A DNA stretch of 54,963 nt, taken from IMG/VR virus record IMGVR_UViG_3300046009_012335, positions 1 through 54,963 of that record. One strand, 5' to 3'. The notes below the pieces were generated by a model. That model ran no database searches. It had not been told where the DNA came from and worked only from the letters and a program-made list of their open reading frames with translations. Each line of letters opens with the position of its first letter. Position 1 is the first letter of the stretch. The stretch comes from a virus. Lineage: Duplodnaviria > Caudoviricetes. Shown here piece by piece: positions 1 to 54,963 of this stretch. Made by a program: the position numbers and the translations under genes.

Positions 1-189
1 AACAACAAACGTCCATTATTGCTTAAGCAATTAGACTTTGGAATTAAATATTATACAAATTCTCAATCTATGTATAATGACAAAGATGGTTCAGCTTCAA
101 GCTTACCTACTATTTTATCTCAATCATCGTACGGAGATAGTGAAATTGAAGATTTAATTAGACAAGGTTACAAACCAGTTATACAATGA
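1..189 (+). CDS. 3' end of an upstream gene (partial); possibly large terminase by gene order
   Basis: Frame 1 is open from base 1 to TGA at 187-189, overlapping the next ATG (ATGA). Identity inferred only from T4-like synteny. Confidence 0.4.
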   Translation, partial: NNKRPLLLKQLDFGIKYYTNSQSMYNDKDGSASSLPTILSQSSYGDSEIEDLIRQGYKPVIQ

Positions 190-797
190 TAATTCCAAAC
201 CCTTTACCTCAATCTCAACTTAATAAAAGTAGATTTGATAAGTTTTTACTTATTTTAAATCTACCCCCTATTATGAGAAACAACAACACTAACAATCTTA
301 ATATTAGAACTAAAGAGTTAGTGCAAAAAGAATCGATTCAGTTTTCAGTTTACGGGTCAGTTATACCAACAGTAAGTGTGCCAGAAGTTGAAGCACCTTA
401 TGCTGGCGGTACATATAAGTTATCATCTAATAGTAGACCTCCTTACGATAATATAACAGTTAATTTTACCATAGATAACAAATTTAACAATTACTGGGTC
501 ATTTATAAATGGTTAGATATAATGAGTGATGATGTAGGTATCATTTATAATACCACTGAAGTTACAGATACTGGTAGAGAAACGTATAAACTTAATCCTA
601 AATTACAACCACAAGCATATCAAACTGATTTTACTCTATATGGTAAGGATGAGTTTGATAACAATATTGTTAAGTTTACATATACAAAAGCTTTTCCTAT
701 TTCTTTAGGATCGATAGACTACAATTATAGAGAGCCTGGTGAGATAGAAACCAGCTTTACTTTCGCCTTTTCACAATTCATCACTGAATTGGTATAA
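186..797 (+). CDS. Tail completion / tube terminator protein, T4 gp3-like (tail-tube fold)
   Basis: IPTVSVP...YDNITVNFTIDNKFNNYWVIYKWL...AFPISLGSIDY...FTFAFS pattern typical of the gp3/gp19 family; next to sheath. Confidence 0.75.
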   Translation: MIIPNPLPQSQLNKSRFDKFLLILNLPPIMRNNNTNNLNIRTKELVQKESIQFSVYGSVIPTVSVPEVEAPYAGGTYKLSSNSRPPYDNITVNFTIDNKFNNYWVIYKWLDIMSDDVGIIYNTTEVTDTGRETYKLNPKLQPQAYQTDFTLYGKDEFDNNIVKFTYTKAFPISLGSIDYNYREPGEIETSFTFAFSQFITELV

Positions 798-813
798 AAG
801 TTGTTCGCGAAAA

Positions 814-821
814 TATAAATA
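814..821 (+). promoter_or_regulatory. T4-type late promoter TATAAATA (representative of about 20 copies of TAAATA 5-8 nt before start codons)
   Basis: Exact T4 late consensus, 7 nt upstream of the sheath ATG at 829. Confidence 0.8.
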
Positions 822-828
822 ATAGTAT

Positions 829-3234
829 ATGGCTCGCACAATTGAATCTCCAGGTGTACAAATTACAGAAATTGATCTCAGCACAAGACCAGACGTCCCA
901 ACAGGTACAAGTGTCTTAGTAGCAGGGTTTGCTGCTCAAGGACCGTCTGATGAAGTAATTGAGGTTACTAGCTTGTCAGAATTCACAAATATTTTCGGTC
1001 AGCCACAGACACCAGCTGAAAGATATTTTTATCACTCTGCTGCACCTCTATTCAATACAGCAGCAAGAGTTTACACATATAAATTACCATACGGTGCAGG
1101 TTCAGGAACAGGTTTCGGTGCTAATTACGGTGCATTAGTTTATCCAGTAAGACCAGTTTCTATTGATTATTCAAACCCAGCAACTTACGGTAATACATTA
1201 TCAAGATTTAGCACTTTATCAGCCAATGTATTATATCTAGTAGGTAAACCAACACACTTTGAGCTAACCTCTGATCAATATAATAGCTTATTACAAGGTT
1301 CGTTCCAATGGTCTGATGTACCAGGAACATCATTTAACTCAGTTTCCGATTTCGGTAAAGCAGGTTTTATAGTTCTTAATAAAGGCCAAACATCTGTCAA
1401 CGACATGTTTGAAGGTTACTATATCGGTGCTGTAGATAATTCGAACCTTACACCGGCATCTGATTTTACAGCTGTATTAAATGTATTATCGTTATCAAAC
1501 AGTGCAGTTTCTACAACAAACTACTTAACAGTTCCTTCAACAAGATTAAACTTCGCGCTTTCATCGCAATCAGATAATATTCCAACAACAGACATTGCTG
1601 GTAACCGTGGTTCAAGCGTTTCACAAGTACTTGAAAATGCTTCTACGTTTGATCTATTCGGTGAAACATTTAACGATTCTATTATACTTGGTGTATTCAA
1701 ATTACAGCAATCAGTATTCTCACCAACTACAATCAAATTAGATTACGTCTTTAGTGAGAAGTATGTCGGATCATTCGACTATTGGAGACAAATTAATTCA
1801 CAAAACGGTGGACAGCCAGAAAACTTCTTCTTACCAGCTAAGGATGATGCATCACCTAACATTACGATGTTAGTCAATGATTACATTTCCCATAAGAATG
1901 GTCAAACATGGTTAACTACAGCCGGTGTTCCATCGAACATGGTAAGATTCGTTACTAATAACTACGCAACCAATGCAAGTGCTGCAACATTATTAAGAAC
2001 ATTATCAACATCTTACGGAATTATTAACCCAGCTACTGCAACTGCTCAAGCTAACTCATTAGCATTAGCATTGACCGGTGCGTATGCAACTTTAGGTCAA
2101 GCAGACAACTTGTTTACAGTCGGGGCTTATTCAAACACAGACGTAAAGACAAAAGATCTTGGATCAATTCCACAAAAGCTTGATCGTTTATTTGACGTAG
2201 CAGAAAATACGGAACTATATGACATCGATCTATCAATCGATGCTGGTATGTCAACGATATTTGCAGTAAGCCAGTACATTAAGTCAACACCAAGCTTATC
2301 ATCAACTGTAAATTACTTTGATGATACGGTATTCGTTGCTCCAGTCACTGGTCTATACACAACTGTTCCAGAAAACATTACACCGGAAGCAGCAACCTTT
2401 AAGAATAATTACTTAACAATTGTTAACAAGTATGCAGACTTTGCTGGTCTTGCAAGAAAAGATCACCTTTTCATTGCTGACTTACCAAGAAACATATTCG
2501 TACAAGGACAAAACTTCTTACCACTAAGCAATCCTAATTACAACTTCTCGTTGAACATCTATTCACCGATCAGAAATGTAATAGTACCATTGAATACAAG
2601 CTATTCAACGACTTATGCTAACTGGGCTAAGGTATTTGACAATGTATTGCAAGACTTCTGCTGGGTACCATTCTCAGGATTTGCTGCAACAGCAATGGCA
2701 AATACAGATACACTCTTCCAACCATGGTTTGCACCAGCAGGCTTTGTAAGAGGTAACGTTCCAGGTGTTGTTGATCTTGCTCTTGTACCAAAACAAAAGC
2801 AAAGAGATCAATTATACAAGATATCTACAAATCCAGTAACTTTCTTCCCGAATGAAGGGTATGTAATATACGGTCAAAAGACCCTATTAAAGCAACCAAG
2901 TGCATTTGATAGAATCAATGTAAGACGTCTATTCTTAACTCTTGAAAAGGCTACAGCAAATACAGTTAAATTCTTTGTATTTGAACCTAATACGCTTTTA
3001 ACAAGAACAAGAGTAGTAAATGCATTGACACCTATCTTTGAAAACGCAAAGAACACTGAAGGATTATATGATTACTTGATTGTTTGTGATGAAAGAAACA
3101 ATCCTCCAGCAGTTATTGACGCAAATGAATTAGTTGTTGACATTTATCTCAAGCCAGTAAGAACAGCAGAATTCATTCTTGTTAACTTCTACGCTACTCG
3201 TACAAGCACAAACTTCCAAGAATTGATCGGTTAA
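829..3234 (+). CDS. Contractile tail sheath protein, T4 gp18-like
   Basis: N-terminal SPGVQITEIDLS; C-terminal PWFAPAG, GQKTL, SAFDRINVRRLF, FEPN, DIYLKPVRTAEFI. Confidence 0.97.
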   Translation: MARTIESPGVQITEIDLSTRPDVPTGTSVLVAGFAAQGPSDEVIEVTSLSEFTNIFGQPQTPAERYFYHSAAPLFNTAARVYTYKLPYGAGSGTGFGANYGALVYPVRPVSIDYSNPATYGNTLSRFSTLSANVLYLVGKPTHFELTSDQYNSLLQGSFQWSDVPGTSFNSVSDFGKAGFIVLNKGQTSVNDMFEGYYIGAVDNSNLTPASDFTAVLNVLSLSNSAVSTTNYLTVPSTRLNFALSSQSDNIPTTDIAGNRGSSVSQVLENASTFDLFGETFNDSIILGVFKLQQSVFSPTTIKLDYVFSEKYVGSFDYWRQINSQNGGQPENFFLPAKDDASPNITMLVNDYISHKNGQTWLTTAGVPSNMVRFVTNNYATNASAATLLRTLSTSYGIINPATATAQANSLALALTGAYATLGQADNLFTVGAYSNTDVKTKDLGSIPQKLDRLFDVAENTELYDIDLSIDAGMSTIFAVSQYIKSTPSLSSTVNYFDDTVFVAPVTGLYTTVPENITPEAATFKNNYLTIVNKYADFAGLARKDHLFIADLPRNIFVQGQNFLPLSNPNYNFSLNIYSPIRNVIVPLNTSYSTTYANWAKVFDNVLQDFCWVPFSGFAATAMANTDTLFQPWFAPAGFVRGNVPGVVDLALVPKQKQRDQLYKISTNPVTFFPNEGYVIYGQKTLLKQPSAFDRINVRRLFLTLEKATANTVKFFVFEPNTLLTRTRVVNALTPIFENAKNTEGLYDYLIVCDERNNPPAVIDANELVVDIYLKPVRTAEFILVNFYATRTSTNFQELIG

Positions 3235-3235
3235 T

Positions 3236-3427
3236 ATGAATAAAGGCAACACTATAATCTTCACAACACCGTTTGATAGTAATGAACGTACTGGAGTCAT
3301 TCAAGAGGTGACTTCAGCAGGTTATCTAGTAAACGGTGTTTGGTATGGTAAAAATGATATCAAAGTGAAAAATATTTTACTTGACAGTAGAAATTCCTAC
3401 GACAATAACCAACTAATCCTTGGTTAA
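3236..3427 (+). CDS. Hypothetical protein (63 aa)
   Basis: Fills the gap between sheath and tube, starts 1 nt after the sheath stop. Confidence 0.7.
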   Translation: MNKGNTIIFTTPFDSNERTGVIQEVTSAGYLVNGVWYGKNDIKVKNILLDSRNSYDNNQLILG

Positions 3428-3465
3428 GTTTAAAGTAAAAATGACACTAAAACATAAATAATAAT

Positions 3466-4011
3466 ATGGCAGACGTAAAACAAACGATATCAGATTTTTA
3501 CACGCAGGCACAAACAAGAGATTTCTCACGTACTAATCTCTTTAGAGTGCTAAACATCAATTTCGGTGATGGTAGCACACAAGTTATTGGTGAAAACGAT
3601 TTAGTGTATGCTAGAACAGCTTCATTACCTGCTAAGAGTATTACAACTAACGCTGTACCATATATGGGGCTTAACTTCAACGTTCCAGGTGTAGCTCAAT
3701 ATCCTGGTAGCGACGCATACGTTATTAACTTTTACGCTGATGCAGCTCAAGAATTAAGAGAAAAGTTCCTATTAGTTGTAAACGATACATTCAATGATGC
3801 AACTTCTACAGGTAATTACTTCACACCAAAGCAATCAGCAGTAATTGATTTAGTTCAATTAGATAAGCAACTAGTTAAAATTGCTCAATATCAATTAGTT
3901 GGTGTTGCAATTAAGGAAGTAGGAGCTTTAGCATATGATATGACATCAACAGGTGATATTCAAAACTTTGATGTAACGTTAACATATCATTATTTCCGTA
4001 AAACAGCCTAA
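3466..4011 (+). CDS. Tail tube protein, T4 gp19-like
   Basis: RTNLFRV, ARTASLPA, VPYMGLNFNVPG, LVQLD, FDVTLTYHYF; follows sheath; late promoter at 3455-3460. Confidence 0.9.
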   Translation: MADVKQTISDFYTQAQTRDFSRTNLFRVLNINFGDGSTQVIGENDLVYARTASLPAKSITTNAVPYMGLNFNVPGVAQYPGSDAYVINFYADAAQELREKFLLVVNDTFNDATSTGNYFTPKQSAVIDLVQLDKQLVKIAQYQLVGVAIKEVGALAYDMTSTGDIQNFDVTLTYHYFRKTA

Positions 4012-4037
4012 TTTATAGCTCATATTATTAACAAACT

Positions 4038-4065
4038 ATACCGTACATCACTGTACGGTATTTTT
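4038..4065 (+). terminator. Rho-independent terminator after tail tube gene
   Basis: ATACCGTACA-TCAC-TGTACGGTAT 10-bp hairpin followed by T run. Confidence 0.85.
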
Positions 4066-4081
4066 ATGCTTAAATATTTCT

Positions 4082-4942
4082 ATGTCAGGTATTTTAAACT
4101 CAATAGGTAATGCTACTAAAGGTTTAGCTACTATAGGTGGTATTACTAATCAAGGTGGCTTACCAGCACCAAGTGTAGTTGTTTCAAATCTTGCTATACC
4201 TGGTGTACCTTTAATAAGCTTTAGAGATTACTTCTTAACATCCCTTGAATCTTGGTTTGCTTCTATACCCTTACGTACACAATTTATAGTTTTAATTGAA
4301 AGTTTTCCAGACGATCTTACAACTTCTATCATGCAACAGCTTGAACTAGTGCAAGCTGATAAGAAAGGTTGGGATATTGATAAAGCTAAGTCAGTATTGA
4401 CATCATATCCATTTAATAATGTAGTGGGATGTTTATTTGTTGATGGTGCTTCCATTCCTGACGATGTTTTAACTGCTGAAGTTGCTTCTATTCCTAATAA
4501 TAGAGGCTTTACACAAGGTGGTGTTTTAGGAAATAGAGAAGCTTTTGCATCTAACAATTTAACCATACAAATAAGAGAGACTAATACGTCTTTTGTTGAT
4601 CTAGTAATGAGACCATGGGTAATATTATCAGCTCATAGAGGTTTTATAGCTCAAGAATTACCTCAAAGAAACATAAAAACCAATATTACCGTGATACAAT
4701 ACGCTAAAACGTTTCAAAACATTTCTCAAATACCTAGAAAAATTTGGAGATATTACAATTGTGCTCCTCTATCAGTAGGTACACGTAATTTAACTTACGA
4801 TACTGAAGATATTGAATCATATGATGTAAGTTGGTTATATGATTACTATACTATTGAAAATAGTCTATACATTCCATTACCAGATATTATTTCTAAGATT
4901 GGTAAAGGGAACATACCTAGAATATCTCCATTACAGAGATGA
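4082..4942 (+). CDS. Tail-tube-fold baseplate protein (gp54/gp48-like tube initiator)
   Basis: Tube-like pattern (DGASIP, LTIQIRETN, RPW, YYNCAPLSVG, YDVSWLYDYY); position after tube. Confidence 0.65.
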   Translation: MSGILNSIGNATKGLATIGGITNQGGLPAPSVVVSNLAIPGVPLISFRDYFLTSLESWFASIPLRTQFIVLIESFPDDLTTSIMQQLELVQADKKGWDIDKAKSVLTSYPFNNVVGCLFVDGASIPDDVLTAEVASIPNNRGFTQGGVLGNREAFASNNLTIQIRETNTSFVDLVMRPWVILSAHRGFIAQELPQRNIKTNITVIQYAKTFQNISQIPRKIWRYYNCAPLSVGTRNLTYDTEDIESYDVSWLYDYYTIENSLYIPLPDIISKIGKGNIPRISPLQR

Positions 4943-5727
4943 TATCACAGTATTTTAATTACCCAAAAAACGGTAAACAGTATAAGATAAAAGAAATTTC
5001 GTTTCAGCAGTTTAAACTTCTCAATAAACGTCTTCTTAATGAAGATTTAAAAGATTTAAACGATGTTTTTGAAGAAGTGTGTAGTGGGGTAGTTAATGGA
5101 AAAAATTTAAACAGTTTAGAAAAATTTTACTGCTTAATGATTCTTAGAACCATGATTCATGGTAATGATTTTTCATTCAAAAATAACGATGTTGTTATTA
5201 ACATCAACATTAATACTCTTTTAGATAAACTTAATTTAAATTTTGAAGATATAGTTTTTGAATATGAAAAGAAAAAATATTATTTTAACCTGCCTAAAAA
5301 TTTTTATCATGAAACAGCTTTAGATCTAATTATTGACTGTTTAGTTGGCATTGAAATAAAAAACAATAAGTGGGATTGTAGTGAGATTACTTATAAAAAA
5401 TATAAAATTGATATACTGCAAGAAATTTCATTACCACTTGCTACTGTGTATAAATTGTTGGATGAAAAATTTCAAACATATAGTTTTGAATTTTACAAAG
5501 AATTTGTCTTTAAGATTACAGATGGTTCACTATTAATGCTGTTGAGAAGGTTATTTTACCTCGATATGTCATCATTGTATGATTTTGAATATAGCTGTAT
5601 TAGAAGTTTGAATTTAGGAGTAACTGATATGAGTGTGTATACGTTACCTGAACTTAGAATATTCTTACAACTTCTCACAAAAGAACTTAAGAGTAAGCAA
5701 GGTAGTAATAATGAGTTGAATAGTTAA
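4939..5727 (+). CDS. Putative baseplate hub assembly protein (gp26-like)
   Basis: YKIKEISFQQFKLL and LEKFYCLMILR resemble gp26-type proteins; ATGA-coupled to the upstream gene. Confidence 0.45.
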   Translation: MISQYFNYPKNGKQYKIKEISFQQFKLLNKRLLNEDLKDLNDVFEEVCSGVVNGKNLNSLEKFYCLMILRTMIHGNDFSFKNNDVVINININTLLDKLNLNFEDIVFEYEKKKYYFNLPKNFYHETALDLIIDCLVGIEIKNNKWDCSEITYKKYKIDILQEISLPLATVYKLLDEKFQTYSFEFYKEFVFKITDGSLLMLLRRLFYLDMSSLYDFEYSCIRSLNLGVTDMSVYTLPELRIFLQLLTKELKSKQGSNNELNS

Positions 5728-5747
5728 AGTTAATAGTAAATACCTTT

Positions 5748-6488
5748 ATGAGCAATAATAATTTCAATGATATTTTACAAGAGATCAATAGTACTAAGAC
5801 TACCTTTGAAGCTTATGCTCCATCTACTGAAACTACAGTTCAGTTTCTTCCTTTAACTCTTGCTCAGCAGAAAAACATTATTGAAACGTCAGTTGACTCA
5901 TCTATTGGTGCTTTATTCTTTAATAATACGTTTTATAAAATTTTAAAGCAAAATATTAAAGATGATATTTCTAAGTATAACACTATTGACCGTGTAAATT
6001 TTGCATTGCAATTAAGAAGTCAATTATCTGATACATATGTAAAAAATGATAATAAGATTTCTCTTAAAGATTTATTAGCTAAAAACAAAACAGTAACTGG
6101 TAATATTTTAAGTACAGAAATTGCATCTGATAATTTCACATTTGTCGTGCAAGTACCTAATTTAACGCTAGATGATAAGGTAAACACCATTTTACTTAAC
6201 AAGTATCGTAGTGAAAATCTTAATGGTGGTAAGTTAAAGACGTTAATTAGCGATCTTTTCGTTTACGAAATACTTAAATTTATAGTAAAGGTGAAAATTA
6301 ACGGTAAAGAGTTAGATCTACATCAAGATCTAAATGCTAGTGCCAATTTACTTGAAAAGATAGATAGTATACATCTGGTTAAGGTAACAAACTATATTAA
6401 TGATGTAAGAGATGTGGAGAAAAATCTTGCGACTTTTGCAGGATCCAGTGTAAGCGTTGATATAGTTCCTGATTTCTTTATAGTATAG
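5748..6488 (+). CDS. Putative baseplate hub assembly protein (gp26-like)
   Basis: APSTETTVQFLPLTLAQQKNII, IDRVNFALQLRSQ, C-terminal DFF; precedes tape-measure candidate. Confidence 0.55.
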   Translation: MSNNNFNDILQEINSTKTTFEAYAPSTETTVQFLPLTLAQQKNIIETSVDSSIGALFFNNTFYKILKQNIKDDISKYNTIDRVNFALQLRSQLSDTYVKNDNKISLKDLLAKNKTVTGNILSTEIASDNFTFVVQVPNLTLDDKVNTILLNKYRSENLNGGKLKTLISDLFVYEILKFIVKVKINGKELDLHQDLNASANLLEKIDSIHLVKVTNYINDVRDVEKNLATFAGSSVSVDIVPDFFIV

Positions 6489-6516
6489 TAATTATATATT
6501 TGCCATAAATATAAGT

Positions 6517-8316
6517 ATGGCAGCTGCTGATAAAACGTTAACCGATGTACTTTCTTTACTAACTAAAGTATCGTCACAGTTAAGTGTAAAGATAGATAAG
6601 CTTGAAAAGATGGTTGCAATTAAGCAACCTAAAGCAGAAATAGATAATAAAGATGTAAAAACTAAGGTTACACAAACCTCAGCAATTGATAAGCTATTAG
6701 CAACTCAACTAAAACAGACTGAACCAGAAAAGGTAGTTGAAGAAGAAACTAAAGTGCAGGTTTCAAGTTTCGGTAAAGATGCTGAAACATTTTTAACTAA
6801 ATTGATAGGTGCTACTGCACCTAAACCTACTAAACCTAAAAAAGTAAGCGAAGAGGATGGATTGGTTTCTAAGCTAATGAAATTCCTGCCTATGGTTGGT
6901 CTAGTATTAGGTGGGTTAGGTGGTTTCTTAGCATCTTTATTAAGCGGTGATTTTAAAAATGTACTAGAGCAAATTAAAGCAGGAGATTTTCTCGGTGCTT
7001 TACAAACAGCTGGTAAGATAATATTCAAAACTATACAACCGTATATACAAAGTATACCTATTATCGGTCCAATTTATTCCTTTGCTCAAGCTTATTTAGA
7101 AATAGAAAAAGGTAACATAATTCCAGGGTTAAAATATTTAGCGCAAGGATTTGTAGGTCTTTTACCACTACCGTATGCTGTAAAAGCAGCTATGATAGGT
7201 GGTGTAGAAATGATAGGATCTTTGGTTGAGAAAAAATATCCAGAAATTAAAATACCAACCGGTAAAGGTGATGATGTATTACCTATAGCATTCAATGCAA
7301 TTGGTAAAATATTGAAATTCGGTGTCTTCAAAAGATTGCCGGTACTAGGCTCAGCAATTAACTTTTATGAAGCATACCAAGCTTTTGAAAGTGGTGGAGC
7401 TGCAGGTATTGCAAAAGGTTTAATTAATTTAGGTTCAGGTATAGCTAATTTATTCCCCGGATATGGTACGCTTATATCTATAGGTTTGGATATTTTAAGC
7501 TCTTTAATCTTTTCAGAAGAAGAAGTTGTGGATACTACAACAGGTAAAACGGTAAAACGTATTAGAATGACAGATTTCTACAATACGATATTACCATATG
7601 TCAAAAGAATTCCTTTTGTAGGTAATTTAATAAATTTAGGCGAAGGTATATATGATATATCTAATGGTGATACTATGCAAGGTATCAAAAAATTAGCAAT
7701 GTCTTTGCCATTTGTGGGGGTATTGGTTGAGAGTTTTGAAGTAACAATGGGAACATATGCTAACATATATAATAAAGGCTTAACTCCTATAAGAAATTTC
7801 TACATTAATTTACAAAAGAGTATATTGAAAAATATTTTAATGACTTTACCTGACTCTTTTGGTATAAGAGGAGCGGTAGCAAAGTTTTTCGGTATTTCTT
7901 TAAATGAAGTAGATGCTTCTACTGAAAAGCTTCCAGATTTTAATTTACCAACTACACCATCAAGACAAACTTTAGAAGAAGATAGACAGAAGCAGCTAGA
8001 AACGTTCTTACCACCAGAGCAGTCTACAACCTTACCTGAAACTAATATCAATCCTAATGAAAGAGTTGAGGATATTCTTAATCAGCAGACCAAACTATCA
8101 GATGAAAATAAGAAAGTTTTAGAAAATCTTTCTGAAGCTCAAAGCTCTCTTCTATCAAAACAATTAGAAATGATGGGTAAGCAGCTCAGCATTTTAAATG
8201 AAATAAAATCTAACCTATCTAAGCCTACAAGTAATGTAGTATCAAGCCCTACTGTTGTAACTAACAATTATAACCAGGGAGTATCATTAAGAGGTTTACA
8301 AGGCGTACCAGCATAA
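6517..8316 (+). CDS. Tape measure / baseplate hub protein candidate (gp29-like)
   Basis: Repeated amphipathic (K/R)xIP(I/F/V)xG helices, coiled-coil ends, C-terminal SSPTVVTNN; baseplate context. Confidence 0.6.
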   Translation: MAAADKTLTDVLSLLTKVSSQLSVKIDKLEKMVAIKQPKAEIDNKDVKTKVTQTSAIDKLLATQLKQTEPEKVVEEETKVQVSSFGKDAETFLTKLIGATAPKPTKPKKVSEEDGLVSKLMKFLPMVGLVLGGLGGFLASLLSGDFKNVLEQIKAGDFLGALQTAGKIIFKTIQPYIQSIPIIGPIYSFAQAYLEIEKGNIIPGLKYLAQGFVGLLPLPYAVKAAMIGGVEMIGSLVEKKYPEIKIPTGKGDDVLPIAFNAIGKILKFGVFKRLPVLGSAINFYEAYQAFESGGAAGIAKGLINLGSGIANLFPGYGTLISIGLDILSSLIFSEEEVVDTTTGKTVKRIRMTDFYNTILPYVKRIPFVGNLINLGEGIYDISNGDTMQGIKKLAMSLPFVGVLVESFEVTMGTYANIYNKGLTPIRNFYINLQKSILKNILMTLPDSFGIRGAVAKFFGISLNEVDASTEKLPDFNLPTTPSRQTLEEDRQKQLETFLPPEQSTTLPETNINPNERVEDILNQQTKLSDENKKVLENLSEAQSSLLSKQLEMMGKQLSILNEIKSNLSKPTSNVVSSPTVVTNNYNQGVSLRGLQGVPA

Positions 8317-8334
8317 CTGTAATTAAATATTAAC

Positions 8335-9573
8335 ATGGCAGATCTCTGGAAACTAATAAGAAAGGATGATAGAAACCAAACAGTCCCGGTTCTATTACCT
8401 GCTAGCAGTGCTCCAAATGTTCAATCAGATGATTTAGCTGACATTTATAGTGTTTCTAGACTATACGAAGGTGTTAATGCATCATCGGTTATAGATGTTG
8501 TTAACAAATTTCCATGGACTAACAGCCCAGAAAGCTCTCGTTTAGATACACCAACTATTCAGTTAATAGAGAAAAGACTTTTAATGAATAGTGTGTTAAC
8601 TAATTTAGCTAACTCTATTTTCACTACTGCAGATTCAGGTTCTTCTTTTTTCGGTACAGGAGCTAGATCAGCTTTACAACAAGCCATCAATGCAGGCCCA
8701 GCAGGTGTTGCTACTTTTTTACGTACACCACCACCTCCACCAGAAAATTCTTCTTCTACAGCTAATCAACAAGGTTTTGTAGGTAAATTAATATCAGAGA
8801 CTGCTCAAGCAACCATTGGTGCAATTAACTCAGTTAGAGGATCAGAAGGGGGAGTTAAGATAGCTGATGCTTTAGAAAATATATCACAACTTTATTCTTC
8901 TTTTCAATTAGGTAATCCTGTTTTATCTCCTTATGACTTTCTTTACTCTACTGAAAAGACAGGTTTTGTGTATGATTTACCATTTTTAAGCCAAAATAAT
9001 TTTAATACTACTTCTACATCATTCGGAGAGTCTAAAAGCGGTAATTTATTAGCCGGTTCAATAACTAATATATTTTCAGAATTAGCTAGAAGCTCTACTG
9101 CTTTAGTTGGTACAATTAAACCTGGTACATATATTGAACAAGCTAAACAATTTTCAATGGGTGAATCAGGAAGAACAGTAGATATATCATTTCCTCTTTT
9201 AAACACGAAAAAGTTTGAAGATATTGCATTGAATTGGCAGTTAATTTTTGGATTGATTTATCAAAATAGACCAGGTAGGGTTACAAGATCTATTATAGAT
9301 ATGCCTGTTATATATGAAGTAAATTGTCCAGGAGTAGTCTATATGCCATTTGCTTACATAAGAAGTCTTTCCATAGACTTTATAGGAAATAGAAGAGAAG
9401 TAAAAATTAATGTACCGGTAGGTGATCAAGCAAGAGGAGGATCAACAGTATTAACAACTATAGTTCCTGATGCCTATCAGATTAATATAAATGTTGAAGG
9501 TCTTAATGATGAAACAAGAAACTTTTTATATGCTAGCGTTACTCAAAGCCCTGTAACAGTAGGAGGAGTATAA
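8335..9573 (+). CDS. Baseplate tail-tube cap/initiator (gp48-like)
   Basis: GRTVDISFPLLN, PVIYEV, AYIRSLSIDFIG tube-fold pattern; upstream of gp53-like gene. Confidence 0.55.
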   Translation: MADLWKLIRKDDRNQTVPVLLPASSAPNVQSDDLADIYSVSRLYEGVNASSVIDVVNKFPWTNSPESSRLDTPTIQLIEKRLLMNSVLTNLANSIFTTADSGSSFFGTGARSALQQAINAGPAGVATFLRTPPPPPENSSSTANQQGFVGKLISETAQATIGAINSVRGSEGGVKIADALENISQLYSSFQLGNPVLSPYDFLYSTEKTGFVYDLPFLSQNNFNTTSTSFGESKSGNLLAGSITNIFSELARSSTALVGTIKPGTYIEQAKQFSMGESGRTVDISFPLLNTKKFEDIALNWQLIFGLIYQNRPGRVTRSIIDMPVIYEVNCPGVVYMPFAYIRSLSIDFIGNRREVKINVPVGDQARGGSTVLTTIVPDAYQININVEGLNDETRNFLYASVTQSPVTVGGV

Positions 9574-9574
9574 T

Positions 9575-9940
9575 ATGCTTGGACAATATCAAAATTATAT
9601 CAAAGATTTACCTAATTTAGAACTTTACAGATACGAAAATATCTTTAAAGTGTATCAAATAGATGAGAAAAATTTTTACTTTTATAATATAATAAAGAAC
9701 ATAAAAGTACCTAATGATATAGATAATACTGTTTTTCAATTGATATCTTATAATGGGGCAATGCCTTTAACTACAATGAGTTATCAATTATATGGAACTA
9801 CTTACCTATGGTGGTTAATATGTATATTAAACAATATACAAAACCCATACGATGTAAAGAATTTTGGTAAACAACTAAAAGTATTAAAGCCACAATTTCT
9901 CAAACCTGTTTTAGATTCTATTAAAGCACAATTGCAATGA
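9575..9940 (+). CDS. Baseplate wedge protein, T4 gp53-like (LysM-like)
   Basis: SYQLYGTTYLWWLICILNNIQNP signature. Confidence 0.85.
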   Translation: MLGQYQNYIKDLPNLELYRYENIFKVYQIDEKNFYFYNIIKNIKVPNDIDNTVFQLISYNGAMPLTTMSYQLYGTTYLWWLICILNNIQNPYDVKNFGKQLKVLKPQFLKPVLDSIKAQLQ

Positions 9941-11502
9941 GGAACAGAAGATTATTTTCTTACGCTCAAGATAATTACACTAAGTTTTTTTACATAATAA
10001 ACAAAAAGAATTATCTATTTAGAGTTACTTTTTTAAACGCTGATGGTATATCGGTAGATTTTCAAAAAGGTGCTATTAAAGAACTATACTTACATGATCT
10101 GTTAACAAATCCTTTTAAAAGAGGTTACATAGTTATAGATAATACAAATGACGTAATAGAAAGATTCAAATCATCGCCAAGTGATAAAGAATTTTTTGAC
10201 TCCGAAATACAAAGAGGTTATAGAGTAAGAGGTGATGGTAGAGATTTAATACTAATCACTATAATTCCTGTTGAACCAAGTAATAATCCATATAATGATC
10301 AAAGTGTTGATTATAATAGAATTTTTGGATTCCAATATGCATTTATTTTAGGCAATGAACTTGACACATCTTCAGCAACTGGTAAACTTAAAAAGTATGA
10401 ACTAATAGATGCTGATGAAGAATATTTAAAAGATAGAAAGATTTTCTTTTCTACCGTTGATGTATTAAGAAGACCAGATGCTGCGTTTTTATCAGACAGA
10501 CAAAGAGAAGCTTTAACCGGCGATAGTTTAAAATACATTCTTGTAAAAGGATTAGAAGACAACACAGCTATTTTTTCTACACTATCTGGCAACGTTGTAG
10601 ATACACCAAATTTTGAATCAGGTGCAAGTAAAATTTTCTATTCATCACCTAACGATTATTCTGCTTTAGATGACTTAAATTACGTCTATAATTTCCATGT
10701 AAGTAATGAATCTGCTAAAGATTTTTCTTTCTTACAAAAAGATGACTTCATAGGAGAATATACATTACAAAGTTGTAGCAGTATTTTTAATAAAGCATTC
10801 GACAAACAGTCAGATGCAGGTGGATTGTATTTTGTTGAAAATCTTACTATAACAGGTGCGCAGGATGCTCCTAATGTGATAGAAAACGATATAAAAAAGC
10901 CCTTAAGAGCTTTAGAGTTCGGTGAAACAGGAGATATTATTGATGTTAAGTTTTTTAATACACCTGGCTCAGTCTATCAAGACAGAATTCAATCAGTATT
11001 GGTACATGCGTATGACTTTGAAAATAAAACATTTTCTATCAATCAAGTTGACGGTGATATAGAAAAGACTAAAAAGGAATTTACCCAATCCTATGTTCAG
11101 CCTATGAAAGGCAAAGATAATAGACCATCACCAAATTTTATTATCAATAACACTCAAAAGACTAATCAAAACTTTAAAAATGAGTTTTTAATCTATAGTG
11201 AAGATAATGACTTTTTAAAATTATCTGTAGGTAGAAATAGACTATTAAAAGATGCTTTGATGTTAAATTTAGGGGTTGAAATAACCGTACAAGGAGGGTT
11301 TCAAAGAAAATCCGGTAAATTTATAAGCATTGATAGAACAGGTAATTATATAGACAATGACTTTGATAATAAATTTTTAGGTTTATATTTTATTATATCT
11401 GTTGAACATACATTTATTAACGATGATCAATACGTAAATAAAATTATAGCAGTTAAGACGTATCATTTCAATGATCCTAAAATAAACGAAAACATACCAT
11501 GA
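9937..11502 (+). CDS. Baseplate hub protein (gp27-like)
   Basis: N-terminal ELYLHDLL..PF.RGYIVI; C-terminal ITVQG...SGKFISI...GLYFIISVEHTF. Confidence 0.6.
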   Translation: MRNRRLFSYAQDNYTKFFYIINKKNYLFRVTFLNADGISVDFQKGAIKELYLHDLLTNPFKRGYIVIDNTNDVIERFKSSPSDKEFFDSEIQRGYRVRGDGRDLILITIIPVEPSNNPYNDQSVDYNRIFGFQYAFILGNELDTSSATGKLKKYELIDADEEYLKDRKIFFSTVDVLRRPDAAFLSDRQREALTGDSLKYILVKGLEDNTAIFSTLSGNVVDTPNFESGASKIFYSSPNDYSALDDLNYVYNFHVSNESAKDFSFLQKDDFIGEYTLQSCSSIFNKAFDKQSDAGGLYFVENLTITGAQDAPNVIENDIKKPLRALEFGETGDIIDVKFFNTPGSVYQDRIQSVLVHAYDFENKTFSINQVDGDIEKTKKEFTQSYVQPMKGKDNRPSPNFIINNTQKTNQNFKNEFLIYSEDNDFLKLSVGRNRLLKDALMLNLGVEITVQGGFQRKSGKFISIDRTGNYIDNDFDNKFLGLYFIISVEHTFINDDQYVNKIIAVKTYHFNDPKINENIP

Positions 11503-12404
11503 TAAGTAAAACTACCTTATTTCCTGATTACATTGGTATTGTTCAGAATACTAGTTTAGACTTTTATAATAAAAGTACTAATTTATTACAGTATATAGGT
11601 AACTATTTGGGCCAGTTAGAAGAGAATATAAAATTTAATAAAAGCTTAGTAACAACTAACGTTTTATCATCATACGGTGTACTTTACAATCAATTAAATC
11701 AAACAAATTTTACTATACAGAATTATACCATCAATCAACAAAACAATGTTGTACCTCAAGGAGAGGTTACCATGGATAATTCCTTTAAATTATATTTTGT
11801 TGAAAAGTATCTTTCACTATCTAAACAATACAGGGTTATTATCGACAGCTATATTCAGAATAACGAATATTTTAAAAATTTTTCAGATGACATAGGCTAC
11901 ATTACTGATATTAACTCTATTATGGATAATAACGTCAATCCATATTTTGATATTTTTAATCAGCAATACCTATTACAGACCAACGCTCCTGGTACTATAA
12001 ACTCTAAAATAACTAGAGATAATTTAGCATTGTTAAAAACATTTACCTATTATGTTGATCCACTTATGAAGCAAAACTTAGTTGGATTGCAAAATGGTGA
12101 TGTAAACAATAATACAGCTAAAACTTCACATGGTACAAATTTAATAACTGATATATTATACTATGAAAGAGCTGTTGCTAACCAACAAGCATTTTTAAAT
12201 CAAATACAAATAGTATTGGGTAATATTAGTGATTTTATTTTCTTCTTTAAAGGTCTAAATCCTAATGATAGAGACCCTGATAGATATGCATTTTTCTTCA
12301 AATACACTATAACGAATATGGAAGATATGCAGATACAAGTCGATATATTAAAGAATAACTTAAATCACTTATCTTTATCATCTAAAGAAGTACTCGGTGT
12401 TTGA
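11499..12404 (+). CDS. Hypothetical protein (N/Q-rich, probably structural)
   Basis: 301-aa ORF ATGA-coupled to the hub gene. Confidence 0.7.
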   Translation: MISKTTLFPDYIGIVQNTSLDFYNKSTNLLQYIGNYLGQLEENIKFNKSLVTTNVLSSYGVLYNQLNQTNFTIQNYTINQQNNVVPQGEVTMDNSFKLYFVEKYLSLSKQYRVIIDSYIQNNEYFKNFSDDIGYITDINSIMDNNVNPYFDIFNQQYLLQTNAPGTINSKITRDNLALLKTFTYYVDPLMKQNLVGLQNGDVNNNTAKTSHGTNLITDILYYERAVANQQAFLNQIQIVLGNISDFIFFFKGLNPNDRDPDRYAFFFKYTITNMEDMQIQVDILKNNLNHLSLSSKEVLGV

Positions 12405-12847
12405 GTTACTTCCACGTTTATAATTTTAGAATCATCTAAAAGCTTTTTAAGAAGCTCTTCTCTATTCATTACTAACTTGCCTTGTATATCTACCTGTTGC
12501 ATTTCTTTCTTACTATCGATATCCATTGAATTTAATTTAAACTTAGCATCAATATTTTTATTGGTTAATAAAACTTTATTGAGCGTTTCAATAGCAGCAG
12601 CAGATGAATTAACAAGTGTAGCCATTGCAGTGACGTCTTCAGCAGTTGGTGCTGATATGATATATTTTTTTAAATCTTCTACAAACTCTACCGTACCTTT
12701 AATTAACTGACTAGAATGTTGTAAAAGGAATTTTTCAATATCTTCCTTTGACATTTCTTGCGGAACTACGGCAGGCTTAGGAGCATTACCGGTCTGCAAT
12801 TGTTGCAATAGTTCATCAACTGCATTATTTACGTTGTCGTCAGCCAT
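12365..12847 (-). CDS. Putative terminase small subunit (gp16-like)
   Basis: Helical protein with VTAMATLVNSSAAAIETLNKV and C-terminal LVMNREELLKKL resembling gp16 layout; late-type TAAGTA 6 nt upstream. Confidence 0.5.
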   Translation of the reverse strand: MADDNVNNAVDELLQQLQTGNAPKPAVVPQEMSKEDIEKFLLQHSSQLIKGTVEFVEDLKKYIISAPTAEDVTAMATLVNSSAAAIETLNKVLLTNKNIDAKFKLNSMDIDSKKEMQQVDIQGKLVMNREELLKKLLDDSKIINVEVTQTPSTSLDDKDK

Positions 12848-12871
12848 ATAAAATACTTATATATAAACCAC

Positions 12872-12898
12872 TTGATTTAAAGAGAGGATATGTATAAT
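12872..12898 (+). promoter_or_regulatory. Sigma70-like promoter (TTGATT-N15-TATAAT, TG before -10) for dUTPase/clamp loader
   Basis: TTGATT 12872-12877, TATAAT 12893-12898, ATG 6 nt downstream. Confidence 0.55.
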
Positions 12899-12904
12899 AG
12901 TCTT

Positions 12905-13390
12905 ATGTTTCCAGTAGATATTAAATTTGTAAAGACTCATCCTGATGCAGTGCTGCCAAAGTACAATCACTCTGATCCTTATACCGGAGATAGTGGTTTA
13001 GATGTTACTGCAGTTGAAGATGTCGTGATACCTTATAGAGGTAAAGGCCTGATTGAAGGTACCGGTTTTATAAGTGACCCATGGGCTGTTGTACCTGTTG
13101 GTCTTAAGTTAGCTTATATTACACCGGGTTATTGGTTTAGAGTTGAAGGGCGTTCAGGTATGGGCTTTAAGAAACATGTATTTCCTCATTTTGGTATTAT
13201 CGATAACCCTTATAGGGGAGACATGGGTATCAAGCTTTATAATTTTAGTAACGTTGATGTAGAGATCAAGAAAGGCGATAAAATTGCTCAACTTATCGTT
13301 TACCCTCTCATTCAAGCTAATGTTAGCTTTACTGAAGAAGTAGTAGAAACTAAGCGTGGTGAAAAAGGATTTGGATCATCTGGTAACTAA
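12905..13390 (+). CDS. dut: dUTPase (trimeric); start revised to ATG 12905
   Basis: Motifs SGLDV, GRSG, GIIDNPYRG, GDKIAQL, RGEKGFGSSG. Confidence 0.95.
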   Translation: MFPVDIKFVKTHPDAVLPKYNHSDPYTGDSGLDVTAVEDVVIPYRGKGLIEGTGFISDPWAVVPVGLKLAYITPGYWFRVEGRSGMGFKKHVFPHFGIIDNPYRGDMGIKLYNFSNVDVEIKKGDKIAQLIVYPLIQANVSFTEEVVETKRGEKGFGSSGN

Positions 13391-13401
13391 AAATTAATTA
13401 T

Positions 13402-14322
13402 ATGTTCAATAATTTATGGGTAGAAAAATATCGTCCAAAGACTTTGGACGAAATGGTATTATCAGAAGATAATAGAAAGTATTTTAAACAAATTAAAGGT
13501 GAAATACCTAATTTATTGTTTGTAGGTACTCCTGGTATAGGTAAATCTACTATTGCTAAAATTATTGTTCAAGATATTCTAAAGTGTCAATACCTATACA
13601 TAAATGCATCTGATGAAAATGGTATTGACACTATTAGATCTAAGGTTAGCAATTTTTCACAAACTAAAAGTTTAGATGGTAATGTAAAGGTTGTTATACT
13701 AGATGAAGCAGATGGTATAACGATTGATGGACAGAGAGCTTTGCGTAATACAATGGAAGAGTATAGTGCATTTACACGCTTTATTCTTACAGCAAACTAT
13801 AAGCATAAGATTATTCCTGCCATTCAAAGCAGAACACAGCACTTTGATTTAACCCCAGATATTCATTCAGTAGTTGCAAGAATCATTCATATCTTAAAGA
13901 GTGAAAAAATTACAATACCACCCGATGGAGCAGTATACTTAGTTAAATCCATAAAGAGCAATTACCCAGACATTCGTAAAACTATCAACACCGTTCAGAA
14001 GTTAAGTGTATCTGGAACCTTTACGAGCACTGAAAAGACTGATAAGAATGAAATCGTTAATAAGATTCATACCCACATTACTTCAGGTAAGGTTTTAGAT
14101 CTTAGAAAGTATTTGATTGAGAATGAAAGTGAGTTTCAGGGTGATTACGCAACTTTACTCAAGCTTTACTTGAATCATGTTTATTCAAGTGATATTTCAG
14201 ATGATAAGAAGAAGCAGATTATAGTAATAATCAGTGAACATCTTTACAGAGATGTATTCGTCTTGGATAAAGAGATTAATGCTTTCTCTTGTTTTTGCCA
14301 AATAGAGCAGGTTACTGCTTAA
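13402..14322 (+). CDS. Sliding clamp loader ATPase subunit (T4 gp44 / RFC small subunit-like)
   Basis: LWVEKYRP, Walker A GTPGIGKS, INASDE, Walker B ILDEAD, QRALR, IQSR. Confidence 0.95.
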   Translation: MFNNLWVEKYRPKTLDEMVLSEDNRKYFKQIKGEIPNLLFVGTPGIGKSTIAKIIVQDILKCQYLYINASDENGIDTIRSKVSNFSQTKSLDGNVKVVILDEADGITIDGQRALRNTMEEYSAFTRFILTANYKHKIIPAIQSRTQHFDLTPDIHSVVARIIHILKSEKITIPPDGAVYLVKSIKSNYPDIRKTINTVQKLSVSGTFTSTEKTDKNEIVNKIHTHITSGKVLDLRKYLIENESEFQGDYATLLKLYLNHVYSSDISDDKKKQIIVIISEHLYRDVFVLDKEINAFSCFCQIEQVTA

Positions 14323-14929
14323 TAGTTGTTGGTAATGGGGTATAAACTTTATTAAACCCTTTTACCTCTGGCGATCTTGCACCTTTAGCAGGTTCTGAAG
14401 AAATTACTACGTTCTTATTAAGAAGCTTCGTCTCAGTTCTACGTAAAGTACTACCATCTTGAGACATTAATGTCTGCAAGTATGGATTATATGGTGATTC
14501 GTTATCTTCTTCTGGAGGAGTTGGTTTATGGTTAATCTTCTCCTTCTTTCTCATACTCTGAGGTATGTCAGGAAGGTTTGAATATGTATTAACTGCAATT
14601 ACTAGGTCCGAAGGAACTGTTACCTTGTTTTGAAGATCAAATAAACCAGGAGCTAATTCAATTGCCAACTCAACTGAAAATCCGTTTCCTCTGTTTTGAT
14701 CATTACCTGTAGCATGAGAAGGAAACATTGGTTTAACGTCAACAACTCTGATGTTTTTATCAGTGTTAACTAAAAGTTCGATGTACTCTTTTACATCATC
14801 ACCCAAAGCTTTATATGAGTCTTTGCTCTTATAATTCTTGACAAATTTGACAACATCACTAACAAGCTTACCGCCATTTGTATATCTTTGGATGTTCTCT
14901 TGAATCTTAACTAAAAATTTGTTGGCCAT
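14312..14929 (-). CDS. Hypothetical late protein
   Basis: 205-aa ORF with TAAATA-N5-ATG late promoter (14935-14940). Confidence 0.75.
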   Translation of the reverse strand: MANKFLVKIQENIQRYTNGGKLVSDVVKFVKNYKSKDSYKALGDDVKEYIELLVNTDKNIRVVDVKPMFPSHATGNDQNRGNGFSVELAIELAPGLFDLQNKVTVPSDLVIAVNTYSNLPDIPQSMRKKEKINHKPTPPEEDNESPYNPYLQTLMSQDGSTLRRTETKLLNKNVVISSEPAKGARSPEVKGFNKVYTPLPTTIKQ

Positions 14930-14984
14930 ATTATTATTTATTAATTCTTAGTATATTTCTATTCTCGATCTAAATATTATTACA

Positions 14985-15470
14985 ATGCCAAAAATTACAT
15001 TAGACATACTTTCTAACGTTAATTCTAATAGAAATAACGCTAATGTATATACTGATTTGCATTTAGATTTAACAGTGGGTAGTACATATAATGATCAGTT
15101 ATATAAGCAAGAGCAAGTCCTGGATGTTCAAGCAGATACTAACTTAGCAGCAATTTATAACAGCATTAGAAGCATTCTCACTACATCGCCTGGACAAAAG
15201 CCGTTAAATCCTGTTTTTGGGGTTGGGTTTGGAGGTATTTTATTTCAACAAGTCACTCCTGGTAGAGCTAAGTCAATAGGTGAAGCAATTTTTCAAGGTA
15301 TTCAGAGATACGAGCCAAGAGTAAATATAATAAATGTCAATGTTATTCCTGACCCAGATAACAATCAATATACCATTGAACTTACAATTTCAGTACCAAG
15401 ATTTAGTTCTCAACAAGTTAAAATCGTTGGTACATTAGACAAATCAGGCTTTTACTATAGTGCAAATTAA
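14985..15470 (+). CDS. Baseplate wedge subunit, T4 gp25-like
   Basis: YTDLHLDL, AIYNSIRSILTTSPGQKPLNPVFG, IQRYEPRV. Confidence 0.93.
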   Translation: MPKITLDILSNVNSNRNNANVYTDLHLDLTVGSTYNDQLYKQEQVLDVQADTNLAAIYNSIRSILTTSPGQKPLNPVFGVGFGGILFQQVTPGRAKSIGEAIFQGIQRYEPRVNIINVNVIPDPDNNQYTIELTISVPRFSSQQVKIVGTLDKSGFYYSAN

Positions 15471-15472
15471 TT

Positions 15473-17290
15473 ATGGCTGACAAACTTACAGAATTCTCTT
15501 TAGCTAGAAACAGTTATGCAACATTTGATGCATTAACTTTAAAACAACTCATTCGTCAAAGACTAAATGAAGGGGGAGTTTTTACTGATCAAAATTTTGA
15601 AGGTAGCAATATCAGTGCTATTACTGACATTATAGCTTTATCTTACCACTATCTTCTTTTCTATCTTAATAGTACAAGCAGTCAGTCAATGTTTAATGAA
15701 GCAACTATTTATGAAAACATGAATAGACTTGTAAAATTGATTAACTACAATCCTACAGGTTATAAAACTTCATTACTTTCATTTAACGCTACAGCTAATA
15801 GTAACTTACCTGCTAATGTATATACAATTCCAAGATATTCATATTTCACTGTAAATGGAATCATTTACTCTTTTATTAAGGATACTACATTTAGTAAACA
15901 GTTAGCTGGAGATGAGGATTTAATTTCACTATCAACTGAAAATTTACTTTACCAAGGACCATATGTTGAATACCCTGGTCAAGTTGCTACCGGTGAACCA
16001 TTTGAAACTTTAACTGTTGTAGTTAAAGACAATATCAGTAACAACCCAATTAACATTGATCAAGACAGCATTAATGTTTATGTATTAAGCTCTGTTACTA
16101 ACAAGTACACAGAATTTAGACGTACAAGTTCTTTGTTCTTAGAAACGAATACATCTGCAGTTTATGAATTAAGATATAACGAAAACGGTTATTACGAAAT
16201 AAAATTCGGTAATAACGTATTCGGTCAGCAGTTAACACCTGGTGATACAATTTACGTTTATTACGTCCAAAGTAACGGTGAGTCAGGTATTATATCAGCT
16301 AACCAATTAAATGGTAATCCGATTAATTTTTACACTACACCTCAATTCTTAAGAATTAGTGCAGATGTTTTAAATAACACGTTAAATTATCTCACTGATA
16401 CAGAAGCTTCTCAAATTACTTTCTCTAATGAGTTAGCTTCTTCACCACCTAACCAACCAGAATCAGTTGATCAAATAAGACAAAACGCACCAAAAACGTT
16501 CTTCAGTCAAAATAGACTTATCACTGAACAAGACTTTAAAACGTTTATTGATAAAAATTTTAATAACATTGTTATAAGTTCAGCTATTGTTAATAACAAC
16601 GATTATATTGATACATTCATAAAGTATTTTTATGATTTAGGTATTACAAGACCAAATGTTGATCCAAGATATCTATTCAATGAAGTGAATTTTTCACACG
16701 CCGGACAGACAAACAACATTTACATTTTCTGTATACCTAAGATTAAGAGTGTAGGTGACGATAATACTCAATACTTCTTACAAAATTCTCAAAAGAACGT
16801 AATATTATCTTCAATGAGAGATCTAAAAGCATTGAATATGGATTTAATACCTCAAGATCCAATCTATCAAGCTTTTACTTTAGGTTTAGCAGCTCCAGGT
16901 GAAACTTTAAATGAAGATATTTACAAGACTACATTCCTAGTAATAAAGAGATCTTCAGATGTAAGAGTAGATGTTGATTCAATTAAAAACAACGTTAATA
17001 CCATATTTGAAAGATATTTTGCACCAGAAGCTTGTGAATTAGGTCAATTGATTAATATCAATGATTTGGTAACACAAATTTTAAGCATCAATGGTGTAGA
17101 AACATTCTCAGTAAGAAGAGTTTTATCTGATGGCTCTATTATTACAAACAACGGATTGACTTTACTAACATTCAATCCTAATTATTCAAACGTTGATATT
17201 GATATTGTTACAGCAAACATACAATTACCATATTTTAAGTTTCCATTCTTATGGAATAAGACAATACTCAACAATATAATAGTAGAATAA
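15473..17290 (+). CDS. Baseplate wedge subunit, T4 gp6-like
   Basis: FTDQNFEGS, YEIKFGNNVFG, ESVDQIRQNAP...QNRLITEQDF. Confidence 0.92.
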   Translation: MADKLTEFSLARNSYATFDALTLKQLIRQRLNEGGVFTDQNFEGSNISAITDIIALSYHYLLFYLNSTSSQSMFNEATIYENMNRLVKLINYNPTGYKTSLLSFNATANSNLPANVYTIPRYSYFTVNGIIYSFIKDTTFSKQLAGDEDLISLSTENLLYQGPYVEYPGQVATGEPFETLTVVVKDNISNNPINIDQDSINVYVLSSVTNKYTEFRRTSSLFLETNTSAVYELRYNENGYYEIKFGNNVFGQQLTPGDTIYVYYVQSNGESGIISANQLNGNPINFYTTPQFLRISADVLNNTLNYLTDTEASQITFSNELASSPPNQPESVDQIRQNAPKTFFSQNRLITEQDFKTFIDKNFNNIVISSAIVNNNDYIDTFIKYFYDLGITRPNVDPRYLFNEVNFSHAGQTNNIYIFCIPKIKSVGDDNTQYFLQNSQKNVILSSMRDLKALNMDLIPQDPIYQAFTLGLAAPGETLNEDIYKTTFLVIKRSSDVRVDVDSIKNNVNTIFERYFAPEACELGQLININDLVTQILSINGVETFSVRRVLSDGSIITNNGLTLLTFNPNYSNVDIDIVTANIQLPYFKFPFLWNKTILNNIIVE

Positions 17291-17291
17291 C

Positions 17292-17510
17292 ATGCCTAAT
17301 CCTATAAGATTTTCTGACGATCCTAATAACAAAATTGTTACAGCTTACTTAGACAACGGTTTATCTGTTGTAATAGAAAGTATGAGTAATAGTAATTATG
17401 TTAGCCCTCCAGGTTACGGAGACCCTGCAGGTACAGCAGAAAAATACGGGCAAGCGATGAGAGATAGAGTTGCTCAATATAAAACGGAGTTGGTAAAACA
17501 GACTAACTAA
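17292..17510 (+). CDS. Hypothetical protein (72 aa)
   Basis: Tightly packed between gp6-like and the next gene (TAATG overlap). Confidence 0.65.
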
Positions 17511-19804
17511 TGGCTTGTTTTTCAAATACATTTTGGACACTAAACTGTACTTGCGGAGCTACAGACATACAATACTATGACTGCAGTGGTGTATTACAGA
17601 CTATAGATCCTGCTACATGCGGAGGTACTACTTACCAAATCACCTATAGTGATGATTACGGATTTCCGTTTACACCAACTTGCGATATCAATTACAGTTG
17701 TAACTGTACATTGACAGAAGTACCTGGTCCAAGTCCAAGTCCTTCAATAACATCTACACCATCAGTAACCCCATCGATTACCCCTTCCATAACATCGACA
17801 CCATCAATTACACCGTCGATTACACCATCGATCACCTCATCAACTTCCCCATCACCGTCAGTTACTCCTTCTGTAACACCTTCAGTAACACCATCAATCA
17901 CACCTTCACCATCATCATCACTTTTAATATCCCCTTCAGTAACACCATCTAGAACACCGTCCTTTACACCGTCTAGTACACCTTCAGGTACTCCAGGGCC
18001 GACACCATCAGTTTCAGTCACATCTTCAATAGGACCAACACCATCCATATCAGTTACAGCTTCTGTAGCTCCTACACCCACACCATCAGTCACTTCTTCA
18101 GTAGGACCAACACCTACACCGTCAGTAACATCTTCTGTAGCCGCAACACCATCAGTTTCGGTAACTACATCAATAGGTGCCACGCCTACACCGTCAGTAA
18201 CCTCATCACTTGGACCAACACCGACACCTTCAGTTACATCTTCATTACCACCTACACCATCTGTTTCAATATCAGCAGGAATTCCTCCATCTGCTTCACC
18301 TTCGTTATCACCAACACCATCAGTAACTAGATCAATAGGTGCAACACCGTCAGTATCACCATCACTATCATTAACACCTACCCCGTCAACATCTATAGGA
18401 GCTACACCATCATCATCAATATCTCCTTCACCAACTACAACACCATCAATTTCATTAGGATCGTCACAAAGCCCAACACCATCACCGACACCTACAGCAA
18501 CACCGTCCCCGACATTTACACAAACACCCACACCCACACCTTCTACCACACCATCTAATACACCCGATGCTACACCATCTGTAACACCTACAAGAACAGC
18601 ATCAGTTACCCCATCTCTTACACCGGCAGCATCTCAATCACCTTCACTTTCAGTAACACCGTCAGTAACACCGTCTAAAACACCTTCTGTTACAGTTTCA
18701 ATAACACCTACAATAACCTCTTCTGTTACACCTAGCGTAACTCCTGCAGCATCACAATCACCATCACCTTCAATTACACCATCTGTAACTCCTTCACCGT
18801 CTATAACACCTAGCAGAACACCATCTCTAACAGTTCAAGTTTGTTTCTTAGCTGCTGAATCCCCTGTTGATACAGGTTTTGATACAGAAAATGAACAAGA
18901 CCAGATAGTAGTTGATTGTTTACCTTCTGAATCACCATCACCTTCACCATCCCCATCACCATCTGCTACACCTTCACCATCTGCTACTCCAGCTGAAACA
19001 CCTCCACCATCTGGTTCACCGACACCTAGTGTTACCCCAGACCCGTCACCTTCTAAGTCCCCAGCACCTACACCTTCATTAACTTCAACACCAGTACCTT
19101 CATTAACTCCATTTATTGGGTTTACAAATGAAAGTGATATTAATTTCCCGATATTTGCATTAAGTGATATTCTTTTCTCTTCTAACAGCGCTGATACTAG
19201 TGCTGGTGGTGGCGGAGGTGGTACCCCACCTCCTACTCCTTCTATACAAGATAAGAGAGCCTACGAGTACGTAACCAATACAATCATTAATAAAGCATTA
19301 ATGAAGTTGATGGCTAATAATAGAACATTAACAAAGTATCTTAACTATAAGTTTACTGGAACTTTAAACCCAGAAACTAATGAGGTATTTTCTGGAGATA
19401 TTGTACCATTAACAGAAGAAGAAAAAGACTTAATAAACTTCATCTACACAAATCAATGCTTTGTAAATGTAAATGAAAAAACAGCACCTCAAGTTCTTAC
19501 AAGAGTGTTTCAATGTTTATACGAATCAGGTAATGTAATTTCTAAATTAACCAACTTAGATATTACTAATTTAGAAAGTTTAATTTCCACATTGAACTTT
19601 ATTGAGCCAATTCCTTCCCCGTCGGTAACACCTACTATTACACCATCAGTTACCCCATCAATATCTCTTTCACCGTTACCAACTATTACACCAACTATTA
19701 CACCTTCACCGACACGTACACCTACAATAACTCCTTCACCTACACCATCTATATCAATATCACCAACAGTCCCAGTATCACCTGAGCTGTCACCGTTTGT
19801 TTAA
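17510..19804 (+). CDS. Mucin-like Ser/Thr/Pro-rich virion protein with Cys-rich N-terminal domain
   Basis: About 65-aa N-terminus with 8 Cys, long PS(V/I)T repeats, globular domain near the C-terminus. Confidence 0.8.
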
Positions 19805-19818
19805 CATAAATATCATTA

Positions 19819-21207
19819 ATGAGTTCCTATGATGTAAATGTTTTTGTTTCATTTAAAACAGAAGCTCTTGTTGATCCACAACAGCAGCTTATGGGATTCA
19901 ATAATGTAAGCCATTATTTAAATACAGTACCGGGTAGCCAAACTTGCACTATATCTGCTCATAATTTAAATCAAATTACAGGATTAAAGATTACAAGCAA
20001 TGGTATTAACAGTGATAACTTTAACTTATTCCCTGTAAAGTATATTGGAGAGAAAGTAAATTTTACGGTAAATCTTATAGATTCAAACGATTATCAGGTT
20101 AAAGATTACCCTTTATTACCGTTAAGCGCTTTTAGTTTTTCTATTATAGATTCAACAAGTGCAACACTATCAGGAGTTTCTTTCTTCTCTAATTTTGGTT
20201 TATTGAGTACATTACCACAAGGTGGATTCTTTAAAGGATACTTTACAAGTTCCCTTTCAGCTGAAAATGTTTCCCTTTTAACTAAATTATCTACTACTAA
20301 TCTTCAACTAACAGGGTTTTCTAACCTATTTTCTATTTACCCGTCATGCGGTATATACAGTGTTCGTAAAGTAAACGAAAACTTCGATCAAACAGCTGCT
20401 TTCAATAGTTTAATCTATCAACCAATATTAGTAGATCAGTATAACTTTTTTAATAACTTCTTAGGTCAAATAGTAGGTAATGCTAACTCTGATCCCAATA
20501 CACTTGGTATAGAAGTATATGAAAAGATTGCAAACTACATATCAAACATTGATGATATAGATTATAGCAACTTAAACCAGTTAAAGTCATTACTTGATAA
20601 TATAAATGTAACATATGAAAACTTTAACTATGAATATCCCCCGTCATTAAGAAGACTAGCAGATATTCTTTCAGTTAAACATAAAAAGTTATTTGGTCAA
20701 ACTAATCAGTTCCAAGGTAATTTTAACAATAAAGGTTATTTCAATAACACTAGTTATGGTGTTAATAAAGGTGCAAAACTAGATATAACAACTACTTTAC
20801 TATCTGCTGGCTCTGCTGTAACTCAGCCATATGTAGTTGCATATGAGAAGTTTAGTAGTTTGTATACGGTGGTAAATATGAATTTAGTAAGCTTAAGTTC
20901 TTACTATACTACAGTACCCGGTTTATCTACTTTTGCATTATCAGGTGTAAACAATTCCTGGGGATGGAATTTAGTACTACCCCAAGGTGTTACAGGTGTA
21001 GGGGTAAACGATTATTACGAATTTTATCAATTTGTACCTACTGTACAGGGATCACTTTTACAGAAGTTTATTGACTTTGATAATCCAAATAACACCCTTT
21101 CTATTACCAATAGCGGATATACCGACTATGTTGAAAAGGGTGGTATAATGGACAATATCTTATTAAACAACATCTACACTAACTTGCAAATTATTACGTG
21201 CGGATAG
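19819..21207 (+). CDS. Virion structural protein (possibly gp7/P2 gpI-like wedge domain in C-terminal half)
   Basis: Late promoter 19807-19812; ...NIDDIDYSNLNQLKSLL...YPPSLRRL segment loosely wedge-like. Confidence 0.5.
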   Translation: MSSYDVNVFVSFKTEALVDPQQQLMGFNNVSHYLNTVPGSQTCTISAHNLNQITGLKITSNGINSDNFNLFPVKYIGEKVNFTVNLIDSNDYQVKDYPLLPLSAFSFSIIDSTSATLSGVSFFSNFGLLSTLPQGGFFKGYFTSSLSAENVSLLTKLSTTNLQLTGFSNLFSIYPSCGIYSVRKVNENFDQTAAFNSLIYQPILVDQYNFFNNFLGQIVGNANSDPNTLGIEVYEKIANYISNIDDIDYSNLNQLKSLLDNINVTYENFNYEYPPSLRRLADILSVKHKKLFGQTNQFQGNFNNKGYFNNTSYGVNKGAKLDITTTLLSAGSAVTQPYVVAYEKFSSLYTVVNMNLVSLSSYYTTVPGLSTFALSGVNNSWGWNLVLPQGVTGVGVNDYYEFYQFVPTVQGSLLQKFIDFDNPNNTLSITNSGYTDYVEKGGIMDNILLNNIYTNLQIITCG

Positions 21208-22162
21208 TATAATCCATATAACGCAATCCATTAAGTGTATTTGTACCAGCGTAAGACATACAGCTCTGAATACCTTCGTTAATACGTTTAAAGTATTGCA
21301 AATAAGTTTCAGTACGCTGTTCTAGCAAGACTTTCTGACCTTCAATAAAACTATCACTATTTTTATTGAATGAAGATGCACTACCGAAGAATATCTTATG
21401 GTTATCAATTACTTCTGCTGGACTATCCGAGCACTTAGCAAACTCACTACCAATCATAACCATAGATGCTCCAGCAACTAATGCTTTACAAACATCTCCT
21501 ACTTCTCTAATCTGACCATCAGCTATAATTGGAATAGATGCATCGTAAATATCTACATCATTGAACCAAACGTTTCTTACAGTTGTAAACATAGGTGTAC
21601 CTACACCGGTACAATTATAGGTAGTACAAGACTTACCCATCGACAAACCAACCTTTACTGCATCAGCTCCCCATTGTTGCAAATCATCTAGTGCTCGTCT
21701 CGTACCAATATTACCAGCGATGATCTTAGTGTTATTACTACCTAATTCATCCTTAATATACTCTAAAATGTCTTTTACGCTAATATGGTGGCCGTGAGCA
21801 ACATCAATAGTAATGAAATCTACACGCAAATTATTATTCTTGATAGCGGAAATAAGTCTATAATCCTCTTCCTTTACACCAATTGAAATAGAAATAGTCT
21901 TAAGGTTTTGATTATCTGTAATCCACTTCAAAATATCACTATAAGGGTAAAATCTATGAAGCACATAAAAGTAATCCTCTTCAGAAAGAATACCTGCCAT
22001 CTTAAAATCGATAGTACACTTCATATTAGCAGGTATAGCTACACTCTTAAAAATTCTACCTAAAAACGTTTGATTGCAATCAGCATCTCTACGTGATCTA
22101 ATTTCAGAATAGTCAGGTAAAAGAACAATGTCGCTGTAACTATAAGATATTTTCTGTTTCAT
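21194..22162 (-). CDS. guaC: GMP reductase (IMPDH/GMPR family)
   Basis: SYSDIVLLP, PANM, LHRF, ITIDVAHGH, IIAGNI, GADAVKVG...SCTT, PIIADG, KALVAGASMVMIG, GSAS, EG. Confidence 0.9.
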   Translation of the reverse strand: MKQKISYSYSDIVLLPDYSEIRSRRDADCNQTFLGRIFKSVAIPANMKCTIDFKMAGILSEEDYFYVLHRFYPYSDILKWITDNQNLKTISISIGVKEEDYRLISAIKNNNLRVDFITIDVAHGHHISVKDILEYIKDELGSNNTKIIAGNIGTRRALDDLQQWGADAVKVGLSMGKSCTTYNCTGVGTPMFTTVRNVWFNDVDIYDASIPIIADGQIREVGDVCKALVAGASMVMIGSEFAKCSDSPAEVIDNHKIFFGSASSFNKNSDSFIEGQKVLLEQRTETYLQYFKRINEGIQSCMSYAGTNTLNGLRYMDYTIRT

Positions 22163-22368
22163 ACTATAATGTTGTTTTTGCGAGATGCTTCAATTAAGGC
22201 TTCAAGAGGAGGTAAATGACAAGCAAATTGCACGTAATCCTCTAATACTTTATCAACTAGATTTGCTTTTTCAACAGCTAATACAATACTCATATAAGAG
22301 TGTCTCGAATAATCATTGTTACGGTAAGTTGAATATAACTGATCTATAAGTGCGTCCCAGGAAAACAT
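22159..22368 (-). CDS. Hypothetical protein (69 aa)
   Basis: ATGA-coupled to guaC; GGAAC-type promoter upstream. Confidence 0.65.
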   Translation of the reverse strand: MFSWDALIDQLYSTYRNNDYSRHSYMSIVLAVEKANLVDKVLEDYVQFACHLPPLEALIEASRKNNIIV

Positions 22369-22386
22369 AATTTTTATTGTAGTTTA

Positions 22387-22402
22387 ATAATATGGATGTT
22401 CC
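22387..22402 (-). promoter_or_regulatory. GGAAC-N5-TATTAT promoter for the guaC operon
   Basis: Same motif and spacing as copies in 46.6-52.4 kb. Confidence 0.6.
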
Positions 22403-22415
22403 ACTAAATATTAAC

Positions 22416-23120
22416 GTGGCGAATGTGCAATTTAACATTTTGAATAGATTCGGTGGTGAAGTACTACCAATGTCAGGTTACTCATTACCGTTTGAAATTT
22501 TTACCTTTAAAGCAGATTTTAGTACTGTGAGCAATGATATATCCGATAAAAAAGTGATTTGGAATTTCGGGGACGGTACATTATCGAATGCATTAACCGG
22601 ATTCCATACATACAGGTACCCAGGTACCTATCCTATAACTCTCACAGTTTTCAATAGTAATGGAGATGGTACTTTAAGCACTTATACATCAGCAGTTAAG
22701 ATTTACAATTATATTAACGACTGTATAATTCTTACAACTTTAGGCAATCCAGTTATACAAAGCGGTAACACTAATGTACCTATATTAATCACCAGATACA
22801 ATTCTTATCAAACTTCATTAACTGGTATTGCTAATGTATTAAACCTATCAGTATCTGGTAATAAGTCACAATATTTTACAGCATTAGAATACTACAAAGA
22901 CAAAAACGTGCAGTATAAATCATCAGCACGTTTCTTAACAGATACCCCTTTAGGGTTAACTGTTGTGGATGAAGTAGCAACAACTAATGATCCAATGTAT
23001 GTATCAACTACAAGTGGCTCTGATATTACACTTCTTTCAAAACCAACATATGGTAGCTTTTTTGCAGGAACGAGTGGAACTGCAGTAATTTATTACACCG
23101 AAGATTATAAACTGAGTTGA
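22416..23120 (+). CDS. PKD (Ig-like) domain virion protein; start revised to GTG 22416
   Basis: WNFGDG...HTYRYPGTYPITLTVFN PKD signature; TAAATA (22405-22410)-N5-GTG in frame. Confidence 0.8.
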   Translation: MANVQFNILNRFGGEVLPMSGYSLPFEIFTFKADFSTVSNDISDKKVIWNFGDGTLSNALTGFHTYRYPGTYPITLTVFNSNGDGTLSTYTSAVKIYNYINDCIILTTLGNPVIQSGNTNVPILITRYNSYQTSLTGIANVLNLSVSGNKSQYFTALEYYKDKNVQYKSSARFLTDTPLGLTVVDEVATTNDPMYVSTTSGSDITLLSKPTYGSFFAGTSGTAVIYYTEDYKLS

Positions 23121-23150
23121 TTTAATTCACCTTTATAATACAATAATGAA

Positions 23151-23846
23151 ATGGTAGTTTTCGATAATAAAACCCACACTTACAAGAATCCTGCAAATAA
23201 CAGACCTTATATTTCTGTTTCGAAATTTCTTTCCCTATATAAAGAGCCTTTTGATAGTGATTATTTTGCTACAAAGAAAGCAAAACAGTTAGGTAAGACG
23301 AAAGAAGAAGTTTTGCAGATGTGGGAAGATAATAAGAACAAGGCATGTGATAAAGGTCAGAATGTCCATGCTATTGTGGAGGACTATCTCAATGAAGGTT
23401 TGGTTAGAGATGAAAAGATCATTTATGATTTTGAAAAGTCGTTTGTTAAATCTGATTTCAAGAGAGTGTTAAGTGAGGAGATTGTACATAATGATGAGTT
23501 TGAGATAGCCGGTACATCGGATTTAATTTGCGATGTTGATAGTGATTACTTTGATGTTTACGATATAAAGACGAATAAGAGGTTTGATTTTTATAACAAA
23601 TACAACAAACATCTCAAAACTCCTCTCAATAGCTTACAGCAATGTCATTATAATGATTACAGTTTACAATTATCATTGTATGCTTATATGTATAGTAAAC
23701 TAAATAATAAGACACCTAGAAAACTAAGTATCTTATATTATGATGGTGAAAAATTTAATTCATACCACACTCCCTATTTGTTTTGGGAAGTATCAGCAGT
23801 TTTAAAACATTACAAAGCTAATCATGGACAAGATCCTTCTCACTAA
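23151..23846 (+). CDS. PD-(D/E)XK nuclease (Cas4/RecB-like exonuclease family)
   Basis: HTY...ISVS, GQNVH, SEE, IAGTSDL, YDIKT, YSLQLSLYA; sigma70-like TTGATT-N16-TACAAT upstream. Confidence 0.85.
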   Translation: MVVFDNKTHTYKNPANNRPYISVSKFLSLYKEPFDSDYFATKKAKQLGKTKEEVLQMWEDNKNKACDKGQNVHAIVEDYLNEGLVRDEKIIYDFEKSFVKSDFKRVLSEEIVHNDEFEIAGTSDLICDVDSDYFDVYDIKTNKRFDFYNKYNKHLKTPLNSLQQCHYNDYSLQLSLYAYMYSKLNNKTPRKLSILYYDGEKFNSYHTPYLFWEVSAVLKHYKANHGQDPSH

Positions 23847-24108
23847 GGTAAAATTTATATTAAGCGAGTGTACGCCAGATAACGTAAACAGAATTAAAAA
23901 GCAGTTAATGGTTACTTTAAAGCCTGAGCAGGCAGAAGAAGTTTATGAATACTTTCTTCGTATAGAACCGGATTATGTATTGGAGAACTGTAAAGTCCAT
24001 GTAAATCAGGTAATACCGTTATATACTGACTATTTTAAGAAAGATATTAAGGTAGCAGACTTTATATTTGATGAGTTTGATATAGATGGTTATGAGAACT
24101 CGAAATAA
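23824..24108 (+). CDS. Hypothetical protein (94 aa)
   Basis: Overlaps nuclease stop, acidic C-terminus. Confidence 0.65.
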   Translation: MDKILLTKVKFILSECTPDNVNRIKKQLMVTLKPEQAEEVYEYFLRIEPDYVLENCKVHVNQVIPLYTDYFKKDIKVADFIFDEFDIDGYENSK

Positions 24109-24117
24109 ATATAATTG

Positions 24118-27100
24118 ATGCTTTCAGGTTTCAATTCTATTCAACCAGTAAAATTCTTTTATCAGAACGACTCAAATTTACTGATTAATCAAAATACCTT
24201 TGCTACGCAACAAGGCTTAGAATTGAACCTTGTTAATGCATTGAGTGGTTGTAAAGACGAAACTATATTAAACTATTCAAATGTATTTCTAAGTAAAGCA
24301 ATGTCAGTAAATGATGTTGTTTATTTACCAACAACAGCAAAATTACCAATCACGTTTCCTACATATCTTGGTTTAAGTGCATATCCAGCTGATACAGTTT
24401 CAACATTTTATGTTGCAATTAGTTCTGATATAAATGAAACGAGCAGTATTACATTTAATACTTCTCTAAGTAATACGCAAGAAACTTATTTCGGTTTTTA
24501 TAGTGTTAATGGTGTGCAGTGTAAAATATTTTCATTTGATAATGATTACACGAAATATCTTACAGTTGATACAAGCTCATTAAGTTGTACTTTCACTACA
24601 CAGACTTCAGCTATCACCGCCACAGGAGCTAACTTATTTGAATTTGCACTTGATGATGCTGGTTTCATGAAGTTATTTTTCCGTTCGTCAACATTATCTG
24701 CGTTTTATATTATTAGATACATTAATAATACTTTAAGTGCAGTGAATGTTTCTACAACAACACCTCTCACTTCAGATATTTTTAAAACCACTTACAACGG
24801 TGAGCAGGACATAAAGTTTAAAAATGATTTTATATATTATAACAAGTCATTACTAAAAGATTTTATTGTTAAAACAGATAGAACGGTTGAAGATGTTCCT
24901 CAAAATCATGTTCTGTATTATAACTATCAAGCAACAGATAATTTCTTATCAGGTTCTCAAGATGCTTATGTAGATTTCTTTAAAACAAAAAATGTTTTAA
25001 GCAACAATTATTACATTAACGATAAATTACCTTTTAAAAAGCAGGACGTTTTACAAAGAAACTACACAACCATTCTTTCAAAACAAAATAGTGAATTATT
25101 TGAAGGCGATTTTCAATTAAACTACAATTACTATACAGATGAGTTTTTATTCCTTCCAGATGTAGCAACGAAATTCACATTACCTAAGACACTATTTCCC
25201 TATAGTGTTATGAATATTGATAATAGTAATTTAGTAAACGTTGGGGCTTATGGAGGGTTAACTCCAGTATTTTCCGATAAGGTTGTAAAGCAATTAAACC
25301 CGAACACTAACGTAGTAAACTATAATGAAGCAAACGGCATATATCTTTACACCTGGCTTTATACAGACACTCAACAATTAACTTCATATTGGTTAGATAG
25401 ATATTACTTCCCAGGAAAAACTTCTATAAATGTAGCATATTCTGGATCTAATAATCAGATTTTTACATACCAATCTCAACTTTCTACTTTCTTAAATGCA
25501 AATTATCCAGCTAATGATTATGCATATTATGATATTAGAAGCTCTTTAACATTTGAAGCATCTGCAACATATTACTATTCTAGAATAGGAAATAGATATA
25601 TAAGCAAAGTTATAGACTCTTTACAGCAAGCTATATCTGGGGTAGAAGTTTTTGATAGCACGAATGTCTTTCAAAACATTTCAAACACTTTAACATTTGC
25701 TAAAGACAAATACGGTGCTTTTAAATTATCACCTGATTTGAACAATTCATTCACTATAGCTTTTAACATAGTAAGTGAAAATGTTGATAATATAAACTCC
25801 AATTTAATTGTCGGTAATAACTTTGATGAAGGTATTAGTTTATATAAAGGCGGTGCTAAGAATATCTTTACACCCGGGTATCTAATCAATTCATTAACTG
25901 GTTTAGATTTTCATACAACAACAAATGAAAATACCTATAACTTAAATTTAAGTACATTTACTAATACAGCAATAAAAACTCTTGATATAATCAATACAGG
26001 TTTTGATCATATCATTAAAGCTTTCTATTATAACGTTGATACAGGTATACCGGGATTTTTAGACTTTAGCTACTCCGGTAAAGTATTGAACTATTACGAA
26101 TTTCCAATTCTATCAGCTGCATTTGTAAGTAGTTCTAGAATTAATTTATTCGATAAGGTGTATGTAGGTGATAGTGAAATTTGGTACCTAGTAAAGCCAG
26201 GTAATGGTACGAATACCATATATAAATTTGATTATCTTAATAACGTATTTTTAGGTACACAAATTATACCTAATATTAACGCTGAAGACTTTAATAGTAT
26301 CGTTACCTTTAATGGTTATGTATCTTCCTTATCAGGGTATTGTGGAGATATATTAGATAATTCAATCGGTGTTTCGAAAAAATATAGCGCATTATTCTTT
26401 AAGGACTTAAGTGCTAATACTGAGTATCCAGTATTAAGTGCATATACCGGCGGTATATTCGATGTTATAACTTACGGGGACAAATTCTATTTACAAACAA
26501 ACGGACTTGTAAGACAGTATGATAAGTATAAGAGAAGATATAACACCTATTATACAAATAGTAAAGGTGTTTCTGGTGTTAAACTTGACATCATAAATGA
26601 TAACTATCAGACGAAGTTATTAGCTTACACAGCTGATATTAATAGTAAAATAATTGTTGATAGATTTGATTTAACAACAGGTCAATTAGAAAATACATAT
26701 GAAACAGGTATAGTTATTGATCCTATATTCTTTAATGAATATCTTTATCCAAAGAAAGGCTCTTACACTGATTTAGCTGCTATAGGTATAGTTAATGCAA
26801 AGTTTATAAGTGGTGGCTCTGAAAATGAATACACATACGGCACATCTATAATTGGCTCATTAACTTCATTTCCGATTAACGCAGTAATAGGTGCGCAATC
26901 CCTAGATAGTACAAGCAATAGTATATTATCGGGTACATTGGATACTTTCGGTGCTAACGTGCCTTTTGATGTAAAAATGGAATTATATCAAGGCTCAACA
27001 TTATTAACAACTATTACCAGTAACGGTAACAGTAATTATATTGATTTTAGTTATCAAAACGTTGTACCTAACACCCCATATTCTTTAGTTGCAAGTAGAT

Positions 27101-28194
27101 CAACAGAAAACGCTACCTTAGCTATAAGAATGATTTTAAGCATACAAAATGGTACATTCTATAATGGCTCATTTAGAAATATTGTCGTTGGTGGTCAATT
27201 CGATTACCCTACATCACCAGGATTTGCTAATGCATTTACTGCATCAAATACTATAAGCTTGACTGAAAAGTTTGGTTTCGTAGGTAATGTAAATGCTAAA
27301 GTGTTAGATGATAATAATATACCATTAGCAGGACCCGTTTATTCGTCTAATGTTAACTTTAACGGTGTTACTACTAACCCGTATAATAATTTTTACCACG
27401 CGTTTACAAACCCTCATTTATACCTTACAGTAAATCCTGCTACTTCATCATTCCAACCAACGTTAATTGAATTTACTTCAAATACAAACCCAACTTTATC
27501 TAACCCGGTATTATCTGGTGTAGCATTTCAAACACCAGTTAACTTTAACGAAATTAGTGATGTTAATAAATTTGAGCAAGGCGATATGATTGCAAGAGTA
27601 GATTTATACTCTGGTAATAATTACAAGAACAAACAAACAGAGATCATACCATTTAACGTTGATAATGAAAGTCAAATAACAATGTCATTTGATCCTAATA
27701 ATGGTTATTTGACAATTTATAGAGACGCAGAAGTAGTTGGAAGTGTTTCATTATCAGCCAACACATTCTACACTAGTTACTTTTTAAATAATAACTTTGG
27801 TATAGGTATACCATTTGTTAATAATAAAGCAGCGTCAACTATTGGACAAAATTACGTTGGCTTTGCAAATAACTATACTATAAACAATTTTGTAGTTTAT
27901 GATAAACCATTAACTCCTGATGAAGTAAAGTTTAACTTCTTACAAAATAAGACAATTGACCCGGTAAATTTCGACACACCACAAGGTACTAGAAATAATA
28001 CAGATACATTTGCATCATTTAATAGATTCACTATTCCTGGTAGAAAGAATAACAACGTGAAGATATATATTAAGAATGCTAACCTAACACCTTCTGGTGA
28101 AGCAATGCTTACTGAACAGTTACTACCTAAGATACGCAATATTGTACCTTTAAATACAGATAAAATTGACCTTATATACTTAAATTATGAATAG
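24118..28194 (+). CDS. Large virion structural protein (beta-rich; possible LamG-like C-terminal region); start revised to ATG 24118
   Basis: TAAATA-N6-ATG; N/S/T/Y/F-rich; C-terminal INNFVVYDKPLTPDEV is LamG-like. Confidence 0.7.
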   Translation: MLSGFNSIQPVKFFYQNDSNLLINQNTFATQQGLELNLVNALSGCKDETILNYSNVFLSKAMSVNDVVYLPTTAKLPITFPTYLGLSAYPADTVSTFYVAISSDINETSSITFNTSLSNTQETYFGFYSVNGVQCKIFSFDNDYTKYLTVDTSSLSCTFTTQTSAITATGANLFEFALDDAGFMKLFFRSSTLSAFYIIRYINNTLSAVNVSTTTPLTSDIFKTTYNGEQDIKFKNDFIYYNKSLLKDFIVKTDRTVEDVPQNHVLYYNYQATDNFLSGSQDAYVDFFKTKNVLSNNYYINDKLPFKKQDVLQRNYTTILSKQNSELFEGDFQLNYNYYTDEFLFLPDVATKFTLPKTLFPYSVMNIDNSNLVNVGAYGGLTPVFSDKVVKQLNPNTNVVNYNEANGIYLYTWLYTDTQQLTSYWLDRYYFPGKTSINVAYSGSNNQIFTYQSQLSTFLNANYPANDYAYYDIRSSLTFEASATYYYSRIGNRYISKVIDSLQQAISGVEVFDSTNVFQNISNTLTFAKDKYGAFKLSPDLNNSFTIAFNIVSENVDNINSNLIVGNNFDEGISLYKGGAKNIFTPGYLINSLTGLDFHTTTNENTYNLNLSTFTNTAIKTLDIINTGFDHIIKAFYYNVDTGIPGFLDFSYSGKVLNYYEFPILSAAFVSSSRINLFDKVYVGDSEIWYLVKPGNGTNTIYKFDYLNNVFLGTQIIPNINAEDFNSIVTFNGYVSSLSGYCGDILDNSIGVSKKYSALFFKDLSANTEYPVLSAYTGGIFDVITYGDKFYLQTNGLVRQYDKYKRRYNTYYTNSKGVSGVKLDIINDNYQTKLLAYTADINSKIIVDRFDLTTGQLENTYETGIVIDPIFFNEYLYPKKGSYTDLAAIGIVNAKFISGGSENEYTYGTSIIGSLTSFPINAVIGAQSLDSTSNSILSGTLDTFGANVPFDVKMELYQGSTLLTTITSNGNSNYIDFSYQNVVPNTPYSLVASRSTENATLAIRMILSIQNGTFYNGSFRNIVVGGQFDYPTSPGFANAFTASNTISLTEKFGFVGNVNAKVLDDNNIPLAGPVYSSNVNFNGVTTNPYNNFYHAFTNPHLYLTVNPATSSFQPTLIEFTSNTNPTLSNPVLSGVAFQTPVNFNEISDVNKFEQGDMIARVDLYSGNNYKNKQTEIIPFNVDNESQITMSFDPNNGYLTIYRDAEVVGSVSLSANTFYTSYFLNNNFGIGIPFVNNKAASTIGQNYVGFANNYTINNFVVYDKPLTPDEVKFNFLQNKTIDPVNFDTPQGTRNNTDTFASFNRFTIPGRKNNNVKIYIKNANLTPSGEAMLTEQLLPKIRNIVPLNTDKIDLIYLNYE

Positions 28195-29551
28195 TGTTAA
28201 AAAATTTGCATACACCACTGGTGATCTTTTTTTCTTATCAGGTGATTACATCGGCTTTTATAATATAAAAGACGGTATTGGGTATGCTAGTAAATATGAT
28301 CAAAACATTGAACTTATCAATATACAGAAAGTTCAAAATGTCATTGCACGTTCTAATCAATTTTATAATAGATTACCGACTCAGAATTTTACATTAACAT
28401 ATAGTTTGTCAGATTTCGTATTCCAACCAAACGAATTCATAAACGGTAATGCATTAGACAATAAGTTATCGAAATTGTTTACTAATTTCTTAGATAGTTA
28501 TAGAGCATGTTTCATGGCATCGTCAAATCTACCTTATGACTTGACTAAGATGGCTAAAGCTTCTGCAACTAACACCGGTACACAATTTGTTTGGACGTTA
28601 TCAAGTACTGGTACAACAGTTTCATCTCTATCTACAATTAATTCAAATTTTACAAGAGATAGTAAGATAGTATATGCAACTAATATCTATTCAGATAACG
28701 ATACTTTAATTTTAGCTAATTCTGCATCCGTATTTACGTATAAAGTTTACGAACCAGATTCAACATTTACTTTTAACTTTTCATCATCTTTTATTGAAAC
28801 AAATACCCCAGATTACGGGGCTTTAACATTTAGTAATATAACAAGCGTTTCATTATTTGATACAAAGTTATATATTTGTGATAACGGTAATAAATCAGTT
28901 TATTACTATGATATAACAAGCGTATTGCAAGAAGATAGAGCTTTAGGTAATAAGTTTAATCTTGTTGATACTATCGACAATGTTCAAGGCAACTTTGAGA
29001 GTCCTCAATTAGTATGTGCTGGTTTAAATCTTGTTTATGTATACGATAACTTCTTAAAGACTGTTTTCTTTTACGATAACAATTTTAACCTTATTAATTC
29101 ATATAAAAATGCTGATCTGTTTTCAGTCTCAGTACCATCATCAATGTCTTATTATAGAATCTATGATGAATTATTCATTATAACTGAAGACTTTAAACTT
29201 GTTATCTTAGACAGTCAAGCAAATGTGAGAATAATTCAATTATCAACAAATGGGTTGCAACCGGATGAAATTGCTTTAAAAGTTATTTTCTCAAATACAA
29301 ATTCAGATGTAATGTATTTACTTTCTAATAAAAACTTATATAAGAAGTTTGTATCCAACGTTGTTGATAATATAGGGCTTTATTCATTCACTCAATATAT
29401 AACAGGTACAAATACTAATTTGTTTGGTAATTTGCTTTATGATATTGACATTTTACAAACTAATATAAATGTTGATAACATTCTATTGTATGGCTTCGAT
29501 CAATTGATAAATTATAACGAGCTTACAGTATACAACTCAATTATTAAGTAA
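28187..29551 (+). CDS. Virion protein with NHL/beta-propeller-like repeats
   Basis: KLYICDNGNKSVYYYD, FESPQLV...VYVYDNFLKTVFFYDNNFN. Confidence 0.6.
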   Translation: MNSVKKFAYTTGDLFFLSGDYIGFYNIKDGIGYASKYDQNIELINIQKVQNVIARSNQFYNRLPTQNFTLTYSLSDFVFQPNEFINGNALDNKLSKLFTNFLDSYRACFMASSNLPYDLTKMAKASATNTGTQFVWTLSSTGTTVSSLSTINSNFTRDSKIVYATNIYSDNDTLILANSASVFTYKVYEPDSTFTFNFSSSFIETNTPDYGALTFSNITSVSLFDTKLYICDNGNKSVYYYDITSVLQEDRALGNKFNLVDTIDNVQGNFESPQLVCAGLNLVYVYDNFLKTVFFYDNNFNLINSYKNADLFSVSVPSSMSYYRIYDELFIITEDFKLVILDSQANVRIIQLSTNGLQPDEIALKVIFSNTNSDVMYLLSNKNLYKKFVSNVVDNIGLYSFTQYITGTNTNLFGNLLYDIDILQTNINVDNILLYGFDQLINYNELTVYNSIIK

Positions 29552-29555
29552 TTTT

Positions 29556-30185
29556 ATGTCTTTAACCCCTCATTGTAGCAATATAACATTCACTGACCCG
29601 TTTAATACAGAATACGATTTTACTGTAAGTTTTACTTATACAATGAATACAAGTGGGTTCAATCCTACTGCTAATTATGGTTTTTCAGTATTTTTTACTG
29701 ACGGTAGCCAAACACTTGTTAATGGGCAAGGAGGTTGCGGAGCTGGTTTAGGCGTTGCAAGTAATACAACCCCACCAAACGGTTTATTTTGTATAGTCGG
29801 TTTTGATATAACTGGGGAATTTTTTAAAGTTGGTGGCTTAGCTGCATTTACTGATGGTACAGCAACCCCTATACCAAATTCTGTAGGTATAAGAACCGGC
29901 ACTAATTACAAATATATAGACTCAAATGATACGTTTCCGATAAATCCATATCTTTTCGGACCACTTGGACCGGCAGCTACCCCATATGCATATCAAACTG
30001 TGAGAGTTTGCGTTAGAAAGAAATTTCAACAAATAGACGTTTATTCCTTAGCTAATCAAACTTACGTATTACTTGGATCTTATAGCACTGATCTTTTATC
30101 AATACCTGCTACAGCAAGAGCGGGTATAAGCTATTCCGGTGATACTCTATTTGAAGTAAACAACATTACACTTAACTTCACGTAA
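29556..30185 (+). CDS. Legume (L-type)/ConA-like lectin domain protein
   Basis: FTVSFTY...YGFSVFF...GGCGAGLG...IVGFD pattern of L-type lectins. Confidence 0.6.
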   Translation: MSLTPHCSNITFTDPFNTEYDFTVSFTYTMNTSGFNPTANYGFSVFFTDGSQTLVNGQGGCGAGLGVASNTTPPNGLFCIVGFDITGEFFKVGGLAAFTDGTATPIPNSVGIRTGTNYKYIDSNDTFPINPYLFGPLGPAATPYAYQTVRVCVRKKFQQIDVYSLANQTYVLLGSYSTDLLSIPATARAGISYSGDTLFEVNNITLNFT

Positions 30186-30693
30186 TAGGAGTTGTATCAG
30201 TAATGTTAAATACAACGTTACCTTTTTGCGCTTGTAAATTGTATGTTGTGGTAAATTCTTGATTTGTGTTTTGAATATCTAACACATCAAGATTTAAATC
30301 AATGATATTGTCACTGGTTGCAATAATATCTATATTAAAGGTCAATATGTTACCATCTTCGTAATATATTGTTACGGAGGAATTTAAAGTTGATGGGGCT
30401 GTAGATTTTGGTGATATTACTTTCTGTGATAAAGTAGATAATAATGGTGAAAATGTAGATAGTGGATCAATTACTGAATCGTGTACATAAACATCGTTAA
30501 TTACAGTTGGAAACTCTTCACCTGGCCACCTTAATGACACTTTAAATGGATCTGAAGCAAATACCAAACTGTTATAATCGTATATAACATTTGTCACTCC
30601 TTGTATAACAGCAGAAAGTGTAATTGATGAACTGTTAGTAGGAGCCGATAAAGAAATTATCTTTGTATCAAAACTAAAAAGTGATTGTGCCAT
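30178..30693 (-). CDS. Hypothetical virion protein
   Basis: 171-aa S/T-rich ORF overlapping the end of the upstream gene. Confidence 0.65.
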   Translation of the reverse strand: MAQSLFSFDTKIISLSAPTNSSSITLSAVIQGVTNVIYDYNSLVFASDPFKVSLRWPGEEFPTVINDVYVHDSVIDPLSTFSPLLSTLSQKVISPKSTAPSTLNSSVTIYYEDGNILTFNIDIIATSDNIIDLNLDVLDIQNTNQEFTTTYNLQAQKGNVVFNITDTTPIT

Positions 30694-33043
30694 TTGGTTG
30701 ATTAATTGTTGGAGTTGTTGCTAATGTTGATAAGAACAAGTTTGGTACATAGCTATTATCATAGAAATTAACGGATAAATTGCTGTTTGTAGGTTCATAT
30801 ACCTTTTGGTTTATAGTAGTTACTTCACCGTTACTAATACGTAAGAATAAACTATGTAAAAATATGTTATTACTAAGATCTTTATAAGTTATAACTAAGT
30901 TTAATAGATCTTGTTTCTTATTATGGGCTAACGTTACATTAGTTACATTTATAAATGTATTAACATTATAACTAAAGATATAATCACTTGTGTTAGCAAA
31001 TACGTAATCAGTTATTAGCTTTGAATTAACATTGTAACTTTGTAACGAGATAGTAAATTCTCTATTATTATTTGCAGAGAGAATAGGTGAATCAGTCACC
31101 GTAACCTTTGCAACGTACAATTCATTACCATTGAGATAAACATTACTTGCTTTATCATTTACTGTAGATGTCAATACTAATGGTATTGAAGGAGATTGAT
31201 TAAACTTACCCTCCACAAATATTGGATAATCTACTATTACATACGAAGAAGTTGTAATTACAAAAGTATCACTAAATGTCTCAAAGTTAAGTAACTTGTT
31301 TTGTATATCTGAGGACTGTGCTGGATACTTTGCAAATACATTTGTATAAGCACTAGATAATGGAGTAATTGAACCATCTATAACATTCCATACTAAAAAC
31401 GCTCCAATAGAATTCCTTGTAGCAAAAATCGTATCAGTATTATTGTTATTAACTTGTTGTGTGATTGAAAAGGTATTACTAAATGTACCACTATTCAATA
31501 ATGATTTGATACTACTTAGATAGGGGATGTAAGTTGAAGCAGACAAACCGTAAACTTGAGTACTATTTGACAGTACATTTTCAAAGTTCTTTATATAGTT
31601 AGTATTTTGCTGTTTAAATCCTACATACATATTTCCATATAAATCAGAAACATAACTATACACCACCCCTGCGTTATAGAAACCTTGCATTACACTTTGT
31701 GCTGTACTATTCTGTTCTCTTGAATGATAACTCTCAAAAGTAAAATCATTTTTTGTAACAAATGAATTACCTAATGCAATGTTTGATGAAATGTTTCTTT
31801 GTATCTTATCACCTTGTTGAACAAAGTTAAAAGGTGAATAATGGTCAGTTAGTGTTAATCCTGATATATTACCATAATCATTAGGATCAGGAAACACATA
31901 AACTGTACCATCTCTTACTTCTTGTTTTAAAGTATATCCAAATGGTGTCTGTAGTTGTAAAAGACTTAAACGTGTTGGTTTAAAGAATAAGCCAACATCT
32001 CTTTCATACTTTGTTGAAGATTCTGGGACTGTTAAAGTAGTGGGATTGTAAACATTTAATAAACTTGAGAAAGGTGAAGTAGATTCAAATAATAGACCGC
32101 TTACTACTCCGGTATTAGTTGCACTTAAGTAATAAAAATCTGTACCAGTAAATTTCTTTATTAATTCAGCATTTAAAATTAATCTTAAATTCTCTCTAGT
32201 TCTTTGTCCATAATTAATAAAATCATAATTTTGGAGTAAAGCTAAATCTGGCGTATCAATTGTAACAACTAATTGTTGTAATTGCTCTAAAACTACTCTT
32301 TCAGAATTAATTAAATCAATAATAGCTTGATCGTAATCTAAAAAGATATTTGGTTCAATTACATTTGTATTAGCTGTAAAGTACTTAGCTCTCTCACCTG
32401 TTGCGAAATAGAACTCAGGTGTTTCAAATGGATCTAAGTCGAAGTAATTATTGAAGGTATCATAACCTTCTTCAACTTCTACTTGTAGTTGAGCACTAAC
32501 TGTTGATAAAGGTACGGTAGGAGTAATTTCTGGACCTCTATCACTTGCAAAAATAGATTCAATTATTGTAGTCTTTAAGTAGTTATTAACACCAAAAATA
32601 GAACCTTTATTCTTAGCTAACTCTAAATCTATTGCATACGTATCTCTCTTCTCAGCAAAGTAGAGCAATACTTGTTTAATCTTTGTTGAAAAGAATGGGA
32701 CTGCAACTTCTAAATCTTCATTATTTTCAAAGTCTATGTTCTGTAAGAATCTCTTTTCTTCAGCAGTAGTGTAATTTAAAGTAATTGACTTTAAAAACGA
32801 TATAAACTCTTGTCTAATTATAGAGTTTATATCGTTATATTGAACTAAAGTTACTTCATTCCATTTCTTTAAGTATATCTGATAATCAGTAAATTGAACT
32901 ATCCCGTTATTAAGGGATTTACTGTAATTAAGAAACTCTAAGAATGAAAAAGGTTGAACACTATCAAACTTCTCATCCGCTAGCGTATTTGTAATACTGT
33001 TATATATTACGATATTAGACGTACTATTAGATGTGAAGACCAT
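30674..33043 (-). CDS. Large virion structural protein (possible baseplate wedge gp7-like element)
   Basis: 789 aa, late promoter 33050-33055; KNKGSIFGV resembles the KG(T/S) motif of gp7/gpI-type proteins (weak). Confidence 0.55.
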   Translation of the reverse strand: MVFTSNSTSNIVIYNSITNTLADEKFDSVQPFSFLEFLNYSKSLNNGIVQFTDYQIYLKKWNEVTLVQYNDINSIIRQEFISFLKSITLNYTTAEEKRFLQNIDFENNEDLEVAVPFFSTKIKQVLLYFAEKRDTYAIDLELAKNKGSIFGVNNYLKTTIIESIFASDRGPEITPTVPLSTVSAQLQVEVEEGYDTFNNYFDLDPFETPEFYFATGERAKYFTANTNVIEPNIFLDYDQAIIDLINSERVVLEQLQQLVVTIDTPDLALLQNYDFINYGQRTRENLRLILNAELIKKFTGTDFYYLSATNTGVVSGLLFESTSPFSSLLNVYNPTTLTVPESSTKYERDVGLFFKPTRLSLLQLQTPFGYTLKQEVRDGTVYVFPDPNDYGNISGLTLTDHYSPFNFVQQGDKIQRNISSNIALGNSFVTKNDFTFESYHSREQNSTAQSVMQGFYNAGVVYSYVSDLYGNMYVGFKQQNTNYIKNFENVLSNSTQVYGLSASTYIPYLSSIKSLLNSGTFSNTFSITQQVNNNNTDTIFATRNSIGAFLVWNVIDGSITPLSSAYTNVFAKYPAQSSDIQNKLLNFETFSDTFVITTSSYVIVDYPIFVEGKFNQSPSIPLVLTSTVNDKASNVYLNGNELYVAKVTVTDSPILSANNNREFTISLQSYNVNSKLITDYVFANTSDYIFSYNVNTFINVTNVTLAHNKKQDLLNLVITYKDLSNNIFLHSLFLRISNGEVTTINQKVYEPTNSNLSVNFYDNSYVPNLFLSTLATTPTINQPNGTITF

Positions 33044-33070
33044 TAATAGTATTTATCTAACAGATACTGA

Positions 33071-33412
33071 TTACACGGATGCGCTTAACGAACTTACTAT
33101 AGAACGTAATTGTGCGATTAAAGCAGTTAGCTCAGCTTTTTCAGCTACTAAGAGTTGTTGATTATTCTGTTCTATAATTTGTCTATCACGTTCAAGCTTT
33201 TCAGCATCTGTCATCGGTCTAAACAACTGAGTTTCAATAACTTCAGTTGAAGTTACTTCCCAGGTGCTTCCAAGAAATATAGAATCAACAGCTGATACTT
33301 CAACCAATCTATGTGGTAACCAACCTTCACTCAAAATTTGAGCATGAGTTTTACCTGAAAATGCGCGAGGACCATCAACTTTTTCACCATTAATAACTTT
33401 GCAGTAGTTCAT
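33071..33412 (-). CDS. Small late protein, tail-fibre assembly/chaperone-like
   Basis: GWLP...RPMTDAEK followed by coiled coil; late promoter 33418-33423. Confidence 0.5.
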   Translation of the reverse strand: MNYCKVINGEKVDGPRAFSGKTHAQILSEGWLPHRLVEVSAVDSIFLGSTWEVTSTEVIETQLFRPMTDAEKLERDRQIIEQNNQQLLVAEKAELTALIAQLRSIVSSLSASV

Positions 33413-33432
33413 ATTATTATTTATTTATTAGA

Positions 33433-34119
33433 TTAAAGCTTCAAATCATCATTTCGTCTATTAGGTCTACCGTCCTGAGGTCTGTTAGGAATTGTAGATT
33501 CAGCTTCTTCATCATATGCAAATACCCCTACTTGATGCATAGGAAATAGATCTGCTCTTATAAGCATATCCGATGGACCAATTATACCATTTTTAATAAC
33601 ATGCGCAAGTAAGTTTTTAGCCACGGCCGGATCTATTGAATAAGCATGGGTACGTAGAATAAAATGAAAGTTATGTCCATCAGAAGCATGCGGAGGTGTG
33701 GCATATACACCCCAGTTTTTCTTCACCTGTTCAGCGCTTCCTAAATAACATATACTATTAAACAAAGTATGTTGCCTATAAGGTTTAACCATAACCGCAT
33801 CATGCTCTAATATAACCAAAGGTTTATCATCCATAGCACACTTAGCCCATAGACGTATATGATTTAATGAATTAGCAACTTCACCTTTTCTAAGATAATG
33901 GTCAGATAGTTTAATTAGATTCATTACCGGGCTTTCATTTTCTGGTGGAATTATAGTTTTACCCATTGCATCATAACCATCCCAATATTGCCATGGCATA
34001 CCCACTTTATCACAACTGTCTGAGCATCGTTTACCCAGCTCTTCACTTTTTTTATGACCCTTTACGCGTATAATATACGCGCAATCAATGTCCATATTAT
34101 AGCTGTGTAATAGTTTCAT
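33433..34119 (-). CDS. Glycosyltransferase, GT25-like
   Basis: AYII...WDGYD, GEVANSLNHIRLW, LVILEHDA, THAYSIDPAVAKNLL. Confidence 0.8.
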   Translation of the reverse strand: MKLLHSYNMDIDCAYIIRVKGHKKSEELGKRCSDSCDKVGMPWQYWDGYDAMGKTIIPPENESPVMNLIKLSDHYLRKGEVANSLNHIRLWAKCAMDDKPLVILEHDAVMVKPYRQHTLFNSICYLGSAEQVKKNWGVYATPPHASDGHNFHFILRTHAYSIDPAVAKNLLAHVIKNGIIGPSDMLIRADLFPMHQVGVFAYDEEAESTIPNRPQDGRPNRRNDDLKL

Positions 34120-35863
34120 TTAAAGCTTGTTTAATATCTCTCATTGGTGCAGCCCAGTCTCCATAAACACTTTGCCTAAAGAGTCTAAAACTATCATAGT
34201 AAGGAGTTTTTTCCCCGTCTAATGCATAAAGAAAATAAGGCATTACAGGAATTATAACCCATGTCGGTACACCCATTGCTCCAGCTAAATGACTTACTGA
34301 TGTACATGAACTAATAACTAAATCGCACGAAGCTATTGCATTTTGTGTATCATGCCAAGTATCTAAAGATATTTCCTTTACCCACGATGGTCTATTCTCC
34401 GAACCTTCATCTCTTTGCAATGAAATAAACTCCACATCATTTCTTTGCACAGCATCAAAGAATAATTGATGAGGGAATAACTTATGATGTACGTCTTCAA
34501 ATTGTTTATTTCCTTGCCATCTTAACCCTATTCTAAACTTCTTATTCTTTGGTGTCTTTGGTTTGTCAATATACGGCTTACCGGATATATCTTTCATCTC
34601 ATAACCTAATGGTACAATTGCTGACATACCCTTTACCCATGCATCGTGATATGTGCCATACTCTGCGTCATGTTGAATAGCACTAGATATGTAAGGTAGC
34701 TGGTTGAAGAAAGGTACTAATTGTCCTGAACATGAAACTACAACTTTATTTCCAAGTTCATGTAATACTTTTGCATATCTAACTTGATGAAATTGATCAC
34801 CTAAACCACCCTCTAATTGAATAAGAATAGTACCTTTTTGTTTACCATCCCAAAGTGGTTGTTTTGTATTAGCAGTAGAATTGCCAAATACCTGCACTAA
34901 ACGACCTCTATCTAAAAGTCTATAACCTTCTTGTATTCTACCTTGTCTAAGAAAATACCAACCTCTATTGAAAGCTGCTCTATGATTTAAAGGTTGCTCA
35001 TGTTCTATTTTTAAAGCTAATCTCCAACCTTCTTCAAAATTACCCATTGTAGAAGCAGTTAACTGTAGGTCTAAATCCGTAATAATAGGTGTAGTACGAG
35101 GTCTATCTAACCAAAATTCAGGATGACAATATTGAGCATAATAATTACCTAGTACATCTTGCGGTGATTCTTTATGCTGATGTTCTAATTTCGGTTTAAT
35201 ATCATGCATTCCAGGGTAATGATGAATACCTTCATCATCTTCTTTTACCGTTGAGCCGTCGATATTATTAAAATCGTATTTAAAAGCCTTTATACCTAAA
35301 AACTTGTGAATTCTCTTTAATTCAGTTTTCGGATCTTTGATAAGATCATCATACTCCACGAACAGAAAGCATTCTTTATCAAATTGATAACCAGCCAATA
35401 GTGATTGATATGATGCTCGTAAGTGGGTTGATAATTCACCGCCTTGTAAAAACTCATCTAAATTCTTAGGTTTAGCTATTCTAACAAAACTAGCCATACA
35501 ATCAGGTATACTACGAACTGTAGCAATAATTTTAGGCTTTCTTCCTAATACCTGTGTCATTGCCGACATAATAATAGGTATTGGCCACCCTCTACTCTTG
35601 TCAATAATAATAGGCTTATCAGTATCCTCATTATAGTAGCCTTGAATTAAGCCACGCATAGCTTGAGCTAATTTAGTTCTATTTGGATCAGATTCATTAA
35701 GCAATGGTGCTCTATGCCACGTATTTGCTAAACCGTCTAATGCAAATACCAAACCTGAAGTTGTGGAGACATGAAATTGCGGATTTTGATTTAAAATAGC
35801 CGCTAATACTGTTGACCCGCTTCTTGGTAAACCTGAAAGAAAGTGTAATGTTTTATCGTTCAT
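34097..35863 (-). CDS. Sulfotransferase - TPR - GT9-like glycosyltransferase fusion
   Basis: N-terminal SGLPRSGST (PAPS loop), DKSRGW, KIIATVR, VEYDDL..P; central TPR-like helices; EGGLGD, IGLRWQG, FISLQ, CDLVISSCTSVSHLAGAMGVPTW. Confidence 0.85.
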   Translation of the reverse strand: MNDKTLHFLSGLPRSGSTVLAAILNQNPQFHVSTTSGLVFALDGLANTWHRAPLLNESDPNRTKLAQAMRGLIQGYYNEDTDKPIIIDKSRGWPIPIIMSAMTQVLGRKPKIIATVRSIPDCMASFVRIAKPKNLDEFLQGGELSTHLRASYQSLLAGYQFDKECFLFVEYDDLIKDPKTELKRIHKFLGIKAFKYDFNNIDGSTVKEDDEGIHHYPGMHDIKPKLEHQHKESPQDVLGNYYAQYCHPEFWLDRPRTTPIITDLDLQLTASTMGNFEEGWRLALKIEHEQPLNHRAAFNRGWYFLRQGRIQEGYRLLDRGRLVQVFGNSTANTKQPLWDGKQKGTILIQLEGGLGDQFHQVRYAKVLHELGNKVVVSCSGQLVPFFNQLPYISSAIQHDAEYGTYHDAWVKGMSAIVPLGYEMKDISGKPYIDKPKTPKNKKFRIGLRWQGNKQFEDVHHKLFPHQLFFDAVQRNDVEFISLQRDEGSENRPSWVKEISLDTWHDTQNAIASCDLVISSCTSVSHLAGAMGVPTWVIIPVMPYFLYALDGEKTPYYDSFRLFRQSVYGDWAAPMRDIKQALNETITQL

Positions 35864-35872
35864 GGACGATAT

Positions 35873-35900
35873 ATATTACATTTAAATAATGAGAAATCAA
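35873..35900 (-). promoter_or_regulatory. Sigma70-like promoter (TTGATT-N16-TAATAT) for the sulfotransferase/GT operon
   Basis: Same TTGATT box as upstream of dut and the nuclease. Confidence 0.5.
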
Positions 35901-35909
35901 TATAATAGA

Positions 35910-38900
35910 TTAGAGTGGTGTGACTTTAAGCCCTGAAAAAGCAGTTTGTTGACCACCTAAAGTACCACCATCATTATCACTCGCAATACCGAAATAATAA
36001 GAACTTGCAATAGATTCATTAAGAGTAATTTCTGGTGAAAATAAAGCACCGCTTCTCGTCCAATCGTTTTGACCTTGAGTTACTGCAAAACGACATCTAC
36101 CTAATGAAGGTTCATGATAAAAATGTAAAGTGTACCAGGTATTGAGAGAATATGTTCCACTGGTTCCATTAGTACCATTTGAATATCCGTAAATAACCGG
36201 TTGAGGGCAGTTCATTTGTGCAGCTATTCTACTACTTTGCGCCCCCCAGGTCCAAATCGGTGATGTTCTTCCATTACTTGTAGGCCATATTGCAACACCT
36301 GGGTCACCGCAGTTATCGGAATTTACATTGTAAAAAGAAACTTGGAATAAATTGTTGCCTGAATAAGACGCGGTTGGCTGCACCGTGTAAACAAATCCAG
36401 TGGCGGCGTCTCCAACTGTACGTAATCCTTGAGAGACATTCCAATCATATGCATAGTTCGGCGCGCTAGTTGCTGTAAACGTGCTAATTCCAGCTGGTGC
36501 AGAGGATGCAAAGAAATTCCATAAAGTTTGTGGAGGAGATGAGGATGGAGTTGGTGTTGGTGTTCTAGAAGGCGTTATCGACGGTGTAGGTGATGGGAAA
36601 ATAGGAACAAATTCAATTGCAAAGCTAAAACCTGAACCTCCGTCTGGCTCAATCCAATTAGTATTAGCACCTACTTGTACCGGAGATGACCTATTCACTC
36701 TATCATTCAGCCCAAGTTCTCCATAACTACTATTACTACCCCAGGTCCATAAAGTTCCATCAGTCTTTATAGCAATACTATTTTGCTCACCTATCCCAAT
36801 GCTTGACCAATTAGTTAATGCACCTACTTGTACTGGTGATGATCTGTTAGTAGAATCACCTAACCCAAGCATACCTGATACGTTATAGCCCCATGACCAA
36901 AGAGTATTATCTGTTTTTATGGCTATACAATTCCAATATGAACCGGTAATCTTAGACCAATTAGTTAATGCACCTACTTGTACCGGTGATGATCTGTTGG
37001 TAGAATCACCTAAACCTAAGGCAGTAAAACTATTACTACCCCAAGCCCATAACGTACCATCAGTTTTAATTGCAAAAGAACTCGCTATAGCTGATGTCAC
37101 TTGTGACCAATTTGTTAATACACCGACTTGTACCGGTGATGATCGATACACAGTATCATTTAAACCTAATTCTCCATTTGTATTGCTACCCCAGGCCCAT
37201 AATGTACCATCAGTCTTAACTGCAATTGCAGATCTATTTTTTATTGAAACTTTTGACCAAGTTGTACCAACGCCTACTTGCACCGGTGATGATCTGTTAT
37301 TAGTATCTCCTAAACCTAACTGACCATGTCCGTTAGATCCCCAAGTCCATAAAGTTCCATCAGTTTTTACAGCTAAAACAGTACCGGTACCACCACCCCA
37401 TGCACTAACAGAAAACACAGACCAATTGGTTAATGCGCCTATTTGAGTAAATGTATTCTGTGCAGTAGTGTTATTTAAACCTAAATTACCCGCAGCGTTT
37501 TGCCCTGTACCCCAAATAGTTCCATCTCTACGTGTACCGATTGAATACCATCTACCACCCTGAACATGTTTCCAATTAACAGCTGTACCTACCTGTACCG
37601 GTGAAGAGCGAGTTGCGGAAGTACCATCCCCCAAATTACCATCACCACCATAACCCCATGCATATAATTTATATTGATCAACTAATGAGGTAGAAGGTGT
37701 AACTGTTGGAGTAGGAGTTAATGAAGGGGTTCTAGATGGAGTTAAGGTAGGTGTTACTGATGGGGTAGGTGTAACTGAAGGAGTCTGAGATGGTGATGAG
37801 GTAACGGTAGGAGTTACTGATGATGTTAATGAAGGTGTTCTTGACGGAGTAAGAGATGGTGTTCTAGATGGAGTGAGTGATGGAGTTACAGATGGTGTAG
37901 AAGTTAATGAAGGTGTTATTGATGGTGTTCTTGATGGAGTTACAGATGGTGTGGAGGTTAATGAAGGTGTTACGGATGGTGTTAGTGAAGGTGTTACAGA
38001 TGGTGTGGAAGTTAATGAAGGTGTTCTTGATGGGGTAAGAGATGGTGTTATAGAAGTAGTTGGTGTTACAGACGACGTTAATGAAGGTGTTCTTGTTGGG
38101 GTTATAGATGGTGTAGGGGTTATTGATGACGTAACTGATGGTGTTCTTGTTGGAGTGAGTGATGGGGTTATAGACGATGTTACCGATGGTGTAGGTGTTT
38201 CAGAAGGGGTTATGGAAGGTGTCTCAGAAGGAGTAACAGAAGGTGACACTGATTGTGTAGGTGTTTCAGATGGAGTAATTGATTGAGTTACAGTTGGTGT
38301 CTCTGAAGGTGTCACTGAAGGAGTTGCTGTCTCAGATGGAGTTAATGAAGGTGTTAATGAAGGTGTTGCTGTCTCAGATGGTGTTTCAGATGGAGTGACT
38401 GTTACTGAATTTGTTGGTGTGTATGACGGTGTAGTCGAAGGTGTCTCAGAAGGTGTTAACGAAGGTGTTACTGATTCGGAAGGTGTTTCAGAAGGGGTAA
38501 TGGAAGGTGAAGCTGCAGGTGTTTCAGATGGAGTCGCAGATGGAGTTATAGAAGGTGTTTCTGAAGGAGTTACTGATGGAGATAACTGTAATGATGAAGA
38601 TACTGACGGTGTAGGAGTTACCGATGATGATTCTGATGAAGTCGGTGTCAATGACGGGGTAATTGATACTGTCATTGACGGTGTTATAGAAGGCGTTTCT
38701 GATGGTGTCTCAGATGGAGTATTTGAGACTGAAGGGGTTATTGAAACTGAAGATGTAATTGATGGGGTCTCAGACGGTGTTATAGAAGGTGTTTCTGACG
38801 GCGTCTCAGATGGTGTGATTGAAACTGATGATGTAATTGATGGTGTTTCTGATGGTGTTAACGAAGGTGTTACAGAAATAGATTCAGATACTGACGGTGT

Positions 38901-39320
38901 AATTGTCGGGGTTTCAGAAGGTGTGATAGATGGCGTTTCACTAATTGACGGTGTTAATGACGCTGCTACAGTTTGTGAAGGCGTAGCTGTAGGCGTTTCA
39001 GATGGTGATATAGATTCTGATGGCGTTACTGTAGGGGTTAATGACGGTGTTTCTGAAGGAGTAATTGATGGTGTTAATGACGGTGTCTCTGATGGGGTAA
39101 TTGATAAAGACAATGACGGTGTAACTGATGGTGTTGTTGACGGTATTAATGGAGCTTCAGAAAGAGATGGTGTTGAAGATGGTGTTATCGAAGGCGTAGG
39201 TGTGGGTGATATTACTATAAATGAGCTTGAAGGTGTAGGGGTGGGGGATATTGTAAATATGGGGGTAGGTGCTAGAAAGGCAGCACTGAATACAGCATAT
39301 TGTGAAGCACCGAACGGCAT
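35910..39320 (-). CDS. Mucin-like stalk fibre protein with RCC1 beta-propeller and C-terminal beta-sandwich
   Basis: MPFGA N-terminus, about 520 aa S/T/P repeats, about seven 50-aa RCC1 repeats (AIKTDGTLWxWGxN..G.LGL.D..NRSSPVQVG), 200-aa terminal domain. Confidence 0.88.
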   Translation of the reverse strand: MPFGASQYAVFSAAFLAPTPIFTISPTPTPSSSFIVISPTPTPSITPSSTPSLSEAPLIPSTTPSVTPSLSLSITPSETPSLTPSITPSETPSLTPTVTPSESISPSETPTATPSQTVAASLTPSISETPSITPSETPTITPSVSESISVTPSLTPSETPSITSSVSITPSETPSETPSITPSETPSITSSVSITPSVSNTPSETPSETPSITPSMTVSITPSLTPTSSESSSVTPTPSVSSSLQLSPSVTPSETPSITPSATPSETPAASPSITPSETPSESVTPSLTPSETPSTTPSYTPTNSVTVTPSETPSETATPSLTPSLTPSETATPSVTPSETPTVTQSITPSETPTQSVSPSVTPSETPSITPSETPTPSVTSSITPSLTPTRTPSVTSSITPTPSITPTRTPSLTSSVTPTTSITPSLTPSRTPSLTSTPSVTPSLTPSVTPSLTSTPSVTPSRTPSITPSLTSTPSVTPSLTPSRTPSLTPSRTPSLTSSVTPTVTSSPSQTPSVTPTPSVTPTLTPSRTPSLTPTPTVTPSTSLVDQYKLYAWGYGGDGNLGDGTSATRSSPVQVGTAVNWKHVQGGRWYSIGTRRDGTIWGTGQNAAGNLGLNNTTAQNTFTQIGALTNWSVFSVSAWGGGTGTVLAVKTDGTLWTWGSNGHGQLGLGDTNNRSSPVQVGVGTTWSKVSIKNRSAIAVKTDGTLWAWGSNTNGELGLNDTVYRSSPVQVGVLTNWSQVTSAIASSFAIKTDGTLWAWGSNSFTALGLGDSTNRSSPVQVGALTNWSKITGSYWNCIAIKTDNTLWSWGYNVSGMLGLGDSTNRSSPVQVGALTNWSSIGIGEQNSIAIKTDGTLWTWGSNSSYGELGLNDRVNRSSPVQVGANTNWIEPDGGSGFSFAIEFVPIFPSPTPSITPSRTPTPTPSSSPPQTLWNFFASSAPAGISTFTATSAPNYAYDWNVSQGLRTVGDAATGFVYTVQPTASYSGNNLFQVSFYNVNSDNCGDPGVAIWPTSNGRTSPIWTWGAQSSRIAAQMNCPQPVIYGYSNGTNGTSGTYSLNTWYTLHFYHEPSLGRCRFAVTQGQNDWTRSGALFSPEITLNESIASSYYFGIASDNDGGTLGGQQTAFSGLKVTPL
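36640..37665 (-). repeat. RCC1-like coding repeats (about 7 x 150 nt)
   Basis: Recurrent SSPVQVG / KTDGTLW units. Confidence 0.85.
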
Positions 39321-39353
39321 TTCTTTTATTTAATTAAAAAATTAAATTTTAAA

Positions 39354-39665
39354 CTACCACTTACCAATTGGACAAACCATTGATTGTAATTTAGTCTTTA
39401 CAAACATATTACAACCGCATTTAGCACATCTAATAGAGTCAGCAACGTAAAGATCACAACCTTTACATATTTCCATTCTTTCGTTAGACTTTTCTTCTGA
39501 TACTAATAGCTGACCAGTAGATTTAAAATGCTCTATAACTGATTTAGTTGATTGCAAAAGATTAACAGCCATAGTTTTAGCATCTGGCATTGCAGGTCTT
39601 TTGATACTATCAAAGTTTGAAGGTCGTATATTTTTATCCGGTAATTGCGGTCTAGTTGCTTGCAT
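39354..39665 (-). CDS. Small Cys-rich protein (CxxC...CxxCxC...CPxGKW; DUF6171-like)
   Basis: RMEICKGC, RCAKCGC, CPIGKW. Confidence 0.7.
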   Translation of the reverse strand: MQATRPQLPDKNIRPSNFDSIKRPAMPDAKTMAVNLLQSTKSVIEHFKSTGQLLVSEEKSNERMEICKGCDLYVADSIRCAKCGCNMFVKTKLQSMVCPIGKW

Positions 39666-40125
39666 ATCTATTTCTATTTTGATTTTGATGATCTAATTTT
39701 GTTATATTCGTGTTAATGTATGATTGTGTATTTTCATCCCATCTATATAACCATTCATCATTTGGAGGCATAAAGGGAGGTAACATTATGCAATGCTCCT
39801 CGTTTAAAATCCAAGTATATCTTTTTGTTCTATTATAGAACTCAGTTTTTACACTTTCTTGCTTTTCAATTTTTTCTTCCAACGTCATTGGAACGATCTC
39901 AACAACATCAGTTACAGTTACATCGTCAATATAGTCATAACCTAATAGGTTAAATTTTTCATACGGTTTTAAACCAGTTACAGAAGCATATGGTATATAT
40001 TTGATATAGCCTTCAGGTACATTTGTAGTTAAATCTAAATCAGGAAACAACAATTTAATCTCGTTTTCATCATAAGCATAACTGCTATCTATTACGTTAT
40101 CTGTAACTTTAAAGTAATATTTCAT
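39652..40125 (-). CDS. Tail-fibre assembly/chaperone-like protein
   Basis: VPMTLEEKIEKQ, WILNEE, PPFMPPND, YRWDE; directly after a fibre gene. Confidence 0.55.
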   Translation of the reverse strand: MKYYFKVTDNVIDSSYAYDENEIKLLFPDLDLTTNVPEGYIKYIPYASVTGLKPYEKFNLLGYDYIDDVTVTDVVEIVPMTLEEKIEKQESVKTEFYNRTKRYTWILNEEHCIMLPPFMPPNDEWLYRWDENTQSYINTNITKLDHQNQNRNRYASN

Positions 40126-40134
40126 AGAAAAAAA

Positions 40135-42765
40135 TTAACAAGAACCGGTAAACTGTAGACAACCGTTACTGTAGTAATAGTAAGATGCAGATCCGGGTAC
40201 TCCACAATTAAATATCTCATAACCAGTGTACAGAGTTGTGCAACTACCGTTAGTGTAATATGCATAACATCCAGCTGTATCACAAAGCTGGTCATTGAAG
40301 TAATAAAGAGTTTGTTGAGCACCACAATCGTTACAATCAGTTTGGACAATCGCACTAATACATGTACATGTTCTAGGTGAAACAGATGGTGTAGGAGTTC
40401 TTGTAGGGGTTACTGAAGGTGTTCTAGTTGGTGTTACAGATGGTGTTCTGGATGGTGTTATAGAAGGTGTTCTTGATGGTACTGGAGGTGATGAGGACGG
40501 TGTTAACGATGGTGTAGATGTTCTAGATGGTGTAACTGATGGTGATGGTGTTATAGAAGGTGTTCTAGATGGTGTAACTGATGGTGATGGTGTTATAGAA
40601 GGTGTTCTAGATGGTGTAACTGATGGTGATGGTGTTATAGAAGGTGTTCTTGATGGTGTAACTGATGGTGATGGTGTTATAGAAGGTGTTCTTGATGGTG
40701 TAACTGATGGTGTAGGCGGTAATGAAGGGGTTACAGATACTGATGGTGTTCTTGATGGAGTCGTTGAAGATGTTACAGAAGGAGTGGAAGTTATAGATGG
40801 TGTTCTCGATGGTGTCAATGAAGGTGTAGGTGGTAAAGATGGTGTAACAGATACTGATGGTGTTCTTGATGGTGTCACTGATGATGTTACGGAAGGCGTA
40901 GGGGTCACTGACGATGTTCTCGTTGGTGTAATTGAAGGTGTTGGTGTAAGCGATGATGTTACTGATGGTGACGGTGTTAAAGACGGTGTTCTTGAAGGTG
41001 TAACTGAAGAAGTTACAGATGGTGTAGAAGTTATAGAAGGTGTTGATGTTATAGAAGGTGTTAATGAAGGTGTTCTTGAAGGTGTTACAGATGGTGTGGA
41101 AGTTATGGAAGGGGTAACTGAAGTGGATGGGGTTCTTGATGGTGTTACTGAAGGTGTAGTGGAAGATGTTACTGATGGTGTTGATGTAATGGAAGGTGTA
41201 GGGGTAATTGAAGATGTTACGGACGGTGTTACTGATGATGTTACTGAAGGAGTAGATGTTATAGATGATGTAACTGAAGGCGTTGGTGTAATTGAAGATG
41301 TTACTGATGGTGTAACTGAAGGTGTAATCGACGGTGTTACTGAAGCTGAAGGAGTTACTGATACTGAAGATGTAACTGTTGGAGTTACTGAAGAAGTAAC
41401 TGAAGGTGTTGGTGTAGTTGAAGATGTTACTGAAGGTGTAACTGAAGGTGTTAAGGAAGGTGTTTCTGAAACTGATGGTGTAACTGATGCAGCAGGTGTT
41501 TCAGATGGTGTTACTGAAGAAGTAACTGATGGTGTCACTGAAGAGGTTACAGTAGCTGATGGTGTAATAGAAGGCGTTACAGATGGTGTAACTGAAGGTG
41601 TTAAGGAAGGTGTTTCAGTGACTGACGGAGTTACTGAAGATGTAATAGATGGAGTAACAGACTCTGAAACTGTCACTGAAGGTGTTTGAGTTGGAGGTAA
41701 CGAAGGTGTAGCAGACTGTGACGGTGTTAGTGACGGGGTGACAGAAGGTGATTCAGATTCAGATGGGGTTATTGACGGGGTTACTGAAGTTGTAGGTGTT
41801 TCTGATGGTGTAGGCGACGGTAAAGCTAGATATGATTCGGATACTGATATTGACGGTGTTACAGATGGTGTTATAGATGATGTAGGTGTTTCTGAAGGAG
41901 TTAGAGATGGTGTTGTTGATGGAGATTCTGAAGGAGTTAAAGAAGGTGTTTCGGAAATTGAAGATGTCGGTGAAGGTGTTACTGATACTGTAAAAGATGG
42001 TGAATCTGATGGAGTAAGTGAAGGGGTTTCTGTTACTGATGGTGTAACAGATGGTGTTATTGATGCTGTCTCAGATACCGTAACAGATGGTGTTGGTGTT
42101 ATTGATAAAGTAATGCTTGGTGTTTCACTAGGAGTTAAAGAAGGTGTTTCGCTAATACTTGGCGTTAACGAAGCACCTGGGGATTCTGATGGAGTAGCTG
42201 ATGGTGTTTCTGAAGGCGTCTCAGATGGGGTAATAGACTCTGATGGTGTTAGAGATGGTGTGGGTGTAGGGGATTCAGATGGGGTAGCGGACGGTGTCTC
42301 CGATGGTGTTATTGATGATGTAGCTGTGGGTGTTTCTGACGGTGTTAGTGAAGGAGTCTCAGTAACGGTAGGAGTTAATGATGGTGTCTCAGTAACGGAA
42401 GGTGTTAGCGATGCCCCGGCTGATTGAGATGGTGTAGATGTTGGTGTTTCAGATGGTGTAATAGAAACTGATGGTGTTTCAGATGGAGTAATTGAAGGGC
42501 TGATCGATAAAGTTAATGATGGAGTAACTGATGGTGTAAAAGACGCAGATGGCTGGATAGGTGCCTCTGAAAGTGATGGAGTTATTGACGGTGTAAATGA
42601 AGGGGTTACAGATGGTGTTATTGATGGTGTGGAGAATGGTGTCGGTGAGGGTGATACAGCAATTACCGAACTAGATGGCGATGGAGTTGGTGAAACCGTG
42701 AATATAGGTGTAGGTGCTAAGAACGCAGCACTGAACAGAGAATTTTGTATAGCACCAAACGGCAT
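40135..42765 (-). CDS. Mucin-like stalk fibre protein with Cys-rich C-terminal tip
   Basis: MPFGA N-terminus, about 770 aa S/T/P repeats, about 80-aa tip with 11 Cys and many Tyr. Confidence 0.85.
40519..40712 (+). repeat. 42-bp near-perfect tandem repeat, about 4.6 copies (encodes [14 protein letters not shown]-type unit on - strand)
   Basis: TGTTCT(A/T)GATGGTGTAACTGATGGTGATGGTGTTATAGAAGG starting at 40519, 40561, 40603, 40645, 40687. Confidence 0.92.
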
Positions 42766-42805
42766 TTATTTTATTTAATAATGTTTCTATAAAATATAGA
42801 AACTA

Positions 42806-44020
42806 TTAAGAAAAGTTCTGACCTGCAGTAAACCCATACCAGGTCGAACCACCGTCATTTGTAATAAATGTATAAAAATCAGTTGCATTTATCGCAGATG
42901 TCATTAAAGGTACATTACCTTGATTCCATTTCAATGTCTTACCGGTAAATGCGAAATTTACTAATCTACCACCAACAGCATCTTGCGATAAGAATAGTGC
43001 AAATGAATTAACTTTATTTTCTAAGAAGTTAATTATATTAAAGGAATTTATATTCGATGTCAATGTAACATTAAACGTTGTACCATTGTCTAAATTAATT
43101 GTTACTACGTTTGATAATGGTGTTAAACCACTATATCTTTCAGCTACACTTGCATTTAATACAATGTGATTCTTTATATCTAAACCTTCAACGTATGTAT
43201 AATTTGCTGAAACTGTAGTTATATTAGAACCAATTACAAAAGCATTGTTATGATTAACAACATTACTTTGACCACCTAATATAGCATTGTCGCTTGTTGC
43301 AGCAGCAATTGTATTATTTTCACCAGAACCAATAAATGATCCTAATCCTCCTGCAACGTTATTAAATCCACCTGCTACAGCTGAGTAAATATCATTAGCT
43401 TCATTTTGTCTACCACCACCTACAAAACTGTAATCACCTATTACTTGATTAGATTTACCACCACCAATAACACCAGCAACACTTGGATTATTATTACCAT
43501 CACCTGCACCGATAAAGCTAAAATTACCAGCTGCAGAATTTGCAATACCACCAGCAATAGAAGCTTGTTGGCCAGTAACGTTATTACTTGCACCAACTTG
43601 TAAAGCACTTAAACTTGGCTTATATACAAAACCACCATCAGCACCTAAAAACCCAGCACTGTTATATTGAACAAATGTATTTTGTCCTGCAGCAGCTGGA
43701 GTAACTGGTGTAACTATAGTACCGTAAATGTTACCAGTTGCTGATAAATTACCAACAATAGAAAGCTTTTCACCTGGCAACTCTGTACCAATACCTATAT
43801 TCGTACCATTAACTGCTATAATGTTATTAGACCAGAATCTTTCACCAGTTAATGGATTAGAAAGTAAAAAGTATTTAGAACTATCTAGTCCTGTTTTAGC
43901 AGGAAGATACAGATTAGGTTCAGCATTCGGTAAGCTTAAAAACTTGTACCTTACTGGATCGGCACTAACAGGAGGATTGGTAGTTACTCTACCAAGTATA
44001 GTTTGTACATTTGTTGCCAT
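42806..44020 (-). CDS. Tail fibre protein (Gly-rich IGGG..N repeats, C-terminal adaptor-like domain)
   Basis: RYKFLSLPNAEPNL, NIGIGT, (I/V)xGGxxN 14-aa repeats, C-terminal TNDGGSTWYG..GQNF. Confidence 0.75.
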   Translation of the reverse strand: MATNVQTILGRVTTNPPVSADPVRYKFLSLPNAEPNLYLPAKTGLDSSKYFLLSNPLTGERFWSNNIIAVNGTNIGIGTELPGEKLSIVGNLSATGNIYGTIVTPVTPAAAGQNTFVQYNSAGFLGADGGFVYKPSLSALQVGASNNVTGQQASIAGGIANSAAGNFSFIGAGDGNNNPSVAGVIGGGKSNQVIGDYSFVGGGRQNEANDIYSAVAGGFNNVAGGLGSFIGSGENNTIAAATSDNAILGGQSNVVNHNNAFVIGSNITTVSANYTYVEGLDIKNHIVLNASVAERYSGLTPLSNVVTINLDNGTTFNVTLTSNINSFNIINFLENKVNSFALFLSQDAVGGRLVNFAFTGKTLKWNQGNVPLMTSAINATDFYTFITNDGGSTWYGFTAGQNFS

Positions 44021-44030
44021 TTTTTAATTA

Positions 44031-44399
44031 TTATTCGACACCTGGAAGATTTAATGTCTCAAGGACTGATAATGTTAAATCAACAGCACTGCTATTATTA
44101 CATAATGCGTACATTGCATCATACTGATTTAAAACTATCTTACCTATTGCAACATTAGTTGTGTCATTTGGTGGGATTACTAAATTCTTAACAATATCGT
44201 AATATGGTAAAGTACTTACATTAGGACCACCTATGCCAGAAATACCTACTGTAATCGTCTGAGGATTAGAAGTCTTATTCGCAGCTAAAACAGTTAACAT
44301 AATAGCAGCTGTATCGAAAGGAGCTGAATACACCTGTGAGTAAGTAGTGCCTAGTGTTGACGCTGTTCTTAAGAAAAAGTTTAGAGGTACTTGTGCCAT
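44031..44399 (-). CDS. Small virion structural protein (T4-like marine/freshwater phage type)
   Basis: VYSAP...IVKNLVIPPND...GKIVL...LTLSVLET; late promoter 44407-44412. Confidence 0.65.
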   Translation of the reverse strand: MAQVPLNFFLRTASTLGTTYSQVYSAPFDTAAIMLTVLAANKTSNPQTITVGISGIGGPNVSTLPYYDIVKNLVIPPNDTTNVAIGKIVLNQYDAMYALCNNSSAVDLTLSVLETLNLPGVE

Positions 44400-44409
44400 A
44401 TAAAATTAT

Positions 44410-46530
44410 TTATTCTAACGAAAGTGTTAAAGGTGTTACTAGAGCAAGAATAGATCTCTGGAACGTGCGGCCTTCAATAACACCTGTCTCTTGCACGATT
44501 GTAAATCCATTACCTACTCTAAAGTCACCGAAGTTGTTCGTTGACGTAAAGTAAACGCTAGCACCTCCTGTTGCAGAGGTTTCTTGTACAATAGAACCCA
44601 CACCACCTAATGATGGTAAAGCTCTTGATAATACATTGCCAGAGCCAACGTACTCAAATGTATGTGAGCTTGTTGTAATTTGACTCTTTAGATAGAAGTT
44701 TACTGTACCATTTGCTGGTATTGGGTTAGTAGTTGCAGCAATATTGCGTAATTGGAATGCAGCATTTGCTGGATTGGTATTTGTAACTACATCAACTGCG
44801 TATAAAGTACCAGGAGCTGGATCGTTACTAATTGTATACACTAAGCCATTATATGGAGCAGAAATAGGTACTGTCCAAGAATTATGTGTATTATACGTTG
44901 GTAATGTATATGTAGCAAACGCACCTGATACGTTAATTGTATCAGTATTAAACGGAATGTCTTGAGTAACAAGAGCCGTTAATACTGGAGCACTTGAATA
45001 GCCTTGAGCTAATAATCCGAAAATACCGAATGAACAATTAGAAGTATTAATTGAGCATTGACCACCGTTATCAGCTTGTACACCTGATGAACAGCAAATA
45101 GTAAATGTCGATACTAATTGTGCATACCCGTTATTAGTAATGTGAATACCAATACCACCTTGATTGGTTTGTGTGAATGAATCTAATACAAAGCTTCTTA
45201 AAAAGCCTCTTACTAAATTACCATCAACTCTAATACCGCAACCACCTGGCTTACCATTATCAGGATCGCCAGTAATAGATGAACAACCTTGTACGTAAGG
45301 CGATGTTACGATAAATGGTCTTGTACTTGGTGAAGCGATATTATATAGATTTGGTTGACCAACTTCATCCCCGTAACGATAAGCTTTAGCTGTCATTGCA
45401 TCATTACGTGTCGTCCAAGGCACTCCTGAACCAGAAGACAATACTGGGAATGCATTTGCAGCAGCTGGTGATTGGTGATTTCTAAAAGTAAAGCCCCAAG
45501 TATAGTTAGCATTATTTTGCCATAAGATATCGTAAGTTGGATTCTTAGCAAAAATGTTTGCTCTTCTTAAGTTATCACTCATCAATGATGTTGATGGTGG
45601 TAAGTAGATTGGATTTTCTTCAACGTAATTACCAGCATAGCACCAAATTGTATATTGCTTATTTGCACTTAATCCTGGAGCTCCTGGATTGTCTGGATTG
45701 CTGAATAGACCTGTTTGATTCTTAGCAACATAAGCTGCAGCTCTCTTAATCGTTCTGAACGGTGTGAACATCGTTTCACCGTCATTGTTATCGTCACCTG
45801 ATACTGAAACGTAAACTGTATTAGCAATTGGAGGTAATGCTGCAGCAACATCTGCATATAACGTACCAGTTACTGATAAACTACCGTTAATAGTTCCGGT
45901 TTCAGCAGCTGCAATATTAAATCCTGGAACTGTATCAGTACCAACCGCTAACTTCTTTGCAAATAGATCATCACGTACCGATAAGCTACCTGTCATTGAA
46001 TCGCCGGAAGCGTTAACGTAACGTGTATCTAACTCCGGTAATGAAAGTCTCGCTGATTGTGAATTTGTGTATAAAAATGCATTGTACCATTCAGTTGAAT
46101 TACCATCATTACCAGCATATACTAAATACTTTGCACTTAAATTCTCAACTAACGTATAATTGTCAGCGAATGCTTGTATGTCATTACCAACGATGAAAGT
46201 GAAATTGTAATTGTTTGTGTTTCTTCTACCACCTAATATACCACCGTAAGCACCGGTTTGTAAATTATCATTACCTATCTGTAAAGAACTTAAAGAAGCT
46301 TTGTAAATAAAGCCACCGTAAGCAGATAAATTATCATTTTCATTTACTTGAACCCAGCCATTGTCACCAGCTGCAGATAAATCAATACCAAGATTGAAAT
46401 AATCCTGTAAAGTGGATAGTTCAACCTTATAAGTGGTTGCACCGTGTACGATAGGCAGTACGTCCCCTGCCGTTAAAGGTAAAACTGTTTGATTAACTAC
46501 CGGAAGTTCAGAAATTTTTACGAAGGACAT
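44410..46530 (-). CDS. Tail fibre/spike protein with beta-helix (pectin-lyase-like) domain
   Basis: VKISELP N-terminus; VYVSVSGDDNNDG...PFRTIKRA, GNYVEENPI, SPYVQ, DSFTQ, SHTFEYVGSG. Confidence 0.75.
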   Translation of the reverse strand: MSFVKISELPVVNQTVLPLTAGDVLPIVHGATTYKVELSTLQDYFNLGIDLSAAGDNGWVQVNENDNLSAYGGFIYKASLSSLQIGNDNLQTGAYGGILGGRRNTNNYNFTFIVGNDIQAFADNYTLVENLSAKYLVYAGNDGNSTEWYNAFLYTNSQSARLSLPELDTRYVNASGDSMTGSLSVRDDLFAKKLAVGTDTVPGFNIAAAETGTINGSLSVTGTLYADVAAALPPIANTVYVSVSGDDNNDGETMFTPFRTIKRAAAYVAKNQTGLFSNPDNPGAPGLSANKQYTIWCYAGNYVEENPIYLPPSTSLMSDNLRRANIFAKNPTYDILWQNNANYTWGFTFRNHQSPAAANAFPVLSSGSGVPWTTRNDAMTAKAYRYGDEVGQPNLYNIASPSTRPFIVTSPYVQGCSSITGDPDNGKPGGCGIRVDGNLVRGFLRSFVLDSFTQTNQGGIGIHITNNGYAQLVSTFTICCSSGVQADNGGQCSINTSNCSFGIFGLLAQGYSSAPVLTALVTQDIPFNTDTINVSGAFATYTLPTYNTHNSWTVPISAPYNGLVYTISNDPAPGTLYAVDVVTNTNPANAAFQLRNIAATTNPIPANGTVNFYLKSQITTSSHTFEYVGSGNVLSRALPSLGGVGSIVQETSATGGASVYFTSTNNFGDFRVGNGFTIVQETGVIEGRTFQRSILALVTPLTLSLE

Positions 46531-46598
46531 TTATATTATTTATTGGCTGAATAGATTAAAATGCACTAAACCAATTGAAAATACTACTTGACTTACTC

Positions 46599-46614
46599 GG
46601 AACTAATATATTAT
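46599..46614 (+). promoter_or_regulatory. GGAAC-N5-TATTAT promoter
   Basis: 6 nt upstream of ATG 46621. Confidence 0.65.
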
Positions 46615-46620
46615 AGACGT

Positions 46621-46845
46621 ATGACGATTGCAGAAATTCTAATTAACTTCATTAAGAGCGGTCAGCTTCGTGCTGACAAGCCTGCCTTTGTTGCAGGTAT
46701 GGGAGAAGTCTGGAAGTTTATTCCAGATAGGGTTTACGGACCCGGTATTCTCGTTAATAATATCACTGGAAACGTGCTTTCAGTTGCTGAGATTAGTGAT
46801 CGAGTTATCGATCCTCAGTATAATGATTGGGCTGTACTCCGTTAA
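46621..46845 (+). CDS. Hypothetical protein; start revised to ATG 46621
   Basis: In-frame ATG directly after the promoter motif. Confidence 0.65.
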   Translation: MTIAEILINFIKSGQLRADKPAFVAGMGEVWKFIPDRVYGPGILVNNITGNVLSVAEISDRVIDPQYNDWAVLR

Positions 46846-46849
46846 AAAC

Positions 46850-46865
46850 GGAACAGTTTTATAAT
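46850..46865 (+). promoter_or_regulatory. GGAAC-N5-TATAAT promoter
   Basis: 5 nt upstream of ATG 46871. Confidence 0.7.
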
Positions 46866-46870
46866 AAAGA

Positions 46871-47278
46871 ATGGCACGTAAACATAAGTTCTTCAACTAC
46901 GAATTCGAAGATGGTACTGTTCAAGTGCCTTCTTCATATAAAGCTAAATGCAACATCTCTGGTGAGTTTGTACCGATTTATCATAAGAATCTGGTAAAAC
47001 TTATTGAAAAGGATTACAAGAATAATTTCAGTTTGTTTGTAAAAACGTTTTCTCAAAAGGGTGCTAAAAAGAAGCAACAAGAGGAAGCAGGTTATAATGG
47101 AGACAAGTATTCATTGAATGCTTACTCTGATTATCTTGTAATATGTTATCAAGGGTGTATTGAAACTTTGAAAGACAATTATAATAAATCTGCAATTGCT
47201 AAAGCTAAAACTGAAATGTCTTTTCTAGCTGATTGTTTTCATCGCCATTTTAATCGCGACATTAAGAAATTTGTCTAG
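46871..47278 (+). CDS. Hypothetical protein (135 aa)
   Basis: ORF with own promoter motif. Confidence 0.75.
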   Translation: MARKHKFFNYEFEDGTVQVPSSYKAKCNISGEFVPIYHKNLVKLIEKDYKNNFSLFVKTFSQKGAKKKQQEEAGYNGDKYSLNAYSDYLVICYQGCIETLKDNYNKSAIAKAKTEMSFLADCFHRHFNRDIKKFV

Positions 47279-47293
47279 GAACTGTGATACAAT
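47278..47293 (+). promoter_or_regulatory. GGAAC-N5-TACAAT promoter
   Basis: 6 nt upstream of ATG 47300. Confidence 0.7.
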
Positions 47294-47299
47294 ATAACT

Positions 47300-48238
47300 A
47301 TGCAACTCAATATCGACTCGTCTACGTTTACTAAGGTATCTGATATTCAAATTCCGGATGTATTTTATCGCCGGATGAAGACTGGAGTAACTGAAATTGA
47401 TGAACTATTCGGTGAAGGTATTCTTCCTGGATCATCTTTTACAGTTACTGCTCGTGCAGGGTGTGGTAAGACAACGTTTCTTCTGCAAGTGTTTGAAGCA
47501 TTGGCTAATATGGGGTATTCAGTAGGTTATACTTCTGGTGAAGAGAATACTTTCCAACTTGCATTCAATTGCAGACGTCTTAATGTTAAGAGTGTTCGTA
47601 TTGCTAATCTTACTGACGTTGATGAAATTGTGAATCAAATGGTAGATCTTGATGCTATTGTTATTGATTCGTTTCAATCTTTGTCTAGTAAGACGGAAAT
47701 GAATACAAGAGAGTTTGAAACTTATGCAGTTAATACTCTTGTACAAGCAGCTAAGACACATGAGTGTTCTATCTTTTTTATCATGCATCTTACTAAGGCA
47801 GGTGTGCTTAAGGGAGGTACTCTTATTCCGCATACTGTAGATGTTAATATGATGATTGAAGTAGATGAAGAAGCTGGTGATGACCGCTCTCGTATTATCT
47901 CTTTCTATAAGAATCGTTTTGGTCCTTGTAATTCTTTTAGTACCCTTCTTACTGAAACTGGATTTATGATGCTCGGTAAGTATGTTGTTATGGATAGTAC
48001 TATCAATAAGAAGCAACGTATGAAAAGCAATTCAGATAAAGTACTTGCAATGACTGAGCCTCCTTTCATTACTAAGAAGCGTGTAATGAATGAGCTTAAT
48101 CTTACTTCGTCTCAAGCGTATGTGTTGCTTAAGGAAATGTGCGATCGCGATCTTATTAAGAAGTTTGGTCGTGGAGATGATGCTGTATACAAGGCAGTAC
48201 GTGTAAATATTAATCAAGAAGTCGAAGCAGACTTTTGA
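47300..48238 (+). CDS. RadA/Sms-like RecA-fold ATPase with C-terminal winged-helix
   Basis: TGVTEIDELFG.GILPGS, AGCGKTT, YTSGEE, IVIDSFQ, HLTKAG, HTVD, KNRFG (RadA signature). Confidence 0.85.
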   Translation: MQLNIDSSTFTKVSDIQIPDVFYRRMKTGVTEIDELFGEGILPGSSFTVTARAGCGKTTFLLQVFEALANMGYSVGYTSGEENTFQLAFNCRRLNVKSVRIANLTDVDEIVNQMVDLDAIVIDSFQSLSSKTEMNTREFETYAVNTLVQAAKTHECSIFFIMHLTKAGVLKGGTLIPHTVDVNMMIEVDEEAGDDRSRIISFYKNRFGPCNSFSTLLTETGFMMLGKYVVMDSTINKKQRMKSNSDKVLAMTEPPFITKKRVMNELNLTSSQAYVLLKEMCDRDLIKKFGRGDDAVYKAVRVNINQEVEADF

Positions 48239-48243
48239 TTTTT

Positions 48244-48259
48244 GGAACATCTTTAATAT
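48244..48259 (+). promoter_or_regulatory. GGAAC-N5-TAATAT promoter upstream of tRNA-Leu
   Basis: Motif match; boxA-like GTTCTTTAA at 48272-48280. Confidence 0.6.
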
Positions 48260-48282
48260 ATAGATGTAATAGTTCTTTAAAT

Positions 48283-48368
48283 GCCCGAGTGGTGGAACGG
48301 TAGACACTACAGACTTAAAATCTGTTGTTCGAGAGGACGTGCCGGTTCGAGTCCGGCCTCGGGTACCA
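48283..48368 (+). tRNA. tRNA-Leu (TAA)
   Basis: GCCCGAG/CTCGGGT acceptor, ACAGA-CTTAAAA-TCTGT, variable arm, GTTCGA T-loop, encoded CCA. Confidence 0.96.
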
Positions 48369-48375
48369 TTTTTGT

Positions 48376-48846
48376 ATGATTATCTTTAAACCTTCTGCGG
48401 AAATTAAAAAAAGATTCAAAGATATAGATTTCAAAAGCTTGTCAATGGTTTATTCATTGCTGCTTTCAAGTGTGGAGAAAGGAAAGAAAAAACAGAGTAA
48501 AATTTATACCATTAATCTTTACTATTCAAAAAAGACTAGTTCGTATTATTACTTTAAACGCGATCACATTACCTTTGGTAGTGATGTTCAGACAACAAGA
48601 GCTTTTCATGTAAGTCTCTTGCATGAGTTTAGACATTTTTGTCAAGACCGTTGTTTGAAGATTCCATTTACAGTAAAAAATTATAATGACGCTACGTACT
48701 CAACGTATATGAATTCTCCTATTGAGATTGATGCGAACAATTACACAACTAATAACATTGCTCGTGTAATGCAATATTATAAGAGGATTGTGTCATTGAG
48801 AAATAAATTTGCTGAATTTAGTGATTATACGGGAAACAAAGTATAA
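48376..48846 (+). CDS. Putative zinc metallopeptidase (HExxH); start revised to ATG 48376
   Basis: [10 protein letters not shown]...SPIEIDA zincin pattern; the longer ORF start lies inside tRNA-Leu. Confidence 0.65.
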
Positions 48847-48853
48847 TATTAAT

Positions 48854-49084
48854 ATGCAAGACGATCGAGTTCAAAAACTTATTGAGATGGGTATTCTGCC
48901 TGATCCTAATTACGTTCCTCGTGAAACTGGACGTAATCGTTTTGGGCGTATGATATATGGGCATAAGACCGCTGGTACTATTGAAATTCTTACTAAAGAG
49001 ACTTTCGACGATACTAAGCGTTATTACGTGGCTAATGGTGCGCGTTCAGCAGTAAAAAACTTTTCTAAAAACGTATGCAAGTAA
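48854..49084 (+). CDS. Hypothetical protein; start revised to ATG 48854
   Basis: GGAAA-N5-TATAAT-N6-ATG upstream. Confidence 0.65.
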   Translation: MQDDRVQKLIEMGILPDPNYVPRETGRNRFGRMIYGHKTAGTIEILTKETFDDTKRYYVANGARSAVKNFSKNVCK

Positions 49085-49266
49085 ATAGTGAATTCATAGA
49101 CAGGATTATTATAGCTGCGGAAAGAGAGATCCAAGGTAAGCAAATGGTAAATGTAAGTGTTGTTGAAAACCTTATTGAAACATTGCGTACTATTAATAAT
49201 GCAAGTGCTATTCATGCAATTGATTCAACAATTGTAGACAATCAGCATCTTTTGAACTATGATTAA
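49075..49266 (+). CDS. Hypothetical protein (63 aa)
   Basis: Overlapping chain of small ORFs. Confidence 0.6.
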   Translation: MQVNSEFIDRIIIAAEREIQGKQMVNVSVVENLIETLRTINNASAIHAIDSTIVDNQHLLNYD

Positions 49267-49456
49267 TAAAGAGGATATAGTTTTCGAAGCTAAGGTGAGT
49301 GGGTATTATTTTTACTATGATGGTGATTTCATCAGTATGTACGATGACCAAGCCATCGATAATAAAAACGCTAATTGTGTATCGAGATCTAGAACAAATT
49401 GTAAGACGAAGAAGGACTTCGAACTAGAAACTATCTATATGGTGCATAATCTTTAA
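49259..49456 (+). CDS. Hypothetical protein (65 aa)
   Basis: Overlapping chain of small ORFs, converges on the next gene. Confidence 0.6.
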   Translation: MINKEDIVFEAKVSGYYFYYDGDFISMYDDQAIDNKNANCVSRSRTNCKTKKDFELETIYMVHNL

Positions 49457-50853
49457 GCTTTTTGTATAGCATTAAAGCTTGCAAAAACAGTTGCACTAGC
49501 TCCTAATCCCATACCAGCAACTACTAAGGTATCCGGGTCACTATTAATCTTCGTACCAAACCTTCCAAATAGTGAAGTAATTTCTACTCCCCCGGTACCA
49601 GCTGCTGTCCCCTGACTTTTCGGCACATATCCAGAGTATAAACTAAAACCTCCACTTAAGGTAATAGTGTTACTACCAATAGCAAATTGCAAATAAGAAT
49701 TCTCAATATTTTGCCAATTTAAAGATGTGTTAAAAGAAGGATTTCTGTACACTTTGTAAAGAATATTGGTAGTGTTATCTGTATTATATAGATCAAACGT
49801 TTTACCTAAAAACGCCAAATTGGAAAATTGAGGGTTAACTCTTACAGCTAATATTGGCGTCATTATGTTGTTTTGCACTGTAACCGCTGACGACAAAGAA
49901 GCAGTAACTGCTACACCAAGCACCTCTTCTGTACCCTCTTCAACAACTGAAGCACAAATTTGTTTTAAGGTACCTGACCCAGCTCCAGATTGTCTTATTT
50001 CATATCTCACCGGCTGGTTAGGTGATGTCATATACGGAGCTTGTAAAGCATTAAAATTTGTTACCTGGTGAGCGTAATATAATTTTCCTTGTAAAAAGAA
50101 ACCAAATCTTACTCTTCCTAACCCTAACCATTCAAAGTCAATAGCAAGGATTTGTCCTTTAGTAAAATCGATAGATAAACCAGACGCTCCGGTACCATCT
50201 AACTTATCTATATTCCACGCTGATTGTGGTACGGTAAGAGAATTTAAAGTGCCTTGAGTTTTTACAACATTAAAGCTAGGACCGTTTGATCCTATTTCAA
50301 GATACAAACCGTCTGTTGGAGTGTATGGTGCTGCTGATAAACTTTGAAATGACCCTATTCTTTTTATTATGTTTGTTTCCGGTGCTGCTACAAACGTATA
50401 AACACAAAACATACTTTTACCAGGTTGATAATTAAAACGTGATGTAGTTTGTCTTATTACAAATCCTCCATCACCGGATGTAGACATAGTTATTAAACTA
50501 TCATTCGGTACAAAAGTACTGGTACCGATACTCATTACTTCATCGTAGAATTGAGGTTGCTTATCATATAAGAACTTACCATCAAATAAAGTGATAGGTA
50601 AACCAACTCTCAATCTACCAAATGCATCAGATGATGCATTGTCTCCAAACGGCGATGAATTTGTATCCTGGGCTCCGACGTCATATGTTAAAACAGCTTT
50701 CTTAGAATAAATGTTTGTCTGTGACGTATTACCATCATAACTCTGAATTACAGACGTTACTGGGGGGAATCTAGAATCATTTAATATTTCAACAAATTTG
50801 TTGTATTCTAAATCTCTGATATTACTTGAAACTAAATTAGAGTTAATGGACAT
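49453..50853 (-). CDS. Late (probably virion) protein with beta-sandwich core
   Basis: DAFGRLRVG.P.TLFD, YQPGKS, WNIDKLDGTG.SG, DFEWLGLGRVRFG; late promoter 50861-50866. Confidence 0.7.
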   Translation of the reverse strand: MSINSNLVSSNIRDLEYNKFVEILNDSRFPPVTSVIQSYDGNTSQTNIYSKKAVLTYDVGAQDTNSSPFGDNASSDAFGRLRVGLPITLFDGKFLYDKQPQFYDEVMSIGTSTFVPNDSLITMSTSGDGGFVIRQTTSRFNYQPGKSMFCVYTFVAAPETNIIKRIGSFQSLSAAPYTPTDGLYLEIGSNGPSFNVVKTQGTLNSLTVPQSAWNIDKLDGTGASGLSIDFTKGQILAIDFEWLGLGRVRFGFFLQGKLYYAHQVTNFNALQAPYMTSPNQPVRYEIRQSGAGSGTLKQICASVVEEGTEEVLGVAVTASLSSAVTVQNNIMTPILAVRVNPQFSNLAFLGKTFDLYNTDNTTNILYKVYRNPSFNTSLNWQNIENSYLQFAIGSNTITLSGGFSLYSGYVPKSQGTAAGTGGVEITSLFGRFGTKINSDPDTLVVAGMGLGASATVFASFNAIQKA

Positions 50854-50866
50854 GTTAAAGTATTTA

Positions 50867-51055
50867 TTAGCAATGGTAGTTAATGTAGCGTTGAGCTTGT
50901 TTTTTGGTAAGTGTATTTTTTGAGCTCTTCATAGCTCTTGCTTTACTACAAGTAATTTTACCTTTACCAAAACGCTTGGTAACCAATCTTTTGAGCCGTC
51001 CTGGATGACGAGCTTTATGATCTGCTTTTTCGAAAAATAATAAAAACGTTTCCAT
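50867..51055 (-). CDS. Small basic protein, candidate internal head protein
   Basis: METFLLFFE N-terminus, K/R-rich, TAATG-coupled to the upstream late gene. Confidence 0.55.
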   Translation of the reverse strand: METFLLFFEKADHKARHPGRLKRLVTKRFGKGKITCSKARAMKSSKNTLTKKQAQRYINYHC

Positions 51056-51375
51056 TAGTAAACTGTGAGAGGGAAGCTAGAGAAGAATTGAGTACGGTAT
51101 GTAATATTACCGGAACCAGCAGAAACTAATGCACTTAAAGTATTGCTATTTGTAATACCTCTAATAGTTACTTCATTTCCAGGGAACAATGCAAAGTAAT
51201 TATTTCCACTTAATTGTGGTACGGGAGTGCTTTGTGCGTCAAAAATATAAACCGGCTGCGTACCATGATTATAGAAATAAACCTCTGAACAAGAATATGC
51301 TGATAATGGTCTTAAAATTGTAGTCACTACATCAGTAACAGAGAAACAAAGGTTTAAATTGGTAAAATTAGCCAT
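51055..51375 (-). CDS. Small late protein; start revised to ATG 51375
   Basis: TAAATA (51381-51386)-N5-ATG giving MANFTNLNL. Confidence 0.7.
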   Translation of the reverse strand: MANFTNLNLCFSVTDVVTTILRPLSAYSCSEVYFYNHGTQPVYIFDAQSTPVPQLSGNNYFALFPGNEVTIRGITNSNTLSALVSAGSGNITYRTQFFSSFPLTVY

Positions 51376-51408
51376 ACAATTATTTATGAAAAAACAAGTT
51401 GAAACATA

Positions 51409-51424
51409 GGAACAGTGATATATT
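51409..51424 (+). promoter_or_regulatory. GGAAC-N5-TATATT promoter
   Basis: Upstream of ATG 51433; TTGAAA further upstream. Confidence 0.6.
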
Positions 51425-51432
51425 ATTAAGGT

Positions 51433-51657
51433 ATGAAGAATCCTAACCAAACTTGGAATAAGTACCTGAAGAATAAGAACGTTCGCCCGAAGGTTTTTCG
51501 TGCTACGATCGTTCGTAATGAAGATGGTACCTTCCAGCTTCTCGGCAACGAGACGCGTATGCTTAACGTCATCAACCAGTACTCCGATAAGTGGGTATCT
51601 GTTGATACCCGTGATTTTGCTGCTACGTTGAATCGTAGCAAGATCAAGGCTCTGTAA
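51433..51657 (+). CDS. Small basic hypothetical protein (74 aa)
   Basis: Own promoter and terminator; many AAC/ATC/CGT/AAG codons suggest high expression. Confidence 0.8.
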   Translation: MKNPNQTWNKYLKNKNVRPKVFRATIVRNEDGTFQLLGNETRMLNVINQYSDKWVSVDTRDFAATLNRSKIKAL

Positions 51658-51680
51658 GCTAGGCGTAAATTCAAACTACA

Positions 51681-51710
51681 AGCCTAGGTTAATAGCCTAG
51701 GCTTTTTTTT
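51681..51710 (+). terminator. Rho-independent terminator (with competing antiterminator arm at 51655-51664)
   Basis: AGCCTAGG-TTAATAG-CCTAGGCT followed by T run. Confidence 0.9.
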
Positions 51711-52346
51711 ATGATAGTAGTAGCACCAGAACAAAAAACAAGTCTTCTTATTAATAGATTGTATCAACCTTTCAGCTTTTGCACAGCAAGAGCTGCTATC
51801 AGGCATTTGATGTCTGAAAAGGTTAAAGGTATTGATGCAATGGGTAATGTTGTGTCTTGGTCCGGAGCTGATATGGCTAATGTAAGCTCACTGAGATGGT
51901 TTAATAATGAAGTGAACTTGTATGAAGATCAACCTTGCCTACGTAGTGCACCGGATGCTACAACCGGATATGAAAAACGCTGGGCTATTCCAACGATTTT
52001 AGTTTGCAATCATTCTTTCGGTATTCATAAGAGAAGAGGAGAGAATTGTTCTTTGAAGACCATTTATAATGTATACAAAGGAGTATGTCAGTACTGCTAT
52101 GAAAAGATACCTTATATTAGAGCAACAAAAGATCATGTAATGCCTAAGAGTTTAGGTGGATCTAATGATGACTTTAATATAGTTCTTGCATGCAGAGAGT
52201 GTAATAATAAGAAGAATAACATTTTCCCATTTCTTGATATTCATGGAAAAGAGGTAAAACCTCGTAATATCCATTTGCGCAACATAGTTCCTGAGAATGT
52301 TAAGATGAGAGAAGAGTGGAAACCTTTTTTCTTTTGGGAACATTGA
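51711..52346 (+). CDS. HNH endonuclease (tRNA-array-associated type)
   Basis: LLINRLYQP N-terminus, CQYC, TKDHVMPKSLGG, NIVLACRECNNKK. Confidence 0.92.
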   Translation: MIVVAPEQKTSLLINRLYQPFSFCTARAAIRHLMSEKVKGIDAMGNVVSWSGADMANVSSLRWFNNEVNLYEDQPCLRSAPDATTGYEKRWAIPTILVCNHSFGIHKRRGENCSLKTIYNVYKGVCQYCYEKIPYIRATKDHVMPKSLGGSNDDFNIVLACRECNNKKNNIFPFLDIHGKEVKPRNIHLRNIVPENVKMREEWKPFFFWEH

Positions 52347-52370
52347 TATAATGGTGAAGTTCATTAAATA
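52337..52370 (+). promoter_or_regulatory. Tandem GGAAC-N5-TATAAT and late TAAATA promoters for leader peptide / tRNA array
   Basis: GGAAC 52337-52341, TATAAT 52347-52352, TAAATA 52365-52370, ATG 52377. Confidence 0.65.
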
Positions 52371-52376
52371 ATTTAG

Positions 52377-52466
52377 ATGCAGGAAAGATCCAAACAGACG
52401 TTGATTAGCTGGTGTATTGATAATAATATGTCAATAACAGCACGCTATCCATTGTCTATGGGTTAG
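52377..52466 (+). CDS. Putative 29-aa leader (attenuator) peptide MQERSKQTLISWCIDNNMSITARYPLSMG
   Basis: Below the ORF-track cutoff; TAAATA-N6-ATG like other genes; stop codon lies in an antiterminator arm. Confidence 0.65.
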   Translation: MQERSKQTLISWCIDNNMSITARYPLSMG

Positions 52467-52492
52467 AGTAAATTCAAATCTTTGAAAACTTT

Positions 52493-52522
52493 AACCCTAA
52501 GCCTTGAAAGCTTAGGGTTTTT
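52493..52522 (+). terminator. Rho-independent terminator (attenuator 3:4 hairpin)
   Basis: AACCCTAAGC-CTTGAAA-GCTTAGGGTT followed by TTT. Confidence 0.88.
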
Positions 52523-52533
52523 AATTGATGCCA

Positions 52534-52748
52534 GGCTAGTGCTATAACTAGCCCAAACGTCCGACAAAGGGTATCCAAACCGGTGAATAAAAAGCCGAGA
52601 GGGGTAAAACCAACAAGTTCTTTGTTTGTTAGACTGGCCTTGGACGGTCTTTAAACTAAGCCAAGATTATCTGCGAAAGTCCGCAAAAGTGCCAGTGGGT
52701 CCAACCCATAACGGTGTAGACTTGACAAGGACGGAGAGACGTCCGCCA
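52534..52748 (+). ncRNA. Structured non-coding RNA region of unknown class
   Basis: GC-richer, multiple stems, boxA-like GTTCTTTG, ends GGACG-N6-CGTCC-GCCA. Confidence 0.55.
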
Positions 52749-52754
52749 ATTTTT

Positions 52755-52833
52755 GGATGGTGAGCTAGTCTGGTGATTTCAGCGCACGCCTGAAGAGCGT
52801 GATAACTTGGTTCAATTCCAAGACCATCCACCA
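52755..52833 (+). tRNA. tRNA-Phe (GAA)
   Basis: GGATGGT/ACCATCC, CACGC-CTGAAGA-GCGTG, CCA. Confidence 0.93.
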
Positions 52834-52846
52834 TAAATAAAATGAC

Positions 52847-53620
52847 ATGGCTAATTGTATTATTATAAATGGCGGTAATGGATTGTTTTTAGTTACTGCT
52901 AACGACGGTTTAGGTAAAGTTGTAAGTGAAACTAAACAATGGGAGCCATGGTTTAATATAATAGCTAAACTAACTGTATTGCCTGGTGATGCAGTAATTG
53001 ATTGCGGTGCTAACTTCGGTTATCATTCTATTACATTAGCCAATCTTATAGGGCCGCAAGGTAAGTTAGTTACGATAGAGCCTTTAAGACAAGTTTATCA
53101 ACAGCTTTGCGGTAATATGTTTCTAAACAATATTAGAAACGCTTGGTGCTTAAACAATGCTGTAGGTGATGAATTTAAAACTGTAGAAATGCTTCCGATT
53201 GATTTAGATGATAATAGCACAACTAACATTGGAGCAACGAGAGTAGGTGATGGTGGCGATAAAGTAAAAATGATTACTTTAGATAGTTTATTAGAAGATG
53301 GTCTATTTGAAGATAAAAGAGTTTCATTTATAAAGTTAGATGTGCAGGGTCATGAGATAAAAACGCTATTAGGTGCATCTAAGTTGATAGATAAATGTAG
53401 ACCAGTGATGATGATTGAAAATGAATATTGGTATTTGGAAGTTTACGGAGGTAATTCGCAAATGCTATATGATACACTTTTAAGTAGGAACTACAGTATA
53501 ATTAAAAACAATAATATTGTAGACATATTTGCAATACCTAATGAAAAGAGTCATTTGATTCCTACATTATTGCAAAGTTTTGAAGCAATAGGATTACAGA
53601 ATTTAGAAGTTTTAAGATAA
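52847..53620 (+). CDS. FkbM-family SAM-dependent methyltransferase
   Basis: IDCGANFGYHS, IEP, NAVG, TLDS, FIKLDVQGHE..L.GA...I...RP. Confidence 0.9.
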   Translation: MANCIIINGGNGLFLVTANDGLGKVVSETKQWEPWFNIIAKLTVLPGDAVIDCGANFGYHSITLANLIGPQGKLVTIEPLRQVYQQLCGNMFLNNIRNAWCLNNAVGDEFKTVEMLPIDLDDNSTTNIGATRVGDGGDKVKMITLDSLLEDGLFEDKRVSFIKLDVQGHEIKTLLGASKLIDKCRPVMMIENEYWYLEVYGGNSQMLYDTLLSRNYSIIKNNNIVDIFAIPNEKSHLIPTLLQSFEAIGLQNLEVLR

Positions 53621-53623
53621 TTT

Positions 53624-53698
53624 GCCCTTGTAGCACAGCGGTAGTGCAACAGTTTTGTAAACTGTAGGTCGTCGGTTCAAATCCGACCGGGGGCTCCA
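53624..53698 (+). tRNA. tRNA-Thr (TGT)
   Basis: Cloverleaf, ACAGT-TTTGTAA-ACTGT, CCA. Confidence 0.95.
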
Positions 53699-53701
53699 TT
53701 T

Positions 53702-53780
53702 CCGGCCGAGACAATCGGACCCGGCGCGGTAGGTTCACCATGGTTCCGTGTTAACAAGATCCTTAAAACTGTGGTACTAA
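53702..53780 (+). ncRNA. Hairpin plus H-type pseudoknot RNA candidate
   Basis: GCGCGG/CCGTGT stem whose loop ACCATGGTT pairs with downstream AACTGTGGT. Confidence 0.4.
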
Positions 53781-53813
53781 TTTATTTTGGTCAGTCTAAT
53801 TACCTGATCAAAA

Positions 53814-53891
53814 GTCCATTCGTGATGTCGCTGGTAAGCCGGTTCAGTTGACTAAGGAATCGGTTACAGGTTCGAAGCCTGTCGGATGGAC
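53814..53891 (+). ncRNA. tRNA-like RNA (9-bp acceptor-like stem, canonical T arm, abnormal anticodon arm, no CCA)
   Basis: GTCCATTCG/CGGATGGAC; ACAGG-TTCGAAG-CCTGT; CCGGTTC-N11-GAATCGG. Confidence 0.6.
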
Positions 53892-53903
53892 GTTAATTTT
53901 TAT

Positions 53904-54035
53904 CTCCGAGAGAGTGCGGGTGAACGCCTCTGTTAGTGGTAGAACTTCAATGATGCTAACAGGTATAAGCTACATAGAGTAAGGAATTGAAGCCTGAAAG
54001 TGTTATAGCAGCTTAATCAGCTGCCTCGGAGTCCA
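53904..54035 (+). ncRNA. 132-nt tRNA-like RNA with CCA end and predicted kissing loops
   Basis: CTCCGAG/CTCGGAG-T-CCA; GCAGC-TTAATCA-GCTGC; loop CTTCAAT complementary to loop ATTGAAG. Confidence 0.7.
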
Positions 54036-54043
54036 ATTTTTAC

Positions 54044-54134
54044 GGTAGAGTGGCTGAGTGGCTTAAGGCAGCGCTCTTGAAAAGCGAAGGTCGCTAATAA
54101 CGGCCCGTAGGTTCAAATCCTACCTCTACCGCCA
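54044..54134 (+). tRNA. tRNA-Ser (TGA)
   Basis: GGTAGAG/CTCTACC, CTTGAAA loop, long variable arm, G73-CCA. Confidence 0.95.
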
Positions 54135-54140
54135 TTTTAC

Positions 54141-54225
54141 GGGTTAGTCGCATAGCGGCAATTGCAGGAGACTGTAAATCTCCCGGCTCCGGCCTCCCTT
54201 GGTTCGAGTCCAAGCTAGCCCACCA
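54141..54225 (+). tRNA. tRNA-Tyr (GTA)
   Basis: GGAGA-CTGTAAA-TCTCC, variable arm, CCA. Confidence 0.95.
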
Positions 54226-54289
54226 TTTAACAGTACAGGGAAGTTACGGGACCGAGAGCTTGTATCTCTTTGAAGTCTCAGCAATTTTT

Positions 54290-54364
54290 ACGGACGTGGT
54301 ATAGTGGTTGTGCAGCAGTCTCCAAAACTGCCTCATGGGAGTTCGATTCTCTCCGTCCGTGCCA
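54290..54364 (+). tRNA. tRNA-Trp (CCA)
   Basis: ACGGACG/CGTCCGT, GCAGT-CTCCAAA-ACTGC, G73-CCA. Confidence 0.93.
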
Positions 54365-54368
54365 ATTT

Positions 54369-54432
54369 TTACTGGCTGTGCCTTTTTAGAAAAGAGGCTC
54401 GGGCTGCACGGTGAATGCAGACGGACCAGTAA
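54369..54432 (+). ncRNA. Small three-way-junction RNA candidate
   Basis: TTACTGG/CCAGTAA closing stem with GCCTTTT/AAGAGGC and CTGCA/TGCAG hairpins. Confidence 0.5.
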
Positions 54433-54442
54433 TTCATTTTAT

Positions 54443-54518
54443 GGGGTGGTAGCATAATGGTAAATGCAACGGCTTGTCACGCCGTAGACTGGGAGTTCGA
54501 CCCTCCTCCATCCCGCCA
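54443..54518 (+). tRNA. tRNA-Asp (GTC)
   Basis: ACGGC-TTGTCAC-GCCGT, G73-CCA. Confidence 0.94.
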
Positions 54519-54524
54519 TTTTTA

Positions 54525-54607
54525 GGGCATGTGGCGTAACGGCAGCCGCGAAGGTCTTAGAAGCCTTTGTCAATGACGTGTAGGTTCGAATCCTATCATG
54601 CCCACCA
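54525..54607 (+). tRNA. tRNA-Leu (TAG)
   Basis: GGGCATG/CATGCCC, AAGGT-CTTAGAA-GCCTT, variable arm, CCA. Confidence 0.95.
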
Positions 54608-54611
54608 ATTT

Positions 54612-54686
54612 AGGTCTATGGTGAAACGTATATCACGCAACGCTACGGACGTTGTATTATAGGTTAGATTCCTATTAGACCTACCA
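54612..54686 (+). tRNA. tRNA-Arg (ACG)
   Basis: AGGTCTA/TAGACCT, CAACG-CTACGGA-CGTTG, atypical T-loop TTAGATT, CCA. Confidence 0.9.
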
Positions 54687-54687
54687 T

Positions 54688-54778
54688 GGAAGACAAAGTG
54701 ATTAGGAATCACACCTGTTTGCTAAACAGAGGGATGGGTATAAAGCCTGTTGCGTTTCGAGTACGCTGTCTTCCGCCA
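54688..54778 (+). tRNA. tRNA-Ser (GCT), 8/4 cloverleaf
   Basis: GGAAGACA/TGTCTTCC 8-bp acceptor, GCGT/ACGC 4-bp T stem, long variable arm, G73-CCA. Confidence 0.88.
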
Positions 54779-54779
54779 T

Positions 54780-54857
54780 AGTGCTCTAGCTCAATTGGTT
54801 TAGAGCATTCGATTGATAATCGAAAGGTTTCCGGTTCAATCCCGGAGAGCACTACCA
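54780..54857 (+). tRNA. tRNA-Ile (GAT)
   Basis: AGTGCTC/GAGCACT, TTCGA-TTGATAA-TCGAA, CCA. Confidence 0.95.
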
Positions 54858-54862
54858 TTTTT

Positions 54863-54937
54863 GCACGTATAGCCAAACGGCCAGGCAAGAGTCTGCAAAA
54901 CTCTCACATATCAGTTCGAGTCTGATTACGTGCTCCA
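54863..54937 (+). tRNA. tRNA-Cys (GCA)
   Basis: GCACGTA/TACGTGC, AGAGT-CTGCAAA-ACTCT, U73-CCA. Confidence 0.95.
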
Positions 54938-54938
54938 A

Positions 54939-54963
54939 TTTGCAGTAGTGTAGCGGTAACACC
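54939..54963 (+). tRNA. 5' part of a further tRNA, truncated by the window edge (identity not visible)
   Basis: TA-GTGT-AGCGGTA-ACAC D arm. Confidence 0.7.

What the first reader, a model, noticed from the sequence alone, without database searches (positions are those of the whole stretch)
52337..52522. Leader-peptide attenuator gating the phage ncRNA/tRNA array
Seen: unannotated 29-codon ORF (52377-52466) followed by mutually exclusive helices like the trp attenuator. 1:2 = CTATCCAT (52445-52452) with ATGGGTTAG (52458-52466). 2:3 antiterminator = GGGTTAGAGT (52460-52469) with ACTTTAACCC (52488-52497), 10 bp plus an inner TTCAA/TTGAA stem. 3:4 terminator = AACCCTAAGC/GCTTAGGGTT plus U-run. 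Segment 1 encodes R-Y-P and segment 2 spans the stop. Inference: a ribosome stalled a few codons before segment 2 frees 2:3 and turns on the tRNA array, i.e. the phage senses translation failure (for example host anticodon nucleases or starvation) and supplies replacement tRNAs on demand. I know of no described phage tRNA operon controlled this way.
Basis: partly seen in the sequence, partly recalled or inferred. Interest (0 to 1): 0.9.

Follow-up and report, generated by a model that had tools for sequence, protein, structure and literature searches.

The report
Leader-ORF attenuator before phage tRNA array
A short translated reading frame followed by two competing RNA hairpins, one of them a transcription terminator, sits in front of the transfer-RNA gene array of a family of uncultured lake phages and probably lets the phage switch its own tRNA supply on or off according to how well ribosomes are working.

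Summary
The sequence features are real.

I analysed 29 distinct relatives' leaders from IMG/VR and metagenome contigs.
- 25 carry the same module between a promoter and a conserved ncRNA plus tRNA array. It consists of a 23-41-codon ORF, a hairpin A whose 3' arm overlaps the terminator's 5' arm by 4-12 nt, and a stop codon at or in A's 5' arm.
- 4 lack the module, and there the promoter abuts the ncRNA.

Supporting results:
- ORF sequences are near random identity between lineages, yet the frame stays open.
- The ORF has phage-like codon usage in 14 of 17 lineages and the phage's usual TAAATA start context in 23 of 25.
- The shared segment and both of its partners co-vary in three subfamilies.
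- The A and T states are near iso-energetic.
- Masking a ribosome footprint at the stop gives the full terminator in 14 of 14.

Best reading (0.6): a ribosome-dependent transcription attenuator gating the ncRNA/tRNA array. It is a new variant of a known mechanism.

What the attenuator senses is inferred, not shown. No expression data exist. In this window, candidate internal promoters downstream weaken the claim that the whole array is gated.

The parts
51711..52346 (+). HNH endonuclease gene, the conserved upstream neighbour of the module
   Evidence: Pfam HNH_5/HNH, E 1e-12. It is 61% identical to the L012 homologue. Its homologues led to 7 syntenic metagenome loci.
52337..52352 (+). Promoter-like element GGAACATTGATATAAT (TGnTATAAT extended -10)
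   Evidence: The motif GGAACAnnnnTATAAT occurs 6 times in the window against 0.84 expected. It stands at the same place in L088, L089, L090, L091, L134 and L149. Other relatives have TTGACT/TTGACA-N17-TATAxx there.
52365..52372 (+). TAAATAAT element 4 nt before the ORF's ATG; the phage's usual gene-start context (promoter or translation signal, not resolved)
   Evidence: TAAATA lies within 20 nt upstream of 18 of 44 long-ORF starts, against 29 of 1903 ATG trinucleotides overall. It precedes 23 of 25 family sORFs.
52377..52466 (+). Leader ORF, 29 codons plus TAG; one Trp (52410-12), one Cys (52413-15) and one CGC Arg (52443-45)
   Evidence: The frame is conserved in 25 of 25 module-bearing leaders. 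It has the most CDS-like codon usage of the three frames in 14 of 17 lineages.
52396..52457 (+). Long imperfect hairpin H1 inside the ORF, ending 2 nt before the A arm
   Evidence: Window z -3.97, p 0.003. Mean z is -3.0 over 17 lineages, with p <= 0.023 in 12 of 17.
52387..52392 (+). GATCCA, predicted to pair with TGGGTT (52459-64) before the A 3' arm exists; a possible anti-antiterminator
   Evidence: Pairing probability 0.95 against 0.58 in flank shuffles, p 0.03. Not general in the family.
52460..52497 (+). Hairpin A (antiterminator): 5' arm 52460-69, inner stem 52473-77/52482-86, 3' arm 52488-97
   Evidence: An overlapping hairpin this long arose in <= 6 of 300 shuffles in 13 of 17 lineages (window 17 of 300).
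52493..52498 (+). Shared segment AACCCT, which pairs either with the upstream (T)GGGTT or the downstream AGGGTT
   Evidence: Three-way table. The subfamilies are AACCCT, AACCTCTG and GACCTCTG, and both partners change to match in each.
52493..52522 (+). Intrinsic terminator T: 10-bp stem, 7-nt loop, five T's
   Evidence: T is present in 25 of 25 module-bearing leaders with 10-12 bp and 5-7 T's. The stop codon lies 24-36 nt before its 5' arm.
52524..52667 (+). Conserved structured ncRNA of no known family, directly after the T-run
   Evidence: In a 13-sequence alignment, 11 of 23 predicted pairs keep pairing through changes on both sides. No Rfam match.
52755..52833 (+). Atypical tRNA-Phe(GAA) candidate
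   Evidence: Called by ARAGORN. The Rfam tRNA score is 25.9, below the gathering score of 29.
52847..53620 (+). FkbM-type methyltransferase gene lying between the ncRNA and the main tRNA array (in this window only)
   Evidence: Pfam Methyltransf_21, E 4e-19. In relatives, tRNA-Thr follows the ncRNA directly or after short RNA elements.
53487..53502 (+). Candidate internal promoter GGAACTACAGTATAAT upstream of tRNA-Thr
   Evidence: One mismatch from the over-represented motif. Function untested.
53624..54937 (+). tRNA array: Thr, Ser, Tyr, Trp, Asp, Leu, Arg(ACG), Ser, Ile, Cys; continues beyond the window end

Best explanation
The stretch 52337-52522 is the 5' leader of the transcription unit that makes a conserved ncRNA and the phage's tRNA array. 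It most likely works as a ribosome-dependent transcription attenuator.

Proposed mechanism:
1. RNA polymerase starts at the promoter just after the HNH gene.
2. The first thing transcribed is a short ORF carrying the phage's normal start context.
3. Behind the ORF, hairpin A and the intrinsic terminator T compete for one shared segment (AACCCT).
4. A ribosome that reaches the stop codon, which lies inside A's 5' arm, covers that arm. The shared segment then pairs downstream, T forms, and transcription ends before the ncRNA and tRNAs.
5. If the leading ribosome is absent, late or stalled further up in the ORF, A forms first. A takes the GC-rich base away from T, and the polymerase reads on into the array.

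The array would therefore be made more when translation of the leader is slow or failing.

Shown by sequence comparison:
- the parts themselves and their geometry;
- their conservation and covariation;
- their position in front of the array.

Inferred, not shown:
- translation of the ORF;
- termination at T;
- the direction of the switch;
- the physiological signal.
For: (1) Position.
- In 25 of 29 distinct leaders the module lies between a promoter-like site and the ncRNA/tRNA array.
- In 4 (L233, L267, L249, L117) it is missing, and the promoter/TAAATA element abuts the same ncRNA 5' sequence.
- L117 equals L094 apart from a clean deletion running from ORF codon 8 to the T-run.

(2) The switch.
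- A's 3' arm overlaps T's 5' arm by 4-12 nt in 25 of 25.
- The shared segment and both partners change together in three subfamilies.
- The second and third subfamilies were found through the downstream ncRNA, not through the attenuator sequence.
- A is longer than in shuffles, with <= 6 of 300 shuffles reaching it in 13 of 17 lineages.
- The A-state minus T-state energy difference is -4.6 to +3.3 kcal/mol. A is favoured in 8 of 14 and T in 6 of 14.
- With 13 nt from the stop masked, the MFE holds the full T in 14 of 14.

(3) The ORF.
- It is present in 25 of 25, although ORF regions of different lineages are about as alike as shuffled pairs (mostly 46-69% against 52 +/- 4%).
- Shuffles give such an ORF in 2-18% of trials.
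- Its frame has the most CDS-like codon usage in 14 of 17 lineages.
- TAAATA precedes 23 of 25.
- The stop lies -3 to +16 nt from A's start and 24-36 nt before T's 5' arm.

(4) The leader ORFs are rich in the phage's rarest codons.
- Trp is present in 16 of 17 lineages, Cys in 15 of 17 and CGC in 10 of 17.
- CDS frequencies of these are 0.7%, 0.7% and 0.09%.
- TGG is enriched in frame against out of frame (16 of 483 vs 8 of 932, p 0.001).
- The arrays encode tRNA-Trp, tRNA-Cys and tRNA-Arg(ACG).

(5) No Rfam family covers the leader.
Against: - There is no expression, 3'-end or ribosome data: no RNA run is listed, and the host is unknown.
- There are no tandem regulatory codons. The positions of Trp and Cys vary, and in three lineages Trp lies too close to A (6-11 nt) for a ribosome stalled there to leave the arm free.
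- A conserved 1:2 element is not established (p 0.30). Without translation the default would then be read-through in most members, unlike trp.
- There is no Shine-Dalgarno sequence, though this is true of the phage's genes in general.
- TAAATA also precedes the ncRNA in module-less loci, so it may be a promoter and not a translation signal.
- The GGGTT/AACCC/GGGTT invariance in six IMG/VR members (L134-L198) is partly ascertainment, because I selected them with a regex containing those words.
- The covariation in the shared segment rests on two or three evolutionary events.
- The ORF body is itself strongly structured, so part of its conservation could serve RNA structure.
- In this window, candidate promoters downstream of T (53487-53502, and TAAATA before 52847) could drive the main array independently.
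Confidence: 0.6

Rival explanations
1. The module is an independent small gene. It would be a short mRNA, or a dual-function small RNA of about 130-190 nt, that encodes a 23-41-aa peptide and ends at its own terminator T. Hairpin A and the ORF-internal hairpin H1 would be stability or structural elements. The array would be made by ordinary leakage through T.
For: - The ORF has gene-like start context and codon usage.
- Weak shared peptide features exist: one Trp in 16 of 17 lineages, Cys in 15 of 17, and a [IS]x[KQ][WF] stretch near codons 8-12 in several, seen by eye.
- The whole leader is highly structured, like many small RNAs.
- One weak PHROG hit for the window peptide, E 0.007.
Against: - Peptide sequences are not alignable between most lineages. 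6 of 7 peptides have no PHROG hit and the window peptide has no Pfam hit.
- This reading does not explain why A must overlap T, why the shared segment co-varies with both partners, or why the stop always falls in A's 5' arm at a fixed distance from T.
- The module is always inserted exactly between the array's promoter and the ncRNA 5' end.
Confidence: 0.15
2. It is an attenuator or antiterminator switch whose input is not the ribosome. A phage or host RNA-binding protein, a small RNA or tRNA, or temperature would shift the A/T balance. Alternatively it is simply a tuned, partly leaky terminator that sets the ratio of leader to array transcripts or times array expression.
For: - The A and T states are near iso-energetic, so any small input could tip them.
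- The A/T overlap and covariation support a switch but do not name its input.
- H1 and A offer conserved structured surfaces.
- Two promoter types, sigma-70-like and TATAAATA-like, stand upstream in several members, which would fit temporal control.
Against: - The ORF is maintained in 25 of 25 despite saturated sequence divergence, with coding-like usage.
- Its stop sits in the A arm at constant spacing from T, which a ribosome-free switch does not need.
- No T-box or other Rfam riboswitch or leader match.
Confidence: 0.15
3. Chance or plain terminator: T is just the terminator of the HNH gene, and the ORF and hairpin A are accidents of AT-rich sequence.
For: In the window alone the ORF (430 of 5000 shuffles) and hairpin A (17 of 300 shuffles) are only mildly unusual.
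Against: - The module recurs in 25 leaders of 17 lineages with covariation.
- A promoter-like site lies between the HNH stop and the ORF in all of them.
- Module-less relatives have no terminator after HNH.
Confidence: 0.03

Closest known systems
Leader-peptide transcription attenuators of amino-acid operons (trp, his, leu, thr, ilv, pheA; pheST for a synthetase). Recalled from textbook knowledge; pheL appeared in the search listing only (PMC3082878).
   Same: A short leader ORF at the 5' end of the transcript. An antiterminator and an intrinsic terminator share a segment. The stop codon is placed so that a terminating ribosome covers the antiterminator's 5' strand. The stop-to-terminator spacing of about 60 nt is of the same order as in trp.
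   Different: There is no run of regulatory codons and no conserved 1:2 pause/anti-antiterminator helix. The controlled genes are an ncRNA and 20-27 tRNA genes, not biosynthetic enzymes. The element sits in phage genomes. The predicted default without translation is read-through.
Ribosome-stalling attenuators that sense translation inhibitors in front of resistance genes (e.g. vmlR: abstract start seen in the listing, PMC9226507; the Term-seq 'ribo-regulator' class is recalled from memory).
   Same: The architecture of uORF, antiterminator and terminator. No amino-acid-specific codon run. The input is the general progress of the ribosome. Slow translation gives read-through.
   Different: Those elements control ABC-F, efflux or methylase genes of bacteria. 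Here the output is the translation substrate itself (tRNAs), which would close a feedback loop, and the element is viral.
T-box leaders (tRNA-sensing riboswitches before synthetase and amino-acid genes).
   Same: A terminator/antiterminator choice linked to tRNA status.
   Different: No Stem I, specifier loop or T-box sequence. No Rfam hit at E <= 1. The leader is about 145 nt and contains an ORF.
Phage T4 tRNA gene cluster with its two small stable RNAs and an endonuclease gene inside (recalled; the SegB paper PMC2330249 was seen in the listing only).
   Same: A phage tRNA cluster co-transcribed with small stable RNAs of unknown function, with a homing-type endonuclease next to it.
   Different: To my knowledge, and in the four searches run, no leader ORF or attenuator has been described for T4 or any other phage tRNA cluster.

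Membership tests
trp-type leader-peptide attenuator | Short translated leader ORF at the 5' end of the transcript | tested here: inconclusive
   The ORF is conserved in 25 of 25, with coding-like usage in 14 of 17 and a gene-like start context in 23 of 25. Translation itself cannot be tested here.
trp-type leader-peptide attenuator | Tandem or clustered regulatory codons for the controlled amino acid | tested here: not met
   There are no runs. Single Trp, Cys and CGC codons occur at variable positions.
trp-type leader-peptide attenuator | Helix 1:2 (pause / anti-antiterminator) that competes with 2:3 | tested here: inconclusive
A free search for a partner gave p 0.30. The 5'-flank test gave Fisher p 0.009 over 14 lineages, positive in the window, L088, L093, L252 and L198 only.
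trp-type leader-peptide attenuator | Antiterminator 2:3 and terminator 3:4 share a strand | tested here: met
   The overlap is 4-12 nt in 25 of 25. Three-way covariation is seen and the two states have near-equal energies.
trp-type leader-peptide attenuator | Stop codon placed so that the terminating ribosome masks segment 2 | tested here: met
   The stop lies -3 to +16 nt from A's 5' start. Masking 13 nt from the stop gives the full T in 14 of 14. The footprint size is taken from general knowledge.
Ribosome-stalling (translation-inhibition-sensing) attenuators | uORF plus alternative terminator/antiterminator, without specific codon runs | tested here: met
Ribosome-stalling (translation-inhibition-sensing) attenuators | Read-through induced by ribosome stalling in the uORF | not testable with these tools
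   Needs Term-seq or reporter assays. No RNA run is listed.
T-box riboswitch | Stem I with specifier loop and the conserved T-box antiterminator bulge | tested here: not met
   No Rfam match at E <= 1 in the window's 47000-54963 stretch or in 8 relatives' loci.
Intrinsic (Rho-independent) terminator | GC-rich stem-loop followed directly by a U-run | tested here: met
   10-12 bp stems and 5-7 T's in 25 of 25. Termination activity is not testable here.

The most novel reading that the evidence does not exclude
A family of lake phages with near-complete tRNA sets (20-27 genes) puts the whole set under translational feedback. The leader ORF is loaded with the phage's rarest codons (Trp, Cys, Arg-CGC), whose tRNAs the array itself encodes, and acts as a speedometer. 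When charged tRNA runs short or is destroyed (codon demand late in infection, starvation, host anticodon nucleases), the lead ribosome lags. The antiterminator then forms, and the ncRNA and the replacement tRNAs are made on demand. This would be the first attenuator whose output is tRNA itself, and the first leader-peptide attenuator of a virus.
Probability: 0.35. Interest if true: 0.9.

Novelty: new variant of a known kind. Interest (0 to 1): 0.78.

Why it matters
Phage tRNA genes are usually treated as constitutive accessories for codon usage or as decoys against tRNA-cleaving defences. How their expression is controlled is largely unknown.

A conserved ribosome-sensing switch in front of whole tRNA arrays would mean several things:
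- Phages measure the state of the host's translation apparatus and answer by supplying its substrates.
- The question "why do phages carry tRNAs" would gain a directly testable handle: the leader's codons, its stop position and the A/T helices can all be mutated.
- Leader-peptide attenuation would extend to viruses and to non-coding outputs.
- A compact, portable sensor of translation speed would become available.

The natural variants without the module (L117, L233, L249, L267) offer ready-made comparisons.

Tried and rejected
- **Phage GenBank records.** Near and distant DNA searches gave only tRNA-sized matches or nothing.
- **Methyltransferase relatives.** The 10 loci carry no tRNAs and were useless for the leader.
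- **First ncRNA pattern.** It found only the L012 contig.
- **Loose hits of later patterns.** A second pattern gave three more loci, of which L116 and L118 are coding-sequence chance matches and L117 is the deletion variant.
- **Generic terminator pattern.** It hit 105 stretches (80 listed). I kept only those with an upstream GGGTT. I dropped L123, L152 and L157 by eye because their upstream GGGTT extends to at most 5 pairs or lies in a tRNA arm.
- **GC-rich 15-mer.** It hit 73 stretches. I kept only those with the full ncRNA 3' context.
- **MAFFT alignment of the hairpin region.** It misplaced L173 and L198, so pair tables were made by anchoring on each helix in scripts. The rank-by-rank 'double-sided change' flags mix registers, and I do not use them as covariation counts.
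- **ACA and TCA codons.** They looked enriched in frame and match the first two tRNAs of the arrays. They are equally common in the phage's ordinary genes (5.1% and 4.3%), so I reject them as regulatory codons.
- **Sequencing runs.** No RNA holder is listed.
- **Read laying.** On four DNA runs it showed contigs identical to the leader in three runs and pieces of co-occurring relatives. It gave nothing on expression or informative polymorphism (the first try did not complete).
- **PHROGs.** One weak hit (E 0.007) for the window peptide and none for 6 others.
- **The search of earlier findings.** Closed.
- **Papers.** Supplementary files were not consulted and no paper was read beyond the search listings.
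- **Pause site after H1.** I looked by eye for a consensus pause sequence and found nothing I would defend.
Full report
**What the window is.**
- The window is a 54,963-bp IMG/VR virus contig, estimated 26% complete.
- Near-identical contigs occur in lake-water metagenomes.
- The finding lies between an HNH endonuclease gene (51711-52346) and a run of RNA genes.
- Those RNA genes are, in order: a structured ncRNA, an atypical tRNA-Phe candidate, an FkbM methyltransferase gene, and at least ten tRNA genes running to the window's end.

**The observation.**
- The 29-codon ORF is listed.
- The terminator-like hairpin 52493-52519 with five T's is listed.
- The 171-nt leader folds with z = -5.6.
- In that fold, hairpin 2:3 (here called A) is fully formed and the terminator (T) is reduced to a shifted, weak stem. 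The two really do compete for AACCC(T) at 52493-52498.
Its 'segment 1' is the 3' strand of a much stronger hairpin, H1 (52396-52457), inside the ORF.
- Taken alone, the window is only mildly unusual. An ORF of that span arises in 430 of 5000 dinucleotide shuffles. An overlapping hairpin of at least 10 pairs arises in 17 of 300.

**How the relatives were found.**
- Annotated phage records gave nothing.
- A capsid-region protein led to one syntenic IMG/VR contig, L012.
- An alignment of the two HNH proteins led to 28 metagenome loci. Eight of these are 52-70% identical, and seven of the eight carry the leader. L095 ends at the HNH gene.
- Pattern scans brought more. One used the terminator and was then filtered by a regex.
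- Two other scans used the 3' end of the downstream ncRNA and were therefore blind to the attenuator.
- After removing identical copies I analysed 29 distinct leaders with one script.
- I grouped them by eye and by the identity matrix into 17 lineages, and used one representative per lineage for statistics.

**The module is conserved and separable.**
- 25 of the 29 leaders have the same parts in the same order:
  - a promoter-like site;
  - a TAAATA element;
  - an ORF of 23-41 codons (24 start with ATG; L240 starts with TTG);
  - hairpin A;
  - terminator T with a 10-12 bp stem and 5-7 T's;
  - directly after T, the ncRNA, followed by tRNA-Thr(UGU), tRNA-Ser(UGA) and further tRNAs.
- Where enough sequence is held the arrays have 20-27 tRNA genes (L198 27, L224 25, L226 24, L225 20).
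- Four leaders lack ORF, A and T altogether.
  - In L233, L267 and L249 the promoter/TAAATA element abuts the same ncRNA 5' sequence that follows the T-run elsewhere.
  - L117 equals L094 except for a clean deletion from ORF codon 8 to the T-run.
- The module is therefore a cassette in the 5' leader of the array's transcript. The promoter in front of the ORF is, at least in those relatives, the array's promoter.

**The switch.**
- A's 3' arm overlaps T's 5' arm by 4-12 nt in 25 of 25, with one mismatch allowed.
- Three sequence versions exist, written as A 5' base / shared segment / T 3' base:

| Subfamily | A 5' base | Shared segment | T 3' base |
|---|---|---|---|
| 1 | (T)AGGGTT(T) | (A)AACCCT | AGGGTT(T) |
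| 2 | CAGGGGTT | AACCTCTG | CAGAGGTT |
| 3 | CAGGGGTC | GACCTCTG | CAGAGGTT |

- L173 has AGGGTTC / GAACCCT / AGGGTTT.
- Changes in the shared strand are thus matched in both partners. This is what a two-state switch predicts and what a plain terminator does not need.
- These are only two or three independent events. In six IMG/VR members the words GGGTT and AACCC were part of my filter, so their invariance there is not evidence. The complementarity of the upper part of A, the ORF and the downstream RNA genes were not selected for.
- A is longer than chance, with <= 6 of 300 shuffles reaching it in 13 of 17 lineages. It is weaker in the window (17), L091 (11), L147 (37, an interrupted helix) and L149 (107, a bulged helix).
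- Forced A-state and T-state energies differ by -4.6 to +3.3 kcal/mol. A is favoured in 8 and T in 6 of the 14 tested.

**The ORF.**
- Between lineages the ORF regions are 46-69% identical, against 52 +/- 4% for shuffled pairs. Yet all 25 keep an open frame across the whole leader.
- In shuffles such a frame appears in 2-18% of trials (first 14 sequences).
- The ORF's frame has the most CDS-like codon usage of the three frames in 14 of 17 lineages.
- The phage's genes have no Shine-Dalgarno sequence but very often have TAAATA(A/T) a few bases before the ATG. That is 18 of 44 long ORFs, against 29 of 1903 ATG trinucleotides overall. The leader ORFs share this context in 23 of 25.
- TAAATA also precedes the ncRNA in module-less loci. 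It resembles the T4 late-promoter word TATAAATA (recalled from memory), so it may be a promoter giving nearly leaderless mRNAs. I cannot decide between the two readings.
- The stop codon lies -3 to +16 nt from the first base of A, 24-36 nt (median 29) before T's 5' arm, and 57-69 nt before the end of the T-run. No ORF runs into A's loop, A's 3' arm or T.
- With 13 nt from the stop's first base made unavailable (a footprint size taken from general knowledge), the best fold contains the complete T in 14 of 14.

**What the ORF might sense.**
- There are no codon runs.
- Against the phage's own genes the leaders are rich in its rarest codons.
  - Trp: 16 of 483 codons, against 0.69% in CDS.
  - Cys: TGT plus TGC together are 0.69% in CDS.
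  - CGC: 10 of 483 codons, against 12 of 13,420 in CDS.
- By lineage, Trp is present in 16 of 17, Cys in 15 of 17 and CGC in 10 of 17.
- In-frame against out-of-frame counts give p 0.001 for TGG and p 0.018 for CGC. Neither survives correction for 61 codons.
- All ten CGC codons lie at least 14 nt before A, where a stalled ribosome would leave A free. Trp and Cys positions vary and are sometimes too close.
- The arrays encode tRNA-Trp, tRNA-Cys and tRNA-Arg(ACG). However, they encode nearly everything, so the match is weak evidence.
- ACA and TCA, which match the first two tRNAs, are simply the phage's common codons.

**Other structure.**
- The ORF body forms a long imperfect hairpin H1 ending just before A. 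Mean z is -3.0, with p <= 0.023 in 12 of 17 lineages.
- In the window and some relatives the ORF's first codons can close this hairpin by pairing with A's GGGTT (window GATCCA 52387-92 with TGGGTT 52459-64). This would act as an anti-antiterminator.
- A targeted test gives Fisher p 0.009 over 14 lineages, but a free search gives p 0.30.
- H1 may be a pause hairpin or a brake on the ribosome. This is conjecture.

**Mechanism proposed, and its limits.**
- A ribosome at the stop masks A's 5' arm, so T forms and the array stays off.
- An absent, late or stalled ribosome lets A form first, so transcription reads through and the array is on.
- This works like trp-type and, more closely, like translation-inhibition-sensing attenuators. 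It fails two defining features of the trp type: codon runs and a conserved 1:2.
- Translation, termination and the direction of the switch are inferred.
- In this window the methyltransferase gene and two promoter-like elements lie between T and the main array, so here the attenuator may gate only the ncRNA and the first elements. These elements are TAAATA before 52847 and GGAACTACAGTATAAT at 53487-53502.

**Comparison with what is known.**
- Rfam has no family for the leader or the ncRNA.
- Four full-text searches returned no paper describing an attenuator or leader peptide before phage tRNA genes. I saw only titles and abstract starts and read no paper. Subscription journals are not covered.
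- I rate the finding a new variant of a known kind of mechanism.

Noticed in passing
window 52524-52667: A conserved structured ncRNA of no Rfam family lies directly after the terminator. In 13 sequences, 11 of 23 predicted pairs keep pairing through changes on both sides. Its 3' end looks like an H-type pseudoknot (GAGCG[..CCCGG..]CGCTC ... CCGGG); the window has CTTGG/CCAAG at the same place.
   Followed up: partly
window 52668-52754; L089 about 3352-3437: A second conserved RNA-like element (GCGAAAGTCCG ... GTAGACTTGACA.GG..GGAGAGAC..CCGCCAATTT) ends in GCCA like a tRNA acceptor end. It stands at different places in the arrays of the window and of L089.
   Followed up: no
window 52755-52833: ARAGORN calls a tRNA-Phe(GAA) with an oversized D region and the anticodon at position 38. 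Its Rfam tRNA score is 25.9, below the gathering score of 29.
   Followed up: no
window 52847-53620: An FkbM-type methyltransferase gene sits inside the RNA gene array. Its 10 relatives in IMG/VR (34-40% identity) are not next to any tRNA gene.
   Followed up: partly
whole window, e.g. 816-823, 3455-3462, 14933-14940(-), 33416-33423(-), 44405-44412(-), 46535-46542(-): Genes lack Shine-Dalgarno sequences. Instead TAAATA(A/T)T stands 3-9 nt before many start codons (18 of 44 long ORFs). It is either a late-promoter-like word giving leaderless mRNAs or an unusual translation start signal.
   Followed up: partly
window 4908, 22387(-), 46850, 51409, 52337, 53487: The promoter-like motif GGAACAnnnnTATAAT occurs 6 times (up to one mismatch) against 0.84 expected. 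At 46850 and 51409 it ends only 5-8 nt before an ATG.
   Followed up: partly
L117 (IMGVR_UViG_3300008113_002671), oriented position about 8700: A natural variant nearly identical to L094 in which ORF codons 9 onward, hairpin A and the terminator stem are deleted. The promoter, the first 8 codons, the T-run and the ncRNA remain.
   Followed up: yes
L300:6120-6196: ARAGORN reports a tRNA with a four-base anticodon (cctg) inside the array, a possible frameshift-suppressor-like tRNA. Its Rfam tRNA score is 42.7.
   Followed up: no
L249:8429-8800: ARAGORN calls a phage-borne tmRNA gene with tag peptide GISNMLKSLFAVNQQEAQLAA at the end of a module-less tRNA array.
   Followed up: no
L134, L143, L090, L226, L233, L240 and others, after the ncRNA: Another recurring small element (CCTACCTGCACTGAA..GGGT...GAAAGCAG.AATGCT.CTAGGTGCA..GTGGGA) lies between the ncRNA and tRNA-Thr. 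The arrays hold several conserved non-tRNA RNAs.
   Followed up: no
window 35910-39320 (-): A 1136-aa protein with six RCC1 repeats (Pfam RCC1-like domain, E 3e-76) lies among large structural-looking genes.
   Followed up: no
window 48283-48368: A lone tRNA-Leu(UAA) lies 4 kb upstream of the array. The same lone tRNA-Leu(UAA) recurs upstream in L012, L134, L149, L233, L240, L280 and L300.
   Followed up: no

Follow-up and report, generated by a model that had tools for sequence, protein, structure and literature searches.

Our analysis has shown that a 132-nt segment of an uncultured phage is a real, conserved and structured RNA that belongs to no described family and lies within tRNA arrays. 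No reading frame is open across all of its copies, and the RNA is non-coding. We consider it probable that these sequences form an undescribed family of stable non-coding RNAs that would be excised by tRNA enzymes and would act through two invariant loops. The original prediction, made from a single sequence, had presented the RNA as a new class of processed, CCA-ended and possibly aminoacylated tRNA mimic with two enlarged arms joined by a 7-bp kissing interaction. Its novelty has held up, since neither Rfam nor ARAGORN nor a blastn search of 50,697 phage records gave a match to what is a conserved, structured RNA with a tRNA-like frame.

The window, which is the whole stretch of DNA analyzed here (54,963 bases), is an IMG/VR virus record with an estimated completeness of 26%. 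Its tail sheath and baseplate proteins match T4-type families, and the C-terminal third of the sheath protein shares 40% identity with gp18 of KVP40-like vibriophages. These matches identify the window as part of a distant, uncultured T4-like myovirus. The DNA runs containing the stretch are labelled as lake-water metagenomes. A tRNA array occupies the plus strand from position 53624 to the end of the window, in the order Thr, a 345-base gap, Ser(tga), Tyr, a gap, Trp, a gap, Asp, Leu, Arg, Ser, Ile and Cys. The RNA is located in the first of these gaps, between tRNA-Thr and tRNA-Ser(tga). All of the window's ARAGORN tRNAs (12/12) end in an encoded CCA, and an A/T-rich spacer follows each CCA in the array. 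Upstream of the array are genes for an HNH endonuclease (51711-52346) and an FkbM-type methyltransferase (52847-53620), which look like accessory insertions. Relatives of the methyltransferase sit in unrelated contexts devoid of tRNAs, and a close relative of the phage (L012) has a different sequence where the two genes stand in the window. The 10 loci examined around these methyltransferase relatives contained no tRNAs and gave no nhmmer match to the RNA, and the gene is not syntenic.

Eleven copies of the RNA, 10 of them distinct, were recovered: the window copy, a copy in a second IMG/VR record (L176), copies at 8 of the 10 loci from a scan of a metagenome collection, and one more (L215). 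L176 was found through a 27-mer from an unusual tRNA-Arg, and its homologue, 132 bases long, likewise stands between Thr and Ser(tga). The metagenome loci came from a gapped pattern with short flanks fixed and both heptamers free, and L215 was added by a pattern in which both arms were entirely free. Some flanking bases were specified in the search patterns, which tilts the sample towards conserved copies; the seven bases of the CUUCAAU heptamer were left free. The tRNA genes are present at 10 of the 11 loci and all copies lie beside or inside runs of them, the exception being L207, a 1-kb fragment without tRNA genes. A covariance model (R1), built from nine copies, matched the RNA at full length in the window (145.5 bits). 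It also matched the 10 other loci used to build it (137.6-163.7 bits), as expected by construction, and gave 141.9 bits for L215, which is outside the training set. Among 47 related IMG/VR records, most of which are short fragments, R1 had one match, in the record of L176 itself. Of the checks suggested with the prediction, the covariance-model search added no further copy, and the covariation analysis of the 10 distinct copies showed four compensated helices.

Several other searches contributed no additional copies. An nhmmer search with the single RNA sequence found nothing in 165 loci, and an exact 28-mer of the RNA's 3′ end had 0 matches in viral contigs. A pattern with both heptamers fixed returned 22 loci, of which L176 was the sole real copy, the rest being unrelated and mostly one conserved sequence. 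A loops-free pattern found five loci in viral contigs, L176 alone being real, and among the four loci found there by a permissive pattern, L214 and L216 had no R1 match. The same permissive pattern, applied to one genome per prokaryote species, gave three loci and no homologue, the best being a 15-bit partial match. The blastn search of phage records produced nine spurious hits of 22-41 nt at E=5, none of which spans more than 31% of the query, and Rfam 15 contained no family matching the RNA on its own strand at the gathering score or E<=10. A literature search for published descriptions of such RNAs gave nothing specific. The RNA's conserved strings were absent from the literature searched, a comparison that extends to text outside the 8,495 IMG/VR candidate structured RNAs in the supplements of PMC10690425. 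L012, found by a protein-guided search, is the closest relative with a sequenced array (83% identity on the neighboring 466-aa protein). Its tRNA-Thr directly precedes tRNA-Ser (Thr-Ser-Leu-Arg, with 7-base spacers) and the RNA is missing, indicating that the RNA is dispensable for at least some relatives.

Each element of the anatomy described in the prediction was found in the sequence at the coordinates given for it (Table 1). Two details required correction: the outermost pair of the TATAA/TTATA helix (53964:54007) is U-U in 6 of the 10 copies, and the CCA end occurs in 4 of the 10. In addition, the arm 2 stem is bulged in some copies.

Table 1. Features of the 132-nt RNA and its flanks. 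Positions are those of the window; both-side changes are pairs in which both bases change with pairing kept.
Feature	Sequence	Position	Strand	Both-side changes	Remarks
Whole RNA		53904..54035	+		132 nt in the window; 130-132 nt in homologues
5′ spacer	A/T-rich, ends ...TTTAT	53893..53903	+		T at -1; same spacer type with T at -1 before all 11 copies
Acceptor-like stem, 7 bp	CTCCGAG/CTCGGAG	53904-53910/54025-54031	+	3/7	100% of cells pair; C-G, U-A and A-U at one position
A-G linker, then D-like hairpin		53911..53929	+	0/5	5 bp with one bulged base; stem never varies
D-like stem and loop	GCG-GGTGAA-CGC	53916-53927	+		Loop 6 nt here, 4 nt in 6/10 copies; 5/6 columns vary
Arm 2 stem, 8 bp	CTGTTAGT/GCTAACAG	53930-53937/53955-53962	+	5/8	Last pair is a T-G wobble
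Arm 2 loop (loop 1), 17 nt		53938-53954	+		17 nt in all copies; 0/17 columns vary
Heptamer in loop 1	CUUCAAU (CTTCAAT)	53945-53951	+		One side of the proposed loop-loop helix; identical in 10/10 distinct copies
Arm 3, at tRNA variable-arm position		53964..54007	+	0/7 (outer part)	Outer pairs nearly invariant; only wobble changes in the outer helix
Outer helix of arm 3	TATAA/TTATA	53964-53968/54003-54007	+		Encloses AGG-AATTGAAG-CCT
Inner hairpin of arm 3, 3 bp, with loop 2	AGG/CCU, loop AAUUGAAG	53982..53995	+	2/3	Two of three pairs become GAG/CUC in L215; 0/8 loop columns vary
Heptamer in loop 2	ATTGAAG	53986-53992	+		Exact complement of CTTCAAT
Loop-loop pairs (proposed)				0/7	Never vary
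T-like arm, 5 bp	GCAGC/GCTGC	54008-54012/54020-54024	+	2/5	
T-like loop, 7 nt	TTAATCA	within arm 54008..54024	+		6 nt in L176 and L209; 7/7 columns vary
3′ tail of acceptor	T-CCA	54032-54035	+		U and first C invariant; full CCA in 4/10 distinct copies
3′ spacer	ATTTTTAC	54036..54043	+		Precedes tRNA-Ser(tga)

Evidence for the proposed helices came from comparing the copies. When the 42 proposed pairs were scored in the 10 distinct copies, none of the 420 cells was unpaired. In 12 of the pairs both partners have changed and still pair, a number that none of 500 shuffles reached. As a control, the 3′ partners were slid by 1-3 columns, which left 31-44% of the cells paired. At the level of sequence, this comparison establishes the secondary structure of four helices, namely the acceptor, arm 2, the inner hairpin and the T-like arm. 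RNAalifold, run unguided, recovered these four as well as the D-like helix, to which it adds a sixth pair (9:27); in the middle of arm 3 it favors another register than the proposed one. Single-sequence folding of the window RNA gave a minimum free energy of -41.4 kcal/mol (z -2.5), a modest advantage over shuffles, 3 of 200 of which were as good, and the corresponding fold of L176 had a z of -1.4. The minimum-energy fold agrees with the proposal in the acceptor, D-like and T-like helices and departs from it in the middle of the RNA. Its pairing of 53950-53957 with 53999-54006 was rejected because it uses bases of the covarying arm 2. A trial pair, 53975:53999, was likewise rejected as it is unpaired in 6 of 9 copies. 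The comparative data favor the proposed helices over the single-sequence fold. Loops 1 and 2 are invariant at every base (17/17 and 8/8), in contrast to the free variation of the D-like and T-like loops. Between the window and L176, identity is 116/132 for the RNA, 67/75 for tRNA-Thr and 73/91 for tRNA-Ser; the RNA evolves about as slowly as its tRNA neighbors.

We were also interested in how far the resemblance to tRNA extends. The tRNA family of Rfam (RF00005) had no match over 53904-54035 at the gathering score or E<=10, and ARAGORN called neither a tRNA nor a tmRNA over the RNA in the window. With introns allowed, ARAGORN called none of nine family members at its default threshold and five of the nine at the 80% threshold, where the predicted anticodons disagreed (aca or cgg); runs on the family that left the intron option out used the lowered threshold only. 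The reading as an intron-containing tRNA, a match that would have counted against a new class, was rejected because the calls are inconsistent and the supposed introns cut across covarying helices. A tmRNA was sought with ARAGORN -m at the 80% threshold (0/9) and in Rfam, without a match. What the family does share with tRNAs is a 7-bp acceptor stem and a 5-bp T stem, both present in 10/10 distinct copies, and a single discriminator base; the acceptor and T-like helices jointly show both-side changes in 5 of 12 pairs. In place of the 5-bp stem and 7-nt loop of an anticodon arm, the family has 8 bp and 17 nt. The conserved T- and D-loop nucleotides of tRNAs are missing as well (7/7 and 5/6 columns vary, respectively), and this variability means that the tRNA elbow is not conserved. 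Moreover, acceptor pairs 1:72, 2:71 and 4:69 switch identity between copies.

The 3′ end is likewise informative. That the RNA is CCA-ended was confirmed for the window copy, but this does not extend to the family, in which CCA is encoded in 4 of 10 distinct copies and the remaining ends are UCUC, UCCU or UCCC. In comparison, 62 of the 64 ARAGORN tRNAs on the same contigs end in CCA, the two exceptions being odd '???' calls. This difference makes conserved charging unlikely, and the suggestion that the RNA is possibly aminoacylated has accordingly lost ground; CCA could be added to some copies after trimming. In our reading the RNA takes no part in decoding, nor is charging conserved across the family.

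The two hairpin loops of the RNA hold exactly complementary heptamers. When the loops were shuffled 20000 times, a perfect 7-nt complement between them appeared in 13 cases; between any two unpaired segments, one appeared in 143 of 5000 shuffles. The complementarity is unusual, although it was picked after the fact. Covariation is uninformative on the loop-loop helix because all seven of its pairs are invariant in the family. At the rate seen in the nested helices (12/35 both-side changes), about two of the seven pairs would be expected to have changed, and 0 have. This suggests that the invariance of the loops may reflect binding to something else. The fact that the seven pairs and their unpaired flanks are all frozen suggests that the sequence itself matters, beyond any pairing. 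A 7-bp kissing contact between the loops, as originally proposed, is plausible. The heptamers may meet within a single RNA or between separate molecules, or each loop may instead bind an outside partner. By eye, CUUCAAU is laid out like an anticodon loop presenting UCA, and AUUGAAG like one presenting UGA, an observation to which we give little weight.

Variants of the RNA were present in contigs from two metatranscriptome runs belonging to two studies (X16 contig 12 and X18 contig 19). In the X16 contig (219 bases), a copy of the RNA follows immediately on the upstream element. The X18 contig (151 bases) carries the changes 53982 A>G, 53983 G>A, 53994 C>T and 53995 T>C, which amount to two compensated pairs below loop 2 (AGG/CCU to GAG/CUC) and leave loop 2 itself unchanged. 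The same conversion is seen in the DNA of L215. These RNA-library data are assembled contigs from four runs in which transcript ends are not visible and DNA carry-over is possible, and they amount to a hint of transcription, short of a discrete species. The upstream gene at 52800-53602 had no cover in the four RNA runs, which carries no weight because the runs were picked by the tRNA stretch. From the tRNA-Thr gene to the end of the window, no promoter- or terminator-like site was detected on the plus strand; one promoter-like site lies just upstream of tRNA-Thr. The flanks of the RNA match the spacers of neighboring tRNAs, and spacers like the one 5′ of the RNA also separate the tRNAs of the array.

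Based on these observations, we propose the following scheme. The hosts of the RNA would be a lineage of uncultured freshwater T4-like myoviruses that carry it in their tRNA arrays, where it would be co-transcribed with the array tRNAs. The 7-bp acceptor-like stem, stacked on the 5-bp T-like stem, would form a 12-bp minihelix for tRNA end-processing enzymes. RNase P would release the 5′ end, with U at -1, and 3′-end enzymes of the host may trim the side of the U-C tail. Two arms with drifting stems would replace the anticodon and variable arms, and their apical loops (17 and 8 nt), together with most of arm 3, would be kept frozen. The complementary heptamers most likely pair, either within the molecule, giving a compact pseudoknotted fold, or between molecules, and the frozen loop flanks may offer an additional sequence-specific surface for a partner. 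After excision, the RNA would presumably act in trans as a stable folded RNA. Three parts of this scheme are inferences: that tRNA enzymes excise the RNA, which we read from the minihelix and the flanks, that its loops pair, and that it acts in trans.

Other explanations must be weighed against this scheme. One is that the invariant loops each bind an external partner, a protein or another RNA, and not each other. None of the 25 loop columns varies while the stems below them drift, which is more constraint than pairing needs. In a concrete form of this explanation, UCA followed by A in loop 1 would be codon-like and could form a 5-base pairing with the anticodon loop of tRNA-Ser(UGA), and loop 2 would then mimic the tRNA's loop as a competitor. 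The gene for tRNA-Ser(tga) directly follows the RNA in the window and L176 and is the next but one in L215. However, the neighbor is other than tRNA-Ser in the L203-type copies, L204 and L211, and the match to the anticodon loop is just 5 bases long and was made by eye; this tRNA is a partner candidate only. The loop complementarity is also improbable by chance, as the loop shuffles indicate, and we regard separate partners as unlikely. It is less probable still that the RNA is a structural module serving the array transcript in cis, for example as a processing spacer or stability element, that is functionless once released. Other non-tRNA hairpin elements do occur in the arrays, set between A/T-rich spacers of the same type, and L012, a close relative, manages without the RNA. 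Nevertheless, a spacer would not require 25 invariant loop bases and an invariant arm 3, and the RNA keeps its own boundaries exactly although its array position differs among copies.

A working tRNA of unusual shape, charged and decoding, for example reading UGA through the UCA in CUUCAAU, might also be considered. The 7+5 bp minihelix, the single discriminator base and the CCA of the window copy would fit such a role, as would the pyrimidine-U-NNN-purine layout that CUUCAAU shares by eye with anticodon loops and the weak scores (10-16 bits) that R1 gives to class II tRNAs. Yet this is very improbable given that neither Rfam (E<=10) nor ARAGORN calls a tRNA, that the heptamer lies within a 17-nt loop on an 8-bp stem, and that the elbow loops, the acceptor identity and the CCA end all fail to be conserved as they are in true tRNAs. 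The long reading frames of the window are, in addition, intact under the standard code, and no recoding of UGA is therefore evident. Least credible of all is a decaying tRNA pseudogene or a chance structure. The tRNA-like frame of the RNA, the odd tRNA-like sequence nearby (53814-53892) and the '???' ARAGORN tRNAs in L215 could be taken in that sense, but the RNA is as conserved as the adjoining functional tRNAs, with four compensated helices and 0 of 420 cells unpaired. We thus retain a stable, excised RNA acting through its two loops as the probable explanation.

A bolder version of the loop contact would have the loops pair between molecules to give dimers or closed rings, or would make loop 1 a codon-like clamp for tRNA-Ser(UGA) with loop 2 as its built-in competitor. 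Both ideas are speculative and, taken together, unlikely. If rings were true, the RNA would be a small self-assembling phage RNA from a tRNA array, in principle like pRNA rings and the ROOL and GOLLD cages. If either were true, these phage arrays would serve, beyond their tRNAs, as operons for RNA machines of several kinds.

Phage T4 offers the closest precedent in kind. RNAC (139 nt) and RNAD (119 nt) are annotated in its tRNA cluster, and the roles of the cluster-encoded species 1 and 2 RNAs are given as unknown in papers from 2010 and 2022 (PMC3014915, PMC9697503). Like the RNA described here, RNAC and RNAD are small RNAs of similar size that lie on the tRNA strand inside the tRNA cluster of a T4-type phage, so the comparison drawn with the T4 species I and II RNAs was apt as to kind. 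RNAC further resembles it in having a closing stem, two long hairpins and a T arm, but has a canonical-looking T loop, which the new family does not. R1 gave no match over the T4 RNAC and RNAD coordinates at E<=10, and scored 6.4 bits (E 9.3) near the T2 copy. Local alignment of the RNA with RNAC was no better than with shuffles (298/300 reach it). The sole similarity to RNAD is a 13-nt identity that none of 300 shuffles reached; homology on this basis was rejected, as the stretch lies in the middle of RNAD, which varies among nine T-even phages, and also differs in L215. The likeness to the T4 RNAs is one of kind and, for RNAC, of general layout; it is not homology.

With class II tRNAs the RNA shares the 7-bp acceptor and 5-bp T stem, a two-base linker, a hairpin at the D position, one discriminator base, an arm at the anticodon position and a long arm at the variable position, in addition to common flanking spacers and, in the window copy, CCA. 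It differs from them in having an 8-bp stem and 17-nt loop in place of a 5-bp and 7-nt anticodon arm, a variable-position arm of about 44 nt and unconserved T- and D-like loops, and in falling below the Rfam and ARAGORN thresholds. The pRNA of phi29-type phages is a phage RNA of about 120 nt or more whose complementary loops pair between molecules to form a ring. It is alike in size and in having two mutually complementary loops, but the new RNA has a tRNA-like frame, sits in a tRNA array and has no Rfam match at E<=10; to our knowledge, T4-type packaging motors use no RNA. In tRNA-like RNAs released by RNase P, such as mascRNA, and in the tRNA-like structures of plant viruses, a tRNA-like end recruits tRNA enzymes to eukaryotic transcripts or to the 3′ ends of RNA-virus genomes. 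These are alike in their tRNA-like end and have no relation to the new RNA in sequence or context. Finally, ROOL and GOLLD are described (PMC12286853) as structured, self-assembling phage and prophage RNAs of unknown function that are often near tRNA islands. They differ in length (about 580 to more than 800 nt), their structures are unrelated to that of the new RNA, and the new RNA matches no Rfam family.

Phage tRNA clusters are usually annotated as tRNAs and spacers, and here a well-supported RNA family was hidden inside one. It appears to borrow the end-structure of tRNA for release around an unrelated, highly constrained core. RNAs of this kind are known from T4, and another family, unrelated to those, whose secondary structure is clear and which has two loops to test, provides a new handle on their function. 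The RNA is short, and the proposed loop contact is accessible to simple mutants and gels. Its neighbors in the array look similar in kind, and at least three further unannotated structured elements are present in the array of the window.

One of these, an element of about 80 nt, lies directly after tRNA-Thr (53699-53779) and is also found at L215:8340-8421, on the minus strand of L176 (4692-4775) and in L209. Its crossing helices make an H-type pseudoknot. In three distinct sequences, its 16 pairs have 47/47 cells paired and five both-side changes (reached by 11/500 shuffles), four of which are in the 7-bp knot helix. This helix is followed by G-CCA in L215, L176 and L209, like an acceptor end, and by CTA in the window. 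The sequence at 53814-53892 is tRNA-like. Its 7-bp acceptor includes one wobble, its T arm (ACAGG-TTCGAAG-CCTGT) looks canonical, and at the anticodon position it has a 7-bp stem with an 11-nt loop. It encodes no CCA, is called by neither ARAGORN nor Rfam and is absent from L176 and L215; a near copy with five differences occurs in an RNA-library contig. Between tRNA-Trp and tRNA-Asp, a non-tRNA element (54365-54442) has a closed two-hairpin fold of -24.5 kcal/mol (z -2.8; 4/200 shuffles as good), and its loop CGGTGAA resembles the D-like loop of the 132-nt RNA. An adapter-flanked, cDNA-derived contig (X17, 54291-54426) runs from approximately the 5′ end of tRNA-Trp into this element.

Further unusual sequences are present in the arrays of two other loci. 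L215 contains two ARAGORN tRNAs with four-base 'anticodons' (8180-8255, gcca, and 8563-8652, ataa) and no CCA; the latter is of the Ser-like class II type and separates the RNA from tRNA-Ser(tga). In L211, a 105-base tRNA-like gene (1145-1249) goes uncalled by ARAGORN although its acceptor, D arm, T arm and CCA are normal. Its anticodon-like loop contains TAT, its variable region is enlarged by an insert of about 33 nt, and at 15.8 bits it is the best R1 match outside the family. Runs of additional non-tRNA elements, ending in ...CCACCA or ...CACA and then ATTTT, are found at L211:1441-1735 and L215:8755-8850, and among them one hairpin loop has 11 bases, GGTAGAACTTC, in common with loop 1.
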